Assembly: GCF_003018235.1 (NCBI RefSeq)
Contig: NZ_CP027437.1
Source of the DNA: Escherichia coli
GTDB lineage: Bacteria > Pseudomonadota > Gammaproteobacteria > Enterobacterales > Enterobacteriaceae
Direction: 5' to 3' (one strand)
DNA: 64,000 nucleotides
The notes below the pieces were generated by a model. That model worked only from the letters and a program-made list of their open reading frames with translations, was not told the origin of the DNA and searched no databases. Both the position numbers and the translations under genes were made by a program. Position 1 is the first letter of the stretch. The number at the start of each line of letters is the position of its first letter. This document shows, in pieces, positions 1 through 64,000 of the stretch.

Positions 1-1733
1 GGTTATATTAAATATTCCGTCACTGGTCATTTGCAGGATAGTGTTCCCACAACTAAGAATTATGGAATCTCCCGCAGCAAGGCGTAAATTCTGTACGGCC
101 TGAATCGTTTTATTTTGTCCGGCAAGGGAGGTATCATCCATCTGAACTGTAAGAGAACGTTCCTCACCAATTATCGCTGTTTCTGTTTTATCAATGACTT
201 TAAGGCGATTATTGCCCACCCAGTGGCTTTCATTATTATTTACTTCAATCCGCTGATCTTTTTCGGCATGTAGCCAGACCTCTTCACCGCCAGGTTTATC
301 CTCAAAACGTAGTGCGTTGGCATTGGTTGGGCCGCCGCCGATAGTGTGACTGTAAAATCCGCTTTGCGTCGCTGCGCCCGGTAGTCCCCACGGTGGCATG
401 GTGTCCTGGTTGTAGGTACGCCCAACAATTATCGGTAAATCCGGATCACCGTTTTTGAAATCCACCAGTACTTCCTGACCAATGCGCGGGATCTGAATGC
501 CACCGAATCCTTTACCCGCCCACGGATAACTGACACGGACCCAGCAGGAACTATTTTCGTCATTCTTACCGTAACGATCCCAGCCAAACTGAACTTTCAC
601 CCGGCCATATTTATCTGTCCAGATTTCCTGCCCTGCCGGGCCGGTGACGATGGCGCTCTGCGGGCCTTTAGTGTGGGGTTTGCTCAGGGTTCGTTGTGGG
701 CGGTAAACTTCGCTGGTGGGATGCAGTTCAAAGCTGGTTGAGTAAGAGAAATGCTGCTCCTGGCCGCTGTGTTGCGCATTGTCCTGTATAAATAGCGTGG
801 TCTGTACCAGCAGATATTCCCGGTTCACTTCGGCTGTCGGATAGTTTTCCAGGATGAAGGTAAAACCTGTCATCAGGGTACGAATATTGCCGCTGCCCTG
901 TACCCGACTACCTGGGCTACGCTGTTCTTCCATGCGAATGCGTGTCAGCATTTCACCTTCACTCTTTGTGAAGTAATCTCCCGGCCATTCGTAGTGCTCA
1001 TATTCAGCAAGGCCGGTTTCACGCGGATTAGCCACGGTGCTCTTCAGCAGTGAACGCGGCTTCATAAAGTCGAAATCATTCAGCACCCACTGTCCACTGC
1101 GCAGACTTTCATTTGCTGTGATGGTATGGATAAACTCCTTGTCCAGTTTCAGCCCTTTCTGGTAATAACACACCAGCGGCGAATCTGCGCATGCCTTGTG
1201 GACATTAATGGCATCAGCCAGCACTAACGTGTGACTGTTCTCGCTGTGCTCAAACCACCAGTAGATACCCCACTCCTGCATCAGGCGCTGAACAAAATCG
1301 AAATCTGTTTCACCGTACTGCACCTGCCAGGCGCGAGTCGGATAATTTTCCACCAGTCGTTTTTCCACTGGCCAGGGGTACTCATCCAGTACCTCATCCA
1401 GGATCTCCACCACGTTTTTATTCTGAAACGCTTTGTAGTCACTAGTGTGGGTCAGTATTTTTAACCACGGTTCGAGCCGCAGTTCATACACCACCGAACG
1501 TCCTTGATGACCAGCCACGCGTGCCGCCGTCACCAGCCCGCTGATATAACGTTTTCCGCCGCCATCCAATTCGATATTGACGCACAGATCTTTGCCCACC
1601 ATCGGTTTGAGCTGCAGGTTGGCTGCGGGGGAAACATAGCCCAGGTTCAGGATGTCAGGAGTTTTTAATTTAATAGAATAAGTAAATAGTTCCCCTACTG
1701 TTTCTGTACCCCCTAAGCTTGCAAACAGTAACA
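1..1733 (-). pseudogene. vgrG: vgrG (T6SS spike protein), portion downstream of the IS3 insertion; continues beyond the window start
   Basis: Minus-strand frame is open from 1733 to position 1. Translation carries gp27-like motif [32 protein letters not shown] and the conserved [26 protein letters not shown] block. The apparent ATG at 1732-1734 is created by the IS3 terminus. Confidence 0.8.
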
Positions 1734-1763
1734 TGATCCTACCCACGTAATGTGGACACGGCC

Positions 1764-2618
1764 CTAAGCGAGATTATGGTTTTCAAATTGTTCCGGGCTG
1801 AGACCGCCACAGGCACTGTGACGACGCCAGCGATTGTAATCACTCTCGATATAATTAAACACCGTTGCCCGCATTATTTCCCGGCTGCTAAAGCGTTCCC
1901 CGTGGATACATTCCACCTTCAGCGAATGAAAGAAGCTTTCCACACAGGCATTGTCATAACAGTAGCCTTTCGCACTCATACTGCCACGCAGGTTGTGTCG
2001 CTTCAGCATTGCCTGATAATCCCCTGAACAGTATTGACCACCACGGTCCGTATGAACAATGACGTTTTCCGGGCGTCTTCTCCGCCACAACGCCATTTGC
2101 AGTGCATCACAGGCCAGTTGTGCTGTCATTCGCGGTGACATCGACCAGCCAATGACGGCGCGTGACCACAGGTCGATGACTACTGCGAGATACAACCAGC
2201 CCTCATCGGTACGCAAGTACGTGATGTCACCCGCCCACTTCTGGTTCGGGCCACTGGCGCTGAAGTCCTGCTCCAGCAGATTCTCCAATACGGGCAGGCC
2301 ATGTGCACGGTAGCTGACCGGGCTGAACTTCCGGCTGGCTTTCGCCCGCAGCCCCTGACGACGCAGGCTGGCGGCAATGGTTTTAATATTGAACTCCGGC
2401 AGTTCGTCAGCAAGGCGGGGAGCACCGTATCGCTGCTTTGCCTCAAAGAATGCCTTATGGACAGCGGCATCGCAGGTGAGCCGAAACTGTTGGCGCAGGC
2501 TCATCTGGTGACGACGCCTGAGCCAGACATACCAGCCGCTGCGGGCAACCCGAAGTACACGACACATCGCTTTGATGCTGAACTCTGCCCGATGATTTTC
2601 GATGAAGACATACTTCAT
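1764..2618 (-). CDS. insF: IS3 transposase OrfB (integrase/DDE catalytic part)
   Basis: 284-aa [25 protein letters not shown]... typical IS3 OrfB; overlaps orfA as expected for frameshift-fused OrfAB. Confidence 0.9.
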
Positions 2619-2914
2619 TTCAGGCGCTTCGCGAAGTATGTCGCGGCCTTTTGGAGGATGGCCAGTTCCTCAGCCTGCTCCGCCAGTTGTCGTTTAAGGC
2701 GGACATTTTCAGCGGCCAGTTCGCTTTCGCGCTCTGACGAACTCATTTGTTGCTGCTGTTTACTGCGCCAGGCATAAAGCTGAGATTCATACAGGCTGAG
2801 TTCACGGGCTGCGGCGGCCACACCGATGCGTTCAGCGAGTTTCAGGGCTTCGTTACGAAATTCAGGCGTATGTTGTTTACGGGGCTTCTTGCTGATTGAT
2901 ACTGGTTTTGTCAT
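2615..2914 (-). CDS. insE: IS3 transposase OrfA (HTH DNA-binding part)
   Basis: 99-aa [34 protein letters not shown]... matches IS3 OrfA. Confidence 0.9.
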
Positions 2915-2977
2915 GAGTCACCTCTGGTTGAGAGTTTACTCACTTAGTCCTGTGTCCACTATTGGTGGGTAAGATCA

Positions 2978-3074
2978 ACATTCCATCAGGAACTGCGCTG
3001 CCGCTCAAAGTCACGTTATGTGTACCCGATCCAGTTAGTGCGCCGGATGGATAATCTGTAGCTGCAAAACTCAT
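2978..3074 (-). pseudogene. vgrG: vgrG 5' fragment (codons 1-32) separated from the rest by IS3
   Basis: ATG at 3072-3074 (reverse strand) with AGGA Shine-Dalgarno; MSFAATDYPSGALTGSGTHNVTLSGSAVPDGM. Removing IS3 and one ACA copy joins it in frame to [16 protein letters not shown]... at 1731. Confidence 0.7.
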
Positions 3075-3295
3075 AATTAATCCTTTTAACTAGAAATGGA
3101 TAAGTGCTAATAAGAAATCTTACAGAGAATAAAATATGCAATATATTCGTAGCTGGCATAAAACATCTCAATACTTATGCGTGCTACTGAAGATACTATC
3201 AACCATATATGCCTTGAAGAATGCACCGTCATGTTAACCTGGTGGAAACATTCACCTAAAGTACATTAATAAAACTAATAAAATTATTTAATTTG

Positions 3296-3652
3296 TTATT
3301 TGATATGATTATCATCAAGTCTTAAAATACGTTCTCCGGTTCTAATTATGTTAAAACCATAGTATTCTTTTTTACTTTCGGAAGAGAGCATATATTTCCC
3401 GATATACATAACATCTGAAGATAGCTCACTTATATCAATACATACGGGTTCGAACTGACCTGTCACTCTTTTCAACTTTATTGCATTGCCATATTTACCT
3501 TCATATAAAACATAATTTGAAATAATATTCCCATCGTCTGGTTTTGAACAAATCTGTCCGTCTTGCAAATATACACTACCGGGTAACAATGGGCGAACAT
3601 AATCACCAACAGTGCATCCCGACAAAAAGAAAAACAAAAAGAATCTCTTCAT
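3296..3652 (-). CDS. small lipoprotein of unknown function (candidate immunity/inhibitor partner)
   Basis: 118-aa ORF with signal peptide and lipobox MKRFFLFFFLSGC; start codon overlaps stop of upstream gene (ATGA, 3649-3652); AT-rich codon usage. Confidence 0.6.
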   Translation of the reverse strand: MKRFFLFFFLSGCTVGDYVRPLLPGSVYLQDGQICSKPDDGNIISNYVLYEGKYGNAIKLKRVTGQFEPVCIDISELSSDVMYIGKYMLSSESKKEYYGFNIIRTGERILRLDDNHIK

Positions 3653-4179
3653 ATGACACCCGCAGGAAATAAATTAAGCACCTTTTTGTATTTTTCCGAT
3701 AGAGTGTTCACTGATTCAGTTGTATCACCTACATAGTTAACATTTGCCAAATCAGCCACCAGTCCATAGTTAATTAATAGCCAATAATCAGCAACTATAG
3801 ATGCTTGTTGTTCCATGGAATAAGAAGAAATTGACTGTAAATTAAGATCGTAATGATAATTTGCCGCCCAAGAAAATAAACCACGCAACTTAACTGCATA
3901 CCCTTTCTGATATTGCCAAACATGCATCATTTCATGAATAAACAAGTGAGAAGCACCTGCTACTGTTTCACGATCACCAGGCATTGCTTGCGATGAATAA
4001 TCTGAACTATAAACAGCATCAGGATAATACATTTCCCCGTTTGGGGTCATCGCTGTTCTTTCCCCTTGACCAGGCAAATATTTTTCATTGTGGATCCATA
4101 CCTTGCTATAATCAATTGTATTCTCAAAAATCGATCTGGCCAATGTTAATTCACCAGATGTCATTCTCCTTAATGACAT
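3649..4179 (-). CDS. zincin-like metallopeptidase-domain protein with HExxHxxQ motif (DUF4157-like)
   Basis: HEMMHVWQ encoded at 3922-3936. N-terminal LARSIFENTIDYSKVWIH...AMTPNG pattern resembles DUF4157. ATG at 4177-4179 is preceded by AGGGGA; six-frame track extends to a GTG at 4218. Confidence 0.55.
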   Translation of the reverse strand: MSLRRMTSGELTLARSIFENTIDYSKVWIHNEKYLPGQGERTAMTPNGEMYYPDAVYSSDYSSQAMPGDRETVAGASHLFIHEMMHVWQYQKGYAVKLRGLFSWAANYHYDLNLQSISSYSMEQQASIVADYWLLINYGLVADLANVNYVGDTTESVNTLSEKYKKVLNLFPAGVI

Positions 4180-5116
4180 ATCCTTTCCCCTGGAAATAAT
4201 ATCTTTCAGATAAAACACAAACGCCCTTTGATGTTCAATATTCCCACTTTATACAGTATTGATGACATCATATTCATAGAAAATAAAATCAAAGCAAGTT
4301 ATCAACGTTTCCCGTTATGATTTCTTAACATTAATTCTCAGCATTTTTATTAATCTATCTTCAATATCAATAACCGATGCAAATGATTACGCAGCTAACA
4401 TAATTCTCATCAATTGATTAATGTCTGTAAACGCTACCGCCCCACCCTGATATCTTAATCTGCACATAGCAATCTTAACGTTATGCCCCATACATTAGTA
4501 ATGTAAATTAAGAATTCGGAATATATCAAATTCACTTCATAAATTAATATCGGGAATGATATACACATTAATTATAATGAAGTAATGTTTTAAGAGTTGT
4601 AATGACCATGGAACAGGATTAATTCCAGAAGCTCCTGTTGGGCAATAGCGCGTTTATCATCCTACATGCCTCTTACATTTTTTAGCCTTTTCTTTAACGT
4701 CAGCAATTGGCTCATTTAATCAGCAATTGTATTGGTATTTGGCGTATTACCCCTGAAACCCGTCATGTGCTAGCACCTCACTATTCAATGAGCCAACCAC
4801 GCCAGTGTCCACTGCAACCACTGGCGTTCAGAGCGACGAACGAGTGGCGCAAGAGTAAGACTGCCGTCGGGCATCATCAAACCAATAGTGGTTGTTTCCG
4901 TCAAAATTTCATCAGGTTGCTATTTTGTTGCCGGCCGCCTTTATCCCCACATATTTATAGCGGGATTATTTTGCATCGTTACACGATAAAAGGTAGGATT
5001 CTGCGCCGACAGTTATACCCATAAAGAATAATGGTGAATCTTGTCATCGCCAGGATGAATAAACATTGTTCATGGCAACTTATATGACTTTTTCATTAAA
5101 GCAATCAGGGAGAGCA

Positions 5117-6616
5117 ATGAGTAAACACGACACCGACACTTCAGATCAACACGCCGCGAAACGCCGCTGGCTTAATGCCCACGAAGAGGGGTATCACAAA
5201 GCGATGGGCAATCGCCAGGTACAGATGATCGCCATTGGCGGCGCGATTGGTACGGGTTTGTTTTTAGGCGCGGGAGCCCGACTGCAAATGGCGGGGCCAG
5301 CACTGGCACTGGTCTATTTGATCTGCGGCCTGTTTTCATTTTTTATTCTGCGTGCATTGGGTGAGCTGGTGTTACACCGCCCTTCCAGTGGCAGTTTTGT
5401 CTCTTATGCCCGTGAGTTTTTAGGAGAGAAAGCCGCTTACGTTGCAGGCTGGATGTACTTCATCAACTGGGCGATGACGGGGATTGTCGATATTACCGCC
5501 GTCGCTCTGTATATGCATTACTGGGGTGCGTTTGGCGGCGTGCCGCAGTGGGTCTTTGCGCTCGCTGCGCTGACCATCGTTGGCACCATGAATATGATCG
5601 GTGTGAAATGGTTTGCCGAGATGGAGTTCTGGTTTGCGCTTATTAAAGTGCTCGCCATTGTTACCTTTTTGGTCGTGGGTACAGTGTTCCTCGGTAGTGG
5701 TCAGCCGCTGGATGGCAACACCACTGGTTTTCATTTAATTACCGATAACGGCGGCTTCTTCCCCCACGGTTTGCTGCCTGCGCTGGTGTTGATTCAGGGC
5801 GTAGTGTTTGCTTTTGCCTCCATTGAAATGGTGGGTACAGCTGCCGGAGAATGTAAAGATCCGCAGACCATGGTGCCTAAAGCCATTAACAGTGTGATTT
5901 GGCGTATTGGCCTGTTTTACGTCGGCTCCGTGGTGTTGCTGGTTATGTTATTGCCGTGGAGCGCATATCAGGCGGGGCAAAGTCCGTTCGTGACGTTTTT
6001 CTCTAAACTGGGTGTGCCATATATCGGCAGCATTATGAACATTGTGGTGCTGACCGCTGCCCTCTCCAGCCTGAACTCAGGTCTGTACTGCACCGGACGT
6101 ATTCTGCGCTCAATGGCGATGGGCGGTTCCGCACCGAGTTTTATGGCGAAAATGAGTCGTCAGCATGTGCCGTATGCCGGGATTCTGGCGACACTGGTTG
6201 TGTATGTCGTCGGCGTATTCCTCAACTATCTGGTGCCGTCGCGCGTATTTGAGATTGTGTTGAACTTCGCGTCGCTGGGAATCATCGCCTCATGGGCGTT
6301 TATCATCGTGTGCCAGATGCGCCTGCGTAAAGCGATTAAAGAAGGCAAAGCCGCGGATGTCAGTTTTAAACTGCCTGGCGCGCCCTTCACTTCCTGGCTG
6401 ACATTACTGTTTTTGCTGAGCGTCCTGGTGCTGATGGCGTTCGATTACCCGAACGGGACTTATACCATCGCGGCGCTGCCGATTATCGGTATTCTGCTGG
6501 TTATAGGCTGGTTTGGTGTGCGCAAACGCGTTGCTGAAATTCACAGCACTGCGCCAGTCGTCGAGGAAGATGAAGAACAACAGGAAATTGTGTTTAAGCC
6601 TGAAACGGCGAGTTAA
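5117..6616 (+). CDS. ansP: L-asparagine permease (APC family amino acid transporter)
   Basis: 499 aa from ATG 5117 (MSKHDTDTSDQ...); multi-TM amino acid permease; track ORF starts 17 codons upstream. Confidence 0.9.
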   Translation: MSKHDTDTSDQHAAKRRWLNAHEEGYHKAMGNRQVQMIAIGGAIGTGLFLGAGARLQMAGPALALVYLICGLFSFFILRALGELVLHRPSSGSFVSYAREFLGEKAAYVAGWMYFINWAMTGIVDITAVALYMHYWGAFGGVPQWVFALAALTIVGTMNMIGVKWFAEMEFWFALIKVLAIVTFLVVGTVFLGSGQPLDGNTTGFHLITDNGGFFPHGLLPALVLIQGVVFAFASIEMVGTAAGECKDPQTMVPKAINSVIWRIGLFYVGSVVLLVMLLPWSAYQAGQSPFVTFFSKLGVPYIGSIMNIVVLTAALSSLNSGLYCTGRILRSMAMGGSAPSFMAKMSRQHVPYAGILATLVVYVVGVFLNYLVPSRVFEIVLNFASLGIIASWAFIIVCQMRLRKAIKEGKAADVSFKLPGAPFTSWLTLLFLLSVLVLMAFDYPNGTYTIAALPIIGILLVIGWFGVRKRVAEIHSTAPVVEEDEEQQEIVFKPETAS

Positions 6617-6624
6617 TTGCAAAA

Positions 6625-6647
6625 TTGCCCGGCTACGTGCCGGGCAA
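6625..6647. terminator. bidirectional rho-independent terminator hairpin between ansP and yncE
   Basis: TTGCCCGGC-TACGT-GCCGGGCAA with A-run upstream. Confidence 0.6.
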
Positions 6648-6728
6648 ATTCAAATTACTGACGAAGGTGCCGGATACGGCGTGATAAAAGTCAGGCAAGT
6701 CTCACCGTTTTCACCCTCGCCATATCTA

Positions 6729-7790
6729 TTACAGCGCAATACGAATCACATCATCCGGCTGGGTTGCTTCCTGCTGTTTAGTGGATTTTTGTTTCACACT
6801 GACATACAGCGTTTTACCATCGGCAGACAGCGCCAGGCTGTTCGGATGAGTCGGCGTATCGAACGTTTTCACCACTTTATAGCTTTTCGCGTCAATCACA
6901 CTGACTTTACCTGCCTGACGATGCGTTACGTAGGCTTCATTACGCGCCGGGTTAAACAGCACAGCCAGTGATTCCGGTGCCGCAACCTTCGCCAGAATAT
7001 TGCCATTACGGGTATCGACCACTAACACTTCTGCGGCTTTAGAATCGGTGATAAATGCACGCTGCCTGGCGGTATCAAGGCTAATGTTGATAAAGAAGTG
7101 CTCTTTGCCGTCATCCAGCAGCTTTTTACGGCTGAGGATTTTATTGTCGGCGGTGTCGATGGTAATCAATTCGCCGTCAGCGTTAGTGGTGTAAAGACGT
7201 TTGCCTTTGCTATCCAGCGCCAGACCGGTACTCATTTTACCGGTGTTCTGGATGGCGGTTTTCAGTTTGATATTCTCGCCATCAACGACCCAAATCACGC
7301 TCTCTTTACCAATACCACTGATGTAAACGGTGTTCGTGGCATCATCAGCTACCAGCTCACGCGGTTGCAGCGGGCGCACCTCTTCCGTGCGCTTACGATC
7401 ATCCAGCACCAGACGGCCTTTCACTTCGCCCGTTTTGGCATCTATCGCCGTGACCGCGCTGTTTACAGTGTTACCAAACCACAACGTCTGAGTCGTGTTA
7501 TTGATGGTGGCACCAAACGGCTTGAGATCGTTATGGATCGCCTGCGTCACTTCCAGAGTAACCGGATCAAGACGATAAACCACGCCGCCTTTATCCAGTT
7601 TGCGGCTTTGCGAAGTGGCGAGCCACAGCGCGTTCTCCTGCTGGCTATAAGCCATTTCGTAGGCACCTTTACCTACCGCTTTACGCAGCATTTCTTCTGC
7701 AGCCTGCGTACTGAATGATGAAGCAACAAGCAATGAACCTAACAGTAATGAACCACGCAGGCGCGATGAAAACAGATGACGTAAATGCAT
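6729..7790 (-). CDS. yncE: YncE, beta-propeller protein with signal peptide
   Basis: 353-aa ORF MHLRHLFSSRLRGSLLLGSLLVASSFSTQAAE... Confidence 0.9.
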   Translation of the reverse strand: MHLRHLFSSRLRGSLLLGSLLVASSFSTQAAEEMLRKAVGKGAYEMAYSQQENALWLATSQSRKLDKGGVVYRLDPVTLEVTQAIHNDLKPFGATINNTTQTLWFGNTVNSAVTAIDAKTGEVKGRLVLDDRKRTEEVRPLQPRELVADDATNTVYISGIGKESVIWVVDGENIKLKTAIQNTGKMSTGLALDSKGKRLYTTNADGELITIDTADNKILSRKKLLDDGKEHFFINISLDTARQRAFITDSKAAEVLVVDTRNGNILAKVAAPESLAVLFNPARNEAYVTHRQAGKVSVIDAKSYKVVKTFDTPTHPNSLALSADGKTLYVSVKQKSTKQQEATQPDDVIRIAL

Positions 7791-7873
7791 GACGACTCCC
7801 TTTGATGAACCGATATTTTTGCTGCTTCACAATGCTTCGCTAAGCGTAATCATCGTTACGCTCTTGTTATAAA

Positions 7874-7892
7874 TGGGAATGGTAATCATTAT
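7874..7892. promoter_or_regulatory. candidate Fur box in the yncE/yncD divergent promoter region
   Basis: TGGGAATGGTAATCATTAT resembles the Fur consensus GATAATGATAATCATTATC; yncD encodes a TonB-dependent receptor. Confidence 0.4.
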
Positions 7893-8031
7893 TTTCTCAA
7901 ATGTGGAGCATTTCTTGCCGTTACGACTACAATTTTCTCAATTACTTAACGTATCGTGCCGTTTCGTTTTCCATATATTTACAATTTTATTACCATGGCG
8001 GCGTTTTCCCATTCTTAACCTGGCTTTTTTC

Positions 8032-10134
8032 ATGAAGATTTTTTCCGTCCGACAGACCGTTTTGCCCGCACTGCTTGTCCTTTCCCCCGTTGTTTTTGCC
8101 GCTGATGAACAGACCATGATTGTCAGTGCCGCACCGCAGGTGGTTTCAGAACTGGATACCCCAGCAGCCGTGAGCGTGGTGGATGGCGAGGAGATGCGCC
8201 TGGCAACACCGCGCATTAACTTGTCCGAATCACTGACCAGCGTGCCTGGTTTGCAGGTACAAAACCGGCAGAACTATGCGCAAGATTTACAGCTGTCGAT
8301 TCGCGGATTTGGCTCCCGCTCCACTTACGGAATTCGCGGTATTCGCCTGTATGTGGACGGTATTCCCGCCACCATGCCCGACGGACAAGGGCAAACATCC
8401 AACATCGATTTAAGCAGTGTACAAAATGTGGAAGTGCTGCGCGGCCCCTTCTCTGCTCTGTATGGCAACGCGTCTGGCGGTGTAATGAATGTCATCACCC
8501 AGACCGGACAACAGCCACCAACCATTGAAGCCAGTAGTTACTACGGCAGTTTTGGCAGCTGGCGCTATGGGCTGAAAGCAACAGGCGCAATGGGCGACGG
8601 CACTCAGCCTGGCGATGTCGATTACACCGTCTCAACCACGCGCTTTACGACCCACGGCTATCGTGATCATAGTGGCGCACAGAAAAATTTAGCCAATGCC
8701 AAACTGGGCGTACGCATTGATGACGCCAGCAAATTAAGCCTGATTTTCAATAGTGTGGATATCAAAGCAGATGACCCAGGTGGGCTAACCGAAGCAGAAT
8801 GGAAGGCGAATCCGCAACAAGCGCCACGCGCTGAACAGTACGACACGCGAAAAACCATCAAGCAAACTCAGGCTGGGTTGCGCTATGAACGTAGCCTGAG
8901 CGCACAAGATGATATGAGTGTGATGATGTATGCCGGGGAGCGAGAAACGACCCAGTACCAGTCAATCCCGATGGCACCACAACTTAACCCGTCGCATGCG
9001 GGCGGCGTGATTACTCTGCAACGCCATTATCAGGGGATAGACAGCCGCTGGACACACCGTGGCGAGCTGGGCGTTCCGCTCACGTTCACTACCGGCCTGA
9101 ACTACGAAAACATGAGTGAAAATCGCAAAGGCTACAATAACTTCCGCCTGAATAGCGGCGTGCCGGAATACGGGCAAAAAGGTGAGTTGCGCCGTGACGA
9201 ACGCAATCTGATGTGGAACGTCGATCCCTATTTGCAGACACAGTGGCAGCTGAGCGAAAAACTGTCGCTGGATGCTGGCGTGCGCTACAGCTCCGTATGG
9301 TTTGATTCCAACGACCATTACGTTACTCCGGGTAACGGCGATGACAGCGGTGATGCCAGTTATCACAAATGGCTACCTGCCGGTTCGTTAAAATATGCAA
9401 TGACCGATGCCTGGAATATCTATCTGGCAGCCGGGCGAGGTTTTGAAACGCCGACGATTAATGAGCTGTCTTATCGTGCTGACGGTCAAAGCGGTATGAA
9501 CTTTGGTTTAAAACCATCCACCAACGATACAATTGAGATCGGCAGTAAAACGCGTATTGGTGATGGGCTGCTTAGTCTCGCATTGTTCCAGACCGACACC
9601 GATGATGAAATTGTTGTCGATAGCAGTAGCGGTGGGCGTACGACTTACAAAAATGCCGGAAAGACCCGTCGTCAAGGCGCTGAGCTGGCATGGGATCAAC
9701 GTTTCGCGGGAGATTTTCGTGTAAAAGCGTCCTGGACCTGGCTCGATGCGACCTATCGCAGCAATGTTTGCAATGAACAGGATTGTAACGGTAACCGGAT
9801 GCCAGGGATCGCCCGTAATATGGGCTTTGCGTCGATAGGTTATGTACCGGAGGATGGCTGGTATGCAGGTACGGAAGCGCGTTATATGGGCGATATTATG
9901 GCAGATGATGAAAATACGGCCAAAGCGCCGTCTTATACTCTCGTCGGCTTATTCACCGGGTATAAATACAATTACCACAATTTAACTGTGGATTTATTTG
10001 GTCGTGTCGATAATTTATTCGATAAAGAATACGTTGGTTCTGTCATTGTCAATGAGTCAAACGGGCGATATTACGAACCTGCGCCCGGGCGAAATTATGG
10101 TGTCGGCATGAATATTGCATGGCGATTTGAGTAA
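8032..10134 (+). CDS. yncD: TonB-dependent outer membrane receptor
   Basis: 700 aa from ATG 8032 (MKIFSVRQTVLPALLVLSPVVFAADEQ); C-terminal ...AWRFE typical TonB-dependent receptor terminus. Confidence 0.9.
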   Translation: MKIFSVRQTVLPALLVLSPVVFAADEQTMIVSAAPQVVSELDTPAAVSVVDGEEMRLATPRINLSESLTSVPGLQVQNRQNYAQDLQLSIRGFGSRSTYGIRGIRLYVDGIPATMPDGQGQTSNIDLSSVQNVEVLRGPFSALYGNASGGVMNVITQTGQQPPTIEASSYYGSFGSWRYGLKATGAMGDGTQPGDVDYTVSTTRFTTHGYRDHSGAQKNLANAKLGVRIDDASKLSLIFNSVDIKADDPGGLTEAEWKANPQQAPRAEQYDTRKTIKQTQAGLRYERSLSAQDDMSVMMYAGERETTQYQSIPMAPQLNPSHAGGVITLQRHYQGIDSRWTHRGELGVPLTFTTGLNYENMSENRKGYNNFRLNSGVPEYGQKGELRRDERNLMWNVDPYLQTQWQLSEKLSLDAGVRYSSVWFDSNDHYVTPGNGDDSGDASYHKWLPAGSLKYAMTDAWNIYLAAGRGFETPTINELSYRADGQSGMNFGLKPSTNDTIEIGSKTRIGDGLLSLALFQTDTDDEIVVDSSSGGRTTYKNAGKTRRQGAELAWDQRFAGDFRVKASWTWLDATYRSNVCNEQDCNGNRMPGIARNMGFASIGYVPEDGWYAGTEARYMGDIMADDENTAKAPSYTLVGLFTGYKYNYHNLTVDLFGRVDNLFDKEYVGSVIVNESNGRYYEPAPGRNYGVGMNIAWRFE

Positions 10135-10142
10135 TTACCTTG

Positions 10143-10164
10143 ATGCCCGGTATTTGCCGGGCAT
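10143..10164. terminator. rho-independent terminator after yncD
   Basis: ATGCCCGG-TATTT-GCCGGGCAT followed by T-rich tract. Confidence 0.6.
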
Positions 10165-10169
10165 TTACT

Positions 10170-10835
10170 TTAACGATTGTATTGCTGGTATAAAATAGCA
10201 ATATTTTGTTGCATAATTTCAGCAAGACAATGTCTGCATCCCTCTTTGTCTTTTGCTTTTAACGCGGCGAGTAATAGACGATAGTTTTCTATACGCTCCC
10301 GTAATTCCGCTGGATTAATCGCTTCATAGAGATAATGTAAACCAGGTCCCATCCTGACCCACAGTTGCTCAATCATCTCACACAGGATGGGCATATTTGA
10401 ACGATGATAAATCGCTAAGCGAAATAGCCTGTTCGCATTAATGATTTGTTCCATGTCGCCCTTTTCTTGCGCCTGCTGTAATTTCTCGAGCAATTCCTCG
10501 AGTTCCGCCAGGTCTTGCGGGGTGAGGTTTTCAACAGCCAGAGTAACTGCCATTAATTCCAGCTCGTAGCGGATCCGATTGATTTCGTCTAATTGACGTT
10601 TCCCCACTTCCGGAACTGTAAATGCTTGCGCTGGTGCGACAGAAAGCGCATTCACCGAAACCAGACGTAATAATGCTTCACGCACAGGTGTAATACTCAT
10701 ACCTAATTGCTCCGCCAGATTTTTAGTAATCAGGCGTGCGCCAGGTTTTAGTGCGCCAATACTAAGCTGATGTTTCAGGTCATTCTCAACCTGCAGAGTC
10801 AAACTGACATGTTTCATTTTTTCCGTTCCAGGCAT
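10170..10835 (-). CDS. mcbR: GntR-family transcriptional regulator McbR
   Basis: 221 aa from ATG at 10835 (MPGTEKMKHVSLTLQVENDLKHQLSIGALKPGARL); GntR HTH plus FCD domain. Confidence 0.85.
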   Translation of the reverse strand: MPGTEKMKHVSLTLQVENDLKHQLSIGALKPGARLITKNLAEQLGMSITPVREALLRLVSVNALSVAPAQAFTVPEVGKRQLDEINRIRYELELMAVTLAVENLTPQDLAELEELLEKLQQAQEKGDMEQIINANRLFRLAIYHRSNMPILCEMIEQLWVRMGPGLHYLYEAINPAELRERIENYRLLLAALKAKDKEGCRHCLAEIMQQNIAILYQQYNR

Positions 10836-11032
10836 TTTAATTCCTTCGCGTGTTTTCTGTCCAACCCTGTCTGCATGGCAGAAGGAGTTCACCTGGGGTA
10901 TTAAAGTGAATAATCATAAACCACTCACCTTTGTTGTTATTAGCAGCAGAACAATGACGTGGTTAGTTAATTAAAGCTGAAAATAAGCTTTTTGCCTGGA
11001 TTTTTATGGCGGCTTACGCCGCCGTCGTATCT

Positions 11033-12070
11033 TTAATCATCACCCGCCACGCGGATCACCACTTTGCCGAAGTTTTTACCCTTCAGCAGGCCGATAAATG
11101 TCTGTGGCGCATTCTCTAAACCGTCAGTAATTTCTTCGCGGTAGTGGATTTTATCCTCTTTCACCCATTGCCCCATCTCCTTCTGAAACTCATGGATGCG
11201 GTGACCATAATCCTGAGCGATAATAAATCCTTGCAAGCGAATACGTTTTTTCAGCACCGTAGCCATCAGCAGAGGTAAACGATCCGGACCGGGTGGTAGC
11301 TCTGTAGCGTTATAGCTGCTCACTAAGCCGCAGACGGGAATGCGCGCAGATGTATTAAGTAAAGGTAGCACTGCATCAAATACCTTACCGCCCACGTTTT
11401 CATAATAGATATCAATACCTTTTGGGCACGCTTTCGCCAGTTGTTCGGCAAAATCATCCGCATGGTGATCAAGGCATACATCGAAGCCTAAAACCTCGGT
11501 AGCATGGCGGCATTTTTCCGCGCCACCGGCTATCCCCACCACCCTGCAACCTTTAAGTTTGCCGATTTGACCCACCGTCGCCCCCACTGGTCCTGTCGCC
11601 GCAGCTACCACCAGCGTTTCGCCCTCTTTGGGCTGACCGATATCCAGCAGCCCCATATAAGCGGTAAAGCCTGGCATCCCCAGCACACCCAGCGACCACG
11701 ATGGATTTTGCGGATGATCGCCAAGTTTCACCAGATCATCACCACTGGATATGTCATAGTCCTGCCATCCACTGTAGCCCAGCACCCAGTCGCCAGGCTG
11801 ATAATCAGGATGATTCGACTCCACGACACGGCTCACCGTGCCGCCGACCATCACGCCGCCAATATCAACCGGCGGCGAATAGGATGGCTCATCGCTCATG
11901 CGCCCGCGCATATACGGGTCCAGTGACAGATAAACAGTACGCAGTAACACCTGTCCTTCACCTGGAGTTGCGACGTCATCCTCTTCAAGACGGAAATTCT
12001 CGGGAATTGGCGCGCCATGCGGACGCGAGGCCAGAACCCAACGGCGGTTACGTTGCTTTTGTTGCCCCAT
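11033..12070 (-). CDS. curA: NADPH-dependent curcumin/dihydrocurcumin reductase (MDR family)
   Basis: 345 aa from ATG at 12070 (MGQQKQRNRRWVLASRPHGAP...). Confidence 0.85.
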   Translation of the reverse strand: MGQQKQRNRRWVLASRPHGAPIPENFRLEEDDVATPGEGQVLLRTVYLSLDPYMRGRMSDEPSYSPPVDIGGVMVGGTVSRVVESNHPDYQPGDWVLGYSGWQDYDISSGDDLVKLGDHPQNPSWSLGVLGMPGFTAYMGLLDIGQPKEGETLVVAAATGPVGATVGQIGKLKGCRVVGIAGGAEKCRHATEVLGFDVCLDHHADDFAEQLAKACPKGIDIYYENVGGKVFDAVLPLLNTSARIPVCGLVSSYNATELPPGPDRLPLLMATVLKKRIRLQGFIIAQDYGHRIHEFQKEMGQWVKEDKIHYREEITDGLENAPQTFIGLLKGKNFGKVVIRVAGDD

Positions 12071-12250
12071 AATGCTCTCCTGTGCTTTTGGCATGAATCG
12101 ATCAATAGTAGCAGGCTCACAGGATTGGTTTTGTTTGCAGCCGTCACATCCCCTCTGCAACACGCAATAATTTCATCGAGGAATCCGTTGCTTCGGGCTG
12201 TTTTCGATAGTATTGATAACGTCATCATCATTATTTAATCGAGGCCAAAC

Positions 12251-12766
12251 ATGTCCATCCGTTTTGCCCGCAAAGCCGACTGTGCTGCCATTGCGGAAAT
12301 TTATAACCACGCCGTGTTGTATACGGCGGCTATCTGGAATGACCAAACGGTGGATGCAGATAACCGCATTGCCTGGTTCGAAGCGCGGACTTTAGCAGGT
12401 TATCCAGTGCTGGTGAGCGAGGAAAACGGCGTAGTGACGGGATATGCCTCGTTTGGCGACTGGCGTAGTTTTGATGGTTTTCGCCATACCGTGGAACATT
12501 CGGTTTATGTCCATCCCGATCATCAGGGGAAAGGTCTGGGGCGTAAATTGTTAAGCCGATTGATTGATGAAGCGCGGGATTGCGGGAAGCATGTCATGGT
12601 CGCTGGGATCGAATCGCAAAACCAGGCTTCGCTGCATCTCCACCAGTCGCTGGGATTTGTCGTCACCGCGCAAATGCCGCAGGTAGGCACTAAATTTGGG
12701 CGCTGGCTGGATCTGACATTTATGCAGTTGCAACTCGACGAACGCAGTGAACCGGACGCAATCTGA
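12251..12766 (+). CDS. mnaT: GNAT N-acetyltransferase (methionine analogue acetyltransferase)
   Basis: 171-aa ORF MSIRFARKADCAAIAEIYNHAVLYTAAIWN... Confidence 0.85.
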   Translation: MSIRFARKADCAAIAEIYNHAVLYTAAIWNDQTVDADNRIAWFEARTLAGYPVLVSEENGVVTGYASFGDWRSFDGFRHTVEHSVYVHPDHQGKGLGRKLLSRLIDEARDCGKHVMVAGIESQNQASLHLHQSLGFVVTAQMPQVGTKFGRWLDLTFMQLQLDERSEPDAI

Positions 12767-13215
12767 TGAATCAGTCGCTTACCCTTGCTTTTTTGATTGC
12801 CGCCGGGATTGGTCTGGTAGTCCAAAACACGCTGATGGTGCGCATCACTCAGACCTCCTCAACCATTCTCATCGCCATGTTGCTGAACTCTTTGGTAGGA
12901 ATTGTGCTGTTCGTTTCTATTTTATGGTTTAAACAAGGCATGGCGGGGTTTGGCGAACTGGTGTCCAGCGTGCGCTGGTGGACACTTATACCTGGCTTGC
13001 TGGGATCGTTTTTTGTCTTCGCCAGTATCAGCGGATATCAGAATGTGGGAGCGGCGACAACTATTGCGGTACTGGTCGCCAGCCAGCTGATTGGCGGTCT
13101 GGTGCTGGATATCTTCCGCAGCCATGGCGTACCACTACGGGCGTTGATCGGCCCAATTTGTGGCGCAATTTTACTTGTGGTTGGTGCCTGGCTGGTGGCC
13201 AGGCGCACATTTTAA
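12766..13215 (+). CDS. ydcZ: inner membrane protein YdcZ (DMT-like)
   Basis: 149-aa hydrophobic ORF; start overlaps mnaT stop (ATGA). Confidence 0.85.
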   Translation: MNQSLTLAFLIAAGIGLVVQNTLMVRITQTSSTILIAMLLNSLVGIVLFVSILWFKQGMAGFGELVSSVRWWTLIPGLLGSFFVFASISGYQNVGAATTIAVLVASQLIGGLVLDIFRSHGVPLRALIGPICGAILLVVGAWLVARRTF

Positions 13216-13449
13216 TCAGAGGATGGTGCCACCTTTGGTTAACTGTTTGTGGCGCGCTTCCATATCTTCTTTATGCTTGCGACCGTGATGGGCGATCGCT
13301 GTGCGCAGACGCTGCTGCTGGGTGTAGCGATCTTCCCGACTTAACTCCGCGTCATCGCTCAGGGCGATTAATAATTCGTTCATATGGGCAATGACGCTTT
13401 CTTCAATCGCGGCATCCACGCGCGCGATGACTTCATCCAGATGCGACAT
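13216..13449 (-). CDS. ydcY: small protein YdcY
   Basis: 77-aa ORF MSHLDEVIARVDAAIEESVIAHMNELLIALSDDAELS... Confidence 0.8.
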   Translation of the reverse strand: MSHLDEVIARVDAAIEESVIAHMNELLIALSDDAELSREDRYTQQQRLRTAIAHHGRKHKEDMEARHKQLTKGGTIL

Positions 13450-13534
13450 ACTTTCTCCTTAGCCTCTTGTGAAATTTATCGATTAATCCAAATGATATAA
13501 GTCTGCGTGGTGCCGTCAAGCCAGTGCGTAAGAT

Positions 13535-13708
13535 TTAAAACAGTGAAAACAACAGCGCCACCGGGAAACTCATCGGCCATGTTGCCCCCACCAGAAAGGC
13601 GCTTAAGAAACGGATGCGTTTCTTATCGTGAGAAAGAAACCAGGTGATAAGAAATGCGATTGCTGCCATAACCGCATAAAAAACAAGCATGTGTTGATAG
13701 AGAGACAT
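13535..13708 (-). CDS. ortT: orphan small membrane toxin OrtT (YdcX)
   Basis: 57 aa from ATG at 13708: MSLYQHMLVFYAVMAAIAFLITWFLSHDKKRIRFLSAFLVGATWPMSFPVALLFSLF. Confidence 0.85.
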   Translation of the reverse strand: MSLYQHMLVFYAVMAAIAFLITWFLSHDKKRIRFLSAFLVGATWPMSFPVALLFSLF

Positions 13709-13902
13709 GTACGGGCGTCCAGCCAGATGAATAAAACGCGCGCAAATATGCGTCATTTTTTGACGTACATCAAGTTTTTTAACCGGTTTGAGAAAAAAAC
13801 ATCAAACAGCAACTTGCCCTTATCCATCTTCAGAATGAGTATTATTGCGGATTTTCTTAACCCGTACTATACACATAGGGGCAATGATAAAAGGTGGCAA
13901 AA

Positions 13903-13998
13903 ATGAATGTTTCCAGTAGAACTGTAGTACTGATAAATGTCTTTGCTGCTGTTGGTTTGTTTACTCTTATCTCTATGAGATTTGGCTGGTTTATTTGA
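13903..13998 (+). CDS. yncL: small membrane protein YncL
   Basis: 31-aa ORF MNVSSRTVVLINVFAAVGLFTLISMRFGWFI with AAGGTGG Shine-Dalgarno. Confidence 0.7.
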   Translation: MNVSSRTVVLINVFAAVGLFTLISMRFGWFI

Positions 13999-14020
13999 TG
14001 TAGTGATTTTGCACGCAGCA

Positions 14021-14055
14021 CGTACTGTCAGAGAAATCAGTGCTCTGACAGTACG
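14021..14055. repeat. perfect 13-bp inverted repeat (stem-loop) downstream of yncL
   Basis: CGTACTGTCAGAG-AAATCAGTG-CTCTGACAGTACG. Confidence 0.7.
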
Positions 14056-14399
14056 CAAGATCATCTCATACTCTCCAGGTTTACAACATTATCCTTAATA
14101 TTTACTTCTTTTTGCTGACATCTACATTGAAATAAGTAGAAAACATCCCCCTACTGCCGTCTATACAGACAGCTTACTGATTCAAAGGGAACCTTGTTTT
14201 CACATTTTGCTATCATCAATACTTTAGACGCGCGGGAGTCTATAAATGCTTTATACTTTCAGGGAATAAAGTAAATATAAAAAGATGGCGTAAATTATAT
14301 GCATGGCAGGATGATTGCGACCTCCTTGATGACGCTGTCCCATTGAAATTGCAAACCCCGCACTGGTTATCTTGCCCATTTATCATGCAGAACAGACAA

Positions 14400-15209
14400 T
14401 TATAGGTCTCTGAATATCTCAGAAAGATTGAATTTTTTATAGTCCATCTCTTGAATATTTCCATTTGATATCAATCGATTCATCTCTTCAACAAAATAAT
14501 TTATATCATCACATTTGTTATTATCCGGAAGATATGAGTAATTATAATTCCACCACTTTATTCTCAACAATTCATCAATAACATTTGAATCAAATCTAAA
14601 TCTGATTATTTTTGCAGGAACTCCAGCAACTATGGCATATGGGGGCACATCTTTGGTAACAACAGAATTGGCAGCAATAACAGCACCATCACCTATTGCG
14701 ATGCCACCTTTCAATACAACATCATTTCCTATCCAGACATCATTTCCTATAATCGGATTTTCAGGTTTGGTAATGAATGGTTTCAATGTCCAGCTACGTT
14801 CAAACTCACTCTTAGCAAACTTATCAAATTCACCGTTATAAGTCATCATGTGAGTAGTAAAACGATTCAAAGGATGATTTCCACCCATTATTTTTACATT
14901 TGATGCAATACTACAAAATCGACCTATATGTATATTCCCTGTAAAATGACAGGTCGGGAATGAAAAAGCGCCGACACTGGAGAAATTTTTTACAGGCATT
15001 GTTGAATATTCTTCAGCAATAACATTATCTTCAATTGTTATCTTGTCACCTTTTGAGAAAAGAAATAAATTCCTTTCTTTATACGACTTCTTCCCCTTAT
15101 GATTTAAAAAGATTTTATTATCCATACAAAACTCAAAGTGTTTTTTCGTCCACCTGAAGGTAAGGGTTTTATTTTTATCTTCCGTGAATTTATACAATTG
15201 AACTTTCAT
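14400..15209 (-). CDS. xenobiotic acetyltransferase (XAT) family hexapeptide-repeat acetyltransferase, Vat/CatB-like
   Basis: 269-aa ORF with IGRFCSIA...MGGNH and IGNDVWIGNDVVLKGGIAIGDGAVIAANSVVTKDVPPYAIVAGVPAKIIRFRFDSNVIDELLRIKWWNY, closely resembling streptogramin A acetyltransferases; AT-rich gene. Confidence 0.7.
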   Translation of the reverse strand: MKVQLYKFTEDKNKTLTFRWTKKHFEFCMDNKIFLNHKGKKSYKERNLFLFSKGDKITIEDNVIAEEYSTMPVKNFSSVGAFSFPTCHFTGNIHIGRFCSIASNVKIMGGNHPLNRFTTHMMTYNGEFDKFAKSEFERSWTLKPFITKPENPIIGNDVWIGNDVVLKGGIAIGDGAVIAANSVVTKDVPPYAIVAGVPAKIIRFRFDSNVIDELLRIKWWNYNYSYLPDNNKCDDINYFVEEMNRLISNGNIQEMDYKKFNLSEIFRDL

Positions 15210-15431
15210 TGTTATTACTTCTACTTATAAATTATTAGGTTAATAACGATACTCTAAAGCCTTATGCGAATCAACTATGACAGGATGAAAAATCACCAAC
15301 ATACATTTAGATCATAATAACTGCCTAATTTTTCCGCTAGTTATTAATGTAATCATTCTGATACTTAATCACCATTACACTCAGAACCTAAAACGATAGT
15401 GGCCGCCCTATAACAGCCACTAACATTTAAC

Positions 15432-16856
15432 TTAATGTTTAACCATGACGTGGCGGACGACGGTGTAATCCTCCAGCCCATAAAGTGACATATCCTTGCC
15501 GTAACCAGAAAGTTTCTGCCCACCGTGCGGCATTTCACTTACCAGCATGAAATGGGTATTGACCCAGGTACAACCATATTGCAGCCGTGCGCTGACGCGA
15601 TGCGCCCTGCCCACATCTTTCGTCCATACCGAAGATGCAAGTCCGTACTGGCTGTCATTCGCCCAGTTTACCACCTGTTCTTCGTTGTCGAAGAGTGTAA
15701 CACTCACTACTGGACCAAATACCTCTTTTTGCACGATGGCATCGTCCTGTAATGCGCCAGCCAGCAGCGTCGGCGCATAGTAATAGCCATTACCCTTGCG
15801 CTTTTCACCGCCAGTGATCACTTTGATGTGCCCTGTCGCTTTCGCCTCTTCTACTGCCTTGCTGACGCGTTCGAGATGCGCCAGCGAGCTTAAAGGTCCA
15901 AGCTCCGTAGACTCGTCATCCGGCGCACCAGATTTTAACGTTGCCACCGCAGCACCCAGTTTTTCCACCAGCGTATCGTAAATGCCTTTTTGCGCGTAGA
16001 TCCGACAAGCCGCTGTACAATCCTGTCCGGCATTGTAATAGCCAAATGTACGTACACCTTCGACCACTGCTTCAATATCCGCATCATCAAAAACAATCAC
16101 TGGCGCTTTGCCACCAAGTTCCATATGAGTACGCTTAATGGACGGCGCAGTATGGCTGATGATGTGTTCCCCAGTGGCGATAGAGCCCGTCAGCGACACC
16201 ATCCGCACTTTAGGATGTCCGGTCAGCGGATCGCCCACCGTTTTGCCTCTGCCAAACAGTACGTTAATCACGCCTGCCGGGAAGATATCTTTCGCCAGCT
16301 CTGCCAACTTCAACGCTGTCAGCGGGGTAATTTCTGATGGTTTAAGCACTACGCAGTTCCCTGCCGCCAGCGCCGGAGCCAGTTTCCACGCAGCCATCAT
16401 CAGCGGATAATTCCACGGTGCGATAGAAGCCACGACCCCCAACGGATCGCGACGGATCATCGAAGTATGACCTTCAAGATATTCACCTGCCGCCAGACCA
16501 TTCAGACAGCGCGCCGCACCAGCGAAAAAGCGAAAGACATCAACAATCGCCGGGATTTCATCATTGAACGCACTATGCAGCGGTTTGCCACAGTTACGGG
16601 ACTCCAGTTCGGCTAAAACCTGACCATTTTCTTCGATAACATCAGCCAGTTTCAGCAGGCATTCCGCACGCGCTTTCGGCGTGGTTTGCCCCCATTCGGC
16701 AAATGCTGCATCTGCCGCGCGCACAGCAGCATCGACCTGCTCTGCGGATGCCTCGGCAATCTCCAGTAAAACGTCCCCCGTTGCCGGATTATAAACAGGC
16801 TGTTTTTCCCCTTCGCCGCTAACCAGTTCTCCGTTAATCAGTAACTTATGTTGCAT
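15432..16856 (-). CDS. patD: gamma-aminobutyraldehyde dehydrogenase
   Basis: 474-aa aldehyde dehydrogenase [40 protein letters not shown]... Confidence 0.9.
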
Positions 16857-16877
16857 AGCATATTCCTGTATCAGTGG

Positions 16878-17672
16878 TTATTGACCATTGTCGCCTTCGC
16901 GGGTTAGCCACCAGGCCCCCAGGATCGGCAAGGTTGTTACCAACATAACCAGCAGTGCCACCACGTTGGTTACCGGTACATCACGCGGTCGCCCAAGCTG
17001 ATTGAGCAACCACAACGGTAACGTTCGTTCATGACCTGCCGTAAAGGTCGTCACGATGATTTCATCGAACGACAAGGCAAACGCCAGCATTCCTCCTGCC
17101 AGTAGCGCCGAACTGAGATTCGGCAACACTACGTAGCGGAAGGTTTGCCAGCCATTGGCCCCAAGATCCATTGACGCCTCAACCAGACTCCACGAGGTGC
17201 GGCGAAAACGGGCGATGACATTGTTAAACACCACCACTACGCAAAAAGTCGCATGGCCGACCACGATGGTGAAAAATCCCGGCTCCAGATTGATGGTTTT
17301 AAAGGCGGTTAATAGCGCCAGACCAGTGACAATGCCCGGCAGCGCAATGGGCAGCAGCAGTAACAGCGAAATGGCATTTTTGCCGAAAAAGTCTCGTCGC
17401 CACAGCGCAGCAGCGGCCAGCGTCCCTAACACCAGCGCCATTAATGTCGCCAGCGCCGCCACTTTAAGTGACAGTGTCACGGCATCAAGAATATCACTAC
17501 GCTGTGCTGCCACGCTAAACCAGCGCAGCGTCAGGCCCTGCGGTGGAAAACTAAACGCCGCATCTTCAGTGTTAAACGCATAGGCGGCGATAATCAGGAT
17601 GGGAAAATGTAGGAAAACCACGCCGCCCCAGGCCGCCAGTTTGAGGAAAAACGGTGCGCGTTCAGAGTGCAT
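16878..17672 (-). CDS. ydcV: ABC transporter permease (putrescine/spermidine-type)
   Basis: 264-aa multi-TM ORF in operon with ydcSTU. Confidence 0.85.
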
Positions 17673-18603
17673 CGAACGCTCCCAGACGTTTCACGAACGC
17701 CAGGTACAGTGCGATGAGAACAATCGGCACCAGGGTGAATGCCGCCGCCATCGGCATATTGCCAATCGCTCCCTGCTGGGAATAAACCATATTGCCGATA
17801 AAATATCCTGGCGGGCCAACCAGCTGCGGAACAATAAAATCGCCCAGTGTGAGTGAAAAGGTAAAGATAGAGCCAGCGGCAATACCAGGGATTGCCAGCG
17901 GCAGCACCACATAGCGAAAGGTTTGCCGTGGACGCGCGCCAAGATCAGCCGACGCCTGCAACAATGACGGCGGCAAACGCTCAAGCGCCGCCTGCACGGG
18001 CAGGATCATGAACGGCAGCCAGATATAGAGAAACACCAGAAAGCGCCCCAGCCCGGAAGTTGACAGCGTATTGCCGCCCACCGCAGGTAATGTAAGGAAC
18101 GCAGTCAGCAGTGGTTCCAGCCCAAGATGTTGTAAAAACCACTGAGCCACGCCATCTTTTGCCAGCAATAACGTCCAGGCATAGGCTTTAACAATGTAGC
18201 TCGCCCACATCGGCAACATTACCGCAATATAAAAAAACGCTTTCATTTTCCCGCTGGTATAGCGCGCCATATACCACGCCATTGGAAAAGCCAGAATGGC
18301 GCTGGCGATAGTGACTGCCACAGCCATAGTCAGCGTGCGGAGAATGATGTCGTAATTCGCCGGATTAAACAGCGCACGGATATTCGCCAGCGTCAGTTCC
18401 GGCGTTACCGACATGGTGAAATCGTCAAAGGTATAAAATCCCTGCCATAACAGTGTCAGCAGCGAGCCGAAATAGACAATGCCAAACCACATTAGCGGGC
18501 CAAGCAGCAGTAAAAACAGCCCCAGCCCCGGATTACGCCAGAAGAAACCGGACACCTTACCCAGACCTGGACGTGAAGGTGATTGCAATACATTCATCGC
18601 CAT
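17662..18603 (-). CDS. ydcU: ABC transporter permease
   Basis: 313-aa multi-TM ORF; overlaps ydcV start. Confidence 0.85.
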
Positions 18604-19617
18604 TCACCTCTCCTCAACCAGCGGCACCATCACATCACGCGACCAGGAAACCATCACCTGTTGTCCGGGCGTGAGCGTGGCAGGCAGTTCTTCGCCTGTC
18701 ATATTGGCCTGACTCACCAGCAGTTTTTCACCGCCGTTCAGTCTCAGTTCAAAACGAGTTGCCGCTCCCTGATATTGCACTGCCTGGATCGTGCCATTAG
18801 CCTGCACTTCGCCGGGGGTGTTGAAGCGGATATGTTCCGGTCGCAGGGCGAAGCTTCCCGTCATGCCACAAAGTTTCTCTGCCATCAGTCCATCAAAAAC
18901 ATTCGATGTACCAACGAACCCGGCAACAAACGGCGTGCGCGGGCGCATATAGAGATCGCGCGGGGAATCGACCTGCTCAATGCGTCCATTATTGAAAACC
19001 GCAACACGATCAGACATCGATAACGCTTCGCCCTGATCGTGGGTAACGAAGATAAAAGTGATACCGAGAGACTGTTGCAGCTTTTTTAGTTCCAGTTGCA
19101 TCTGCTCACGCAATTTGAGATCCAGTGCGCCGAGCGGTTCATCCAACAGCAATACGCGCGGTTCATTCACCAGTGCTCTGGCGATGGCGACTCGCTGGCG
19201 CTGACCACCAGAAAGTTGTGACGGTTTGCGTTGCTGAACAAAACCCAGCGCCACTTTCTCCAGCGCCTCTTGCGCCATCGCATGCCGCTGTTTTTTATTC
19301 ACGCCTTTGACCATCAGACCATAGGCGACGTTGTCAAGAATCGACATATGCGGAAATAGTGCGTAGTCCTGGAAGACAGTATTCACGTCCCGCTCCCACG
19401 GTGGCAGATTGCTGGCGGGTTTACCAAAGATAGAGATAGCCCCGCCGGAAAGCTGTTCGAAGCCAGCAATCAGGCGCAGGCAGGTGGTTTTGCCGGAGCC
19501 GGACGGCCCCAGCATAGAGAAGAACTCACCATCTTTTATCGCAATACTGACGCCATCTACTGCGCGAACGTCACCGTACAACCGCGAGACGTTGTCAAAC
19601 TCCACTGCGTACGTCAT
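18604..19617 (-). CDS. ydcT: ABC transporter ATP-binding protein
   Basis: 337-aa ORF with Walker A GPSGSGKTT and LSGGQRQRVAIARAL signature. Confidence 0.9.
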   Translation of the reverse strand: MTYAVEFDNVSRLYGDVRAVDGVSIAIKDGEFFSMLGPSGSGKTTCLRLIAGFEQLSGGAISIFGKPASNLPPWERDVNTVFQDYALFPHMSILDNVAYGLMVKGVNKKQRHAMAQEALEKVALGFVQQRKPSQLSGGQRQRVAIARALVNEPRVLLLDEPLGALDLKLREQMQLELKKLQQSLGITFIFVTHDQGEALSMSDRVAVFNNGRIEQVDSPRDLYMRPRTPFVAGFVGTSNVFDGLMAEKLCGMTGSFALRPEHIRFNTPGEVQANGTIQAVQYQGAATRFELRLNGGEKLLVSQANMTGEELPATLTPGQQVMVSWSRDVMVPLVEER

Positions 19618-19634
19618 AAAACACCCCAGCGAAG

Positions 19635-20780
19635 TTAGCGACCGCCCATAATGGCAATGTAATCCTGCGTCCAGCGACTGTAGGGAACAAACTTGCCCCC
19701 TTCTGCTATAGGCGTTTTCCAGAAGGCGATTTTATCGAAATAGTTAAAACCGTTGGTTTCACAACCTTTTTCGCCTAATAACGGACTGGCTTTACACCCT
19801 TCCGGCACTACCGGTAACGAGCCAAACCAGGCCGCCACATCGCCCTGCACTTTTGGCGTTAATGACCAGTTCATCCATTTGTAGGCGCAAACCGGATGTT
19901 TCGCTTCACTATGTAGCATGGTGGTGTCAGCCCAACCGGTAACGCCCTCTTTCGGGAATACGGTCGCGACAGGCTGGCCTTCGGCTTTCAGGGCGTTGGC
20001 CTGATAGGGCCATGCACTGGAAGCAACCACACCCTCGTTTTTGAAATCGCTCATTTGCACGGTAGTGTCATGCCAGTAGCGATGGATCAAACTATGTTGA
20101 TCGCGCAGCACTTTCAGCACCGCCTGGTACTGTTCTTCGGTGAGTTGATACGGATCGCTGATGCCCAACTGCGGCTGAATGGCTTTAACGAACAACGCAG
20201 CGTCCGCAATGTAGATAGGGCCATCATAAGCCTGAACGCGGCCTTTATTGCTCTTGCCGTCCGGCAGATTCTGCTCAACAAAAACCACTTGCCAGCTATC
20301 CGGCGGCGTCGGGAAGGTTTTAGTGTTGTACATCAGCAGGTTCGGTCCCCATTGGTAAGGTGTGCCGTAAACTTTGCCGCCAACGTTAAACCAGTCGCCT
20401 TTAACCACGCGCGGATCGAGCGCTTTCCAGTTGGGAATCAAGGCGGTATTAATCGGCTGCACGCGTTTGCCCATAATCAAACGCAGCGAGGCATCGCCAG
20501 ATGCCGTAACCAGATCGTAACCCCCTTTGGTCATCAGACTGACCATTTCATCGGAAGTCGCGGCGGTTTTCACATTCACCGCGCAGCCTGTCTCTTTTTC
20601 GAATTGCGTTACCCAGTCGTATTGTTTATCAGTTTGTCCGCGTTCGATGTATCCCGGCCAGGCGATAATATCCAGTCGCCCTTCCGGTTTATCTAAATTG
20701 GTAGGCGGTTCGGCGGCGTGAGCGGTCATTATTGTCATGGTGAGCGCACACAGGCTGCTGCGGGCAAATGTCTTGCTCAT
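19635..20780 (-). CDS. ydcS: periplasmic polyamine-binding protein YdcS
   Basis: 381-aa ORF with signal peptide MSKTFARSSLCALTMTIMTAHA. Confidence 0.85.
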   Translation of the reverse strand: MSKTFARSSLCALTMTIMTAHAAEPPTNLDKPEGRLDIIAWPGYIERGQTDKQYDWVTQFEKETGCAVNVKTAATSDEMVSLMTKGGYDLVTASGDASLRLIMGKRVQPINTALIPNWKALDPRVVKGDWFNVGGKVYGTPYQWGPNLLMYNTKTFPTPPDSWQVVFVEQNLPDGKSNKGRVQAYDGPIYIADAALFVKAIQPQLGISDPYQLTEEQYQAVLKVLRDQHSLIHRYWHDTTVQMSDFKNEGVVASSAWPYQANALKAEGQPVATVFPKEGVTGWADTTMLHSEAKHPVCAYKWMNWSLTPKVQGDVAAWFGSLPVVPEGCKASPLLGEKGCETNGFNYFDKIAFWKTPIAEGGKFVPYSRWTQDYIAIMGGR

Positions 20781-21024
20781 AAGGTCTTACTCCTGTCGTA
20801 ATTAATTGTTCAGCCGCCGTGCCGTAAAAATATCTCCTTGTTTAACCATAGACGGCGGCTTGCAGGCACACCTTCGCCCCTGAGAAAATTTAATCAGGTT
20901 GTGAGCTACCGCGCATTATGCCGTCTGTAAGGTTATCTTCTGGAGTATAGACAAGGAGTTAGGAAATATGACTGCTATTCGAAATTCATATTACTTAACC
21001 TGAGAGGAATTAAATTAAACGCTA

Positions 21025-22431
21025 TTACAGTCGTTCTTGAATAAGTTTGCCTAATTGTTTAACCGCCTGTTCTTCGCGCTCGCCCCACTGCCACGCGGTA
21101 TTAAAACGGAAAAAACGTGACCAGTTTTCACCGGTAGAAAACATTTTACCCGGCGCAATACTGATATGATGCGCCAGTGCCGCCAGGCTTAATTCGCCCG
21201 CATCTAACGGTTCGGGAAGCTCCAGCCAGAGAAAATAACCGCTGTCATTATGATGAATTTTCACTTCCGCAGGCAGATAACGCAGCAGTGCTTGCCAGGC
21301 ACGTTGTTTACGTTCCGCAAGCTGGCGACGCAGGCGACGAAGATGGGCGTCGTATCGGCGCGTGGAAAGGTAATCCACCAGAGCAAGCTGCATCGGTGAG
21401 CTGGTGGAAAGCGTACTCATCAACTGCAAGCGTTGAATTTTACGTGCATGTTTTCCGGCGGCGACCCAACCAATACGAAAACCAGGCACCAGACATTTCG
21501 AAAACGAAGAGCAATGCAAAACACCATCGTGGTGATCCCACGCTTTCGCAGGCAGCGGTTTTTCCCGTCCAAAATAAAGTTCGCTGTAAACGTCATCTTC
21601 AATCAGCGTTACGTTGTACTGATTGAGCAACGCTACCAGCCGCGCTTTTTTCTGCGGCGTTAAGGTAAATCCGAGTGGATTCTGGCTATTAGTCATCAGC
21701 CAGCACGCTTTCACCGGATACTCCTGCAACGCCAGTTCCAGCGCCTTGAGATCAATCCCTTCTTTAACGTCCGTCGCCACCGATAACGCCTTCAGCCGTA
21801 ACCGCTCCAGCGCCTGCAACGCGCCGTAGAAACAAGGATTCTCTACTATCACCCAATCGCCCGGTTCAGTGACCGCTTGTAAACTGAGGTTTAATGCCTC
21901 TAACGCCCCGGCGGTAATGACAATTTCATCAGGAGAAATAGTGATGCCCTGTAAGGCATAGCGACGAGCAATAGCCTGACGCAGTTCTGCGTTTCCTGGC
22001 GGTAAGTTTTCAATCACGCTCATCGCCGTGGCGGTTTTGCTTACCTGCGCCAGCGAGCGGTTTAGTTGTTGGAGGGGGAAAAGTCGCGGGTCGGGAAAGG
22101 CCGAGGCAAACGGAACTACCGACGGATCGCGACTGGCCTGCAACATATCAAAAATATAGGTGTTGATATCGACTGCTTCATCTCGAGTGACAGGAATGAC
22201 TGGCGCTTTCGGCATTTTTATTGCCTGTGGCGCAACGTAATAACCCGATTGCGGTCGAGCGATAATATGTCCCTGACTTTCGAGCAACTGATAGGCATGG
22301 CTGACAGTCATAAAGCTCATGCCAGAAAGCGCCACCTGGTCACGCAACGAAGGCAAACGATCGCCAGGTTGCCAGATACCCGACGCAATCTGCTCGCGTA
22401 ATTGTTCTGCAAGCTGCTGGTATTTTTTCAT
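21025..22431 (-). CDS. ydcR: MocR-family regulator (GntR HTH fused to aminotransferase-like domain)
   Basis: 468-aa ORF MKKYQQLAEQLREQIASGIWQPGDRLPSLRDQ... Confidence 0.85.
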   Translation of the reverse strand: MKKYQQLAEQLREQIASGIWQPGDRLPSLRDQVALSGMSFMTVSHAYQLLESQGHIIARPQSGYYVAPQAIKMPKAPVIPVTRDEAVDINTYIFDMLQASRDPSVVPFASAFPDPRLFPLQQLNRSLAQVSKTATAMSVIENLPPGNAELRQAIARRYALQGITISPDEIVITAGALEALNLSLQAVTEPGDWVIVENPCFYGALQALERLRLKALSVATDVKEGIDLKALELALQEYPVKACWLMTNSQNPLGFTLTPQKKARLVALLNQYNVTLIEDDVYSELYFGREKPLPAKAWDHHDGVLHCSSFSKCLVPGFRIGWVAAGKHARKIQRLQLMSTLSTSSPMQLALVDYLSTRRYDAHLRRLRRQLAERKQRAWQALLRYLPAEVKIHHNDSGYFLWLELPEPLDAGELSLAALAHHISIAPGKMFSTGENWSRFFRFNTAWQWGEREEQAVKQLGKLIQERL

Positions 22432-22509
22432 TATCGAATCGTAATTATGTGCAGATGATTCGGTAGTCTATATCAGTTGTTAAAAATGACAACTTTTCGT
22501 TAACTGTAA

Positions 22510-22947
<438 letters not shown>

Positions 22948-22971
22948 GTCATTAACCTTTTTAATTGGCGA

Positions 22972-23148
22972 TTAACTCAAACCGAGTTGCTTCAGGATTG
23001 CTTTACGCAATGGTTCTTTTATCTCATCACTGGGGTGACGCGGCATGACACTGCGTCGCCCTTGAAACCTGAGTTTCAAATGGTTGCTGCCATTCGCCAC
23101 ATCGACGCCCTGAGATTCGAGCCAACGTCTGAACTCGCTTTGTTTCAC
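22972..23148 (-). CDS. hicA: HicA mRNA interferase toxin
   Basis: 58 codons from GTG: (M)KQSEFRRWLESQGVDVANGSNHLKLRFQGRRSVMPRHPSDEIKEPLRKAILKQLGLS; not in the track because under 60 aa. Confidence 0.85.
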   Translation of the reverse strand: MKQSEFRRWLESQGVDVANGSNHLKLRFQGRRSVMPRHPSDEIKEPLRKAILKQLGLS

Positions 23149-23180
23149 ATCGCCTCCCTGCCGCTGAGTATATCAACAAA

Positions 23181-23198
23181 GTAAACATTAGTGTTTAC
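23181..23198. promoter_or_regulatory. inverted repeat in hicAB promoter region, candidate HicB operator
   Basis: GTAAACA-TTAG-TGTTTAC about 35-50 bp upstream of hicA start. Confidence 0.35.
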
Positions 23199-23369
23199 CT
23201 ATGTGTGTAATTTGCTCGAAAATAGCACTAAATCGCCGCAATGGCAGAATGCAATGCAAAATCAGGAAGGAAGATTCCATAATTTCTTTGCGCTAATTTG
23301 CAAAACTGAATAATAACCTCAAGAAACGATCGGCATCATAGCGGCAAAAGGTAAGAAAAAGGTGGCAGG

Positions 23370-23600
23370 ATGTTTACGAAGGCATTATCGGTTGTCTTAT
23401 TAACGTGTGCGCTATTCTCAGGACAACTCATGGCAGGGCACAAAGGACATGAATTTGTGTGGGTAAAGAATGTGGATCATCAGCTGCGTCATGAAGCGGA
23501 CAGCGATGAATTGCGTGCTGTGGCGGAAGAGTCGGCGGAAGGTTTGCGCGAGCATTTTTACTGGCAAAAATCGCGCAAACCAGAAGCGGGACAACGTTGA
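23370..23600 (+). CDS. yncJ: small secreted protein YncJ
   Basis: 76-aa ORF with signal peptide MFTKALSVVLLTCALFSGQLMA. Confidence 0.8.
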   Translation: MFTKALSVVLLTCALFSGQLMAGHKGHEFVWVKNVDHQLRHEADSDELRAVAEESAEGLREHFYWQKSRKPEAGQR

Positions 23601-23691
23601 GTCATTTATTGCCGGATGCGGCGTGACGCCTTACCCGGCCAACAATATCATGCAGATTCAATAAGTTGTGAGTAACCAGAAAACTGGCGTT

Positions 23692-25695
23692 TTACCCTTT
23701 TCGCTTCGGCAATGTTTTCAGCAGCTCATCCGGACTTACGGAGGCGACAACACTTCCCGGTAACGGCATTTTCAGAATGTGATTTTTAATTTTGCCGATG
23801 ACGTGCATCTCGCATGGGCGGCAATCAAACTTTAGCGTTAATACTTCATCGCCGTTAACCAGTTGCATTGGCGTCGCCTTCCAGCTTTTGATATTGCCTT
23901 TCGCCTGTTTCGGGCACAGATTGAAGGCAAAGCGCAGACAATGCTTAGTGATCATCACCGGGACTTCGCCCTTCTCTTCATGTGCCTCATACGCCGCGTC
24001 AATCAGCTGCACACCGTAGCGATGATAAAATTCACGCGCTTTCTGGTTGTATACGTTCGCGAGGAAACTCAGATGCGTTTGCGGATAAATCGGCGCAGGA
24101 TCAGCAACCGGTTTACGGCTGCCCCGCTGGTAACCGGCAAGACGTGCAGCATCCAGCATGTCGGCGGCTTCACGGCGGAACTGGTTTAACAGACTGTTTG
24201 GTACAAACAGCGCACCCGGCAAATTAATTTGCACATCGCGGGCGTAATAGATGGTTTGCCCCAGTTTTGCCAGACCATCCTTTAGATTGTTCATTGCTTT
24301 TTCGGCGTTATTGGCTTCGTCGAACTGCCCGTCCAGCGTATGCGTGATGCTGACACCCTCTTCACTGGTGAGGGTCAGAATCAGTTGTTCCTGCCAGCCG
24401 CCCAGTTCAATGTCTACCGCCACCCGACGTTCGCTGGATGTTTTGGTCAGTGCCTGCTGCCAGTTATGATCAAGATTACGGTTTAGTGGGTGATGCGGGC
24501 GAATTTTGTGCAACTCTGCTGGCATTTCATTGGGCCAGACGCGGTACTGATTTTCTCCGGTTTTCTCGACCGTATTGGCACGAAAGCCGACGACTTCACG
24601 TTTAATCATCACGTTCAGGCCATCGCCATTTGCCAGTGGTTCGGAAACGGCAACATCGAGATGATCTTTCGCCACTTTCAATACTTCACCCACCGGCAGG
24701 CCGATAAATTTCGGCGAATCGAACGCGCCAATATCGCCTTTACGGGCATTCACAAAATAATCTGTGCTACCACGGTGGAAAGTCTTTTCCGTCGATGGAA
24801 CAAAGAAATGTTCAGTACGACCTGATGAAGCACGCGTCAGATCGCCACGTTCTTCAATAATGGCATCCAGCATCTGGCGATAATGGGCGGTGATATTCTT
24901 CACGTAGCTCATATCTTTGTAACGCCCTTCAATCTTGAAGGAGCGTACGCCAGCATCAATCAGCGCGCCGAGGTTGGCAGTCTGATCGTTATCTTTCATC
25001 GACAGCAGATGTTTTTCATAGGAAACCACCCGCCCCTGATCGTCTTTCAATGTGTATGGCAAACGGCACGCCTGCGAGCAATCGCCACGGTTGGCGCTAC
25101 GCCCTGTTTGCGCATGAGAAATGTAGCACTGACCCGAATAGGCCACGCACAGTGCGCCATGAATAAAGAATTCAATGGTCGCGTCCGTGGCCTGGTGAAT
25201 CGCGCGGATCTGCTCAAGATTCAGCTCTCGCGCCAGCACAATCTGCGTGAAGCCAACATCAGAGAGGAACTTCGCTTTTTCTACTGTACGAATGTCGCAC
25301 TGCGTACTGGCGTGCAGTTCAATCGGCGGAATATCAAGTTCCAGAATCCCCATATCCTGAACAATCAGCGCATCGACGCCGGTCTGGTAGAGGTCAGTAA
25401 TCAGCCGTTGCGCGGGTTCCAGCTCATCATCATGCAAAATTGTGTTAAGCGTGACGAAAATTTTTGCACCATAACGATGGGCAAACGGCACCAGCTCGGC
25501 AATATCTTTCAGGCTATTACTGGCATTATGACGGGCACCAAAACCAGGGCCGCCGATATAAACAGCATCGGCACCGTGCAAAATAGCTTCGCGGGCAATG
25601 GCGGCATCGCGTGCCGGACTTAACAGTTCAAGACGATGAGAAGATACGGTCACTTTCTTATCCAGTAGCTGAAAAATGGCGGCTATTTTAGCCAC
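23692..25695 (-). CDS. rlhA: U32-family protein RlhA (23S rRNA 5-hydroxycytidine synthase, YdcP)
   Basis: Long peptidase U32-like ORF; track start is a GTG, and a second GTG 14 codons downstream (25653) may be the real start. Confidence 0.85.
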   Translation of the reverse strand: MAKIAAIFQLLDKKVTVSSHRLELLSPARDAAIAREAILHGADAVYIGGPGFGARHNASNSLKDIAELVPFAHRYGAKIFVTLNTILHDDELEPAQRLITDLYQTGVDALIVQDMGILELDIPPIELHASTQCDIRTVEKAKFLSDVGFTQIVLARELNLEQIRAIHQATDATIEFFIHGALCVAYSGQCYISHAQTGRSANRGDCSQACRLPYTLKDDQGRVVSYEKHLLSMKDNDQTANLGALIDAGVRSFKIEGRYKDMSYVKNITAHYRQMLDAIIEERGDLTRASSGRTEHFFVPSTEKTFHRGSTDYFVNARKGDIGAFDSPKFIGLPVGEVLKVAKDHLDVAVSEPLANGDGLNVMIKREVVGFRANTVEKTGENQYRVWPNEMPAELHKIRPHHPLNRNLDHNWQQALTKTSSERRVAVDIELGGWQEQLILTLTSEEGVSITHTLDGQFDEANNAEKAMNNLKDGLAKLGQTIYYARDVQINLPGALFVPNSLLNQFRREAADMLDAARLAGYQRGSRKPVADPAPIYPQTHLSFLANVYNQKAREFYHRYGVQLIDAAYEAHEEKGEVPVMITKHCLRFAFNLCPKQAKGNIKSWKATPMQLVNGDEVLTLKFDCRPCEMHVIGKIKNHILKMPLPGSVVASVSPDELLKTLPKRKG

Positions 25696-25725
25696 AAGCG
25701 CGACGTTGCGAAATAGTTTTCCCGC

Positions 25726-26262
25726 TTAACTGCGCGGGTAATGGATGAGGGAATGAAAATGTACGGTTTGCTCCCCTCCATTACGATAGACATGCGTGAC
25801 GTCTGCAGCAAATCGAGCGCCTTCCCCACAATTAAGGCTCTGCCATTCACCATCAACGCACAGATCAAGTTGTCCATCAATGACGACAACATGTTCGATT
25901 ACCCCCTTCTCATGGGGCGTCGATTCGCTTATTGCACCAGGTGCCATCTGAATCGAGAAGTGTTCAAAGCAGAGTTGTGGATCATAAGGAAACAGCGAAG
26001 TGATCACCATCGCCTGCTGTTGCGGCTCATAAACTGAAGGCGTAGCGGACTGCGGCGGAGAAATAAATGTCGAAAATGGCACGTTCAACCCGGTGGCTAT
26101 TTTCCATAATGTCGCGACCGTCGGGCTGGACTCATTACGCTCAATCTGCCCTAACATCGCTTTAGAAACGCCCGTCGCTTCTGCCAGTCGCGAAAGACTC
26201 CAGCCGCGCTGCTGACGTAGTTGTTTAAGTGTGGTGGATAAAAAGCGAGCGAGATTTTCCAT
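25726..26262 (-). CDS. sutR: XRE-HTH/cupin transcriptional regulator SutR (YdcN)
   Basis: 178-aa ORF MENLARFLSTTLKQLRQQRGWSLSRLAEATGVSKAMLGQIERNESSPT... Confidence 0.85.
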   Translation of the reverse strand: MENLARFLSTTLKQLRQQRGWSLSRLAEATGVSKAMLGQIERNESSPTVATLWKIATGLNVPFSTFISPPQSATPSVYEPQQQAMVITSLFPYDPQLCFEHFSIQMAPGAISESTPHEKGVIEHVVVIDGQLDLCVDGEWQSLNCGEGARFAADVTHVYRNGGEQTVHFHSLIHYPRS

Positions 26263-26353
26263 GCGACTCCTCCGGCAAAGCGGAAGTTTATCACTTGTGC
26301 GTTATAACGGACAAATGCTACGGTGCCTGTATGCTATAACGCACGAGGTGACT

Positions 26354-27526
26354 ATGCGTCTGTTTTCTATTCCTCCGCCCACGCTACTTGCGGGGTTTCT
26401 GGCGGTATTAATTGGCTACGCCAGTTCAGCGGCAATAATCTGGCAAGCAGCGATTGTCGCCGGAGCCACCACTGCACAAATCTCTGGCTGGATGACAGCG
26501 CTGGGGCTGGCAATGGGCGTCAGTACGCTGGCTCTGACATTATGGTATCGCGTACCTGTTCTCACCGCATGGTCAACGCCTGGCGCGGCTTTGTTGGTCA
26601 CCGGATTACAGGGACTAACACTTAACGGAGCCATCGGCGTTTTTATTGTCACCAACGCGTTAATAGTCCTCTGCGGCATAACGGGACTCTTTGCTCGTCT
26701 GATGCGCATTATTCCGCACTCGCTTGCGGCGGCAATGCTTGCAGGGATTTTATTACGCTTTGGTTTACAGGCGTTTGCCAGTCTGGACGGTCAATTTACG
26801 TTGTGTGGCAGTATGTTGCTGGTATGGCTGGCAACCAAGGCCGTTGCGCCGCGCTATGCGGTAATTGCCGCGATGATTATTGGGGTCGTGATCGTTATCG
26901 CGCAAGGTGACGTTGTCACAACTGATGTTGTCTTTAAACCCGTTCTCCCCACTTATATTAGCCCTGATTTTTCGTTTGCTCACAGCCTGAGCGTTGCACT
27001 CCCCCTTTTTTTGGTGACGATGGCATCGCAAAACGCACCGGGTATCGCAGCAATGAAAGCAGCCGGATATTCAGCTCCTGTTTCGCCATTAATTGTATTT
27101 ACTGGATTGCTGGCACTGGTTTTTTCCCCTTTCGGCGTTTATTCCGTCGGTATTGCGGCAATCACCGCGGCTATTTGCCAAAGCCCGGAAGCGCATCCGG
27201 ATAAAGATCAACGTTGGCTGGCCGCTGCCGTTGCAGGCATTTTCTATTTGCTCGCAGGTCTGTTTGGTAGTGCCATTACCGGGATGATGTCTGCCCTGCC
27301 CGTAAGTTGGATCCAGATGCTGGCAGGTCTGGCGCTGTTGAGTACCATTGGCGGCAGTTTGTATCAGGCGCTGCATAATGAGCGTGAGCGCGACGCGGCG
27401 GTGGTGGCATTTCTGGTAACGGCAAGTGGATTGACGCTGGTCGGGATTGGTTCTGCGTTTTGGGGATTAATTGCCGGAGGCGTTTGTTACGTGGTGTTGA
27501 ATTTAATCGCTGACAGAAACCGATGA
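26354..27526 (+). CDS. ydcO: BenE-family membrane transporter YdcO
   Basis: 390 aa from ATG 26354 (MRLFSIPPPTLLAGFLAVLIGYASSAAII...) with GAGGTG Shine-Dalgarno. Confidence 0.85.
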   Translation: MRLFSIPPPTLLAGFLAVLIGYASSAAIIWQAAIVAGATTAQISGWMTALGLAMGVSTLALTLWYRVPVLTAWSTPGAALLVTGLQGLTLNGAIGVFIVTNALIVLCGITGLFARLMRIIPHSLAAAMLAGILLRFGLQAFASLDGQFTLCGSMLLVWLATKAVAPRYAVIAAMIIGVVIVIAQGDVVTTDVVFKPVLPTYISPDFSFAHSLSVALPLFLVTMASQNAPGIAAMKAAGYSAPVSPLIVFTGLLALVFSPFGVYSVGIAAITAAICQSPEAHPDKDQRWLAAAVAGIFYLLAGLFGSAITGMMSALPVSWIQMLAGLALLSTIGGSLYQALHNERERDAAVVAFLVTASGLTLVGIGSAFWGLIAGGVCYVVLNLIADRNR

Positions 27527-27534
27527 TTAAAAAA

Positions 27535-27554
27535 GCGCCATCTAACGATGGCGC
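27535..27554. terminator. bidirectional terminator between ydcO and ydcL
   Basis: GCGCCATC-TAAC-GATGGCGC flanked by A-run and T-run. Confidence 0.65.
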
Positions 27555-27562
27555 GACTGGGA

Positions 27563-28231
27563 TTACTTTTTGTTAACGTCAAACATGGTGGCATCGGTCG
27601 CCATGTCATCAATAACTTGTTTAATATTTTCGAAAGCCATTGGCGTACTTTCGTTATTCAGGTCTTTCCCTTCGCCCTGACGAACGACTTTGATAACCGG
27701 TTTATTAGTCGCTGCATCAATCAGCTCACCTTCAAAATAGAGGCGAGTATCCATGGTACGGTGGCCTGTAGCCATTTGCGTCCCCGCAACCACTAATGCA
27801 ACAGGAACCACTTCATAGAATTGCAGCCCTTCTTTGCTGGTATCTACACCGGTAATGGCCCCACGGAAAATCAGACTACGCGGCCCAGCGGTGGTAACCA
27901 GTGGTTTACGCTGCGCTATCGCTTCTTTCATTTCGGTGTTGGTATAGTTCAAAATTTTATCCAGAACTTTCTGCCCTACCTGGGTAGAAGGTTTTGGCAC
28001 CGGATAATAAGTGATTGGGTTCCAGACGATGCTGTCATATTTGCTTTGATCAAAACTCGGGTCTACCCAACGTAAAACAGGTTTACCTGTTGCTGAGGTT
28101 GTTTCTTTTAAATCAGAGTAATTGTTTAAAAAACCAGAATATTTATCTGGCTGGGTGATTTTAGAGGCACAACCAGACAGAGCCAACAAGCCGCATAAAG
28201 CTGCAACTTTCGCAAATGATGTGGTACGCAT
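27563..28231 (-). CDS. ydcL: lipoprotein YdcL
   Basis: 222-aa ORF with lipobox MRTTSFAKVAALCGLLALSGC. Confidence 0.85.
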   Translation of the reverse strand: MRTTSFAKVAALCGLLALSGCASKITQPDKYSGFLNNYSDLKETTSATGKPVLRWVDPSFDQSKYDSIVWNPITYYPVPKPSTQVGQKVLDKILNYTNTEMKEAIAQRKPLVTTAGPRSLIFRGAITGVDTSKEGLQFYEVVPVALVVAGTQMATGHRTMDTRLYFEGELIDAATNKPVIKVVRQGEGKDLNNESTPMAFENIKQVIDDMATDATMFDVNKK

Positions 28232-28533
28232 GAATAGTTTCCTGAGATGATTATATTACTTTCTAAGTTATAGCAAAAAGCGCCGCTTCGTGTTGTGGCA
28301 AAAAAAGTGTTGGTGAAAATAAATTTTTTAGCCCCTTTTCAGACGACATAGTCAATGCCGAAAAAGGGGCTAAGTCAATCATCAGTAGTTAAATTTCAGT
28401 AAGTTAAGCGGCTAAAAAACTTCGACTACTGTGATTGATTTCACATCCCTTCGATAAAAAATATGCTTACCGAAAAGAAGAACAGTAAACCATCTCAGCG
28501 TGGGGAATTTTCACGCGCTTTGTTCTTACCGGA

Positions 28534-29127
28534 TCATTTTTTACGTGCCAGCATCGTGGCGAAACGCAGTTTAATACGATTACCGTTGGCGTCGGTGCGG
28601 TGCAGCTCGCCGACGTCTTCATTGTATTTCACCCTCTCCCAGCCTTCGTAATATCGACGTAATTCCCCCTCTTTGAAGGCAAACGGGAAGCCGACGGTAC
28701 ATGGATAATCAGCGGTATCCATCGCCGCCACAATCAGGTTGTAACCGCCAGGTTTAGTGCAACGTTGCATATTGGCAATCAGCCCTGGGATGGTTTTAGC
28801 CTCAAGGAACATCAGCACCACAGTCGAAAGAATAAAATCGTACTGTCCATCAAATGTGAGGTTATTCAGATCAACGACCCGGGTGTGTAAATTATCCAGA
28901 TTTTCAATGGACTTAATGCGCTCGACGTTGGCGACACTCATGGCATTTTTATCCCATGCGTCAACATCATAACCATTGGCTGCCAGGTAAAGACTGTTAC
29001 GACCATTGCCACAGCCCAGATCCAGCGTTTTACCCGGTTTAACCACTTTCACCGCTTCCAGCACTTCAGAGTGTGTGCGGGTTAATTCATATTTATCAGT
29101 AAAATAGTTTTCATCACGAATGATCAT
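28534..29127 (-). CDS. tehB: tellurite resistance SAM-dependent methyltransferase
   Basis: 197-aa ORF with SAM-binding [15 protein letters not shown]. Confidence 0.9.
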
Positions 29128-30116
29128 TCTTTGTCCTCTGCTTTCATTAAAACGGCGCGCTCGGTTCTGACTAACAATTTTCCCTGCATCAGAAGCGCAA
29201 AAGTACGGATGAGCAGTATTGCAATAATAAAATTGGTAAAGATAAACAGCGGCACCGCCAGCGTATGGAAAAATCCATTATCGCTGCCACTCCCCAGATG
29301 CAAACCGGTGGTTGCCAGTGCAGATACGCCGAACGAGAAACTCCAGAATGAAGCATTAAATGGCTGGGAGAGATACCATGGCATCAGACGTAGCATAAAC
29401 AGCAGTTGCAGCAGTCCATAACCGAAAAGCATTTTCGCCAGCGTGTCACCCTCGCCGCCGTTGACGCTCAGCCAGGCACTACAGGCCACCAGTGCAGGAG
29501 CGAGCTGAATGCCGAGTGAGGTCCGCAGTGCCGTGGGTAATTCTCCCGAACTGCGCAGACGCTGCAAGATCACAGGTTCAAGGCTTAGCCATGAGAAAAC
29601 GCCTGCGCCTAAAAACACCAGACCTGCGTCGGTGTAGCCCAACGCACCACAGGCCATTGCGCTGATAAAGTTGTTGGCAACTGTCGGCAGATACAGTCCA
29701 GGCGTGGTAGCTTCTTCAGGGTGAGATCCGCGCCATAATCCCGCAGTTTGCCATGCGGCATAAGCCAGTTGCACCACGACACCAAAACTGAACAGGCACA
29801 CCGCCAGTGGACGAAACCACGGAACAAAACCAATCGCCACCAGCATCGTCGTTGCCGGAAACAAACTCACAAAACTGCTCAGCACTGGATGGCGCACTTC
29901 CGCCAGCACGCTATGCGGAAAGCGTATGAGTCGGGTAATAAATGCGCTAGTTAATAATCCCCAGATGATCATCGCCAGAATCACCAGCCCATCCCCTAAC
30001 CAGTGGCTGACCTGCCAAACCTGGCTGGCATAGCGCCAGGCAAATCCCATCCCTATCGTCCCCAACACAATACCAAAGTAGCCTGCCGGCAAATTGAGCA
30101 CTTTATCGCTCTGCAT
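29124..30116 (-). CDS. tehA: tellurite resistance/dicarboxylate-type membrane protein
   Basis: 330 aa from ATG at 30116 ([30 protein letters not shown]...); overlaps tehB start. Confidence 0.9.
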
Positions 30117-30239
30117 CTTCTTACTCATTTTGTTTAATTTATAAAGTATATTTGAAATGCATTTTATGGAATTTTCTCGAGCATAGCCAGAGCCGCAGAA
30201 TTTGCTACGGTTATAGTAAGTCACCTGTGGGAAAACGCT

Positions 30240-31220
30240 ATGCGCAAATATCGTCTAAGTGAAGAACAGCGAGCCTTTAGTTATCAGGAAGATGGCACTA
30301 AAAAAAGTGTGTTATTACGGCAGATTATCGCCATTAGCGATTTTAACGATGTGATAGCAGGAACCGCTGGCGGCTGGATCGATCGCGAAACGGTGTTAGC
30401 ACAGGAAGGAAATTGCTGGATTTACGATCAGAATGCTATTGCGTTCGGCGGAACGGTGATTTCCGGTAATACGCGTATCACCGGCACCAGCGTTCTTTGG
30501 GGAGAGGTTTACGCAACGGATAACGTCTGGATCGATAATAGTGAAATCAGCCAGGATGCATATATAAGTGACAGCGTCACCATTCGTGACTCATTAGTTT
30601 GTGGTCAATGTAGAATATTTGGTCACGCCTTAATTGATCAACATTCTATGATCGTCGCCGCACAAGGCTTAACGCCCGACCATCAACTCCTGCTACAAAT
30701 TTATGATCGCGCAAGGGTTAGCGCCTCGCGTATTGTTCACCAGGCACAAATTTATGGCGATGCCGTCGTCCGGTATGCTTTTATTGAACATCGCGCCGAA
30801 GTTTTTGATTTTGCCAGCGTTGAAGGTAATGAAGAGAACAACGTCTGGCTATGCGATTGCGCTAAAGTCTACGGTCACGCGCAGGTGAAAGCTGGCATAG
30901 AAGAAGATGCCATTCCGACGATTCATTACAGTTCGCAGGTGGCGGAATATGCCATTGTGGAAGGTAATTGTGTGTTAAAACATCATGTCTTGATTGGCGG
31001 AAATGCCGTGGTACGTGGCGGACCGATTCTGCTCGACGAGCACGTTGTAATACAAGGTGAGAGCCGTATTACAGGTGCGGTGATAATTGAAAAACATGTG
31101 GAGTTAACCGACCACGCCGTCGTTGAAGCCTTTGATGGCGACACGGTTCATGTCCGTGGTCCAAAAGTCATTAACGGCGAGGAGCGCATTACGCGAACGC
31201 CGCTGGCAGGGTTATTGTGA
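30240..31220 (+). CDS. ydcK: hexapeptide-repeat protein YdcK
   Basis: 326-aa [25 protein letters not shown]... with left-handed beta-helix repeats. Confidence 0.85.
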
Positions 31221-31751
31221 ATCGATAATACGCGCGTATAAGTTCACATCATCATAGGCATCATTCAGGAACTCAGCCTGTTTCAGACAACCTTCAAGGA
31301 TAAAACCATTGCGCAAGGCGACCTGGTTGCTTTGCACATTGTCCACCCGACATTTGATCACGAAGCGTCTAAGTTCACCAGACTGGGCGTAATGATGAAT
31401 CAATGCCTGCAGCGCCTGAGAAATGATCCCCTGCCCCTGATGAGATTCGTCCAGCCAGTAGCCGATTTCAGCGGTTTTATTCAGTGGTTCAATACGATTA
31501 AACGAGATAACGCCGATAAGTTCATCTTCTTTGAAAATCATGAACATTTTGGCATATCCGCGTTGATGCAACATTACATTGCCCTGCACCGTTTTTCGCG
31601 TGTCCTCTTCACTTTGAACAAACTGCGGCCAGTTTAGCGACTGCTGTAACCAGGTTTTATTTTTACAGATTAACTGATAAAGAGGTGTGACGTGATTTTC
31701 TGCAACAGCATGTAATTCAAGTGATTCGCTTACTTTTATCGTTTCGGTCAT
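31212..31751 (-). CDS. rimL: ribosomal protein L7/L12-serine N-acetyltransferase
   Basis: 179 aa from ATG at 31751 ([26 protein letters not shown]...). Confidence 0.85.
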
Positions 31752-31813
31752 CTTATCTCCAGTCAATCCATGCAGTTGTTAAAAAAGCCGCCTGGCTGGC
31801 GGCTTAGGAAAGT

Positions 31814-32038
31814 TTACACCTCTTTGACGCTCTCCTGCTGCAGGATTTTGAGCATCTCATCTTTTAACTGTAACTTTTGTTTTTTCATGCGGACCACTTC
31901 CGCATTATACCCTCGACCGTCGGAACCTTCCTTTCTGGCAATTTCATGATCAAGTTTATTGTGTTTATCGAACAAGGACATAAAGCGAGGATTTTCGTTT
32001 TTCAGACGGGATATTAAATCTCGATATTCTGGAAACAT
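31814..32038 (-). CDS. ydcH: small protein YdcH (DUF465)
   Basis: 74 aa from ATG at 32038 (MFPEYRDLISRLKNENPRF...). Confidence 0.8.
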   Translation of the reverse strand: MFPEYRDLISRLKNENPRFMSLFDKHNKLDHEIARKEGSDGRGYNAEVVRMKKQKLQLKDEMLKILQQESVKEV

Positions 32039-32177
32039 ACGCACTCCCTGTTAGTGGCTGACAAGGTGTATCTGAAATACACACCATCAGATTACTCATT
32101 TAACTTAGGGAAAAATGCGAGCGGGATCGTGTTTAACCAGACGGCACCTCCCGAAGAAGGTGCCGAAGAAAAAACAA

Positions 32178-43715: not shown

Positions 43716-46700
43716 TTAACCGCTAATCTGCTCCATCGCCTGCAAAATACGCTTATCTGAAATCGGATAAGGCGTACCAAGTTGTTGAGCGAAGTAACTA
43801 ACGCGCAGCTCTTCTATCATCCAGCGGATCTCTTTCACGTCTTCATCCTCACGACGTGCGGGCGGCAGTTTGTTGATCCATTGCTGCCACGCCTGCTGGA
43901 CGTTTTCGACTTTCAGCATCTGAGCACGGTCACGATGCGGATCAACCGCCAGTTTTTCCAGTCGTTTTTCAATCGCCTGCAAATAACGCAGCGTGTCGCC
44001 CAGCCGTTTAAAACCGTTGCCAGTGACAAAACCGCGATACACCAACCCGCCCATCTGCGCTTTGATGTCAGAAAGCCCCAGCGCCATAGTCATATCCACC
44101 CGCCCTTTCAGGCGTTTGTTGATATTGAAGACTGCAGTAAGGATTTGCTCGACCTGCTTCGCAATATCCACCACCGTGTCGTTCAGTTCAGCGCGGACTT
44201 TTTCATGCAGCGCAGCAAAGCCTTCTTCCGTCCAGACCGGGCCACCATTGGCGTCGATCAGTTGATCCACACCGCAGGAGATACAGTCGTCGATCAGCTC
44301 CAGCACTTTGCCATACGGGTTAAAGTACAGCCCCAGCTTGGCTTTGTTTGGCAACTTCTCATGCAAATATTTGATTGGCGAGGGAATATTCAGCAGCAGT
44401 AGACGGCGAAGACCGTTCCACATTGCCTGCTTTTGTTCCAGCGGATTATCAAACAGTTTGATCGCCACGCTGTCGCGTTCATCCACTAGCGCTGGCCACG
44501 CCTTCACTTTATAGTTGCCACGCTTCTGTTCGTAGCTTTCCGGCAGCTGACCAAAACTCCAGATATGTAAGCCGCTCTGCTCGATACCGTCATCCGCCAC
44601 CGCAGACAGCGTTTCCTGCACTTTGCCTTTCAGCGCATCTTTCAGATCTTGTAGAGAGCGCCCTTCTTTTAGCTTCTTGTTTTTGTCATCCACCACGCGG
44701 AAGGTGATTTTCAGGTGATCAGGCACCTGATCCCAGTGCCAGTCTTCGCGGTCAACGGTAACGCCGGTCATCCGCCGTAACTCGCGCTCAAGGCTGTCGA
44801 GCAACGGTAACTCCAGCGGTGTGACGCGGCCTAAAAACGCTTCGGCGTAGTTTGGCGCGGGCACAAAATTACGGCGTACCGGTTTCGGCAACGATTTAAT
44901 CAATGCGATGATCAGTTCACGACGCAGGCCGGGGATTTGCCATTCAAACCCGCTCTCTTCTACCTGATTAAGCAGCGGCAGCGGAATATGCACGGTCACA
45001 CCGTCCGCGTCCGCGCCTGGCTCAAACTGATAGCTCAAACGCAGCTTGAGATTGCCCTGATGCCAGAAGTTCGGATAATCCAGCTTGCTGATTTTTTCCG
45101 CCCCTTCTTTGATCAACATGCTCTTTTCAAAGTTGAGCAAATCAGGCGTTTCGCGGCTGACTTTTTTCCACCAGCTGTCGAAGTGACGTGCGGAGATTAC
45201 ATCGTGGCTGATGCGCTGGTCGTAGAACTCAAACAACGTTTCGTCATCAACCAGAATATCGCGGCGACGTGATTTGTGTTCCAGCTCTTCCACTTCGGCC
45301 CGCAGTTTCAGGTTTTCACGGAAGAATGCGTGACGCGTCTGCCAGTCACCTTCCACCAGCGCGTGGCGAATAAAGAGTTCACGACATAACGCCGGATCGA
45401 TCTGGCTGTAGTTGACCTTACGCGCAGCAACAATCGGCAAACCATAAACAGTGACTTTTTCCGTTGCCATCACCGCGCCCTGCGCCCGTTCCCAGTGCGG
45501 TTCGCTGTAGGTGCATTTAATCAAATGCTGAGCAACGGGTTCTACCCATTCAGGGTCGATACGTGCCGCAATGCGCCCCCACAGGCGGCTGGTTTCTACC
45601 AGTTCCGCCACCATTACCCATTTCGGCGGCTTTTTAAATAAGCCGGAACCGGGGAAAATGGAGAAACGCGCGTTACGTGCGCCGGTATATTCTTGTTTAT
45701 CGGCATCTTTCATGCCGATATGGGAAAGCAAACCGGTCAGTAAGGCGATGTGAATTTCGCGATACTCCGCCGGTTCGCTGTTAACCGGAATGCCAAGTTC
45801 TTTCACCACCTGGCGCAACTGGGTGTAGATATCCTGCCATTCGCGCACGCGCAGATAGTTGAGATAATCGGTACGACACAGGCGACGGAAGGCGTTGGAA
45901 GAAAGCGCCTTTTGCTGCTCGCCAAGATAATTCCACAGATTTACAAACGCGAGGAAGTCGGATTCTTTGTCGTGGAAGCGGCGATGTTTTTCGTCCGATG
46001 CCTGCTGTTTATCCATCGGACGCTCGCGCGGATCCTGAATGGAGAGCGCGGACGTGATAATCATCGCCTCACGCACGCAGCCATGTTTTTGCGCTTCCAG
46101 CACCATACGCGCCAGACGAGGATCGACAGGCAATTGCGAAAGCTGGCGACCGAGCGGTGTCAGTTTATAGGCGCTGGCCTGTTCATCCGTGGTGATCGCG
46201 CCCAGCTCTTCGAGCAGACGCACGCCATCCTGGATATTACGTTTATCCGGTGCTTCGACAAATGGGAACGCGGCGATATCGCCCAACCCCAGCGCGGTCA
46301 TCTGTAAAATAACCGAGGCCAGGTTGGTACGCAGAATCTCCGGATCGGTAAACTCCGGGCGCGAGAGGAAATCGTCTTCGGAATAGAGACGAATACAGAT
46401 CCCTTCGGACACACGACCACAGCGGCCTTTACGCTGGTTGGCAGACGCCTGCGAAATGGGCTCAATCGGCAAACGCTGCACTTTGGTGCGATAGCTGTAG
46501 CGGCTGATACGCGCCGTACCTGGGTCGATAACGTATTTAATCCCCGGAACGGTCAGCGACGTTTCCGCGACGTTGGTCGCCAGCACAATGCGCCGTCCAC
46601 TGTGCGACTGGAACACGCGGTTCTGTTCGCTGTTCGAAAGCCGCGCATAAAGCGGCAAGATTTCGGTATGGCGTAAGTTCAGCTTGTTCAGCGCATCGGC

Positions 46701-47618
46701 GGTATCGCGAATTTCCCGCTCACCGCTCATAAAGATCAGAATGTCGCCGGGACTTTCCTGACTCAGTTCGTCTACGGCGTCAAAAATCGCCTGCAACTGA
46801 TCGCGCTCGGTGTCATCGGCTTCTTCAACAATCGGGCGATAGCGCACTTCCACCGGATAGGTCCGACCGGAGACTTCGATAATCGGCGCATTATTAAAGT
46901 GGCGCGAAAAGCGTTCCGGGTCGATAGTCGCGGAAGTGATAATGATTTTTAGGTCAGGACGTCGCGGCAGCAACTCTTTCAAATAGCCGAGCAGAAAATC
47001 GATATTCAGGCTACGTTCGTGCGCTTCGTCAATAATGATAGTGTCGTACTGCATCAGCAGGCGGTCTTGCTGGATCTCCGCCAGCAGGATACCGTCGGTC
47101 ATCAGCTTGACCATCGTGTTATCACTTACGTGATCGCTGAAACGCACTTTGTAACCGATGCAACCGCCCGGCTCCGTTTTCAGCTCTTCCGCAATACGGT
47201 TCGCCACCGTTCGTGCCGCCAGGCGACGCGGTTGGGTATGACCGATCAGCCCTTTAATCCCGCGCCCCAGCTCCATACAGATTTTCGGTAGCTGAGTCGT
47301 TTTACCGGAACCGGTTTCCCCGGCGACGATCACCACCTGGTGATCACGAATCGCTTCGAGAATGTCCTGCTTTTTCTGACTAACCGGTAAATTGTCAGGA
47401 TAAGTAATTTCCGGACGTGCCGCTTCACGCAGCAGGACTTTCCCTGCCGCCTGGTCAATCTCTTTCGCCATCTCCTGGAAAATGGCCTGTTGTGCATCAG
47501 GATTTTTAACCTTCTTCACACCGTGAAGACGGCGTAAAAAACGCTGTCTGTCGCGCAGCATCAGCGAATCCAGCCGCTGCTGCAAGGCCGTAAAGGTCAA
47601 TTTTTGTTGTTCTGTCAT
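43716..47618 (-). CDS. hrpA: ATP-dependent DEAH-box RNA helicase HrpA
   Basis: 1300-aa ORF with GETGSGKTTQLP Walker A and DEAH (IIIDEAHERS) motifs. Confidence 0.95.
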   Translation of the reverse strand: MTEQQKLTFTALQQRLDSLMLRDRQRFLRRLHGVKKVKNPDAQQAIFQEMAKEIDQAAGKVLLREAARPEITYPDNLPVSQKKQDILEAIRDHQVVIVAGETGSGKTTQLPKICMELGRGIKGLIGHTQPRRLAARTVANRIAEELKTEPGGCIGYKVRFSDHVSDNTMVKLMTDGILLAEIQQDRLLMQYDTIIIDEAHERSLNIDFLLGYLKELLPRRPDLKIIITSATIDPERFSRHFNNAPIIEVSGRTYPVEVRYRPIVEEADDTERDQLQAIFDAVDELSQESPGDILIFMSGEREIRDTADALNKLNLRHTEILPLYARLSNSEQNRVFQSHSGRRIVLATNVAETSLTVPGIKYVIDPGTARISRYSYRTKVQRLPIEPISQASANQRKGRCGRVSEGICIRLYSEDDFLSRPEFTDPEILRTNLASVILQMTALGLGDIAAFPFVEAPDKRNIQDGVRLLEELGAITTDEQASAYKLTPLGRQLSQLPVDPRLARMVLEAQKHGCVREAMIITSALSIQDPRERPMDKQQASDEKHRRFHDKESDFLAFVNLWNYLGEQQKALSSNAFRRLCRTDYLNYLRVREWQDIYTQLRQVVKELGIPVNSEPAEYREIHIALLTGLLSHIGMKDADKQEYTGARNARFSIFPGSGLFKKPPKWVMVAELVETSRLWGRIAARIDPEWVEPVAQHLIKCTYSEPHWERAQGAVMATEKVTVYGLPIVAARKVNYSQIDPALCRELFIRHALVEGDWQTRHAFFRENLKLRAEVEELEHKSRRRDILVDDETLFEFYDQRISHDVISARHFDSWWKKVSRETPDLLNFEKSMLIKEGAEKISKLDYPNFWHQGNLKLRLSYQFEPGADADGVTVHIPLPLLNQVEESGFEWQIPGLRRELIIALIKSLPKPVRRNFVPAPNYAEAFLGRVTPLELPLLDSLERELRRMTGVTVDREDWHWDQVPDHLKITFRVVDDKNKKLKEGRSLQDLKDALKGKVQETLSAVADDGIEQSGLHIWSFGQLPESYEQKRGNYKVKAWPALVDERDSVAIKLFDNPLEQKQAMWNGLRRLLLLNIPSPIKYLHEKLPNKAKLGLYFNPYGKVLELIDDCISCGVDQLIDANGGPVWTEEGFAALHEKVRAELNDTVVDIAKQVEQILTAVFNINKRLKGRVDMTMALGLSDIKAQMGGLVYRGFVTGNGFKRLGDTLRYLQAIEKRLEKLAVDPHRDRAQMLKVENVQQAWQQWINKLPPARREDEDVKEIRWMIEELRVSYFAQQLGTPYPISDKRILQAMEQISG

Positions 47619-47809
47619 AACGTTAGTGGGCAGTAGTCTGCCTGATTAATTTTCTTTTAAATGATAGATATAGAGTACCACATCGCGGCTTTCTATGCGT
47701 TGTTCAATAAATTCGAACATAGGCTTCGATTTATTGCGCTATCTCTGTGGCAGGATTGTGAATAAAGTGTCAACAAGCAACGGGGCATCGCCCATTCAAA
47801 CATCTATAA

Positions 47810-48424
<615 letters not shown>

Positions 48425-48438
48425 CCGGACACGATCTT

Positions 48439-48468
48439 GATGTGGACTGTAGATATTCAGTCCACATC
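48439..48468. terminator. bidirectional terminator between azoR and ynbD
   Basis: GATGTGGACTG-TAGATATT-CAGTCCACATC. Confidence 0.6.
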
Positions 48469-48477
48469 TCAATCCGC

Positions 48478-51484
<3,007 letters not shown>

Positions 51485-51556
51485 CGCTGTATTATCACTG
51501 GTGGTAAAAAAATGTTCCCCAGGGATGCGTGAATTTTACATTTTCTCTATTTTCCT

Positions 51557-52453
51557 TCAGTAACAGCAGTAGCGAATAAAATAAAAAAATACCGGAGCGG
51601 TGAAAATTAATGAGTCAATCCTGTCAAGGAGTCCGCCATGTCCTGGTAATAGTTTTCCACTATCTTTAACACCAATATCTCGTTTGATGGCTGACATCAC
51701 TACATCGCCGCAAAAACCACTAATACCAATTAACAAACCCGCTAATAATGCCTGTAATGTATCTAGCGGTGTCAGCAACGGTCCAATAATCAGTGACGCA
51801 ATCATGGTGGTGATTACGCCGCCCATCAGACCTTCCAATGTTTTTCCCGGGCTGACTTTAGGGACCACTTTTCTTCTGCCGCAGGATTTTCCCCATAAAT
51901 ACTGTGCAATATCGTTTGACTCGGTTAATGCCAAAAGAAATAACACCAGTAACGCCCCGCCCTGGATATTTGTGGTTGGCAACATTAATAACCAGGCGGC
52001 ATGACTCAAGGCGAAAACGGTCATTATCCAGCCACAAAAAATGGCGCTCACGGTATGCAGAAAACCGGAGGGGTCACCCACTAAAACTCGCCAGGTGGCT
52101 AATATCAGAAACCCAGCCAAAGGTATAAATAACAGAAACAGCTCAAAGCAATTAAAACCGATAAGCAAATAGTTAAGAGGAATACCCCAATATAACCAAC
52201 GCGGAAAATGTACAGATATAAGCGTACAATATTCTTTCAATGCCAGAAAACTTATCAGCGCAAAAAACGTCAACGTCATCCAGCGTGGACCTGAAATCAC
52301 CATTGAAAAACAAATGACGATGCCCCACCAAGTACGAATACGTAATGTAACTTCATCCCCTTTTCTCTCCGGTAACCGCCATACCAGAAAACGGTTTATC
52401 AGCGTTGCTAAAATTAACAACGCGAAAAGTGTTGCCAGAGATTTTTCCAGCAT
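51557..52453 (-). CDS. ynbB: CDP-diglyceride synthetase-like membrane protein YnbB
   Basis: 298-aa multi-TM ORF resembling CdsA. Confidence 0.8.
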   Translation of the reverse strand: MLEKSLATLFALLILATLINRFLVWRLPERKGDEVTLRIRTWWGIVICFSMVISGPRWMTLTFFALISFLALKEYCTLISVHFPRWLYWGIPLNYLLIGFNCFELFLLFIPLAGFLILATWRVLVGDPSGFLHTVSAIFCGWIMTVFALSHAAWLLMLPTTNIQGGALLVLFLLALTESNDIAQYLWGKSCGRRKVVPKVSPGKTLEGLMGGVITTMIASLIIGPLLTPLDTLQALLAGLLIGISGFCGDVVMSAIKRDIGVKDSGKLLPGHGGLLDRIDSLIFTAPVFFYFIRYCCY

Positions 52454-53064
52454 TATCTTTCAGCGCTCATAAGAAGCACACTCCGACAACGATTAATCGC
52501 AGTCCAGAGAAGCAGAATTGAAGCAATGCTCCATAAAAGATTATTCCATTGCATCCATTGTGGATAAATGGCAATGGCCAGCCCCCACAAACCAAATATT
52601 AACGCGCGATCGCTTTTGCCAAATGGACCGACATAACTACGAATACCGTTAATCGTCTGCGCGAGTAAACCGCAAAACTCGGTCAATATGGTGCAAAATA
52701 ACATGAGTATCACGAGTGATGCATTACTTTCAGGTAAAAATAAAAACGGTAAATAGAGCGCAATATCGGAAATAACATCGCCAGTCTCATTCAAAATCGC
52801 CCCAAGACGTGTTTGCTGATTGCACTCACGCGCCAACATGCCATCCAGCGCATTGAGTGCCATACGAATAAAAAGCACGATGGGCAATAGCAGAAACATG
52901 CCAGGATATGGCACCAACGCCAACAACAAACCGGTGAGAAGAGAAAGTGCCAAAGCGGCAAGTGTGATCTGATTTGCAGACACTTGCAGCTTATGAAGCC
53001 AAAACATCGTCGGCCTTAACAGCGACTGAAAGAGCAGTTTTATCTGGTAGAGCGTCATTATCAA
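52453..53064 (-). CDS. ynbA: CDP-alcohol phosphatidyltransferase-family membrane protein YnbA
   Basis: 203-aa ORF with NALDGMLAR...G...D motif region; start overlaps ynbB. Confidence 0.8.
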   Translation of the reverse strand: MIMTLYQIKLLFQSLLRPTMFWLHKLQVSANQITLAALALSLLTGLLLALVPYPGMFLLLPIVLFIRMALNALDGMLARECNQQTRLGAILNETGDVISDIALYLPFLFLPESNASLVILMLFCTILTEFCGLLAQTINGIRSYVGPFGKSDRALIFGLWGLAIAIYPQWMQWNNLLWSIASILLLWTAINRCRSVLLMSAER

Positions 53065-53228
53065 TCCTTGATAATTCTGTTTGCGCTATGGTGCATCAAT
53101 TCCCCTGACGGAGATATCGCAACACGCCGCTTCATTAAAAATTCAGAATATATCAAGGTATTGGGGACTCACCGTCAGGAATGATTATCCCCAATAAATC
53201 AAGTGGTTAAAAATTATTACGCTGTTAT

Positions 53229-55541
53229 TCAATACAACTCATCAAGTTTTCTCATCGCTTGTTCCCGTATTGCGCGCGTCTTACCGTTAAGCGCCAGCTG
53301 GCGGACTAAATCCAGTTCAGGGTTAACAAGCTCTAACGCCAGCAAAGGATCACGTTTCAGCCTCGCCTTTAATACATCAACTGGAAAACGGGGATTATTC
53401 ATCGCCACAATCCACCACTCGGGATCAATTTCTGCCGCCAGTACTGCAGGCGGTGTGTGGCGGTTATTAAGTGCGCCGAACTTGAAAAATGTGAGATTGC
53501 TTTTCGCCAGCGTACTCCACCATATACGATCCGGTTGTTTTGCCAGTACATCCAGTTGTGCTAACGCATCGGGGTCTAGTGCATAATAAACACGTAACGC
53601 TTCGTTAACCTGCGCACGAGAGCTGTTTTCCTGCCTCAGAAAAAACTTCGCCCAAATATCATTGCGTGGCATATTTTGCTGTAATTCCTTGAGGACAACA
53701 GCGGGTAAATTATCCCAACTAACTAATGCACTCTCTAAAAAGTCCCAGCCTTCCGAACGTATCAGAGAGGTGGCATTTAATAGCATCTGGTCATCAACTT
53801 CACCGTGGCTAATCAGCTCAGACAAAATCATATCAGCGCTGGTTTCATATGCTGCAGAATCTGCTTTCGGATTATTTTTTCGATGCGATAAAGCGCGATG
53901 CCAAATTTTTTGTTTCATCGCCGTACTCAGATACTGATTTTTCGCCAGATTACTCCACCCCGCAGGATCGTTGAAACGTGTCAATAACCGTTGTAAAGCA
54001 GCGTCAGAGTGCATTACCTGCATATCCCCACAGCAAAAATAGGCAGGAAATTTTTTCTCCATCTTTTTAACAAAATTAAACTGTAAGTTATCTGGCAATG
54101 CTAAAAATAACACACGTATTAGATCATCGTCATTCTCGAATTTTTGGTGTAAATATACTGCTATTTTGTCACTCTCTTGTGGCGTCATCCGCAACAATTG
54201 ACCATGGTGTTTCATCTCTGCCAGCTTTGACGCTAAGCTTGTGACAACATCGTTTGATGAATCGTTCGCCAACTGCATTGCCTGATTGTAGCTGAGTTGT
54301 CCTCCAGCACCGACCTGACGAATAGAGGAATCATCACTGCGGATATAGCCATCAATAATGGATTCGGGCAATAACCACGCATCTTTATAAAGCTCCTGAA
54401 TGATCATATCCCAATCTCTTTTCGCCAGAGTCATGACGATATCCAGAGGGAGATTTTCACGTAGCGCAAGATTCAACGGACCGACACCATCAGGTAGATG
54501 ACTCATTCGCGTCATTATTTCGACAGAGAGCGGTTCACGGTCGAGCAACCCCAGAACAACAGGCTGGTAACCCAATTGCTGATCGGTCAACTCCAGAATC
54601 TCATTGTCAGGCATATATCTCGCCATACTTTCAATCGTTTGTTCATCATTGCTATTAATAAGTTGTTTGCGTAGGTTAGCTGAAATTCCTTTAAGCCTTG
54701 GGAGAGTTCGCATTATGGCAAGATCAAATGTCGCAATGTCTCGCCCTTCAAATGCAGCAACTTTGCCTTCATCCAGCATTTGCAATTCCTGCACTAATTC
54801 AGGTGAAGGCTTAGGGCGAAACAGCGCTTCTTTTTTCATCTGATTACAGACATTCCCTGCTATGCGAATATTGCTTCGCTTAAAAATTTCTTTCAGAGCA
54901 TCTTCATCATTTATTAGGCCCCAATAATATGCATCAGGATTTATTATCGTCAGCGCTTTTTTGACATTTTCAGTGTCATTTTTGTCTCCCGCACGGACCA
55001 TGAATTCACTATTTGTCGAAGACACAACAACAGGTGCAATTATGTCATTGATAAATATCCCGCGCGCATTAATACTTCCCTTAATCGTAGACGGATTATC
55101 GTAATATGAGTCGATAAATACCAGTCCACTTGCATTTATCGAACCGGTAATTAACAGTGGTGAATCCGTAACTATATTCGTTGCCGTCACGTTACCGAGA
55201 ATAACCCATGGATTAGAAAGAGAGAAAGTGGAAATATTACCTTTGACTGTCAAATTGCCAAGAACAATCAATTTTTGATTACTCTCTATATTACCTTCTA
55301 CCACTAAATCGCCACGATGCACTTTCCAGTCCGATGCAGATAAACCGAAGGGGACAAGATTCACGCTACTGTTGATAGCTTGTTCAACTTGTTGTTTATC
55401 TTCAGCGGTAGCCGCAGAAAAAAATGGTTCAATATCAACTGCATTTGCAACACATCGAAGTTCCGCCTGTACTGGAAGACTCAGCATAAACAGGGGAAGT
55501 AAACCTATCCAGCTGCAAATCCTGGGCTTAAACATATGCAC
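53229..55541 (-). CDS. ydbD: YdbD, large secreted protein of unknown function
   Basis: 770-aa ORF with signal peptide MHMFKPRICSWIGLLPLFMLSLPVQA. Confidence 0.8.
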   Translation of the reverse strand: MHMFKPRICSWIGLLPLFMLSLPVQAELRCVANAVDIEPFFSAATAEDKQQVEQAINSSVNLVPFGLSASDWKVHRGDLVVEGNIESNQKLIVLGNLTVKGNISTFSLSNPWVILGNVTATNIVTDSPLLITGSINASGLVFIDSYYDNPSTIKGSINARGIFINDIIAPVVVSSTNSEFMVRAGDKNDTENVKKALTIINPDAYYWGLINDEDALKEIFKRSNIRIAGNVCNQMKKEALFRPKPSPELVQELQMLDEGKVAAFEGRDIATFDLAIMRTLPRLKGISANLRKQLINSNDEQTIESMARYMPDNEILELTDQQLGYQPVVLGLLDREPLSVEIMTRMSHLPDGVGPLNLALRENLPLDIVMTLAKRDWDMIIQELYKDAWLLPESIIDGYIRSDDSSIRQVGAGGQLSYNQAMQLANDSSNDVVTSLASKLAEMKHHGQLLRMTPQESDKIAVYLHQKFENDDDLIRVLFLALPDNLQFNFVKKMEKKFPAYFCCGDMQVMHSDAALQRLLTRFNDPAGWSNLAKNQYLSTAMKQKIWHRALSHRKNNPKADSAAYETSADMILSELISHGEVDDQMLLNATSLIRSEGWDFLESALVSWDNLPAVVLKELQQNMPRNDIWAKFFLRQENSSRAQVNEALRVYYALDPDALAQLDVLAKQPDRIWWSTLAKSNLTFFKFGALNNRHTPPAVLAAEIDPEWWIVAMNNPRFPVDVLKARLKRDPLLALELVNPELDLVRQLALNGKTRAIREQAMRKLDELY

Positions 55542-55598
55542 TCCATGCCATTAAAAAAGAAACAAAAGGGAAATGCATCTTTCCCTTTTGTATATTCG

Positions 55599-56459
55599 TT
55601 ATTCTCGCGAAATACCATCCAACGTAGACAACACTTCCTCAGAAAGATGCAATTTTTCAGCAGCCATATTCTCCCGTAAATGCGCAACAGAAGATGTCCC
55701 TGGAATCAGCAAAATATTCGGTGAACGTTGTAACAGCCACGCCAGCGCCACCTGCATTGGTGTTGCGCCCAGGCTCGTAGCAACATCGGAAAGTGTGGAC
55801 GATTGCAGCGGCGTAAAGCCCCCGAGCGGGAAGAAGGGCACGTAGGCAATGCCATCGCGGGCCAAATCATCAATCATTGCGTCATCAGCACGATGAGCAA
55901 TGTTGTATTCGTTCTGCACACAGACGATTTCGGTAATCTTACGCGCCTCTGCAACCTGCGTCGGTGTGACGTTGCTCAGGCCAATATGTTTTACCAGGCC
56001 TTGTTGTTTCATCTCTGCCAGCACGGTCAGGCTGGCTTCTATCGATCCTTCCGCTGGGCCATGACCATCCCCCATCATGACGCGCAGGTTAACCACATCC
56101 AGTACGTCCAGGCCGAGATTACGTAGATTATCGTGCACCGCTTTTTGCAACTCTGCCGGAGAAAAGGCGGGCAACCAGGAAGCGTCCTCTCCACGCCGCG
56201 CACCAATTTTAGTGACAATTGTCAGGTCGTCAGAGTAAGGATAAAGCGCTTCGCGGATAATCTGATTGGTGACGTGCGGACCATAAAAGTCGCTGGTATC
56301 AATGTGATTGACGCCCAATGCCAGCGCCTCGCGCAGTACAGTTATAGCGACGTGGCGATCTCTTGGGGGGCCAAAAACCCCAGGACCTGCCAGTTGCATC
56401 GCGCCATAACCAAGACGGTTAACGGATTTTGTACCGAGAGTAAATGTATTGCTGCTCAT
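55599..56459 (-). CDS. ydbC: aldo-keto reductase YdbC
   Basis: 286-aa ORF MSSNTFTLGTKSVNRLGYGAMQLAGPGVFG... Confidence 0.85.
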   Translation of the reverse strand: MSSNTFTLGTKSVNRLGYGAMQLAGPGVFGPPRDRHVAITVLREALALGVNHIDTSDFYGPHVTNQIIREALYPYSDDLTIVTKIGARRGEDASWLPAFSPAELQKAVHDNLRNLGLDVLDVVNLRVMMGDGHGPAEGSIEASLTVLAEMKQQGLVKHIGLSNVTPTQVAEARKITEIVCVQNEYNIAHRADDAMIDDLARDGIAYVPFFPLGGFTPLQSSTLSDVATSLGATPMQVALAWLLQRSPNILLIPGTSSVAHLRENMAAEKLHLSEEVLSTLDGISRE

Positions 56460-56619
56460 CGCACCCTGCCCTGTAATAAAACGGATTGAGAAAAATCAGT
56501 ATAGAAACGAAAAGAGATAAATAATGCGAAGGCGTAAACAAGATTACTGGATGAGTTGCTCTATTGTCCTGAAAGACACCAAAACAAAACGCGTAAAGCG
56601 CCGCATTCGGCAATAAAAA

Positions 56620-56647
56620 AACCGCAACCTGTATCAGCGTTGCGGTT
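56620..56647. terminator. rho-independent terminator downstream of paaY
   Basis: AAAAAAA-AACCGCAAC-N10-GTTGCGGTT. Confidence 0.55.
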
Positions 56648-56690
56648 TAGGTATCACATGCTAAAAATTAGAACGTCCAGCATCAGGACG

Positions 56691-57281
56691 TTACTGTTTC
56701 GGTCGCAGATTCTCATCAAATACCAGGCGCTGCCTGCCAGGTTCAACTTCCCGCAATGGCTCGACTTGATGTAACGTCTGCTTACAGCGTGTCACCAGCA
56801 CCTGGTACTCATGCGTACCCTGCTTTTTCCATGCCAACTCCTGCTCACTGAGTTCACGAATCGCTTTCGCCGGGCTGCCGACAATCAGGTAATTAGCTGG
56901 CATTTCTGCTTTGGCTTTCACAAATGCGGAAGCGCCAACAATGCTGTTCTCGCCAATCACCGCACCGTCTATCACTACCGCGTTCATTCCCACTAATGCA
57001 TTGCGGCGGATAATGCAGCCGTGAAGGATAGCGCTATGACCAATATGTCCATCTTCTTCCACGACAGTATCCTGCTCGGGAAAACCGTGCATAACGCAAT
57101 TATCCTGAATGTTCGCGCCATCTTTCACCATGATACGACCAAAATCGCCACGCAGGCTGGCATTTGGCCCAACGTAAACGCCCTTGCCGAGAATAACATC
57201 GCCGATCAATACCGCTGTCGGATGGACAAAACTCTCTTCTGGCACAACCGGAGTCAGACCGTCTATCTGATAAATTGGCAT
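56691..57281 (-). CDS. paaY: hexapeptide-repeat thioesterase PaaY
   Basis: 196-aa [32 protein letters not shown]... with AGGAGG Shine-Dalgarno. Confidence 0.85.
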
Positions 57282-57400
57282 AACGCCTCCTGTTCAATAT
57301 TCAAGCCGCCAAAACGTTGAAAATACAGGCTTCCCAGCGCAGGCAATTCACCGACCGAGGTTTCACCTTTTTCACTAACGAACGCTAAAGCAGCAGGCGC
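57263..57400 (-). pseudogene. paaX: probable 3' remnant of paaX (upper boundary approximate)
   Basis: Minus-strand frame ending 19 nt inside the paaY start (...[23 protein letters not shown]), i.e. the position a paaX 3' end would occupy; no room upstream for a full-length gene. Identity not verified. Confidence 0.35.
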
Positions 57401-57622
57401 TACGCGCTGATAAAGTTTGCCGATAAAGGTTTGGTAGTCGCGCAATATATTCGTAACCGTCGTCTCGATTTTTGTGCAGATGCGATTCGCCATGCCGCAG
57501 ATGATGAAAAACTGGCAGGCATTGGCTTTCATTGGGGATTTTCCGACCAGAGTCATTTTTCAACGGTATTTAAGCAACGCTTTGGGATGACGCCAGGTGA
57601 GTATCGTCGTAAATTCCGCTAA
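57389..57622 (+). pseudogene. feaR: 3' remnant of an AraC-family regulator gene, probably feaR
   Basis: Plus-strand frame without an in-frame ATG encodes an AraC-type C-terminal HTH ...GFSDQSHFSTVFKQRFGMTPGEYRRKFR*; adjacent to ydbL, where feaR lies in K-12. Confidence 0.45.
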
Positions 57623-57660
57623 CTAATTAGCGTTGCATGTACAGCAACGCTAATTAGTTA
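57620..57660. terminator. 41-bp near-perfect palindrome (likely bidirectional terminator)
   Basis: TAACTAATTAGCGTTGC-ATGTACA-GCAACGCTAATTAGTTA immediately after the feaR-like stop. Confidence 0.6.
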
Positions 57661-57793
57661 AAACAGATATTTGACTATGCATTTTTCAGGGCGAAAGGCA
57701 ATTTGACAGGAATTTTTGAATATTCACCTTGTTTCCGGAAAATAGAATAATCGCCTTCTCCTGTAGCGTTATCCCGATATTGCGGTTTTGCTA

Positions 57794-58120
57794 TTAAAAT
57801 TTTCGCACCCATTTACCGTTTATCCCTTGTACATATTCCCCCGGTTTAGCCCGAGCTACGAGCTTTTGCCCGGCGAGTTTCGCGATATCATCTACCGACA
57901 CATTATTTTGCTTTGCCAGTTGTTGGTAACTCGCTTTACGTTCGGCATTAATGTCGTTTACTAATTTCTCTGTTTCAGCATCTGTTTTCAGCGCAACCAG
58001 ATAACCATAAAATGTTTCCCCTACCCGCCCCTGAGTTCTGGCTTCATCCAGAGTCAATGCCATTACATTGCTGCTTACAAGCCCAACAAGAAACGCACAA
58101 AGAAGTACTGTTTTCTTCAT
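57794..58120 (-). CDS. ydbL: YdbL (DUF1318) periplasmic protein
   Basis: 108 aa from ATG at 58120 (MKKTVLLCAFLVGLVSSNVMA...). Confidence 0.85.
   Translation of the reverse strand: MKKTVLLCAFLVGLVSSNVMALTLDEARTQGRVGETFYGYLVALKTDAETEKLVNDINAERKASYQQLAKQNNVSVDDIAKLAGQKLVARAKPGEYVQGINGKWVRKF

Positions 58121-64000: not shown

Follow-up and report, generated by a model that had tools for sequence, protein, structure and literature searches.

The 5′ end of a vgrG gene is interrupted by ISEc16, an insertion sequence (IS) of the IS3 family, in the 64-kb stretch of Escherichia coli DNA analysed here (the window). We consider it very likely that the element transposed into the vgrG of an orphan island in one clone, duplicating the trinucleotide ACA at its target, and that this gene's type VI secretion system (T6SS) spike was probably lost with it. 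A preliminary description of the locus had IS3 splitting vgrG after codon 32, and this split was confirmed, with the element at 1734–2977 and the insertion point between bases 1 and 2 of codon 33. The ATG of vgrG at 3074, which is also the annotated start of intact alleles, begins MSFAATDYPSGALTGSGTHNVTLSGSAVPDGM, and codon 32 occupies positions 2981–2979. The locus is organized as follows:

1–1733, minus strand: vgrG 3′ remnant, codons 33–609 of 664, including the left ACA copy and running off the left window edge
1731–1733, unstranded: left ACA of the target-site duplication (TGT when read on the gene strand); one ACA in the intact allele
1734–2977, minus strand: ISEc16 (IS3 family), 1,244 bp, with its transposase genes co-oriented with vgrG
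1734–1772, unstranded: terminal inverted repeat IRR, orfA-distal, TGATCCTACCCACGTAATGTGGACACGGCCCTAAGCGAG, matching the other end at 30/39 positions
1764–2618, minus strand: orfB, 284 aa, DDE/rve catalytic part (NF033516; PF00665 rve on the identical gene of L017)
2615–2914, minus strand: orfA, 99 aa, helix-turn-helix transposase part (partial match to NF033516; PF01527 on the identical gene of L017)
2648–2652, minus strand: slippery motif A AAA G
2939–2977, unstranded: terminal inverted repeat IRL, orfA-proximal, matching IRR at 30/39 positions
2978–2980, unstranded: right copy of the target-site duplication, ACA; one ACA in the intact allele
2978–3074, minus strand: vgrG 5′ remnant, codons 1–32 plus one base, with the start ATG at 3074–3072

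Identity of the element and its target-site duplication

The ends of the element were read directly off the sequence, at T1734 (TGATCCTACC...) and A2977 (...GGTAAGATCA). They form imperfect inverted repeats of the 5′-TG...CA-3′ type (TGATCCTACCCAC... and ...GTGGGTAAGATCA), with 30 matches over the first 39 positions, and the end motif TGATCYTACCCAC occurs twice in the 64-kb window, both times at an element end, compared with a chance expectation of 0.05. Annotated copies of ISEc16 share 99.3–99.4% nucleotide identity with the window element over its full 1,244 bp (1,235–1,237 of the 1,244 positions are the same in five sampled copies), whereas canonical IS3 is only 81.6–81.8% identical and, at 1,258 bp, is 14 bp longer. 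In ISfinder practice, elements with more than about 95% identity are the same IS. Judged by these values, the inserted element is ISEc16, an IS3-family member, and not canonical IS3. The name IS3 given to it in the preliminary description therefore stands for the family but not for the element (99.4% identity to ISEc16, about 81.7% to canonical IS3). Canonical IS3 shares the family and its architecture, i.e. TG...CA ends, OrfA and OrfB joined by a −1 frameshift, a DDE transposase and a 3-bp duplication. The ISEc16 of strain 536 (NC_008253, 303530–304773) resembles the window element in length (1,244 bp), in its TGATCC...AAGATCA termini, in its orfA/orfB layout and in the A AAA G motif. Compared with the sampled ISEc16 copies, the window element has 7–9 substitutions, a new site and a clean 3-bp duplication where many of the others lack one.

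Members of the IS3 family transpose by a copy-out/paste-in route and produce their transposase through a programmed −1 frameshift. In the window element, the orfB ATG overlaps the orfA stop (ATGA), and the phase of the slippery motif fits a −1 frameshift joining OrfA to OrfB. The fused OrfAB of 383 aa is open, as is OrfA, and RefSeq marks a ‘programmed frameshift’ on ISEc16 copies. OrfB scored 322.9 bits with the NF033516 profile (IS3 family transposase; cutoff 160). The identity, the TG...CA inverted repeats, the overlapping ORFs with an rve domain and the short target-site duplication together place the element within ISEc16.

The intact duplication of ACA previously reported on both flanks is present at 1731–1733 and 2978–2980. 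By itself, a 3-nt match between flanks has a probability of 1/64 by chance. In the alignment, the join in intact vgrG alleles shows a single ACA where the window has ACA/ACA, and the 3-bp target-site duplication is therefore real. This argument rests on the intact allele because, among ISEc16 copies elsewhere, a clean 3-bp repeat was found at only one of five independent full-length sites (GAG/GAG) and at none of the other four. Five further ISEc16 matches represent one ancestral truncated remnant and are uninformative on duplication. A target-site preference was also considered, as a BLAST match with ISEc16 ran 15 nt past the IS end and the flanks agreed with those of the strain 536 copy at 12/16 positions; we treat this agreement as chance because five other independent ISEc16 copies share no flank consensus.

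The interrupted gene and its intact alleles

At present, vgrG consists of a 32-codon head and a 632-codon body lying 1,247 bp apart, with no uninterrupted frame between them. The native frame enters the IS and stops 12 codons on, giving a 44-aa hybrid ORF (2940–3074). The vgrG of the window is thus a disrupted member (a pseudogene) and not a functional one. Deletion of 1734–2980, i.e. the element and one ACA copy, leaves a stop-free frame of 609 codons up to window position 1 that matches annotated 664-aa genes, in agreement with the earlier proposal that this excision restores a contiguous, in-frame vgrG. The downstream frame had been taken for VgrG, and homology bears this out: the repaired protein scored 557.5 bits with TIGR03361 (VgrG; cutoff 186.35) and 417 bits with TIGR01646 (cutoff 121.8), and matched the solved VgrGs 9MLP, 7Q5P and 4MTK with E values from 0 to 1e-135. 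The domains PF05954, PF04717 and PF22178 (Phage_GPD, Phage_base_V and Gp5_trimer_C) are recorded on identical vgrG alleles. A homologue search with VgrG returned near-identical sequences only, a set too uniform for predicting the structure of the N-terminus.

Intact alleles, annotated as ‘type VI secretion system Vgr family protein’ (664 aa), were found in many relatives. The repaired 600 nt are 100% identical to such genes in at least 30 complete E. coli genomes, and at least 80% of this segment is present in 223 of 5,426 complete E. coli genomes. Over the repaired 2,053 nt, H136 gave a single-piece match (3,786 bits) with one amino-acid difference, and the intact allele of Res13-Lact-PER13-34 showed about 1 mismatch. 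As the preliminary description would have it, the two flanks are contiguous in E. coli alleles without the IS and align ungapped over the excision point; the alignment with the closest relative covers 5,898 nt with 0 gaps, and that with a second relative covers 10,754 nt with 1 gap, which is not at the junction. An intact 664-aa vgrG lies beside ansP, at the same chromosomal site, in three relatives, and the closest backbone relatives carry the intact gene. The idea that the host belongs to a cryptic Escherichia clade (about 97% backbone identity) was dropped because the best relatives share 98.2–98.6%, a normal divergence between E. coli phylogroups.

Both IS/vgrG junctions are absent from the 5,426 complete E. 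coli genomes, and the exact 32-nt junction has no match in GTDB representative genomes. Exact look-up of the 44-aa hybrid ORF and of a GTG-start variant of 637 aa likewise gave no match. An identical insertion is present in the draft assembly GCA_012810615.1 (L017), which shows 1 mismatch over 11,734 nt, the differing base being window position 10870. The 633-aa product of L017 (see below) is also encoded in L018 (GCA_012320005.1), which was rejected as a second carrier because its contig begins in intact vgrG sequence, 55 nt upstream of Met32.

Being repeats, IS elements often cause misassembly, and L017, the sole other carrier of the junctions, matches the window almost exactly and may stem from the same isolate. 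It is nevertheless hardly conceivable that an IS copy was simply misplaced inside vgrG during assembly, as a misjoin would not yield a perfect 3-bp duplication of a single-copy target with base-exact junctions, and the difference at window 10870 means that the window and L017 are not the same sequence record. Short-read assemblers, moreover, end contigs at IS copies rather than assembling across them.

Removing the IS and one ACA copy reproduces the intact locus of the relatives with negligible further decay, as in a recent IS-generated pseudogene. Given the divergence of about 1 nt in 2,053 from the intact allele, the intact closest relatives, the occurrence of the junctions in 0 of the 5,426 genomes and the open IS frames, the insertion is a recent event in a single E. 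coli clone, and the recency suggested beforehand is upheld.

The start codon recreated at the junction

The preliminary description called the spike gene inactivated. The full-length product is lost, but a complete loss of spike function is only probable, because the junction recreates an in-frame ATG from which a 633-aa VgrG has been called in a public assembly (GCA_012810615.1):

1732–1734, minus strand: recreated in-frame ATG at the Met32 position, its A being the last IS base and its TG coming from the duplicated TGT

The end of ISEc16 (...GGATCA) abuts the duplicated TGT and so rebuilds an ATG at Met32, 29 nt past the orfB stop. The SD-like motif GGGTAGGA sits just 2 nt upstream of it, with a duplex energy of −6.4 kcal/mol compared with −5.4 kcal/mol at the native start. 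The insertion might accordingly have remodelled vgrG, such that a VgrG without residues 1–31 is made from the recreated ATG and is at least partly functional. Transcription would come by read-through from the vgrG promoter or from the IS transposase genes, and translation might restart past the orfB stop, which precedes the ATG by 29 nt. The exact, in-frame placement of the ATG, the SD-like motif and the called 633-aa product are in line with this, and no terminator-like site was detected on the gene strand from 1500 to 4700 (IS included). Few positions of the conserved core would be lost, with the TIGR03361 match starting at residue 30 and the alignments to Pseudomonas VgrG structures at residue 29. 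We still regard a partly functional product as quite improbable. The usual spacing between SD and ATG is 5–9 nt, and the motif is too near by this rule; the gene strand shows no promoter-like site facing outward. The solved homologue 9MLP conserves residues 10–31 (..HNVTLSGSAVPDG), and in other VgrGs these residues align with the very N-terminus (8QJA from chain residue 1, 6SJL from residue 7), which points to them as the first strand of the gp27-like domain. Position 32 is Ala in 9MLP, so that Met32 lacks conservation and is no natural alternative start. Since 9MLP conserves residues 10–31 and has Ala at 32, the native VgrG start lies upstream of the break. That the IS has rewired the spike, tying the expression of a trimmed VgrG to that of the transposase, appears highly improbable.

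Island context and consequences for the T6SS

Upstream of vgrG, two intact genes of the same island were identified:

3296–3652, minus strand: lipoprotein of 118 aa with lipobox LSGC, a putative immunity protein
3649–4218, minus strand: stand-alone HExxH metallopeptidase, an effector candidate (189 aa from GTG; 176 aa from the RefSeq start)

The 189-aa metallopeptidase, identical to WP_000058705.1, had no match in Pfam, NCBIfam or PADLOC, and its homology was identified by a PDB sequence search, in which residues 16–151 aligned with residues 98–233 of 6H56, the VgrG2b C-terminal toxin domain (E = 1e-20), placing IHEMMHVWQ on IHEMTHVWQ. The lipoprotein is identical to WP_000819258.1 at 116/118 positions and reached 32 bits with NF045617 (‘putative T6SS immunity periplasmic lipoprotein’), short of the 43-bit cutoff; it is likely to be the immunity protein for the adjacent metallopeptidase. 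The pair shares with the VgrG2b C-terminal toxin and the PA0261 immunity family the toxin-domain homology, the conserved HExxH and the small lipoprotein ORF that follows. Enterobacterial members of this family have been described with a small lipoprotein ORF after the toxin gene (Wood et al. 2019, PMC6899460). Unlike in VgrG2b, the candidate toxin is encoded on its own upstream of vgrG, rather than fused to the VgrG C-terminus.

Downstream of vgrG, relatives carry DcrB-related, RHS core and small immunity-like genes, and in L017 DcrB lies directly downstream of the split vgrG. The repaired gene is a full member of the vgrG-rhs islands found beside ansP in E. coli (EagR/DcrB chaperone, PAAR-Rhs toxin) and has the same neighbourhood, and the window differs from the islands of relatives in the split of its vgrG into head and body. 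The gene is therefore linked to T6SS cargo (chaperone, PAAR-Rhs and effector/immunity genes) as a VgrG (TssI) gene should be. The spike probably served two modules, namely the upstream metallopeptidase with its immunity lipoprotein and the downstream chaperone with PAAR-Rhs.

No T6SS core genes (tssA-M) were found within the 64-kb window, as would be the case if the IS had hit an island already useless in this strain (e.g. with the T6SS core absent or dead), through neutral decay and with no phenotype. The vgrG island is patchy and repeatedly decaying: it occurs in only 234 of the 5,426 genomes, and E2348/69 and XJ6-3 keep remnants of 57% and 17%, annotated ‘phage late control D family protein’. 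T6SS carriage is also variable in E. coli, with parallel losses in several lineages (PMC10711316). We consider such a useless island unlikely, though far from negligible, given that the rest of the vgrG frame is uninterrupted and departs from the intact allele by a single conservative change, and that neither the effector gene nor the immunity gene upstream is damaged. Signs of earlier decay were not seen, though so recent an event would show none either way.

Under the preferred reading, the loss of a spike through transposition, ISEc16 would have entered codon 33 by the copy-out/paste-in mechanism known from the IS3 family, duplicating the 3-bp target ACA. Translation from the native start would then yield a 44-residue peptide (32 VgrG and 12 IS-end residues), and the full-length 664-aa VgrG could no longer be made, with 632 codons cut off from the promoter-proximal start. 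A polar effect of the element may add to the loss of spike function, and the neighbouring effectors would depend on this VgrG. With the spike likely lost, the dependent toxins, i.e. the VgrG2b-like metallopeptidase and PAAR-Rhs (with its DcrB/EagR-type chaperone), would go undelivered, and the immunity genes would stay.

A precedent for IS-mediated loss of a T6SS gene is ISEc12 in tssM of E. coli ST131-C/H30 (Cummins et al. 2023, PMC10711316). In both cases, an IS with a recognisable target-site duplication has hit a T6SS structural gene that is intact in relatives. The ST131 case, in contrast, involves another IS and a membrane-complex core gene and has reached fixation in a clade with worldwide success, whereas only one clone was found to carry the insertion described here. 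IS insertion is an ordinary, already known route of T6SS gene loss, and the present case has little import beyond the strain level. In this strain, one event probably disarms two toxin modules and leaves their immunity genes in place. The recreated start leads gene callers to report a plausible 633-aa ‘VgrG’, so that the disruption is hidden from surveys of T6SS presence and absence.

Anatomy of the insertion and the allele it interrupts

The minus-strand vgrG gene is split after codon 32 by an inserted element with ACA on both sides, as the preliminary description had read directly from the sequence. The features that define the insertion are as follows:

1731-1733 and 2978-2980: ACA direct repeats immediately flanking both element ends
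1734-2977: inserted element of 1,244 bp, with plus-strand start T1734 (TGATCCTACCCACG...) and end A2977 (...GGTGGGTAAGATCA)
2940..3074, minus strand: 44-aa ORF composed of the vgrG head and element-encoded codons

The terminal inverted repeats match at 30 of their first 39 positions, and the element end motif occurs only twice in the 64-kb window, both times at the element ends (chance expectation, 0.05). From the minus-strand ATG at 3074, which starts MSFAATDYPSGALTGSGTHNVTLSGSAVPDGM, the frame enters the element and stops after 12 further codons, while removal of 1734-2980 (the element and one ACA copy) leaves one stop-free frame of 609 codons to window position 1. In a three-way alignment, the single ACA of the intact allele is both the end of the left flank and the beginning of the right flank of the window. 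The alignment proves directly that 3 bp of the target were duplicated, ACA being present once in the intact allele and twice here; this evidence weighs far more than the 3-nt flank match alone, which would arise by chance in 1 of 64 cases.

At least 30 complete E. coli genomes contain the repaired 600-nt junction at 100% identity, and 223 of 5,426 have it at ≥80% coverage, in every case on the chromosome and in a gene annotated as type VI secretion system Vgr family protein. The intact gene of strain 13P477T encodes 664 aa, its annotated start coinciding with the ATG at 3074. Against HCP5S3_I2, the closest backbone relative, the repaired window aligned as a single ungapped block (5,898 nt, 99.15% identity); against Res13-Lact-PER13-34, 2,053 nt aligned (3,786 bits) and the proteins differ at just one of the 609 visible codons (Ile for Met). 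The earlier claim that a contiguous vgrG is restored thus holds. In the latter comparison, the island (window 1-5500) has one mismatch in its vgrG part and about nine more between 3000 and 5499, and the adjacent backbone from about 5500 to 12000 mostly has 3-29 per 500 nt. As the island is near-identical and the backbone more divergent, this suggests that one or the other was exchanged by recombination.

The downstream frame is VgrG, as had been proposed: the repaired protein scored 557.5 bits against TIGR03361 (TssI/VgrG; cutoff 186.35) and 417 bits against TIGR01646, it aligned to the solved VgrG structures 9MLP (E = 0), 7Q5P and 4MTK (both E ~1e-135), and identical alleles carry Pfam Phage_GPD, Phage_base_V and Gp5_trimer_C. 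The insertion point coincides with the beginning of the conserved fold: the TIGR03361 match starts at residue 30, and Pseudomonas VgrG1 aligns from residue 29 onward. 9MLP shows conservation of residues 10-31, and the match to 8QJA places residues 15-31 at its extreme N-terminus; on this basis a first beta-strand of the gp27-like domain would be lost.

The element is ISEc16

The preliminary description called the element IS3. Its IS3-family architecture stands, but the name is to be corrected: judged by sequence, the element is ISEc16 and not IS3 proper, being 99.4% identical along its full 1,244 bp to copies annotated in RefSeq as 'IS3-like element ISEc16 family transposase', whereas canonical IS3 copies are 1,258 bp long and just 81.6-81.8% identical. 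It lies in the orientation of vgrG and encodes OrfA (99 aa) and OrfB (284 aa; 322.9 bits against NF033516, 'IS3 family transposase'), the OrfB ATG overlapping the OrfA stop. It also carries a frameshift signal:

2652..2648, minus strand: A AAA G slippery site, in a phase that fits a -1 shift to an open 383-aa OrfAB

Given this architecture, the in-phase slippery site, the open OrfAB and the OrfB score, the element looks competent to transpose. IS3-family elements transpose by copy-out/paste-in via a circular intermediate and generate target duplications of 3-4 bp. The anatomy here fits entry of ISEc16 into vgrG by this route.

We sampled the flanks of ISEc16 copies at five other loci (L001, from strain 536, and L009, L010, L012 and L014). 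Only one of the five independent sites, in N18-04097, had a clean 3-bp duplication (GAG/GAG); at the rest, the flanks were unrelated or matched at 2/3 positions, and truncated genes adjoin some of these copies, which implies that they were rearranged later. Window 1719-1733, beside the IS end, agrees at 12 of 16 positions with the sequence bordering the copy in strain 536 (L001 2501-2516); since the other copies lack this likeness, it is probably coincidence. The copy on plasmid p48B2a (L012; NZ_CP128583 51373-52616) has a VasL-domain gene on one side and tssH on the other, within a T6SS cluster carried by that plasmid; in at least two genomes (H190, H192), canonical IS3 copies adjoin RHS genes. 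IS3-family elements are repeatedly found inside or beside T6SS/rhs loci.

Cargo genes and decay of the locus

Three relatives carry intact vgrG at the same chromosomal site, adjoining ansP, followed on its 3' side by genes for a DcrB-related (EagR-type) chaperone and an RHS core protein of ~1,450-1,560 aa and, further along, by small immunity-like ORFs and symE. Immediately upstream of vgrG, the window contains two intact genes that RefSeq calls 'hypothetical':

3296-3652, minus strand: putative immunity lipoprotein, 118 aa, with a lipobox
3649-4218, minus strand: HExxH protein, 189 aa

The 189-aa protein, a putative toxin unrecognised by Pfam and NCBIfam, aligns to the metallopeptidase toxin domain of P. 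aeruginosa VgrG2b (PDB 6H56, E = 1e-20), with IHEMMHVWQ opposite IHEMTHVWQ. Unlike that domain, which is part of VgrG2b itself, it looks like a stand-alone protein. The 118-aa protein gave a sub-threshold match to a T6SS immunity lipoprotein family. In the VgrG2b-type toxin family a small immunity ORF comes next, and in enterobacteria the homologues of the immunity protein are predicted to be lipoproteins (Wood et al. 2019, PMC6899460). The two genes are likely an effector/immunity pair, and we therefore infer that the split spike probably served two cargo modules, this pair and the chaperone and Rhs toxin encoded on the 3' side in relatives.

The vgrG locus was present in just 234 of 5,426 genomes, and in several strains deletion has left no more than 57% or 17% of this vgrG (H169-H175; e.g. 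E2348/69, NC_011601 1641341-1642505). These remnants bear the annotation phage late control D family protein, and some of them abut an RHS gene. The locus is patchy in E. coli and undergoes repeated decay, also by routes besides IS insertion. IS-mediated loss of T6SS genes is an ordinary, already known phenomenon, documented in E. coli for ISEc12 in tssM of ST131-C/H30 (PMC10711316).

Two RNAs were also detected with Rfam; both are ordinary for E. coli and have no connection with the insertion:

38472-38623, plus strand: sok antitoxin RNA (109.7 bits)
39173-39236, plus strand: sRNA RydC (92.5 bits)

Recency and a recreated start codon

Both junctions were missing from all 5,426 complete genomes (400-nt probes centred on each end), the exact 32-nt junction was not found in GTDB representative genomes, and all nearest relatives have the intact gene. 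An exact look-up of the junction-ATG product returned two assemblies. One, GCA_012810615.1, has the same insertion (L017, contig AATHQV010000008.1) and aligns to 11,734 nt of the window without gaps, differing at a single base (window 10870); it belongs to the same clone and may even be the same isolate. The second hit (L018, GCA_012320005.1 contig AASEVB010000061.1, 1-120) does not carry the insertion and arose from gene calling at a contig edge: the contig begins 55 nt upstream of Met32, in intact vgrG sequence. The absence of the junctions elsewhere, the intact relatives, the one carrier and the near-zero divergence of the remnant from the intact allele indicate that the insertion arose recently in one clone, in agreement with the recency first proposed.

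With the 664-aa frame broken after codon 32, full-length VgrG is no longer producible, the native start yielding a 44-residue peptide. The spike gene had been described as inactivated; loss of spike function is likely but is inferred. Overall, the initial observation is confirmed and its interpretation supported, with corrections to the element name and to the standing of inactivation.

The preliminary description overlooked that the IS end (...GGATCA) and the duplicated TGT together rebuild an ATG, in frame and exactly where Met32 lies (1732-1734, minus strand), 29 nt past the orfB stop. Production from it of a VgrG lacking residues 1-31 is conceivable, since an SD-like GGGTAGGA lies upstream (duplex -6.4 kcal/mol) and a scan of the gene strand found no terminator-like site. 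However, the motif ends just 2 nt before the ATG, the native start having AAGGA at normal spacing, and the same scan found no outward promoter-like site, so that such a product is very unlikely to be abundant or functional. In GCA_012810615.1, a 633-aa 'VgrG' was nevertheless called from the recreated ATG (L017 10001-11902). The recreated start thus misleads gene callers, and automated surveys of T6SS genes would score this disrupted vgrG as present.

Follow-up and report, generated by a model that had tools for sequence, protein, structure and literature searches.

An ISEc16 insertion in vgrG of Escherichia coli and the restored Met32 codon at its downstream junction

The vgrG locus and the inserted element

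At the beginning of the window (the whole 64,000-nt stretch of Escherichia coli DNA that was analysed), a vgrG gene lies on the minus strand and is broken by a 1244-bp insertion sequence after 32 codons and one base. The coordinates of the features are collected in Table 1. The start of the gene is the ATG annotated by RefSeq for the intact 664-amino-acid gene of E. coli O169:H41 (6327-8321). The protein of the intact allele scores 557 bits on the TIGR03361 profile (cut-off 186) and also contains the Phage_GPD, Phage_base_V, and Gp5_trimer_C domains, as expected for VgrG (TssI); the copy in the window is split by the element.

The window ends inside vgrG, and the downstream module was read from intact alleles. 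In these, vgrG is followed by a DcrB-related gene (Eag-type chaperone), a large PAAR/RHS toxin gene, and a small ORF, all on one strand and separated by short gaps. This vgrG-chaperone-rhs arrangement matches the prePAAR-Rhs type of module described in PMC7773334. The disrupted gene would head an ansP-linked module composed of vgrG, an Eag-type (DcrB-family) chaperone, an Rhs toxin, and an immunity gene.

Table 1. Features of the disrupted vgrG locus, with positions given in window coordinates.
Feature	Position	Strand	Basis or measure
vgrG 3′ part: codons 33-609 and the TG of the rebuilt Met32 codon; runs past the window start	1..1733	-	577/578 identity, Pfam domains
Target-site duplication, downstream copy (TGT on the gene strand)	1731..1733	.	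empty site with one TGT
Junction ATG, the native Met32 codon: 1734 is the final A of ISEc16, 1733-1732 the TG of the target duplication	1732..1734	-	empty-site comparison
ISEc16 (IS3 family), 1244 bp, co-oriented with vgrG; left inverted repeat at 2977, right at 1734	1734..2977	-	99.4% identity
Shine-Dalgarno-like GGGUAGG of the right inverted repeat, separated from the ATG by 3 nt	1738..1744	-	predicted duplex of -6.4 kcal/mol with ACCUCCUUA (16S 3′ end)
Predicted hairpin UGUCCAC-AUUAC-GUGGGUA in the right inverted repeat, overlapping the Shine-Dalgarno-like bases	1740..1758	-	-6.4 kcal/mol
ISEc16 orfB, DDE/rve part of the transposase, 284 aa from its ATG	1764..2618	-	profile matches
Best outward promoter-like pair, TTTAAT-15 nt-TACAAT, 8/12	1859..1833	-	relaxed scan; same boxes as IS3 right-end hotspots 14/15 (PMC12095673)
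ISEc16 orfA, 99 aa, A-AAA-G slippery motif near the 3′ end	2615..2914	-	ORF list; PGAP "programmed frameshift" in ISEc16 copies
Remnant ORF, 44 aa: VgrG codons 1-32 and 12 element-encoded codons, then stop	2940..3074	-	start identical to that of the intact gene
Target-site duplication, upstream copy (TGT on the gene strand)	2978..2980	.	empty-site comparison

The transposase genes of the element run in the direction of vgrG, and it is therefore the right inverted repeat that adjoins the 3′ part of the gene. Over its full length (1-1244), the element is 99.4% identical to copies annotated as "IS3-like element ISEc16 family transposase" in E. coli chromosomes and plasmids, above the nucleotide identity of >95% that was used for assignment to a named element at the isoform level. 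An earlier note on this DNA had called it IS3; however, the identity to K-12 IS3 is 81.6%, and the name has to be amended to ISEc16. Between the inverted repeats, 29 of 40 positions are identical, and the ends, TGATCTTACCCAC... and ...GTGGGTAGGATCA, have the TG...CA termini that are also found in other copies. The transposase ORFs give HTH_Tnp_1 and rve matches, OrfB scores 322.9 bits on NF033516 (transpos_IS3), and a CAAAAGG slippery motif is located in the overlap between orfA and orfB. The sequence identity, the overlapping HTH OrfA and DDE OrfB in the -1 frame, the TG...CA termini, and the 3-bp duplication, within the 3-4 bp required, all identify the element as an ISEc16 of the IS3 family.

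With the known ISEc16 (PGAP-annotated in E. coli and E. marmotae), the element shares the length of 1244 bp, the orfA/orfB -1 frameshift, the imperfect inverted repeats of ~40 bp, and the 3-bp duplication, and it differs from the known copies in the insertion site only, which is codon 32/33 of vgrG. ISEc16 is an IS3-family element and moves by copy-out/paste-in. Three other ISEc16 copies that were inspected are not flanked by a 3-bp direct repeat (ccg/agt, aat/aaa), suggesting later rearrangement or recombination between copies, while the duplication at the window copy is perfect.

Reading frame at the junction and distribution of the insertion

On either side of the element, a 3-bp duplication is found that reads ACA on the plus strand. 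The empty site in the E. coli O169:H41 allele is ...cct gat gga ATG tta ctg ttt..., with a single TGT inside ggaATGTta. In the window, plus-strand positions 1732-1734 are C-A-T, giving a minus-strand ATG (1734..1732), and T1734 is the terminal base of the element, whose ends TGATC...GGATCA match those of other copies in other contexts. Insertion of an element ending in ...CA into the target A-TGT-TA, with duplication of TGT, would lead to just such a junction: the last base of the element, an A, stands in for the native A, and the sequence again becomes ATG TTA. The junction ATG is thus the host gene's own Met32 codon restored, and not a new codon. The earlier note had described an in-frame ATG that arises from T1734, and this codon is indeed present and in frame, but it was not "created" by the insertion, since the empty site already reads ATG. 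It follows that a restart product would be without 31 residues, with Met32 kept, rather than without the first 32 as had been stated there.

The frame of the junction ATG is open for 578 codons, up to the edge of the window, and its translation is identical to residues 32-609 of the intact 664-residue VgrG (WP_085458717.1) at 577 of the 578 positions. The stop codon of orfB lies 29 nt upstream of the ATG, and an in-frame stop is found 13 codons upstream. The only alternative in-frame start upstream, a GTG at 1746..1744, was rejected, its Shine-Dalgarno pairing being weak (-3.7 kcal/mol). The outcome of the insertion would be the 44-residue remnant ORF upstream of the element and a promoterless 3′ part of vgrG downstream of it.

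NTG codons make up 65 of the 664 codons of intact vgrG, such that an in-frame A followed by TG is expected at 3.3% of the possible insertion points. As any in-frame NTG codon hit in the same register yields an ATG, the coincidence is a mild one. The Met32 position is occupied by V, A, or L in homologues and is consequently not conserved as an alternative start. The target sequence produced the junction ATG as a by-product, and the codon is not a device. More generally, where an insertion seems to have "created" a start codon at an IS junction, the target-site duplication can simply have restored a codon that the host gene already had.

The element was found at vgrG codon 32/33 in none of the 5,426 complete E. 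coli genomes, many of which contain the uninterrupted gene at 99.0-99.9% identity; the flanks of the insertion are 99.9% identical to intact alleles. The exact 36-nt junction has no match in the GTDB representative genomes, and an exact-sequence look-up of the 44-residue remnant ORF gave no record. The same type of look-up with the reconstructed 633-residue Met32 product returned two records. One belongs to the draft assembly GCA_012810615.1, which carries the same insertion, with 1 mismatch to the window in 11,734 nt, and in which the gene caller chose exactly the junction ATG as the start. The other, GCA_012320005.1 (AASEVB010000061.1, 1-1957), was considered as a second insertion and rejected, because the allele is intact; its contig begins inside codons 13-31, and the gene caller therefore fell back on Met32, an artefact that mimics the truncation. 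Gene callers readily annotate such restarts as full genes, the 633-residue product being recorded once from an insertion and once from a contig end.

The insertion is confined to one known lineage. The target duplication has stayed intact, and no further lesions are found in the 3′ part of vgrG; the insertion is therefore recent, and the locus would be best explained by a recent, strain-specific transposition of ISEc16 into codon 32/33 of vgrG.

It can be mentioned here that the 25 kb adjoining vgrG (ansP to ydcO, window 3100-28000) have a best identity of 98.7% among the 5,426 complete E. coli genomes, and of ~97% to most of them. The vgrG flanks (window 1-3400) are, unlike this region, 99.9% identical to the O169:H41 strain. 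This contrast in identity points to a lineage that is poorly represented and in which the vgrG island has been recombined or exchanged horizontally.

Translation and transcription signals at the right end of ISEc16

One reading of the junction is that useful amounts of VgrG without residues 1-31 are made through outward transcription and initiation at the junction ATG, and that this protein assembles into the spike and carries the Rhs toxin. We regard this as highly improbable, for reasons that concern translation, transcription, and the protein itself. In its favor are the intact ORF with all Pfam domains kept, the choice of the junction start by a gene caller, and the predicted Shine-Dalgarno-like pairing. 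The latter amounts to -6.4 kcal/mol for the junction ATG in the window, compared to -5.4 kcal/mol for the true vgrG start and -2.4 kcal/mol for Met32 in its native context. The pairing at the junction is stronger than at 94% of the window ATGs, only 6% of them matching or exceeding it. Among the 48 annotated genes of the syntenic region, however, 42% have an equal or stronger pairing, so that the strength at the junction is ordinary, about the median.

The 20 nt upstream of the junction ATG consist of inverted-repeat sequence throughout. A functional start was taken to have a Shine-Dalgarno spacing of 5-9 nt, an accessible context, and evidence of initiation. The gap of 3 nt at the junction is rare, being found at so short a length in only 2 of the 34 local genes with a strong Shine-Dalgarno sequence. 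Moreover, the mean probability of being unpaired is 0.18 for the Shine-Dalgarno region, against 0.36 at the native start, with the GGG located in the 3′ arm of the predicted hairpin. On the basis of the predicted signals, translation from the junction ATG looks feasible, while the short gap and the modeled hairpin weigh against its efficient use. As to the activity of a ribosome-binding site, on which the earlier note had made its proposal conditional, the GGGUAGG motif supports it, whereas the spacing and the hairpin do not.

The Shine-Dalgarno-like bases are identical in IS3; the right ends of this group thus generally combine this sequence with the terminal A. A far-reaching proposal can be built on this, namely that the right ends of ISEc16 and IS3 (...GGGTAGGATCA) constitute a portable translation-initiation cassette, in which a weak internal outward promoter and a Shine-Dalgarno-like sequence are combined with the initial A of an ATG. 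The downstream frame would then be restarted by any insertion in front of a TG, and the VgrG without residues 1-31 would be made here and be biologically relevant, be it that it functions in the spike or that, as a poison subunit, it silences the Rhs module. Taken as a whole, we find this proposal extremely improbable.

Transcription is the weak point for any restart product. A consensus scan of positions 1400-3400 gave no minus-strand promoter-like site of at least 9/12, and no intrinsic terminator was predicted in the same region. A complete outward promoter was defined as one with both hexamers inside the element, at ~150 bp or less from its end, and with demonstrated activity. The best outward candidate, the 8/12 pair listed in Table 1, emerged from a relaxed scan, and the same TTTAAT-15-TACAAT pair has been described in the right end of IS3 (PMC12095673). 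It is common to the two elements, whose right inverted repeats are nearly identical over the last 30 bp, including GGGTAGGATCA. ISEc16 is, on the other hand, only ~82% identical to IS3 overall, and the reporter data discussed below were obtained with IS3.

In these reporter assays, the wild-type 150-bp ends of IS3 had no detectable promoter activity (Fuqua and Wagner 2025, PMC12095673), and in the IS3 backbone only promoters within 150 bp of the end drove detectable downstream expression (PMC12095673). Furthermore, the terminal 50 bp at the right end of IS3 reduced the expression roughly by half, probably via a pause/rut element (PMC12095673). The inactivity of the wild-type right end and the presence of this repressing element argue against useful amounts of the truncated VgrG. 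A point in favor is an older report, as cited in PMC12095673, of IS3 as a "mobile promoter" acting from its right end with TTGGTG ... CAATTT (Charlier, Piette and Glansdorff 1982). However, the -35 TTGGTG of that promoter reads TGCCTG in ISEc16, and the -35 element is thus lost.

The terminal 21 bp of ISEc16 and IS3 are identical. Over the last 50 bp (1734-1783, minus strand, in ISEc16 and 1306-1355 in IS3), 6 differences are found, located in the stretch that is reported to repress outward transcription in IS3.

We have also considered a hybrid promoter with the -35 element in the IS end and the -10 element in the flank, an option that the earlier note had put forward; to serve the codon, it would need a consensus-like -35, a -10 at the proper spacing, and a start of transcription that precedes the start codon. 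For the IS3-family elements IS911 and IS2, hybrid or junction promoters are known in which the right inverted repeat contributes the outward -35, while the -10 comes either from the flank or from the left inverted repeat (PMC9330008). The family and the element end that faces the downstream gene are the same as in the present case (PMC9330008). However, the junction-spanning pairs found here reach only 7/12, with the -10 hexamers ending at 1733 and 1730. With a -10 at or past the junction ATG, the transcript would start downstream of this codon and could not serve it, so that such promoters cannot explain its use and the option has to be discarded.

Any transcript that crosses the right inverted repeat would carry GGGUAGG, through which ribosomes could initiate at Met32 at a low level. 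A transcript of this kind might come from read-through of the vgrG operon, from the transposase promoter, or from the weak internal TTTAAT/TACAAT pair. Read-through from the operon or from the transposase promoter is possible, the element being co-oriented and without a predicted terminator. The 150-bp limit found for promoters in the IS3 backbone, together with the largely untranslated orfB region, where Rho-dependent termination would be expected to act, argues for a strong polarity. The requirement of the earlier note for a promoter that reads out of the element is, accordingly, answered only in part: there is an 8/12 pair inside the element and no predicted terminator, but there is no site of at least 9/12, and the homologous IS3 end is inactive.

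The truncated VgrG and the downstream genes

According to Pfam, the truncated product would keep the whole of the Phage_GPD domain (which begins at residue 41 of the intact protein), Phage_base_V (the OB domain), and Gp5_trimer_C. The alignment of the intact protein to TIGR03361 starts at residue 30, at profile position 9, and profile positions 1 to about 10 are lost by the truncation. Among the solved VgrGs, 9mlp_A is the closest; it aligns over residues 10-615, with HNVTLSGSAVPDG almost unchanged, and the solved VgrG 8qja aligns from residue 15. Met32 corresponds approximately to residue 17 of P. aeruginosa VgrG1. The solved T6SS VgrG structures (9mlp, 7q5p, 4mtk/4uhv, and 8qja) all have the N-terminal segment, in contrast to the putative restart product, whose gp27-like N-terminus is incomplete.

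As judged from these alignments, folding or the assembly of trimers is probably impaired when the conserved N-terminal segment is missing, although a folded product is possible in view of the Phage_GPD domain being kept as a whole. The conservation of the deleted residues 10-31 in the closest solved homologue is a further argument against a useful truncated VgrG. The same loss, combined with the translation signals at the junction (GGGUAGG), would fit a low-level production of a truncated VgrG that is misfolded or acts as a poison subunit of VgrG trimers, and that is neutral or mildly harmful rather than useful. This alternative would also require transcription, which is doubtful given the lack of a site of at least 9/12 and the inactive IS3 end, and we consider it unlikely.

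The proposal of the earlier note that a truncated VgrG could still be made therefore holds as far as the prerequisites for translation are concerned, but it lacks a convincing source of transcription, and the protein would lose its conserved N-terminus. A product without residues 1-31 is possible, but it would be scarce and probably defective. We conclude that vgrG is most probably a disrupted gene, with a junction ATG that is coincidental and that gives at most a trace product. The case is one of ordinary recent pseudogenisation by an IS. Were a truncated VgrG made and active, the first ~31 residues of VgrG would be dispensable and the ends of the IS3 group could donate translation signals; neither of these is made likely by the present evidence.

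A different view of the locus is that the genes downstream of vgrG matter instead of VgrG itself, either because the insertion exerts a polar effect on the genes for the Eag-type chaperone, Rhs, and immunity, or because read-through or outward transcription keeps the immunity gene expressed. The intact locus, in which vgrG, the DcrB-related gene, rhs, and the small ORF follow one another closely on one strand, is consistent with this, as are the co-orientation of the element and the absence of a predicted intrinsic terminator in it. Immunity genes, however, often have promoters of their own, and we hold this view to be less likely than not. With vgrG disrupted, delivery of the Rhs toxin would be expected to fail unless a different VgrG takes over.

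Directly upstream of vgrG, on the same strand, there are two ORFs that are annotated as hypothetical in RefSeq. The first (3296-3652, minus strand) encodes 118 residues with a lipoprotein-like N-terminus (MKRFFLFFFLSGC). The second (3649-4218, minus strand) overlaps the first and encodes 189 residues (annotated elsewhere with 176) that include a HEMMH zinc-peptidase-like motif. A Pfam search of the two proteins gave no hits. The two ORFs may constitute an effector/immunity pair.

Follow-up and report, generated by a model that had tools for sequence, protein, structure and literature searches.

A predicted T6SS effector-immunity pair of the Tpe/Tpi family beside an interrupted vgrG in Escherichia coli

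The C-terminal domain of Pseudomonas aeruginosa VgrG2b (PDB 6H56; PMC6899460) is a gluzincin that is fused to the T6SS spike via a DUF2345 and a TTR domain. Its immunity protein, PA0261, is soluble in the periplasm and has a type I signal peptide. The Tpe/Tpi family takes its name from Tpe1/Tpi1 (ACIAD0053/0054) of Acinetobacter baylyi (Ringel et al. 2017, as described in PMC6899460), a stand-alone T6SS metallopeptidase effector with its immunity gene just downstream. Stand-alone versions with lipoprotein immunity were predicted for the Enterobacteriaceae in 2019 (Wood et al., PMC6899460), and one of them, SARI_02727/26 of S. arizonae SPI-20, was experimentally validated in 2026 (PMC12992299). 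This stand-alone Salmonella homologue kills E. coli, and an AF3 ipTM of 0.87 was reported for the pair (PMC12992299). Periplasmic toxicity and immunity have been shown for VgrG2b/PA0261, Tpe1/Tpi1, and SARI_02727/26, and T6SS secretion and periplasmic toxicity dependent on the catalytic Glu have been shown for VgrG2b, ACIAD0053, and SARI_02727 (PMC6899460, PMC12992299). The substrate of these homologues was not peptidoglycan in vitro, and cleavage of a lipoprotein tether has been suggested (PMC6899460, PMC12992299).

In this study, we analyzed a window of 64,000 nt, the whole stretch of DNA taken from E. coli contig NZ_CP027437.1 (assembly GCF_003018235.1). Two genes on the minus strand were followed up. 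Gene 1 (4179..3649) encodes the putative effector, a 176-aa stand-alone metallopeptidase, and gene 2 (3652..3296) encodes the putative immunity protein, a 118-aa lipoprotein. The ATG of gene 2 overlaps the TGA of gene 1 in an ATGA at 3649-3652, and the two genes are predicted to be translationally coupled. The preliminary description had pointed out the 176-aa protein with HEMMHVWQ and the overlapping 118-aa lipoprotein with the lipobox LSGC, and both were found in the sequence. The AT-rich islet that it placed between ansP and the vgrG start was also seen in a composition scan, with a GC content of 31-39% across about 3000-4650, whereas both ansP and the IS/vgrG flank have 50-55%. The divergent ansP gene (5066..6616, plus strand) is separated from gene 1 by a non-coding, AT-rich spacer (4180..5065) with about 33% GC over most of its length. 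On the other side of the pair, vgrG starts at 3074 on the minus strand. We estimate the probability at roughly 85% that genes 1 and 2 form a T6SS antibacterial effector-immunity pair of the Tpe/Tpi family (VgrG2b C-terminal domain/PA0261). The pair is not a new system, because stand-alone versions with a lipoprotein immunity were already predicted in 2019 and one was validated in 2026.

The longest open reading frame of gene 1 runs from 4218 to 3649 on the minus strand, with a GTG start and 189 aa. The ATG at 4179, which gives the 176-aa protein, is the likely start; it is preceded by GGAAAGGA, and NCBI uses the same start in identical loci. The protein is without a signal peptide and carries LARSIFENTIDYSKVWIH, AMTPNG, and HEMMHVWQ, the last of which contains H82, E83, and H86. 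In a phmmer search against the PDB, residues 4-138 matched 6H56_A, the VgrG2b effector domain, with an E-value of 1.9e-20 (76.6 bits), and the identity to this domain was 35% over the structural alignment. H82, E83, H86, and E123 of gene 1 align with H935, E936, H939, and E983 of VgrG2b and were invariant across an alignment of 29 homologues. Judged from this alignment, gene 1 retains an intact HExxH...E zinc site like that of VgrG2b, with H82, E83, H86, and E123 as the predicted zinc and catalytic residues. A Foldseek search of the AF2 model against the PDB returned 6H56_B with an E-value of 5.5e-9, a probability of 1.00, and a TM score of 0.64 normalised to the target. 6H56 was the best and sole significant PDB match, and the next Foldseek matches had E-values above 5e-3 and came from the immunity part of the model. 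Within effector residues 1-170 of the AF2 model, the pLDDT was at least 83 in 13 of 17 ten-residue blocks and lower (63-78) in blocks 61-70, 91-110, and 141-160. The predicted fold matches the thermolysin-like fold of 6H56. A profile built from the 29 homologues also retrieved members from other bacteria in which the domain is joined to VgrG (P0139) or to PAAR (P0201). These results suggest that the gluzincin domain fused to the VgrG2b spike in P. aeruginosa has a stand-alone copy in gene 1, whose 176-aa product is separate from the plain VgrG encoded downstream.

A resemblance of gene 1 to DUF4157 had been proposed from the sequence. PF13699 (DUF4157, now the 'eCIS core domain') describes a short zincin core containing HExxH, as in gene 1, and the VgrG2b-like family is 'frequently annotated as DUF4157' (Wood et al., PMC6899460). 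However, gene 1 gave no match to any Pfam model even at E<=10, PF13699 included, and no match to NCBIfam. Of the 29 relatives, 17 matched PF13699 at E<=0.1 and none at E<=1e-3, the lowest E-value being 4.9e-3; the VgrG-fused member gave 0.63 and the PAAR-fused member 0.014. The current model thus reaches relatives only at E-values of 0.005-0.6. The resemblance appears to be real but weak, and it is carried by the relatives rather than by gene 1 itself. Membership of gene 1 in DUF4157/PF13699 was rejected at Pfam thresholds, for the protein as well as for its relatives.

The protein of gene 2 begins MKRFFLFFFLSGC, with the lipobox LSGC, Cys13, and Thr at position +2. Because of this Thr, the lipoprotein is predicted to be anchored in the outer membrane and to face the periplasm. 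In this respect gene 2 differs from the soluble PA0261 and from Tpi1, which is described as an inner-membrane protein with a transmembrane helix as its anchor rather than as a lipoprotein, and resembles SARI_02726, an outer-membrane lipoprotein whose overlapping gene lies downstream of its effector gene. Like VgrG2b, gene 1 is directly followed by the gene of a small exported protein. The NCBI model NF045617, 'putative T6SS immunity periplasmic lipoprotein', matched gene 2 with an E-value of 1.1e-7 and 32 bits, under its curated cut-off of 43; the match spans protein residues 5-96 and model positions 7-108 (of 119). Gene 2 matched no Pfam model, PF24295 (DUF7480) included, even at E<=10. DUF7480 was matched at E<=1e-3 by 22 of the 37 aligned relatives of gene 2, as it is by the validated SARI_02726; the latter, with 154 aa, passes both DUF7480 and NF045617, whereas the 118-aa gene 2 protein misses the former and stays below the cut-off of the latter. 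With gene 2 alone as the query, phmmer found 7 of 78 open reading frames located downstream of effector homologues, with E-values between 1e-6 and 5e-4 for a set of this size, and jackhmmer converged on 56 of these 78, including that of S. arizonae (L029). The identity to the Citrobacter farmeri partner was 49%. A word-indexed protein search with gene 2 returned E. coli alleles only. An hhalign comparison of the immunity alignment with the Salmonella immunity protein was circular, the target being within the alignment, and was not counted.

Across 37 mature sequences of the gene 2 family, no residues other than C35 and C71 are invariant. These two cysteines suggest a disulfide as in PA0261, and they fit the DsbA dependence of that protein. 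Modelled alone, gene 2 was predicted to be an Ig-like beta-sandwich with a pLDDT of 84.6. By these sequence comparisons, gene 2 is linked to the PA0261/Tpi immunity family (NF045617, DUF7480). We also modelled the effector and the immunity protein as one chain joined by (GGGGS)6, using AF2 with 26 paired rows. The fused model had a pTM of 0.63 and a mean pLDDT of 75.6, and its immunity part had a lower pLDDT than when modelled alone. Binding between the two proteins was not confidently predicted by this single-chain model. The homology to 6H56, the predicted fold, and the link to the immunity family bear out the preliminary idea of a zincin-like toxin with a coupled envelope immunity partner at a T6SS spike locus. 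It had also been said that neither protein was recognised as a characterised E. coli gene. This holds for the E. coli member, which is uncharacterised (a literature search on the E. coli locus itself found nothing specific), and does not hold for the pair as a member of a named family.

The pair was present in 230 of 5,426 complete E. coli genomes (about 4%), and more than 3,000 cluster representatives were homologous to gene 1. The strains that carry the pair include EPEC E2348/69, the mouse commensal MP1, and gut isolates from animals and humans. Among allele pairs for which it was calculable, dN/dS ranged from 0.05 to 0.35 in gene 1 and from 0.29 to 0.64 in gene 2. The retention of the pair, these dN/dS values, and the number of homologues indicate that genes 1 and 2 are real genes and not chance open reading frames. 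By the same values, gene 1 is under strong purifying selection. The non-synonymous rate of the immunity gene was about 5 times that of the effector gene. Faster non-synonymous change of the immunity gene is usual for effector-immunity pairs. Our results assign a putative role to two 'hypothetical protein' genes carried by about 4% of complete E. coli genomes. They also extend the content of the classical RhsE/vgrG hot spot, which adjoins ansP, by a peptidase toxin predicted to act in the periplasm. The current understanding of T6SS biology is unchanged by the E. coli pair, which is one more native family member that could be used in the hunt for the substrate. In database entries, genes 1 and 2 are annotated as 'hypothetical protein' and are often mislabelled 'type IV secretion protein Rhs'.

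We next consider the gene order. Intact loci continue beyond the left edge of the window with DcrB/DUF1795 (an EagR-type chaperone), PAAR-Rhs, and an Rhs immunity gene, and by this comparison the pair appears to head a vgrG/DUF1795-chaperone/PAAR-Rhs module in the RhsE hot spot beside ansP. The position of the pair upstream of vgrG had been called atypical. We found the same effector-immunity-vgrG order in S. arizonae SPI-20, where all three genes lie on one strand as in E. coli, in C. farmeri, and in about ten other Enterobacterales loci. Since this order recurs across the Enterobacterales, it is typical for the Tpe/Tpi family. SARI_02727, a stand-alone cargo protein of 189 aa, is 44% identical to gene 1; its pair lies within a complete T6SS cluster, whereas the E. 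coli pair lies in an orphan vgrG-Rhs island. Loci of the S. arizonae type were likewise situated in T6SS clusters. The C. farmeri locus is linked to vgrG-DcrB-PAAR/Rhs at the end of a tssM-tagF cluster. In stand-alone Enterobacterales loci, the gene that follows the effector nearly always encodes a lipoprotein of 113-156 aa, with an overlap of 4 or 7 nt.

By analogy with the homologues (PMC6899460, PMC12992299), the effector would be made in the cytoplasm and be harmless there. It would be loaded non-covalently on the T6SS spear, with either the adjacent VgrG or the Hcp tube as its carrier; the latter is possible because the effector has only 20 kDa and comes without a dedicated adaptor. After being fired into the periplasm of neighbouring Gram-negative cells, it would act as a zinc-dependent peptidase and lead to mid-cell blebbing and lysis. 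In sister cells, the outer-membrane-anchored lipoprotein, stabilised by a C35-C71 disulfide, would bind and block the toxin.

In the source strain, vgrG is interrupted. ISEc16, an element of the IS3 family (1734..2977, minus strand; 1,244 bp with TG...CA ends), splits the gene after codon 32. Its transposase is encoded by orfA (2914..2615) and orfB (2618..1764), both on the minus strand, and a 3-bp target-site duplication, ACA, lies at 1731-1733 and 2978-2980 as a direct repeat. The 5' fragment of vgrG (2978..3074, minus strand) contains codons 1-32 in full and ends with the initial base of codon 33, and the remainder (1..1733, minus strand) runs on beyond the left window edge. Over residues 32-609, this remainder shares 99.8% identity with the VgrG of strain ETEC1738, which is intact and 664 aa long. 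The disruption by ISEc16 was not part of the preliminary description. Because ISEc16 interrupts vgrG, both delivery by the adjacent VgrG and expression of the downstream Rhs toxin have probably been lost in the source strain.

It is possible, although we do not favour it, that in the source strain the effector is made without being delivered, or is not expressed, and that the locus is kept only for the protection that the lipoprotein gives against related E. coli still firing the toxin. Such a locus would be a state of the same family and not another identity. Besides the interruption itself, vgrG was disrupted in 5 of the 12 E. coli loci examined (the source strain and 4 of 11 others), and no T6SS core genes were found within the 64-kb window. 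Decay has gone further elsewhere: the immunity gene is frameshifted in both E2348/69 and RM14723, and E2348/69 additionally has W88G in its effector and an empty aspV T6SS site. However, the effector-immunity pair itself is intact in the source strain, and its effector is identical to that in strains with an intact vgrG. The low dN/dS of the effector gene would be unexpected if only immunity mattered, and a 20-kDa effector could ride an Hcp or a VgrG encoded elsewhere. The ISEc16-vgrG junction was absent from the 5,426 complete E. coli genomes, so the insertion is probably recent. At the least, the pair in the source strain would still confer immunity against kin carrying the weapon.

More tentatively, the E. 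coli and Citrobacter members may form a branch of Tpe with a function of its own, perhaps loaded via Hcp or an unlinked spike instead of the adjacent VgrG and perhaps with a target unlike that of VgrG2b. This idea, which we regard as improbable, rests on about 8-12 residues (approximately 63-74) by which the E. coli clade exceeds VgrG2b immediately ahead of the catalytic helix, on the short immunity protein below the DUF7480 and NF045617 thresholds, and on the missing dedicated adaptor. Such loading would account for lineages with a broken neighbouring vgrG that nonetheless keep the pair intact and under purifying selection.

For VgrG2b, an interaction with gamma-tubulin and a promotion of bacterial uptake were proposed at first, and the protein was termed a trans-kingdom effector (PMC4453011); the carriers of the pair include gut isolates and EPEC. 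An effector that acts mainly on eukaryotic host cells is nevertheless unlikely, since a dedicated, coupled, and co-evolving periplasmic lipoprotein immunity only makes sense for antibacterial activity. In addition, the stand-alone Salmonella homologue kills E. coli, and no eukaryote-like domains were found in domain and homology searches.

Against a T6SS role, many of the related pairs are orphans that have no T6SS gene in the surrounding 7-8 kb, and some of them lie amid housekeeping genes, as in Rosenbergiella (between acpS and tadA) and Pantoea. Homologues also occur in the Sphingomonadaceae, which rarely bear a T6SS (Wood et al., PMC6899460). Such loci would suit a housekeeping or self-directed envelope pair of protease and inhibitor with no part in interbacterial conflict. 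We consider this very unlikely for the E. coli pair: the peptidase has no signal peptide while its partner is exported, so the two would meet only after injection; the pair is accessory, AT-rich, and placed in a variable hot spot; and homologues were experimentally shown to be toxins. Least credible of all is that the protein is cargo of an eCIS or a phage-derived particle and is linked to vgrG by coincidence, for although the PF13699 domain is typical of eCIS and weakly similar to 17 of 29 relatives, gene 1 itself lacks a match, no eCIS or phage genes flank the pair, PHROGs and PADLOC gave no match, and relatives have the domain covalently fused to T6SS VgrG and PAAR. The PADLOC and PHROGs searches returned nothing meaningful, which leaves defence-system and phage origins unsupported.

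The putative antibacterial effector-immunity pair, possibly together with vgrG, is presumably transcribed from a promoter in the spacer at 4180-5065. The number of promoter-like sites in the spacer was 13, compared with 10.7 +/- 3.3 in shuffled controls, and was not in excess. A scan found no minus-strand terminator, and no terminator-like site lies between gene 2 and vgrG. We also looked in the spacer for a degraded vgrG like the truncated upstream copy of C. farmeri and found none. An Rfam search of 2900-5100 gave no family, the sole match being a chance snoRNA (E 0.11). In the spacer of identical loci, NCBI annotates a 39-codon open reading frame, which corresponds to 4785-4904 on the minus strand.

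Gene 1, the effector gene, extends over 4218..3649 on the minus strand in its longest form, with a GTG at 4218 as the first possible start. A 176-aa form begins at the ATG at 4179 (minus strand); a Shine-Dalgarno-like stretch, GGAAAGGA, precedes this codon, which is the NCBI start in identical loci. The HEMMHVWQ motif of the gene 1 protein contributes H82, E83, and H86, and the N-terminus is not hydrophobic. Gene 2, the immunity gene, lies at 3652..3296 on the minus strand and encodes 118 aa. Its product starts with MKRFFLFFFLSGC and has a short lipoprotein signal peptide with the lipobox LSGC, Cys13, and Thr at +2. The TGA stop of gene 1 overlaps the ATG of gene 2 (ATGA at 3649-3652). The GC content is 31-39% over about 3000-4650, compared to 50-55% on either flank. 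The ORFs, the overlap, the lipobox, and the GC content all confirmed the preliminary description of the gene pair as written.

The gene 1 protein had no match in Pfam, NCBIfam, PADLOC, or PHROGs, and the DUF4157 label proposed earlier received no support from the current Pfam model. A PDB sequence search gave one strong match, the effector domain of Pseudomonas aeruginosa VgrG2b (6H56, E 1.9e-20, residues 4-138). This domain is a thermolysin-like gluzincin with H935, E936, and H939 in its HExxH motif and E983 as third zinc ligand (Wood et al., PMC6899460). In this study, we found that H82, E83, H86, and E123 of the gene 1 protein align with these four residues and are invariant across 29 diverse homologues. 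Effector residues 1-170, divided into 17 ten-residue blocks, had a pLDDT of at least 83 in 13 blocks of an AlphaFold2 model, with lower values (63-78) at 61-70, 91-110, and 141-160. The sole significant PDB matches of the model were chains A and B of 6H56 (E ~6e-9, target-normalised TM 0.64). The protein is also 44% identical to SARI_02727, the effector of Salmonella enterica subsp. arizonae. The family is large, with 3,147 cluster representatives (50% identity, E<=1e-3) and at least 525 loci in species-representative genomes. Its members are free proteins about 170-200 aa long or are fused to PAAR (P0201) or to VgrG (P0139).

In a previous study, the C-terminal domain of VgrG2b proved toxic in the periplasm only (Wood et al. 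2019, PMC6899460). Toxicity required H935, E936, and H939 and led to mid-cell blebbing and lysis, while peptidoglycan hydrolase activity was not detectable; the domain was bound and neutralised by PA0261 (PMC6899460). The same authors classed it with Tpe1/Tpi1 of A. baylyi as the Tpe-Tpi family, and reported that in many Enterobacteriaceae the domain is encoded as a putative cargo effector, accompanied by immunity proteins predicted to be lipoproteins (PMC6899460). The SARI_02727/SARI_02726 pair was validated in 2026 by competition and heterologous expression, with an AF3 ipTM of 0.87 (PMC12992299). Our literature search turned up no publication about the E. coli pair. The pair belongs to an already described, experimentally supported family, of which only the E. 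coli representative is uncharacterised.

A word-indexed search with gene 2 returned only E. coli alleles at 83-97% identity. Full-length effector alleles are 88-99% identical, so the immunity alleles are much more divergent. The NCBIfam profile NF045617, "putative T6SS immunity periplasmic lipoprotein", matched gene 2 at E 1.1e-7 and 32 bits, below its curated cut-off of 43. We extracted the ORF directly downstream of 80 effector homologues. At stand-alone Enterobacterales loci, the next ORF was almost always a lipoprotein of 113-156 aa, with a 4- or 7-nt overlap between the two genes. Seven of the downstream ORFs were found by phmmer from gene 2 alone, and jackhmmer converged on 56/78, including that of S. 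arizonae. Pfam DUF7480 was matched by 22 of the 37 aligned mature immunity sequences; the E. coli protein had no match to it. The sole invariant residues of the alignment were C35 and C71 (E. coli precursor numbering), in agreement with the DsbA dependence of PA0261 (Wood et al., PMC6899460). The predicted structure of gene 2 is an Ig/FN3-like beta-sandwich (pLDDT 84.6), for which no informative solved relative was found. Enterobacter sp. Ag1 has a second NF045617 lipoprotein gene behind the cognate one (L006 7988-8341; 118 aa), scoring 52 bits and so passing the cut-off; it resembles a tandem copy or an orphan immunity gene.

The pair is divergent from ansP (5066..6616, plus strand) across an 886-bp spacer. 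Downstream of gene 2, and also on the minus strand, vgrG starts at 3074 after a gap of 221 bp. After codon 32, vgrG is split by ISEc16, an IS3 family element of 1,244 bp with TG...CA ends (1734-2977), and the remaining vgrG runs on the minus strand from 1733 to the left window edge. A 3-bp ACA duplication flanks the element (1731-1733 and 2978-2980), and the event was a simple transposition. The junction was absent from all 5,426 complete E. coli genomes, so the insertion looks recent and strain-specific. In IS-free strains, the effector and immunity genes are followed by vgrG (664 aa), the DcrB/DUF1795 chaperone gene, PAAR-Rhs and the Rhs immunity gene, and then by ydcC, yddH, and nhoA. E. 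coli K-12 MG1655 carries yncG, yncH, and the rhsE pseudogene in the same ansP-side position (L094 4248-7939), not the effector-immunity-vgrG module; the site is therefore the classical variable RhsE hot spot. No T6SS core genes were found within the window. Positions 1-28,204 are colinear with ETEC1738, barring ISEc16 (window only) and a prophage (ETEC1738 only). The prophage, about 36 kb, is integrated in hicB (window 22615-22629 vs L083 6575-42414). Where the spacer ahead of ansP is richer in GC, a 39-codon TTG-start ORF (4785-4904, minus strand) corresponds to WP_001317812.1, a hypothetical protein in identical loci, and showed no sign of belonging to the effector module.

The position upstream of vgrG had been called atypical for an effector; instead, it recurs in the Tpe/Tpi family. 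The order effector-immunity-vgrG on one strand was found in S. arizonae (L029) and about 10 other stand-alone Enterobacterales loci. The nearest relative outside E. coli is that of Citrobacter farmeri (effector 68%, immunity 49% identical), where the exact E. coli module is located at the end of a tssM-tagF cluster. There, a truncated vgrG of 326 aa with Phage_GPD only (L084 7000-7980) ends 20 nt before the effector gene, and beyond the immunity gene there is another vgrG, which is complete. This layout hints that the pair was perhaps once the tail of an upstream vgrG module; the E. coli spacer upstream of the effector held no truncated-vgrG remnant. Other relatives are orphan pairs amid housekeeping genes or lie within a degraded cluster. 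The pairs of Rosenbergiella collisarenosi (L002 6986-7860) and Pantoea (L088 8001-8869) have no T6SS gene within 7-8 kb; one is flanked by acpS and tadA, the other adjoins a fragment of an integrase gene. The pair is present in triplicate in several genomes (Rosenbergiella, Serratia plymuthica, Cedecea neteri, and Kosakonia cowanii).

Our analysis shows homology to VgrG2b, a complete active site, the matching fold, a lipoprotein coupled to the effector, and linkage to the T6SS. The guess that the genes are a toxin/immunity pair at a T6SS spike locus was right. By analogy with its homologues, the peptidase, which lacks an export signal, would be produced in the cytoplasm, attach non-covalently to the T6SS spear, and be injected into the periplasm of neighbours, where it would cleave an envelope target and cause lysis; the outer-membrane-anchored lipoprotein would block it in kin. 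No adaptor gene lies beside the effector, and the DUF1795 gene goes with prePAAR-Rhs. Speculatively, the 20-kDa effector could fit the Hcp lumen. The effector-immunity complex, modelled as one fused chain, gave a pTM of 0.63, which does not confidently predict binding. In the window strain, ISEc16 probably abolishes delivery via the adjacent spike, and a polar effect on the Rhs module is likely; therefore, the pair may serve an immunity role only or use another carrier.

The pair was present in 230 of the 5,426 complete E. coli genomes, every time on the chromosome and at the ansP/RhsE site. Allele comparisons gave the effector a dN/dS of 0.05-0.35 and the immunity gene one of 0.29-0.64; dN of the immunity gene was roughly five-fold higher. 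Among 12 inspected loci, vgrG was intact in 7 and disrupted in 5. Besides the ISEc16 insertion in the window, KW21 (L092) has an internal stop codon and FHI_NMBU_03 (L093) a frameshift, both with the pair intact. In E2348/69 (L090 6839-9883) and RM14723 (L100 239-3283), a deletion has removed the 3' portion of vgrG and the 5' portion of Rhs, and the immunity genes are frameshifted. The E2348/69 effector motif reads HEMMHIGQ (V87I, W88G), and the W88 position is nearly invariant. These two loci are decayed versions of the pair locus. The aspV site of E2348/69 (L101), a usual T6SS-1 location, held no T6SS genes. In ETEC1738 (L001), the Rhs gene has an internal stop and the pair is intact.

The signal-peptide h-region of gene 2 (3623-3643, minus strand) is encoded by a T5(G/C) hexamer repeat, TTC TTTTTG TTTTTC TTTTTG. 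M18 and d1-58 have one extra hexamer copy, which adds "LF". Other alleles show a T8 run at this site, and T7 in E2348/69 causes the immunity frameshift. The tract is slippage-prone and lies inside the immunity gene.

Follow-up and report, generated by a model that had tools for sequence, protein, structure and literature searches.

A single-gene islet between yncL and patD of Escherichia coli encodes a predicted XAT-class acetyltransferase of an uncharacterised family

A stretch of AT-rich DNA between yncL and patD of Escherichia coli raises the question of whether the acetyltransferase gene that it carries is a latent antibiotic-resistance determinant or an enzyme with another role. We analysed the locus within a window of 64,000 nucleotides (contig NZ_CP027437.1), on which an earlier note had reported about 1.4 kb of such DNA parting two genes that are neighbours in K-12. 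The islet is real. The yncL-patD spacer measured 1,433 bp here versus 96 bp in a K-12 derivative, and alignment of filled and empty sites placed the insert proper, 1,337 bp that are missing from K-12-type genomes, at positions 14100-15436. GC content was 0.28-0.38 over positions 13700-15500, against 0.48-0.57 (about 0.53) on both sides. The left core flank is yncL (13903-13998, plus strand), whose stop codon ends at 13998, and the right core flank is patD (15432-16856, minus strand), with its stop codon at 15432-15434; both were assigned from the list of open reading frames and RefSeq annotation, that of yncL from strain 746, a canine isolate (NZ_CP023353) which is 100% identical to the window over positions 13800-15600. 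The only functional gene of the islet appears to be an open reading frame of 269 codons on the minus strand (14400-15209). On its 3' side lies a non-coding stretch (14106-14399), and 222 bp of very AT-rich DNA (GC 0.28) precede it on the patD side. A sigma-70-like promoter match, TTTAGA-16-AATAAT (15231-15258, minus strand), was located 22 nt upstream of the start codon by a consensus scan, and promoter-like matches in the region were no more numerous than in shuffled sequence. The earlier note had seen no integrase, and neither the ORF list nor the RefSeq annotation showed an integrase, a transposase or a tRNA target at the locus; the deviant composition and the variable presence at a fixed site are those of a genomic islet.

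The distribution of the islet was determined in 5,426 complete E. coli genomes. The flanks were matched in 5,415 of these and the insert in 1,154 (about a fifth), and the rest had the same 464-bp empty configuration. An islet-only query matched 1,158 of the 5,426 genomes, always at the yncL/patD site. Thus the gene is accessory and absent from K-12, as had been proposed, and is not universal at this position, which is empty in about 79% of genomes. Among the carriers are O111:H8 and O121 strains (according to record titles) and a strain designated O177:H21 (according to its name), and Shigella flexneri records likewise carry the gene. Of the 60 islet-carrying genomes listed, nearly all have a coding sequence annotated where the query matched, and some public records name the product 'antibiotic acetyltransferase'. 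In a few strains (H78, H79, cM2a) IS1 lies within the gene or in place of most of it, and one strain has a 2-bp frameshift. In plasmid and phage collections the matches were confined to distant Vat-like genes and one 4.9-Mb 'plasmid' that is mislabelled, so that the gene was on no genuine plasmid and in no phage record there.

The product (WP_001595727.1) is named 'CatB-related O-acetyltransferase' in RefSeq because of its resemblance to CatB. It contains Pfam Hexapep domains, and the best Foldseek matches of its AlphaFold monomer model (pLDDT 90.8) in the PDB were VatA, VatD and CatB. By sequence (phmmer), the closest solved relatives were VatD (E = 1.6e-29), VatA, CatB and then ApmA, with E-values of about 1e-29 to 1e-28 for VatD and VatA and about 1e-27 to 1e-24 for CatB. 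The likeness of the hexapeptide-repeat core to Vat and CatB that had first drawn attention to the gene was thus borne out, and it extends to the hallmarks of the XAT class, i.e., a left-handed beta-helix, an extended loop (about residues 108-150) with the catalytic His, and a C-terminal RF...(I/L)KWW motif. This architecture, and the part that the catalytic His plays in it, are as described (PMC7885111). In the phmmer alignment the query segment GGNH112P was paired with GANH82R of VatD, so that His112 corresponds to VatD His82 and VatA His87. His112, Trp159 and the KWW motif (Trp219, Trp220) were invariant in 45 homologues, and the C-terminal RFRF..IKWW motif (residues 203-230) is common to CatB, ApmA, VatD and VatA. 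At the position of the oxyanion-stabilising Tyr (VatA Tyr42, ApmA Tyr102, VatD Tyr37; PMC7885111) the protein has, by sequence alignment, Thr69 in a variable column (T/M/R/N/S), and a shifted Tyr67 might serve instead.

The N-terminal extension relative to Vat and CatB is shorter than the approximately 95 aa of the earlier note. Query residue 61 aligned with VatD residue 28, residue 59 with position 23 of the Vat HMM, and residue 76 with position 40 of the CatB HMM, and these starting points yield an extension of about 35 aa (33-36); a further ~22 aa are added at the C-terminus. Both extensions are conserved in the family, the N-terminal one with an FRWTKKHxEFC motif and the C-terminal one as helices. 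The N-terminal 90 aa matched no PDB chain at E < 0.3, ApmA included, and neither terminal extension had a detectable relative among solved structures.

Comparison with characterized enzymes showed how far these likenesses reach. The protein shares with VatA and VatD the XAT beta-helix, the loop His, an NDVWIG motif and the C-terminal RF..KWW helices, at 33-34% identity over about 170 residues, and differs from Vat in its ~35 aa of additional N-terminus, its ~22 aa of additional C-terminus and the Thr at the VatA Tyr42 position. With CatB and PaXAT it shares the fold and the catalytic loop (28-33% identity), whereas CatB lacks the extra terminal segments. ApmA, at 274 aa, is similar in length and also combines an XAT core with an added N-terminal region, but the two N-terminal regions are without detectable homology: in ApmA the extension runs to ~82 aa and folds into four strands and two helices, whereas that of the E. 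coli protein, with ~35 extra aa (~58 before the Vat-aligned core), is modelled as one strand and one helix. Scores against curated models told the same story. The protein fell short of the cut-off for Vat (NF000311, 126.1 bits vs 300), CatB (NF000490, 105.1 vs 350), ApmA (NF000084, 79.8 vs 550; core only, residues 70-229), TIGR03308 (131.2 vs 201.65; core only, residues 92-228), WbbJ (70 vs 243), LacA (60 vs 347), Maa (53 vs 314), the WcaF-family model NF007797 (48.5 vs 192) and TIGR04008 (40.6 vs 326), so that it would be assigned to none of them. To judge from the sequence comparisons, the protein is an XAT-class enzyme, but not a Vat, CatB or ApmA.

Closer relatives were found elsewhere. 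Full-length homologues occur in many Enterobacterales and in Gram-positive bacteria, and those at 36-56% identity scored 166-276 bits, in comparison with 81-106 bits for Vat, CatB and ApmA (~33% identity for Vat and CatB). The E. coli protein belongs to an uncharacterised family of 'long XAT' proteins (250-290 aa; RefSeq 'CatB-related O-acetyltransferase') from Enterobacterales, Firmicutes and other bacteria, which have both extensions and match it with TM-scores of 0.75-0.87 over the whole chain, and whose contexts range from glycan clusters to orphan loci. The homologues whose surroundings point to glycans, those in prophage or viral surroundings among them, cover 91-100% of the query, both extensions included. 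In Pectobacterium the homologue (51% identity) is surrounded by genes of the waa LPS-core cluster, WaaA being confirmed (862 bits); in Enterococcus (39%) it is part of a TagF/TagGH/LytR-type polymer cluster of the teichoic-acid/polysaccharide type; in Brochothrix (41%) it overlaps the GtfA/GtfB glycoprotein glycosylation genes; a metagenomic homologue (41%) sits in a KdsA/KdsB/KpsF capsule-type cluster; and a Vibrio relative adjoins LPS heptosyltransferase II. Among other relatives the neighbour is a pyruvyl transferase or glycosyltransferase gene. In Providencia (55%) the homologue and a gene for a GT52 glycosyltransferase are divergently oriented within a prophage/defence hotspot, in Kluyvera (52%) it comes directly after tail-fibre and tail-fibre-assembly genes in a P2-like prophage, and on a viral contig tail-spike and endolysin genes flank a further homologue. 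The orthologues of at least 71% identity (Citrobacter, Salmonella, Atlantibacter, Cedecea) are solitary genes whose locus changes from genus to genus; that of Salmonella adjoins proBA and effector/phage remnants, and nucleoside/sugar uptake genes (Tsx, MFS, PTS) are among those around the gene in Citrobacter and Atlantibacter. No glycan genes were found near the gene in E. coli, Citrobacter, Salmonella, Atlantibacter, Cedecea or Rahnella, whereas linkage to such genes was seen for the Pectobacterium, Enterococcus, Brochothrix and Vibrio homologues and on the metagenomic contig with the Kdo cluster.

Known surface-polysaccharide decorators offer a functional parallel. NeuO of phage CUS-3, WbbJ, WcaF and OatWY are soluble hexapeptide enzymes that use acetyl-CoA, and all are detectable relatives. 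NeuO is a single-gene prophage cargo, as would seem to hold for the homologues of Kluyvera and Providencia. Unlike the 'long XAT' proteins, NeuO and WbbJ align only through their last beta-helix coils (NeuO E about 3e-10), and, unlike the genes for these decorators, the E. coli gene lies outside glycan clusters and prophages. A tandem-repeat search found no phase-variable tract of the NeuO type. PADLOC gave no defence-system match, PHROGs matched only families of unknown function, and the IMG/VR search returned no close relative (best 39% identity).

Because the closer relatives share the extensions and sit in glycan loci, we ranked first the reading that the protein is a soluble enzyme of the XAT branch which O-acetylates a sugar of an envelope glycan or its precursor and which is an orphan in E. 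coli. We favour this reading only tentatively and would put its chances somewhat short of even. According to it, the gene would encode a soluble, presumably trimeric, acetyl-CoA-dependent O-acetyltransferase with His112, located on the extended loop, as its putative general base, and the enzyme would bear the hallmarks of the 'long XAT' group, i.e., a ~35-aa N-terminal segment with FRWTKKHxEFC and a helical C-terminal segment of ~22-40 aa. Rather than an antibiotic, the acceptor would be a hydroxyl group on a sugar of an envelope glycan or precursor, with the LPS core or another conserved surface polysaccharide most plausible. The fold class, the conserved catalytic His, the purifying selection, the distribution among genomes, the junctions and the contexts of the homologues are observed, and the trimeric state, the expression of the gene, the acceptor and the direction of the change (insertion or deletion) at the E. 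coli site are inferred. In Enterobacteriaceae the gene probably moves as single-gene cargo, within prophages in some genera. The weakness of the glycan reading is that its evidence is contextual, no member of the 'long XAT' family having been characterized. Against it stand the solitary position of the gene in E. coli and in every orthologue of at least 71% identity, away from glycan genes, and the fact that Vat, CatB and TIGR03308 are still the best-scoring curated models, with those for sugar O-acetyltransferases lower. The LPS core of E. coli is not known to carry an O-acetyl group. A role confined to the O-antigen is unlikely, because the gene is present in strains of several O-serogroups. 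A narrower version, which we consider possible and doubtful, is that the 'long XAT' gene adds an undescribed O-acetyl decoration to the LPS core or another conserved surface glycan, and that phage or immune selection keeps the polymorphism of filled and empty sites. Besides about a fifth of E. coli, such a decoration would concern Shigella flexneri and part of Salmonella and Citrobacter.

Next to be weighed is a latent antibiotic- or xenobiotic-modifying enzyme of the Vat, CatB or ApmA kind, whose substrate would be a natural-product antibiotic, perhaps of a class new to XAT enzymes, acetylated at a hydroxyl or an amine, and whose extra N-terminal segment would remodel the pocket, as that of ApmA does. 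In favour of this possibility are the solved structures and curated models nearest to the protein (Vat, CatB and ApmA), the retained catalytic His and XAT C-terminal motif, and the stand-alone, single-gene, horizontally mobile character of the cargo, which is that of many resistance genes. ApmA itself is a precedent for a new substrate class that arises through an addition at the N-terminus of the XAT fold (PMC7885111). However, the protein lies far under the three AMR cut-offs, its first 90 residues resemble neither ApmA nor any other solved chain, and the oxyanion position is occupied by the variable Thr69. Moreover, the gene is on no true plasmid and in no phage record, and E. coli is intrinsically insensitive to streptogramins. 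The earlier note had named best matches to sugar O-acetyltransferases of LPS or capsule pathways as speaking against a resistance role, and this is nearly what was found, the more similar relatives being in LPS-core, teichoic-acid, Kdo-capsule and glycosylation clusters. Hence, of the proposal of an antibiotic-modifying homologue, the XAT homology stood and the function became weak, and we regard it as unlikely; the gene more probably serves the modification of sugars than hidden resistance.

A cytoplasmic housekeeping or detoxifying acetyltransferase for free sugars or small metabolites, comparable to Maa or LacA and without an envelope role, would fit the stand-alone context in six genera and the uptake genes (Tsx, MFS, PTS) that neighbour it in Citrobacter and Atlantibacter, and LacA and Maa are detectable relatives. 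Yet their models matched only the last beta-helix coils (53-60 bits), the neighbouring genes differ genus by genus, and the homologues of 36-56% identity are in polymer-synthesis clusters, not in catabolic operons, which makes this explanation rather improbable.

It might also be supposed that the islet is a silent, decaying relic, i.e., silenced AT-rich foreign DNA with no current function and heading for loss. The low GC of its upstream region, the loss or absence of the gene in about 79% of genomes and the IS1 insertions, deletions and frameshift in some strains would all be in keeping with decay. This is opposed by the pattern of divergence, and we consider it improbable. The gene was intact in 6/6 alleles examined, and its dN/dS was 0.07-0.14 (about 0.1) within E. 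coli, over alleles with dS of up to 0.25, and in comparison with Citrobacter and Cedecea. The non-coding DNA of the islet diverged by 5-6% between alleles vs 2.6-4.9% for the coding sequence, evolving 2-3 times faster, and the stretch at 14106-14399 did so at a neutral-like rate. That stretch had no homology to other genera, and the islet had no Rfam match. Among six filled alleles dS of the acetyltransferase gene reached 0.25, and that of the adjacent patD 0.20. Since the divergence of the alleles is as deep as in patD, we take the locus for an old presence/absence polymorphism and not a recent gain; the earlier suggestion of horizontal acquisition holds only for the distant past. These comparisons argue that the gene is an old resident under purifying selection, neither recently acquired nor a pseudogene. 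Strict co-divergence of the islet with patD was rejected, as their divergences correlated only moderately (r = 0.70 over 15 non-independent pairs) and GF60 and WL297 are clear recombinants. The GC content of the gene, 32-37%, is under that of the flanks in most Enterobacterales hosts examined; low GC therefore reflects the gene family rather than recent foreign origin. A GC content below that of the flanks is typical of surface-polysaccharide genes and counts in favour of the glycan reading. In cross-genus blastn comparisons, homology of the islet flanks ended at the coding sequence, save for ~80 bp upstream in Citrobacter, and hence no common vehicle was identified.

Finally, an accessory transferase of phosphonate metabolism, as TIGR03308 would name it, is the nominal top NCBIfam match (131 bits), and is effectively refuted and very improbable, given that the match is under the cut-off and confined to the core and that phn genes are absent near the E. 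coli gene and at every homologue locus examined.

The junctions bear on how the islet came to be present in some genomes and absent from others. The earlier note had seen no flanking direct repeats; alignment of the junctions revealed an imperfect 20-nt direct repeat (family D1; 16/20 identical) that brackets the insert in the manner of a mobile insertion. Its left copy, AACATTATCCTTAATATTTA, is at 14085-14104 (plus strand), and its right copy, AACATTTAACTTAATGTTTA, at 15422-15441 (plus strand), overlapping the stop codon and last codons of patD. Empty sites contain one chimeric copy of the 20-nt repeat. These repeats are equally compatible with target duplication upon insertion and with a repeat-mediated deletion. 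Every filled haplotype examined further differs from every empty one by 7 substitutions in a 13-nt patch (14075-14087), which reads CCAGGTTTACAAC in 3 filled alleles and TACGATCTGCAAT in 6 empty sites from diverse backgrounds, and the six empty sites, of divergent backgrounds, had exactly one junction in common. On account of the common junction and the patch, the filled and the empty state each look like a single historical event that has since been spread among backgrounds by recombination. The site at yncL/patD would then be an old polymorphism, shuffled by recombination and now and then lost to IS1 or a frameshift. A family-alignment scan of species-representative genomes, with patterns generic to all XATs, had no Escherichia outgroup among the matches listed.

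The feature is real but ordinary: the gene is accessory, annotated already and uncharacterised, and its enzyme class is a known one. What changes relative to the earlier note is the size of the N-terminal extension, the presence of flanking repeats, the great age of the polymorphism and the rank of the resistance reading, which is now below the glycan-modifying one. For annotation, an assay should precede any listing of the gene as a resistance determinant, because its product reaches none of the curated AMR cut-offs and the relatives nearest to it in architecture are associated with glycans. If the envelope-glycan reading is true, a strain-variable O-acetyl decoration could affect phage adsorption, serology and host recognition, and the E. 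coli lineages affected would include the O111:H8 and O121 strains, which belong to Shiga-toxin-producing serotypes.

The locus is also a clean case of a presence/absence polymorphism that concerns a single gene, has lasted long and rewires a convergent gene pair. Downstream of yncL, a hairpin with a perfect 13-bp stem (inverted repeat I8, 14021-14055) belongs to the core flank, outside the islet, and occurs in empty and filled sites alike; in K-12 it is the sole hairpin between the convergent yncL and patD. In the filled state a terminator-like hairpin followed by a T-run (15397-15422, minus strand) lies inside the insert, just downstream of patD, and it is kept in the MY732 allele and rearranged in that of WL297.

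The sequence flanking the islet between yncL and patD was compared in genomes that carry the islet (filled sites) and in genomes that lack it (empty sites). Filled MY732 and empty NCTC10444 shared a three-base substitution, GTG to ACT, at 14040-14042 in the loop of the hairpin in the yncL-patD spacer (14021-14055), as well as an A-to-T change at 14063. The presence of both changes in both states indicates that background-specific SNPs survive within ~35-60 bp of the junction, regardless of islet state. Simple long-tract recombination of a filled or an empty allele is hard to reconcile with such SNPs so close to the junction. In addition, a 13-nt patch at 14075-14087, containing seven differences, tracked the filled versus empty state perfectly among the nine genomes compared; therefore, clean insertion or deletion at the direct repeat bracketing the insert does not by itself relate the two haplotypes.

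Two E. coli strains have mosaic flanks. WL297 matched the window exactly across the yncL segment, while its patD had diverged by 4.4%. In GF60, patD was strongly diverged (dS 0.13-0.19), and the islet gene was near that of the window (dS 0.04). Thus, recombination breakpoints lie inside the islet or adjoin it. The yncL/patD spot is also a site of recurrent IS1 activity. In strain cM2a, IS1 was found in place of the islet, except for its left 189 bp; the islet gene was broken by IS1 in two amphibian isolates (H78 and H79), and IS1 adjoined patD in a K-12 laboratory stock (H30).

Previously, patD and yncL of K-12 were named as an 'excludon' pair with overlapping transcription (PMC12288877). The K-12 spacer between these genes is 96 bp, with one hairpin common to both convergent genes. 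In islet carriers, the distance is 1.4 kb, patD has its own terminator-like hairpin, which is supplied by the insert (15397-15422), and the convergent partner of yncL is no longer patD but the acetyltransferase gene. Because of the altered spacing, the separate patD hairpin and the new convergence on yncL, the regulation of yncL and patD may differ between the filled and empty haplotypes.

In some GenBank records, the islet protein or the orthologous protein of Salmonella is labelled 'antibiotic acetyltransferase', a name without support from curated AMR models. A match across the entire islet was also found in a 4.94-Mb record of the PLSDB plasmid collection (NZ_CP141089.1), evidently a chromosome that was entered as a plasmid.

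Two AFDB50 matches contained the long-XAT module as part of a fusion, to an ATP-grasp protein in Sphingobium (A0A0S3EYZ9; 1,013 aa) and to a glycerophosphodiester phosphodiesterase in Lactococcus (A0A0V8E142; 663 aa). These fusion partners could be clues to the substrate of the long-XAT family. Finally, a 55% homologue in Providencia rettgeri (loci L011 and L012) was located within a variable hotspot linked to a prophage, the cargo of which varied by strain, consisting of DarT/NADAR (DarTG-like) or of a reverse transcriptase, an ATPase and an integrase.

Follow-up and report, generated by a model that had tools for sequence, protein, structure and literature searches.

IS608 and ISDra2, two elements of the IS200/IS605 family, have the targets TTAC and TTGAT, respectively. 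For a third, ISGst2, TTTAT is the wild-type TAM of its TnpB2; changing a single base of the TAM abolishes the action of TnpA as well as cleavage by TnpB, and excision of IS200/IS605 elements leaves a scarless donor joint (PMC10055086). The commonest cleavage motifs among IS605 elements are TTAT and TCAA (PMC9956272). IS609, a member of the same family, moves as single-stranded DNA and inserts 3' of its target without duplicating it. In E. coli K-12 MG1655, IS609 is annotated at 1503161-1504908 (1,748 bp), between ydcL (b1431) and ydcO (b1433), and carries yncK, a tnpA pseudogene, and insQ (b1432). InsQ is a TnpB-type protein with OrfB_IS605 and Cas12f1-like TNB domains. A literature search found no paper on IS609 target choice or InsQ activity, only surveys and statements that the K-12 copy is inactive (PMC2891674; PMC5009759). 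In the IS609 copies examined here at the ydcO-ydcL junction (K-12 and M9), tnpA was pseudogenised; an O157:H7 copy of IS609 encodes an intact TnpA (WP_000604943.1). The K-12 annotation already includes the insertion, and strains routinely differ in whether they carry it.

The 64-kb stretch of E. coli DNA analysed here (the window) carries the same two genes. From the open reading frame list, ydcO occupies 26354-27526 on the plus strand, encodes a 390-aa BenE-family transporter (Pfam BenE, E 4e-160; NCBIfam benE, 697 bits) and ends in a TGA stop codon at 27524-27526. The mechanical frame runs further upstream, to a GTG at 26231; PGAP annotated the same 390-aa frame in two homologous loci (L006 and L007). 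ydcL occupies 27563-28231 on the minus strand, ends in TAA (27563-27565) and encodes a 222-aa DUF3313 lipoprotein (Pfam DUF3313, E 4e-63). Gene names are those in the RefSeq annotation of the homologous loci. The intergenic spacer, 27527-27562, measures 36 bp from stop codon to stop codon, holds no mobile-element sequence and reads on the plus strand TT, AAAAAA, GCGCCATC, TAAC, GATGGCGC and GACTGGGA. In the open reading frame list no frame of at least 60 aa lies inside the spacer; the only frames touching it are the end of ydcL itself and an 82-aa frame at 27548-27796, antisense to ydcL.

No similarity to K-12 IS609 was detected by blastn in the whole 64-kb window, and neither the left nor the right end of the element was found in a window search allowing up to 3 mismatches. 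At the gathering threshold, an Rfam search of the whole window returned nothing at the ydcO-ydcL junction. An earlier note on this DNA had claimed that ydcO and ydcL abut with no mobile element between them, across a 36-bp terminator-containing spacer, and had placed insQ at this position in K-12. All three points held: the stops lie 36 bp apart with no IS609 similarity, the spacer contains a hairpin and a T6 tract on the ydcL strand, and the K-12 annotation has IS609 with insQ sitting precisely between the two genes. We also examined whether K-12 has an uninterrupted junction as well; it does not, as MG1655 is interrupted by IS609.

The terminator scan placed the hairpin of ydcL at 27535-27554 on the minus strand, with an 8-bp stem (GCGCCATC/GATGGCGC) and a 4-nt loop. 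Read on the minus strand it is GCGCCATC-GTTA-GATGGCGC followed by TTTTTT: the T6 tract (27529-27534; A6 on the plus strand) lies directly 3' of the hairpin and would form the terminator U-tract. Six of the 8 stem pairs are GC, and the hairpin begins 8 nt beyond the TAA stop of ydcL. The fold energy was -16.2 kcal/mol (z = -4.3), and 0 of 200 shuffled sequences folded as well.

To examine conservation, YdcL was used to scan one genome per species, yielding 80 Enterobacteriaceae loci, which do not include the E. coli species representative or E. fergusonii. A GC hairpin followed by a T-run was found 3' of ydcL in nearly all 80 loci, even where ydcO lay 2 kb away. Covariation was assessed in 28 orthologous sequences with the same 8-bp/4-nt geometry, selected by a pattern that let each side of the stem vary independently. 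All 8 core pairs were paired in 28/28 sequences, with compensatory changes at three of the 8 and no one-sided changes. G-C had become A-U in 8 sequences, A-U had become G-C in 3, E. albertii among them, and U-A had become C-G in 1. The stem covariation score was 0.198 compared to 0.101 in shuffles, none of 500 shuffles reached 0.198, and slid controls paired in 18-56% of cells and all scored lower. On this comparative evidence the spacer element is a predicted, conserved rho-independent (intrinsic) terminator of ydcL, and ydcL transcripts would be expected to end there in vivo. With its GC-rich 8-bp stem, tetraloop, U6 and compensatory conservation it shows nothing unusual for its class; what sets it apart is that two genes physically share it, the ydcO stop codon ending just 2 nt before the complement of the U-tract. 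The plus strand has no U-tract adjoining the stem: GACTGGGATTAC comes first, a T5 run is 12 nt away, and the terminator scan of the junction reported a site on the minus strand only. A role as ydcO terminator is therefore unsupported by the sequence, although the hairpin probably also caps ydcO transcripts, without a proper U-tract in that direction.

The MG1655 locus has the same flanking genes, convergent orientation and ydcL terminator hairpin as the window. YdcL is 100% identical between the two and the flanks are ~98.2% identical. The loci differ in that K-12 carries the 1,748-bp IS609 between ydcO and the T-tract, whereas the window is IS-free and carries another spacer allele. In window orientation the K-12 sequence runs ...AACCGATA, then the element (TTGACATCC...IS609...GCGCACCGG), then ATAAAAAGCGCC. 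The common IS-free allele, found in strain 2A, O157:H7 F8797 and NY1601, reads AACCGATAATAAAAAGCGCC. At the joint itself K-12 has CCGATA, IS609 and ATAAAAAGCGCC, and the standard empty allele has CCGATAATAAAAAGCGCC. Joining the K-12 flanks exactly yields the standard empty allele, so the insertion was precise, without duplication and 3' of TTAT. IS609 adds one codon (Tyr) to K-12 ydcO and supplies the new stop codon from its right end; YdcO ends in ADRNR in the window and in ADRNRY in K-12.

The placement of IS609 was consistent across the genomic sites examined. Its left end (CCGGTGCGCC...) abutted TTAT at 5/5 independent sites (6 copies), and TTTAT preceded it at four of these five. The right end always closed with ...GGATGTCAA (TCAA) in the same 6 copies, behind a strong subterminal hairpin. 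In sitting 3' of TTAT without duplication, IS609 is like IS608, ISGst2 and ISDra2 at their targets. At the right end of the K-12 element (L001 6803-6919), the last ~100 nt of insQ and the terminal sequence weakly matched HgcC (22 bits) and folded into two strong hairpins (z -3.1). Rfam matches on K-12 IS609 were sub-threshold only (HgcC scored 22 bits where the cut-off is 50, and RAGATH-18 scored 25 where it is 45), and none of the known guide-RNA families could be assigned. This segment may be the InsQ guide-RNA scaffold, in which case its guide would run antisense to the 3' end of ydcO.

Other differences from K-12 were observed elsewhere in the window. A 1.3-kb low-GC (29-40%) segment at 14105-15430, between the patD and yncL positions, is absent from K-12. 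Inside it, 14400-15209 on the minus strand encodes a 269-aa hexapeptide-repeat acetyltransferase, with only sub-threshold similarity to Vat/CatB xenobiotic acetyltransferases (126 bits, cut-off 300). Across 56676-57417 and 57418-64000, ydbA, which is split by IS2D and IS30C in K-12, is absent. All that is left ahead of ydbL, ydbH, ldhA and hslJ is paaY with the end of paaX, indicating that the fea/tynA/paa cluster is missing in this strain. Positions 1-4961 have no counterpart in the compared K-12 interval (1462000-1540000); they include an IS3-family transposase frame (1764-2618, minus strand, 323 bits) and a 189-aa frame (3649-4218, minus strand) that has an HExxH-like motif and no NCBIfam family match. 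The only Rfam hits in the whole window at the gathering threshold were sok (38472-38623, at the hokB/sokB locus) and the small RNA RydC (39173-39236), both expected for the region.

To assess junction states across the species, junction-spanning 54-mers were compared with 5,426 complete E. coli genomes. The IS609 junction was present in 3,264 (~60%), with 3,254 matching at 100% identity over the 54-mer. The standard empty junction was present in 1,999 (37%), and 114 (2%) carried IS200C within the same few bases. The exact spacer allele of the window was found in 0/5,426: only strain Nord8 approached its 54-mer, at 94%, through the A6 run that it has as well. An exact-protein look-up of YdcL was uninformative because empty and occupied genomes alike carry this YdcL allele.

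In E. coli CFSAN018748 (L006 7520-8245) the IS200C copy, ~0.7 kb, lies between the ydcO stop and the ydcL terminator, at a site homologous to window 27524-27534. IS200C and IS609 have both inserted within the same few bases, so this AT-rich stretch is a target that two IS200/IS605-family elements share. In the common allele, the stretch from the ydcO stop to the hairpin provides a TTAT site on the ydcL-sense strand; IS200C took these few bases in its ~2% of genomes. In O157:H7 F8797 (L004 1-800) ydcO is annotated as a frameshifted pseudogene, and the junction is still IS-free.

The standard IS-free junction (for example in O157:H7 and strains 2A and NY1601) is, like that of the window, convergent and has the same hairpin stem and loop. 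The two differ in detail: the standard junction has a 34-bp spacer, TAA as ydcO stop, a T5 tract, two TTAT motifs, GTCTGGAACTA to the right of the hairpin and TAG as ydcL stop, whereas the window has 36 bp, TGA, T6, no TTAT, GACTGGGATTA and TAA.

The earlier note had further proposed that the uninterrupted junction is ancestral. Representatives of three further Escherichia species-level lineages (L029, L030 and L031) are IS-free, with a spacer of 34 bp. From 4,096 flanking columns of 24 loci, with the spacer left out, we built a neighbour-joining tree. In this small sample, a local tree of ~4 kb in a recombining species, the seven IS609-occupied loci (7/7) formed one clade and the empty loci were paraphyletic. 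The window grouped with empty and IS200C loci, outside the occupied clade, and its nearest relatives (L024 and L007) carried the standard allele. The single occupied clade, the near-identical IS609 junctions and the empty outgroups together support one insertion at an empty ancestral site, inherited since. IS609 would have entered the TTAT site once and then passed to the K-12-containing clade, now ~60% of complete genomes. Relative to the element, the IS-free state is thus ancestral as proposed. IS609 did not, however, insert into the spacer version that the window carries: this version departs from the standard allele at 6 positions and has no TTAT.

One locus weakens the one-insertion account. 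Escherichia sp. MOD1-EC7003 (L028 3669-3992) retains a remnant of IS609, 46 bp long, at this site and immediately behind TTAT, suggesting either that the site was struck more than once or that occupancy is older than E. coli. The remnant consists of the start of the left end fused to the end of the right end, and the first ~29 bp of the ydcO flank are deleted. Both MOD1-EC7003 and E. albertii NBRC 107761 (L032) are without sutR and almost all of ydcO, and ydcL adjoins rlhA.

In most other Enterobacteriaceae genera (Klebsiella, Citrobacter, Enterobacter, Kluyvera and others), ydcL and ydcO are separated by two genes, encoding an EamA-family transporter and a regulator of the AraC family. The gap measures ~2 kb in K. 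pneumoniae ATCC 13883 (L085 3716-5662) and ~60 other loci (among L033-L107), with the AraC-family gene divergent. The pair is absent from Escherichia, two Salmonella subspecies, Atlantibacter, Citrobacter sp. R56, Citrobacter sp. Awk 4 and 'Enterobacter pulveris'. The intervening gene pair in most genera indicates that the abutment of ydcO and ydcL is specific to Escherichia and a few other lineages.

Compared to its best complete-genome matches, the window showed ~1% divergence over 15 kb, with six differences concentrated in 27525-27563. At the left, the ydcO stop has changed from TAA to TGA, and an extra T and an extra A are present (TGATTAAAAAA in the window, TAATAAAAA in the standard allele); the T-tract is T6, against T5 in the standard allele. 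Three variant bases lie right of the hairpin, at 27556-27563: 27556 is A instead of T, 27561 is G instead of A, and 27563 is T instead of C, which turns the standard E. coli ydcL stop TAG into TAA. The A at 27556 and the T at 27563 are common to E. albertii, MOD1-EC7003 and the three other Escherichia lineages (L029, L030 and L031); at these two positions, judged against the outgroups, the derived base is that of the common E. coli allele. The left motif of the window, GATTAAA, also resembles E. albertii.

The window lineage was located by exact YdcO protein look-up. Among the matches listed, three assemblies (L023, L025 and L027) carried an identical 36-bp spacer and a fourth (L026) had one difference. 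These four derive from separate sequencing runs and match the window at 99.9-99.97% identity; beyond the matches listed there were ~15 more contigs like them. The window spacer is a rare but real allele.

In the junction comparison, the position homologous to the insertion point of IS609 (K-12) and IS200C is 27524-27530. Here the window has TGATTAA and the standard allele TAATA, which is TTAT on the minus strand. TTAT was absent from both strands of 27515-27575 in the window, whereas the standard allele has two overlapping copies on the ydcL strand. When tested as a vacant site, the standard allele (L003, L004 and L007) was identical to the joined K-12 flanks and the window was off by one substitution and two single-base insertions. 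In contrast to IS200/IS605 target sites, the window lacks the motif at the homologous position and so is not strictly a vacant target site. Given the absence of TTAT and the sensitivity of the TAM to single-base changes (PMC10055086), the site is predicted to resist both IS609 and an InsQ guide RNA that reads out of the K-12 right end into ydcO. The window allele is probably neither an IS609 target nor a usable TnpB TAM.

Our main reading, to which we give a probability of roughly 0.85, is that ydcO-ydcL in the window is a plain convergent-gene junction, a spacer with the ydcL terminator that has never been occupied by IS609 in its present form. The origin of the divergent ~40-bp patch is a separate matter. 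Rather than being a retained ancestral allele, it could be a short import, brought in by recombination from a deep-branching Escherichia or from a donor outside E. coli, a possibility that we hold tentatively. The density of differences (six in ~40 bp against roughly 1% in the flanks), the outgroup-like bases at 27556 and 27563 and in the left motif, and the standard allele of the nearest relatives by flanks are all as an import would leave them. However, the stem and TAAC loop are of E. coli type, while the sampled outgroups have a TTAC loop or, in E. albertii, a GCGCCGTC stem, and the coding flanks within 100-200 bp show no extra differences. With an E. coli-type hairpin and unremarkable flanks, no sampled donor fits.

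Selection on the target itself was also considered. The rare spacer would then be an escape or immune allele, selected or preserved as the loss of TTAT bars insertion of IS609 and IS200C and cutting by InsQ. A guide RNA reading from a K-12-type IS609 into the ydcO 3' end would perfectly match the standard empty allele. We regard this as improbable.

Former occupancy is slightly less probable still. IS609 may once have been present in the window lineage and then have been excised, and precise excision would make the empty site alone look never-occupied: scarless donor joints are the rule for the IS200/IS605 family (PMC10055086), the standard empty allele is exactly the joined K-12 flanks, and the remnant in a cryptic Escherichia lineage points to old or repeated occupancy of this site. 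The window allele is nevertheless not such a donor joint, as it lacks TTAT and has three differences at the insertion point, with three more beyond the hairpin, two of them outgroup-like. The position of the window outside the occupied clade also argues against excision, as do the pseudogenised tnpA in the junction copies examined and the reported inactivity of the K-12 copy (PMC2891674; PMC5009759). A scar of imprecise excision was considered and rejected, because half of the differences are on the far side of the hairpin, where they match the outgroups. A sequencing or assembly error in the window, which the absence of the allele from the complete genomes and the A6 versus A5 homopolymer might suggest, is refuted by the four separate sequencing runs and can be given almost no weight.

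The significance of the IS-free junction is small, and the sole mildly new detail is the rare, TTAT-less and partly outgroup-like spacer allele. If the escape reading were true, this allele would show, in nature, a host site evolving against a transposon that is RNA-guided and self-retaining. More practically, the junction is usable as a clean three-state lineage marker in E. coli (IS609 in 60%, empty in 37% and IS200C in 2%). The standard empty allele together with K-12 IS609 offers a natural TAM-plus-target substrate for asking whether the InsQ/TnpB of E. coli itself works as an active homing nuclease, and the TTAT-less allele of the window is a ready-made negative control for that question.

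Follow-up and report, generated by a model that had tools for sequence, protein, structure and literature searches.

In Escherichia coli K-12, the genes paaY and pdxI lie on either side of the large pseudogene ydbA, and in the stretch of E. coli-like DNA analysed here (the window, 64,000 nucleotides) the same two genes are separated by a short spacer. The locus raises the question whether ydbA was lost from this site or whether the site without ydbA is the original one, and, if a loss took place, where exactly the DNA was broken, how old the event is and what it left behind.

The orientation of the window is reversed with respect to the K-12 map. With coordinates from the list of open reading frames and gene names from the RefSeq annotation of matching genomes, the locus reads hrpA (43716-47618, minus strand), azoR (47819-48424, plus strand), ynbD to ynbA (48478-53064, minus strand), ydbD (53229-55541, minus strand), an intact pdxI of 286 aa (55599-56459, minus strand), an intact paaY of 196 aa (56691-57281, minus strand), ydbH (58310-60949, minus strand) and ldhA (61157-62146, plus strand). 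The current name of ydbC is pdxI, under which the gene is annotated in matching genomes. Both flanking proteins are full length and differ from those of K-12 at four residues each (282 of 286 identical for PdxI, 192 of 196 for PaaY), with nucleotide identities of 96.2% for pdxI and 98.3% for paaY. From the pdxI ATG to the paaY stop codon the intergenic region measures 231 bp (56460-56690), in agreement with the gap of about 230 bp between ydbC and paaY given in an earlier note on this DNA.

The junction compared with K-12

For K-12, the earlier note had placed a large, IS-disrupted autotransporter pseudogene in this interval, and the annotation of MG1655 (NC_000913.3) bears out both its position and its nature: ydbA (b4492, 1465392-1474013) lies exactly between paaY (end 1465061) and pdxI (start 1474221), and IS2D and IS30C divide it into three fragments. 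Besides ydbA, the interval contains the small gene ynbG and an AT-rich spacer. The joined ydbA fragments read in frame over 6,063 nt with a terminal stop only, so K-12 ydbA is broken solely by its two IS elements. In all aligned alleles the coding end reads ...GGC GTG ATG CTG AAC TTC AAG AAA ACG TTC TAA, and the C-terminus ...GVMLN[F/V]KKTF is conserved. The Pfam domains BigA_N and BigA_beta (PF25784 and PF25783) are found in YdbA of strain 536, and the classical Autotransporter beta-domain was not reported by Pfam at E <= 0.001; the label 'autotransporter' therefore follows RefSeq product names and the work of Celik et al. (2012; PMC3419190) on BigA. The GC content of ydbA is ordinary for E. 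coli (0.49-0.50) and that of its upstream region is 25%. The gene is highly polymorphic, with beta-domain DNA 80-100% identical among E. coli and a protein of 1,982-2,845 aa (loci L002-L006, L008 and L009 of our comparison); in O157 it forms two ORFs, and some RefSeq records wrongly label it 'EntS/YbdA MFS transporter'.

In a BLAST comparison with K-12, window positions 53000-56676 correspond to K-12 1477679-1474005 and positions 56690-57414 to K-12 1465062-1464338. K-12 homology thus stops at 1465062 and resumes at 1474005, which means that the whole ydbA interval is gone from the window: 8,942 bp of K-12 (1465063-1474004) are represented by 13 nt. The left breakpoint is situated 1 nt past the paaY stop codon and the right one within the last ~10-30 nt of ydbA. 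Relative to the MG1655 locus (1464471-1475081), the window thus shares the flanking genes, their relative order, the ydbA terminator and the pdxI upstream region, whereas ynbG, the ydbA promoter, the 6,063 bp of in-frame ydbA and the two IS elements are particular to K-12 and the 13-nt filler to the window. The description of the locus as empty holds as far as this interval is concerned, but not to the letter, as the last 9 nt of ydbA and its terminator are still in place.

The spacer was aligned with K-12 and four further ydbA alleles, either intact or split (536, O157 Al Ain, WP5-S18 and ABU 83972), and these alignments together with BLAST divide its minus strand into three parts. Positions 56460-56667 are retained sequence from downstream of ydbA, comprising the ydbA terminator, a degenerate REP-like remnant and the pdxI upstream region; positions 56668-56676 hold the last 9 nt of ydbA, ACGTTCTAA, that is ACG TTC TAA or Thr-Phe-stop; and positions 56677-56689 are the 13-nt junction filler GTCCTGATGCTGG, which the homology blocks abut directly. 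The junction as a whole reads TAA-C-GTCC-TGATGCTG-G-AC-GTTCTAA. No IS element, IS end or target-site duplication was found at the junction, and the 13 nt are unrelated to the ends of IS2 and IS30. When four YdbA variants were compared with the 64-kb window by tblastn, no match was obtained (best E = 1.1); coding sequence for BigA_N or BigA_beta with the ...KKTF barrel end is absent from the window, where only the last 9 nt survive. The strain would be expected to lack the YdbA surface protein. In practice, these results allow YdbA, an adhesin-like autotransporter, to be annotated as absent from the strain and the junction to be employed as a locus marker.

Within the filler, TGATGCTG is an 8-nt exact match to ydbA about 22 nt before its stop codon, a match length attained in 37 of 20,000 shuffles of the filler. 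A source of the 13 nt elsewhere was sought in seven ydbA regions and rejected: matches with up to three mismatches are common by chance, and none beats the adjacent match at the 3' end.

Frequency and haplotypes of the empty site

A 551-nt query found the contiguous junction, annotated as paaY next to pdxI, in 2,032 of 5,426 complete E. coli genomes (~37%, a figure that is biased, like all percentages given here, by the over-representation of laboratory K-12 derivatives and outbreak clones among RefSeq complete genomes), and a query of 81 nt found it in 2,040. Among the matches listed for the longer query, partial ones nearly all end at window position 56676 and there enter an autotransporter gene. 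The beta-domain (3') region of ydbA was detected by sensitive blastn in 3,098 of the 5,426 genomes, at 3,100 places and with 80-100% identity. The locus is thus found in the states paaY-ydbA-pdxI (~36%), paaY-pdxI (~37%) and ydbA without paaY (~21%), the first and last shares being obtained by subtracting genome counts. Since the counts of empty sites and of ydbA are complementary, ydbA, when present, is almost always single-copy and sits at this locus, and the empty-site genomes as a class have no copy elsewhere.

Twelve empty-site genomes were aligned. All have identical breakpoints and no indel at the junction, their intergenic lengths are 229-231 bp, and they fall into three SNP haplotypes: W, CGTCCTGATGCTGGACGTTCTAA, found in the window and in Res13, CFSAN061761 and EC556; R, CGTCCAGATACTGAACGTTCTAA; and S, CGTCCAGATACTGAACATTCTAA. 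R and S, which are apparently commoner (8 of the 12 sampled genomes), differ from W by 3-4 nt within the ~20-nt scar region, and their exact match to the ydbA 3' end is just 4 nt. Such divergence indicates that the scar is old, and three haplotypes with shared breakpoints point to a single old event. Named alleles with the breakpoints of the window are those of strains 042 (NC_017626.1), O169:H41 Res13-Lact-PER13-34, SBF45 and 2014C-3051.

The variability of the locus as such has been described before. Goldstone et al. (2016; PMC4951805), in the part of their paper considered here, speak of a 'region of genomic heterogeneity' between ydbH-ynbE-ydbL and ynbC-ynbD-azoR, in which carriage of feaRB-tynA-paa and of ydbA varies, and report full-length ydbA in ~42% of phylogroup A genomes. 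The presence or absence of ydbA at this site is a common and already published polymorphism of the E. coli accessory genome. That part of the paper deals with gene presence and absence; neither the sequence of the junction and its scar nor the direction of change is given there. Added here are the exact junction, evidence that it is the deletion scar of one old event, and a rough census of complete genomes.

Direction of the change

While the breakpoints are read directly from the alignments, the direction of the change is something we infer, and the polarity is based on one true syntenic outgroup, Pseudocitrobacter faecalis. In P. faecalis DSM 27453 the gene order is paaK-paaX-paaY-ydbA (1982 aa)-pdxI-azoR-hrpA; besides these syntenic neighbours, it resembles the window in PaaY and PdxI (90% amino acid identity each), and it differs in having an intact ydbA, in lacking ydbD-ynbABCD and, in our own reading, in having REP-like sequences in place of the hairpin terminator. 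Its YdbA has a near-identical signal peptide, MQKKTLLSACIALALSGQGWAADI..., and ends in ...DKGVMLNVKKTF (...GVMLNVKKTF); the DNA of its ydbA ends in ...AAGAAAACGTTCTAA with a TAA stop codon, followed by a different sequence without the E. coli hairpin. The same coding end, with a TGA stop codon and unrelated DNA after it, is found in SCPM-O-B-8794 (L008), a GTDB species representative labelled E. coli. As these two genomes share the coding end despite their differing downstream DNA, the retained ACGTTCTAA is, on this comparison, part of the ydbA gene and not a pre-existing target site. P. faecalis having the same paaY-ydbA-pdxI order and the same coding end, ydbA was probably already present next to paaY and pdxI in the ancestor, which would make the empty site a deletion scar.

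SCPM-O-B-8794 was considered as a possible outgroup and set aside. It has HrpA and AzoR 99% identical to those of the window and the layout of WP5-S18, so that by these comparisons it is to be regarded as an E. coli haplotype. In the type strain of E. albertii, ydbL is directly followed by pdxI, without ydbA. The possibility that the ydbL-pdxI spacer of this strain contains a diverged remnant of the last ~21 nt of ydbA was rejected, the sequence downstream of E. coli ydbL matching it equally well or better; by BLAST, homology of this spacer is confined to ~50 nt adjoining pdxI, with no recognisable ydbA remnant. E. albertii is uninformative on polarity.

Taken together, we put at roughly 85% the probability that the paaY-pdxI interval is a scar left by an old, clean deletion that removed ynbG, the ydbA promoter region and nearly all of the ~6-kb ydbA, a gene of the BigA/YdbA family. 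The opposite direction, in which the empty paaY-pdxI junction is ancestral and ydbA was inserted by horizontal transfer in K-12-like lineages, is improbable. It would fit the absence of ydbA next to pdxI in E. albertii, Enterobacter sp. ENT03 and a Kluyvera, the 25% GC of the ydbA upstream region, and a divergence of up to 20% between the DNA of ydbA beta-domain alleles, far above that of the flanking genes and typical of exchanged accessory genes. An inserted cassette, however, would stop 9-10 nt short of its own stop, although in P. faecalis and SCPM-O-B-8794 these last codons belong to ydbA; moreover, the paaY-ydbA-pdxI order recurs in P. faecalis, the GC content of ydbA itself is ordinary, and the filler matches the 3' end of ydbA.

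Under the preferred reading, a deletion, the course of events may have been as follows. A single deletion in a paa-positive ancestor would have started 2 nt past the paaY stop, ended ~33 nt short of the last base of the ydbA stop codon and left a 4-nt filler, the simplest ancestral scar being TAAC + GTCC + TGATGCTGAAC + GTTCTAA. The GTCC could be accounted for by a left flank TAACGTCC... in a paa-positive, ydbA-positive genome. Then 11 nt (TTCAAGAAAAC) would have been lost between AAC repeats, giving the present junction, and the scar would have spread and diverged into at least three haplotypes, now in ~37% of genomes. The type of event that suggests itself is illegitimate, microhomology-type recombination and not IS-mediated excision. 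Since R and S match the ydbA end less well and chance alone often yields 13-mer matches with up to three mismatches, both the source of the filler and the secondary loss of 11 nt are proposed here rather than read off.

Hairpins in the spacer and the neighbourhood of the junction

The hairpins lie on the minus strand, the sense strand of both pdxI and paaY; a terminator scan gave 5 sites in 600 bp as compared with 0.7 +/- 0.9 expected from shuffles. Both terminator hairpins described in the earlier note were recovered, together with a weak third one. Hairpin 2 (56615-56648; stem-loop ~56648-56619, U7 to 56615), AAACCGCAAC-loop-GTTGCGGTTT in the MFE fold, has a 10-bp stem of -17.7 kcal/mol directly followed by U7, and was skipped by the pattern scan solely owing to its 10-nt loop. 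Consisting of a GC-rich stem-loop and a U tract, it is a predicted intrinsic (Rho-independent) terminator. It is present after ydbA in five E. coli alleles; since the same sequence normally follows ydbA in ydbA-carrying alleles, this terminator-like element is, judged by its sequence, the native ydbA terminator, and would now be the first strong one after paaY. Transcripts of paaY would be expected to stop at this former ydbA terminator, and pdxI to retain its own upstream region. A sigma-70 consensus scan of 56300-56900 found no promoter; our reading of the alignments suggests a conserved TATACT ~38 nt upstream of the pdxI ATG.

The weak hairpin 3 (56587-56608, minus strand), detected by the terminator scan, lies inside the degenerate REP-like remnant (GCCGAATGCGGCG...). 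The sequence GCCGAATGCGGCGCTTTACGCG at 56587-56612 resembles, in our own reading against the REP consensus, a decayed REP element. At the position of this remnant the O157, WP5 and ABU alleles carry 12 extra nt, and SCPM-O-B-8794 and P. faecalis have at the orthologous position what we read as an apparent complete inverted REP pair. An Rfam scan of 56200-57700 found no structured RNA within 56460-56690; a palindrome at 57603-57678 gave the only matches, which were sub-threshold miRNA-model noise.

Hairpin 1 (56672-56692, minus strand) spans the junction itself. It is built around the filler, with the final two bases of the paaY stop codon on one side and the ydbA remnant on the other, and has a perfect 7-bp stem, AACGTCC/GGACGTT, followed by CTAATTTTT (-10.5 kcal/mol). 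The stem is perfect only in the W haplotype of the window, R and S having 1-2 stem mismatches and another fold. The W substitutions might thus have made a hairpin over the paaY stop that serves as a putative new terminator or mRNA-stabilising element for the orphan paaY, and hairpin 1 would then be a selected regulatory element instead of neutral scar sequence. The perfect stem with its T-rich run, and the location in the 3' arm of two of the four differences that set W apart from the other haplotypes, both of which improve the pairing, would agree with such selection, to which we nevertheless attach very little credence: the apparently commoner R and S haplotypes do without this hairpin, a far stronger terminator follows 25 nt downstream, an Rfam match is absent, and the substitution pattern is compatible with drift.

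That ydbA is missing specifically from this genome, through a deletion that was recent or mediated by an IS element or through a collapsed assembly, is hardly conceivable, even though K-12 ydbA bears IS2 and IS30, IS elements can promote neighbouring deletions and the window's best complete-genome identity is 98.4-98.8%, without a close relative, for this reading is refuted by the identical junction in 2,032 independent complete genomes, E. coli 042 included, and runs counter to a junction of just 13 nt of non-IS filler and to diverged scar haplotypes that imply age.

Next to the locus, a second deletion is found, which is the more striking local feature of the two. At its junction (57412-57414, with a 3-nt overlap) K-12 1446589-1464337 (17,749 bp) is missing, comprising the 5' part of feaR, feaB, tynA, paaZ, paaA-K and the 5' part of paaX. 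As located by BLAST against K-12, a paaX' remnant (~57263-57414, minus strand) and a feaR' remnant (~57415-57622, plus strand) are left, and paaY remains as an intact, promoter-less orphan. Strain 042 and Res13 share this feaR'-paaX' deletion, but the other empty-site genomes mostly differ from the window in retaining the complete paa cluster, and both deletions occur together in only 256 of the 5,426 complete genomes, E. coli 042 among them.

The closest complete RefSeq E. coli genomes (n=5,426) reach at most 98.8% identity over window positions 1-25000 and at most 98.4% over 39001-64000, and ~5% of the first 25 kb is uncovered by the best matches. At these identities the source lineage has no close relative among the 5,426 genomes; it may belong to a poorly sampled phylogroup or to a Shigella-type lineage absent from the collection.

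The other flank of pdxI is variable as well. Strains 536 and ABU 83972 are without ydbD, in WP5-S18, F2_81, SCPM-O-B-8794 and P. faecalis pdxI is directly followed by azoR without ydbD or ynbABCD, and the window has the complete ydbD and ynbABCD set beside pdxI (53229-55541 and 48478-53064). The diversity of pdxI itself is high within E. coli (96-97% nucleotide identity). The contig search with PdxI returned, among the matches listed, mostly distant PdxI homologues, so that few Escherichia species were sampled; beyond a few Enterobacteriaceae, the best of these matches are from Mesorhizobium, Rhizobium, Burkholderia and myxobacteria, with 72-78% amino acid identity. PdxI of Enterobacter cloacae and Serratia reaches 74-75%, and among the matches listed the distant taxa equal or exceed this, a hint that this aldo-keto reductase gene was transferred horizontally.

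Finally, an almost perfect inverted repeat of 16 bp, AACTAATTAGCGTTGC / GCAACGCTAATTAGTT, is situated at 57621-57659, in the space separating the 3' remnant of feaR from ydbL. The sub-threshold Rfam miRNA-model matches mentioned above arise from this repeat, which presumably serves the convergent genes ydbL and feaR as a bidirectional terminator.

Follow-up and report, generated by a model that had tools for sequence, protein, structure and literature searches.

Toward one end of the window (the whole 64,000-nucleotide stretch of Escherichia coli DNA that we analysed), the genes run in the order pdxI, paaY, a remnant of paaX, a remnant of feaR, a 41-bp palindrome, ydbL, ynbE and ydbH. The window is oriented as the reverse complement of the corresponding region of K-12 MG1655, in which the order is ydbH, ynbE, ydbL, feaR, feaB, tynA, paaZ, paaA-K, paaX, paaY, ynbG, ydbA, pdxI and ydbD. 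An earlier note on this DNA, made without database searches, had named feaR, feaB, tynA, paaZ and paaABCDEFGHIJKX as the genes that occupy this position in K-12, and comparison with MG1655 shows that order to be correct. Each element that the note listed was found where it had been placed. The features of the locus, with a slash marking the breakpoint, are as follows:

50679-56676: BLAST block corresponding to K-12 1,480,000-1,474,005
56677-56689: second junction, on the other side of paaY; 13 nt separate the paaY stop region from the final ~9 nt of ydbA
56690-57414: BLAST block corresponding to K-12 1,465,062-1,464,338
56691-57281, minus strand: paaY; 196 aa with no internal stop, a thioesterase of the hexapeptide-repeat fold
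57263-57414, minus strand: 3' remnant of paaX; last 152 nt, encoding K-12 PaaX residues 268-316 plus the stop codon
57414/57415: deletion junction, ...GCGCTGATAAA/GTTTGCCGATAAAGG...; K-12 base 1,464,338 (paaX) joined to 1,446,585 (feaR)
57415-64000: BLAST block corresponding to K-12 1,446,585-1,440,000
57415-57622, plus strand: 3' remnant of feaR; last 208 nt, encoding K-12 FeaR residues 234-301 plus the stop codon
57620-57660: perfect palindrome of 41 bp; 17-nt arms, 100% complementary, around a 7-nt loop, beginning at the feaR stop codon
57794-58120, minus strand: ydbL, last gene of ydbH-ynbE-ydbL, transcribed toward the scar and paaY; the intact right flank

The paaY-ydbL interval and the missing K-12 segment

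The three BLAST blocks are colinear with K-12 MG1655 and match it over hundreds of bases with 97-98% nucleotide identity (97.5-98.1% in the ydbL flank), so that chance matching is no concern for either the remnants or the flanks. Between window positions 57414 and 57415, the whole of K-12 1,446,586-1,464,337 is absent: these 17,752 bp comprise 698 nt from the 5' end of feaR, 799 nt from the 5' end of paaX and the entire feaB, tynA, paaZ and paaABCDEFGHIJK, that is, 14 whole genes together with the 5' parts of both regulators. Of the intact feaRB-tynA-paaZABCDEFGHIJKXY cluster of MG1655 (b1384-b1400), the window retains paaY, the 3' ends of paaX and feaR, and the palindrome between feaR and ydbL; in addition to the 17,752 bp it lacks ynbG and ydbA. 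The flanks are thus colinear with a K-12 sequence that carries extra DNA between them, and the join falls inside two genes, of which only part of the coding sequence is left. On this comparison the feature is almost certainly a real and cleanly resolved deletion scar of 17.75 kb, in which paaY has been left stranded.

Both regulator genes survive as 3' ends. The short frame that ends inside the paaY start, described in the earlier note as paaX-like, is identical to K-12 PaaX 268-316 at 48 of 49 residues, and its stop codon (57263-57265) sits 19 nt within paaY, an overlap that exists in K-12 as well. The opposite-strand frame, read there as the C-terminal helix-turn-helix of an AraC-type regulator with no start codon, proved to be feaR: it matches K-12 FeaR 234-301 at all 68 residues, corresponds to the second helix-turn-helix of the AraC-type domain, and has no usable start, there being an in-frame stop 10 codons upstream and an internal TTG as the sole start-like codon. 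Neither regulator is present at full length, as the PaaX profile (NCBIfam TIGR02277) was matched at positions 244-278 of 279 only (20.8 bits against a cut-off of 264.55) and the FeaR profile (NCBIfam NF007243) at positions 236-303 of 303 only (E = 4.5e-36; 124.8 bits against a cut-off of 199). The alignment to the K-12 paaX and feaR 3' ends that the note had proposed thus places both fragments, and it sets the breakpoint at 57414/57415. Both remnants are already pseudogenes in RefSeq ("PaaX, incomplete, missing N-terminus" and "helix-turn-helix domain-containing protein, incomplete"), and the first of these names is applied to the same stretch in O169:H41, 042, ST648, CS18F, GMF054 and ETEC1738. 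A chimeric ORF of 97 aa (57263-57556, minus strand) runs from antisense feaR sequence into the frame of paaX and stops just inside the start of paaY. It has probably arisen by chance, although its transcription, if it occurred, would keep the native stop-start overlap with paaY.

Beyond the feaR remnant come the palindrome and then ydbL, again as described beforehand. The palindrome has a folding energy of -24.5 kcal/mol (z = -7.2 relative to shuffles), and we considered two roles for it, neither of which held. The deletion did not produce it: K-12 and further strains with a complete feaR carry it too, and it therefore belongs to the native spacer of the convergent genes feaR and ydbL. Nor is it an intrinsic (Rho-independent) terminator, its stem being mostly A+T-rich, with no T-run on either strand in a consensus scan. 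Searches for structured RNAs returned no Rfam family and only sub-threshold chance microRNA matches. The 17-bp stem is perfect in every strain compared, and the mirrored positions 57629 and 57651 covary: they are A/T in the window and ST648, G/C in K-12, and C/G in 042, O169:H41, CS18F, GMF054, S1-KEN-05-A and CFSAN061768. Either selection for the hairpin or a templated process (correction or mutation) within a quasi-palindrome could have given rise to this covariation.

At the second junction, the window lacks about 8.9 kb that in K-12 separates pdxI from paaY and holds ynbG and ydbA together with IS2 and IS30, and a 7-bp hairpin followed by a T-run (56672-56692) lies immediately past the paaY stop codon. 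That the loss of ydbA formed part of the fea-paa event was ruled out: the same ydbA-less junction occurs in MB19 alongside a full paa cluster, and the ydbA-less allele is hence a separate, common polymorphism. In S1-KEN-05-A, an 8.6-kb ydbA-like autotransporter gene (L003, 1-3674) is named "EntS/YbdA MFS transporter" in RefSeq, which appears to be a mix-up of YdbA and YbdA.

Several other differences from K-12 lie at a distance from the scar. Beside patD there is a 1.3-kb insertion relative to K-12 (14105-15430), within which is encoded a 269-aa hexapeptide-repeat acetyltransferase (14400-15209, minus strand) resembling the Vat/CatB xenobiotic acetyltransferases, although it scores below all curated cut-offs. 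The IS609 copy of K-12 (1,503,161-1,504,908, between ydcL and ydcO) is absent at window positions 27528-27530. Positions 1-4961 of the window have no counterpart in the K-12 regions compared and include an IS3-family element (orfA/orfB; 1764-2914, minus strand). They also encode a protein of 189 aa that has an HExxH motif (3649-4218), followed by a 118-aa lipoprotein (3296-3652; weak match to a putative T6SS immunity family), and the two look like an effector/immunity pair.

Copies of the missing genes were sought elsewhere, their discovery in the same genome having been named in advance as a finding that would speak against the deletion. When the deleted K-12 segment was compared with the 64-kb window, blastn returned nothing, and tblastx returned only patD and aldA, which are aldehyde-dehydrogenase paralogues of feaB (~40% identical). 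Among scar-bearing complete genomes, we searched with a chimeric query composed of 1 kb of the junction and 450 bp each of paaK and tynA from K-12, of which only the junction was matched in each genome; at megablast sensitivity, paaK and tynA were therefore not found elsewhere in any of the 60 best of the 258 (60/60). Judging from these relatives only, the paa and fea genes are probably absent from the remainder of this strain's genome as well.

Anatomy of the junction and origin of the deletion

In a three-way alignment, the paaX parent reads ...GCGCTGATAAA/TGTTGATAC, the feaR parent ...GTACCGAAT/GTTTGCCGAT, and the product ...GCGCTGATAAA/GTTTGCCGAT. The hexamer AATGTT is present in both parental sequences exactly at the breakpoints, and the parental breakpoint sequences are identical in K-12, MB19, CFSAN061768 and S1-KEN-05-A (i.e., in strains whose locus is intact or partly intact). 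The product is 1 nt (one T) short of a clean join through AATGTT, and the overlap in strict register is 0 bp; because the junction is shorter by this nucleotide than a clean AATGTT-mediated join, a role of the microhomology in the deletion is suggestive only. In the three-way alignments, no filler, insertion-sequence end, inverted repeat or target-site duplication was found at the junction, which thus does not have the makeup of an insertion-sequence-mediated deletion, and a single blunt join free of filler and mobile-element sequence fits one deletion event.

The following course of events would account for the scar. A single event of illegitimate recombination would have taken 17,752 bp from an ancestor with the K-12-like order ydbL-feaR-feaB-tynA-paaZ-paaA-K-paaX-paaY, with breakpoints after codon 233 of feaR and after codon 267 of paaX. 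The recombination may have taken place at or beside the microhomology, with one base dropped in the process or a 1-bp deletion coming later. Such a deletion would have destroyed both regulators, FeaR and PaaX, and removed all of the enzymes that lead from 2-phenylethylamine to phenylacetate and on to acetyl-CoA and succinyl-CoA, leaving paaY as a complete ORF without its Px promoter and without the pathway that makes its known substrate. The earlier note had likewise suggested that a single deletion removed the phenylethylamine and phenylacetate genes and orphaned paaY. The missing interval is exactly as it listed, and the join is blunt; that the change from ancestor to scar came about in a single step is something that we infer, as nested earlier deletions would leave no trace and a single event is thus not provable.

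Other accounts of the junction fare poorly. The deletion might have been mediated by an insertion sequence, or have proceeded stepwise, the mobile element having since disappeared: insertion sequences have been active in the neighbourhood (K-12 ydbA carries IS2 and IS30, and IS200-family tnpA genes lie near pdxI in CS18F and ETEC1738), and the missing junction nucleotide could be secondary. However, the junction bears none of the insertion-sequence ends, inverted repeats, target-site duplications or filler sought there, and exactly one join is common to all scar-bearing genomes examined, which makes this course of events very improbable. Weaker still is the opposite polarity, in which the window would represent an ancestral empty site and the K-12 lineage would have gained the fea-paa cluster by horizontal transfer. 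This reading can draw on PMC4951805, where the paa locus is described as heterogeneous and set amid core genes, and on the 42% of complete genomes that are without paaABC, but an empty ancestral site could not hold truncated 3' ends of feaR and paaX, and these are present with 100% and 98% protein identity, respectively, to K-12. Moreover, the locus displays three distinct truncation patterns, as independent deletions would yield. The arrangement therefore reflects a deletion, not an insertion, and we give the empty site hardly any credence. An artefact of assembly or sequencing can be set aside altogether, as the same junction is present in 258 independently assembled complete genomes and nothing speaks in its favour.

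Distribution of the scar and of other losses at the locus

Among 5,426 complete E. coli genomes, 258 (including 042 and ST648) match the 1.6-kb scar stretch from end to end, and the junction is base-for-base identical in 5-6 other genomes, which include O169:H41 Res13-Lact-PER13-34, 042, ST648, CS18F and GMF054. By annotation, the same scar is carried by ETEC1738, which is the closest complete genome over window positions 30000-50000 (99.3%); in that genome, an IS200/IS605 tnpA gene (L012, 6466-6924) is located where the window has pdxI. The junction, remnant lengths and flanks of the window recur in the pseudogene pair of E. coli 042 (EC042_RS27765 and EC042_RS08085), in ST648, in O169:H41 Res13-Lact-PER13-34 and in others. 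For these genomes, RefSeq gives the remnants as 153 and 207 nt, flanked as in the window by pdxI, paaY, ydbL, ynbE and ydbH, and these genomes differ from the window solely by point differences in the flanks (0.5-3%). The scar is thus an old allele, common to many genomes and present in existing annotation, and not an event private to this strain.

Over the 341 bp of the remnant block, pairs drawn from six scar-bearing sequences differ at 0-7 sites. CS18F (L007, 3091-4520, compared with window 56691-58120) is a mosaic: its remnants differ from those of other scar alleles at 0-4 of 341 sites, but its flanks are divergent, with differences at 19-22 of 591 sites in paaY (3.4%) and at 17-20 of 327 sites in ydbL (5.8%). 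Near-identical remnants within divergent flanks imply that either the scar or the flanks moved between backgrounds by homologous recombination. On the evidence of these alignments, the pattern indicates that the scar allele is common to several lineages, between whose backgrounds it would have been exchanged by homologous recombination.

The genes paaABC are present in 3,147 of the 5,426 complete genomes (58%). Two further deletion alleles occur at the same position:

Type 2: K-12 1,446,630-1,464,720 lost; 252 nt of feaR remain and the other breakpoint falls within paaY; 816 genomes, e.g., S1-KEN-05-A
Type 3: K-12 1,446,271-1,465,074 lost, from 64 nt past ydbL to just beyond the paaY stop; 474 genomes

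Carriers of type 3 include CFT073, Nissle 1917 and ATCC 25922. Both types share with the window the functional loss of fea, tynA and paa between the same core flanks but differ from it in their breakpoints, and only the window's allele keeps paaY whole, the gene being truncated or removed in types 2 and 3. About 730 complete genomes fall outside these classes, including O157:H7, in which ydbL is only 76% identical.

That the locus varies between strains has already been published. In the locus description of Goldstone et al. 2016 (PMC4951805), the paa locus, lying between ydbH-ynbE-ydbL and ynbC, is heterogeneous and has undergone several independent deletions; the relevant passage of PMC4578781, citing Vieira et al. 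2011, gives the paa unit as absent from intestinal pathogenic and most extraintestinal pathogenic strains; and Touchon et al. 2020 (PMC7314097), where they treat phenylacetate degradation, associate it with phylogroup B1. As far as these accounts of the locus go, its occurrence among strains follows phylogroup and pathotype (PMC4951805, PMC4578781, PMC7314097). The scar breakpoints and the orphan paaY are not given in the locus descriptions of these three papers, and within the species the scar represents one of three or more occasions on which this catabolic island was lost independently.

The orphan paaY and the consequences of the loss

The paaY gene was described beforehand as intact, and the claim stands: the 196-aa product covers the full PaaY profile (NCBIfam TIGR02287, equivalog), with residues 3-195 aligned to profile positions 1-192 of 192 at 373.3 bits against a cut-off of 319.6, and the gene is 98.3% identical to K-12 paaY at the nucleotide level. 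At residue 51 (window 57129-57131), the window encodes Met where 8 of 8 other alleles examined encode Val, a private V51M change. What has gone is the setting in which the gene normally operates. In the intact cluster, the paaXY operon is driven by Px, and the known substrate of PaaY arises as a side product at the PaaZ step (PMC9493321). Here the native Px promoter upstream of paaX is deleted along with the genes for PaaABCE, PaaG and PaaZ, and PaaY does not qualify as a functional member of the phenylacetate pathway.

We infer the expression state of paaY from the sequence that surrounds it. A consensus scan for minus-strand promoter-like sites found none between 57282 and 57800 (i.e., from ydbL to paaY), and a new paaY promoter within the feaR-antisense stretch was ruled out, there being no consensus match there. 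Read-through into paaY would nevertheless be possible, because ydbL is co-oriented and the intervening palindrome is without a T-run.

It might be supposed that selection has kept paaY for a role outside phenylacetate catabolism (e.g., as a broad acyl-CoA thioesterase), with expression by read-through from ydbH-ynbE-ydbL. The gene is intact in all seven scar-bearing sequences read, ETEC1738 too is annotated with a full-length PaaY, and the native ribosome-binding site, AGGAGG, has been kept. The co-oriented ydbL lies 512 bp upstream, with no T-run on either side of the palindrome, and various CoA derivatives can serve E. coli PaaY as substrates (PMC9493321). However, the changes in paaY among five close scar alleles (4 synonymous and 5 non-synonymous) are indistinguishable from neutrality (p = 0.13). 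Purifying selection on the orphan gene had seemed to emerge from pairwise pN/pS values of 0.1-0.3, but this signal comes almost entirely from CS18F with its recombinant flanks, and we rejected it, the low ratios being confounded by recombination. The lack of a minus-strand promoter-like site between ydbL and paaY also weighs against retention, as do types 2 and 3 (816 and 474 genomes), in which truncation or removal of paaY shows the gene to be dispensable in many lineages. Retention by selection strikes us as unlikely. A broader scenario, in which paaY is kept and expressed by read-through for a non-phenylacetate role, the scar has spread by recombination as catabolic loss was favoured in some niches, and the deletions, at least three in number, are convergent adaptive losses, seems to us more doubtful again.

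The deletion itself predicts a simple growth phenotype: scar-bearing cells should not grow on phenylacetate or 2-phenylethylamine and should have no tynA amine oxidase. The scar is also usable as a lineage marker, and it fits the published pattern of strain-variable aromatic catabolism in E. coli.
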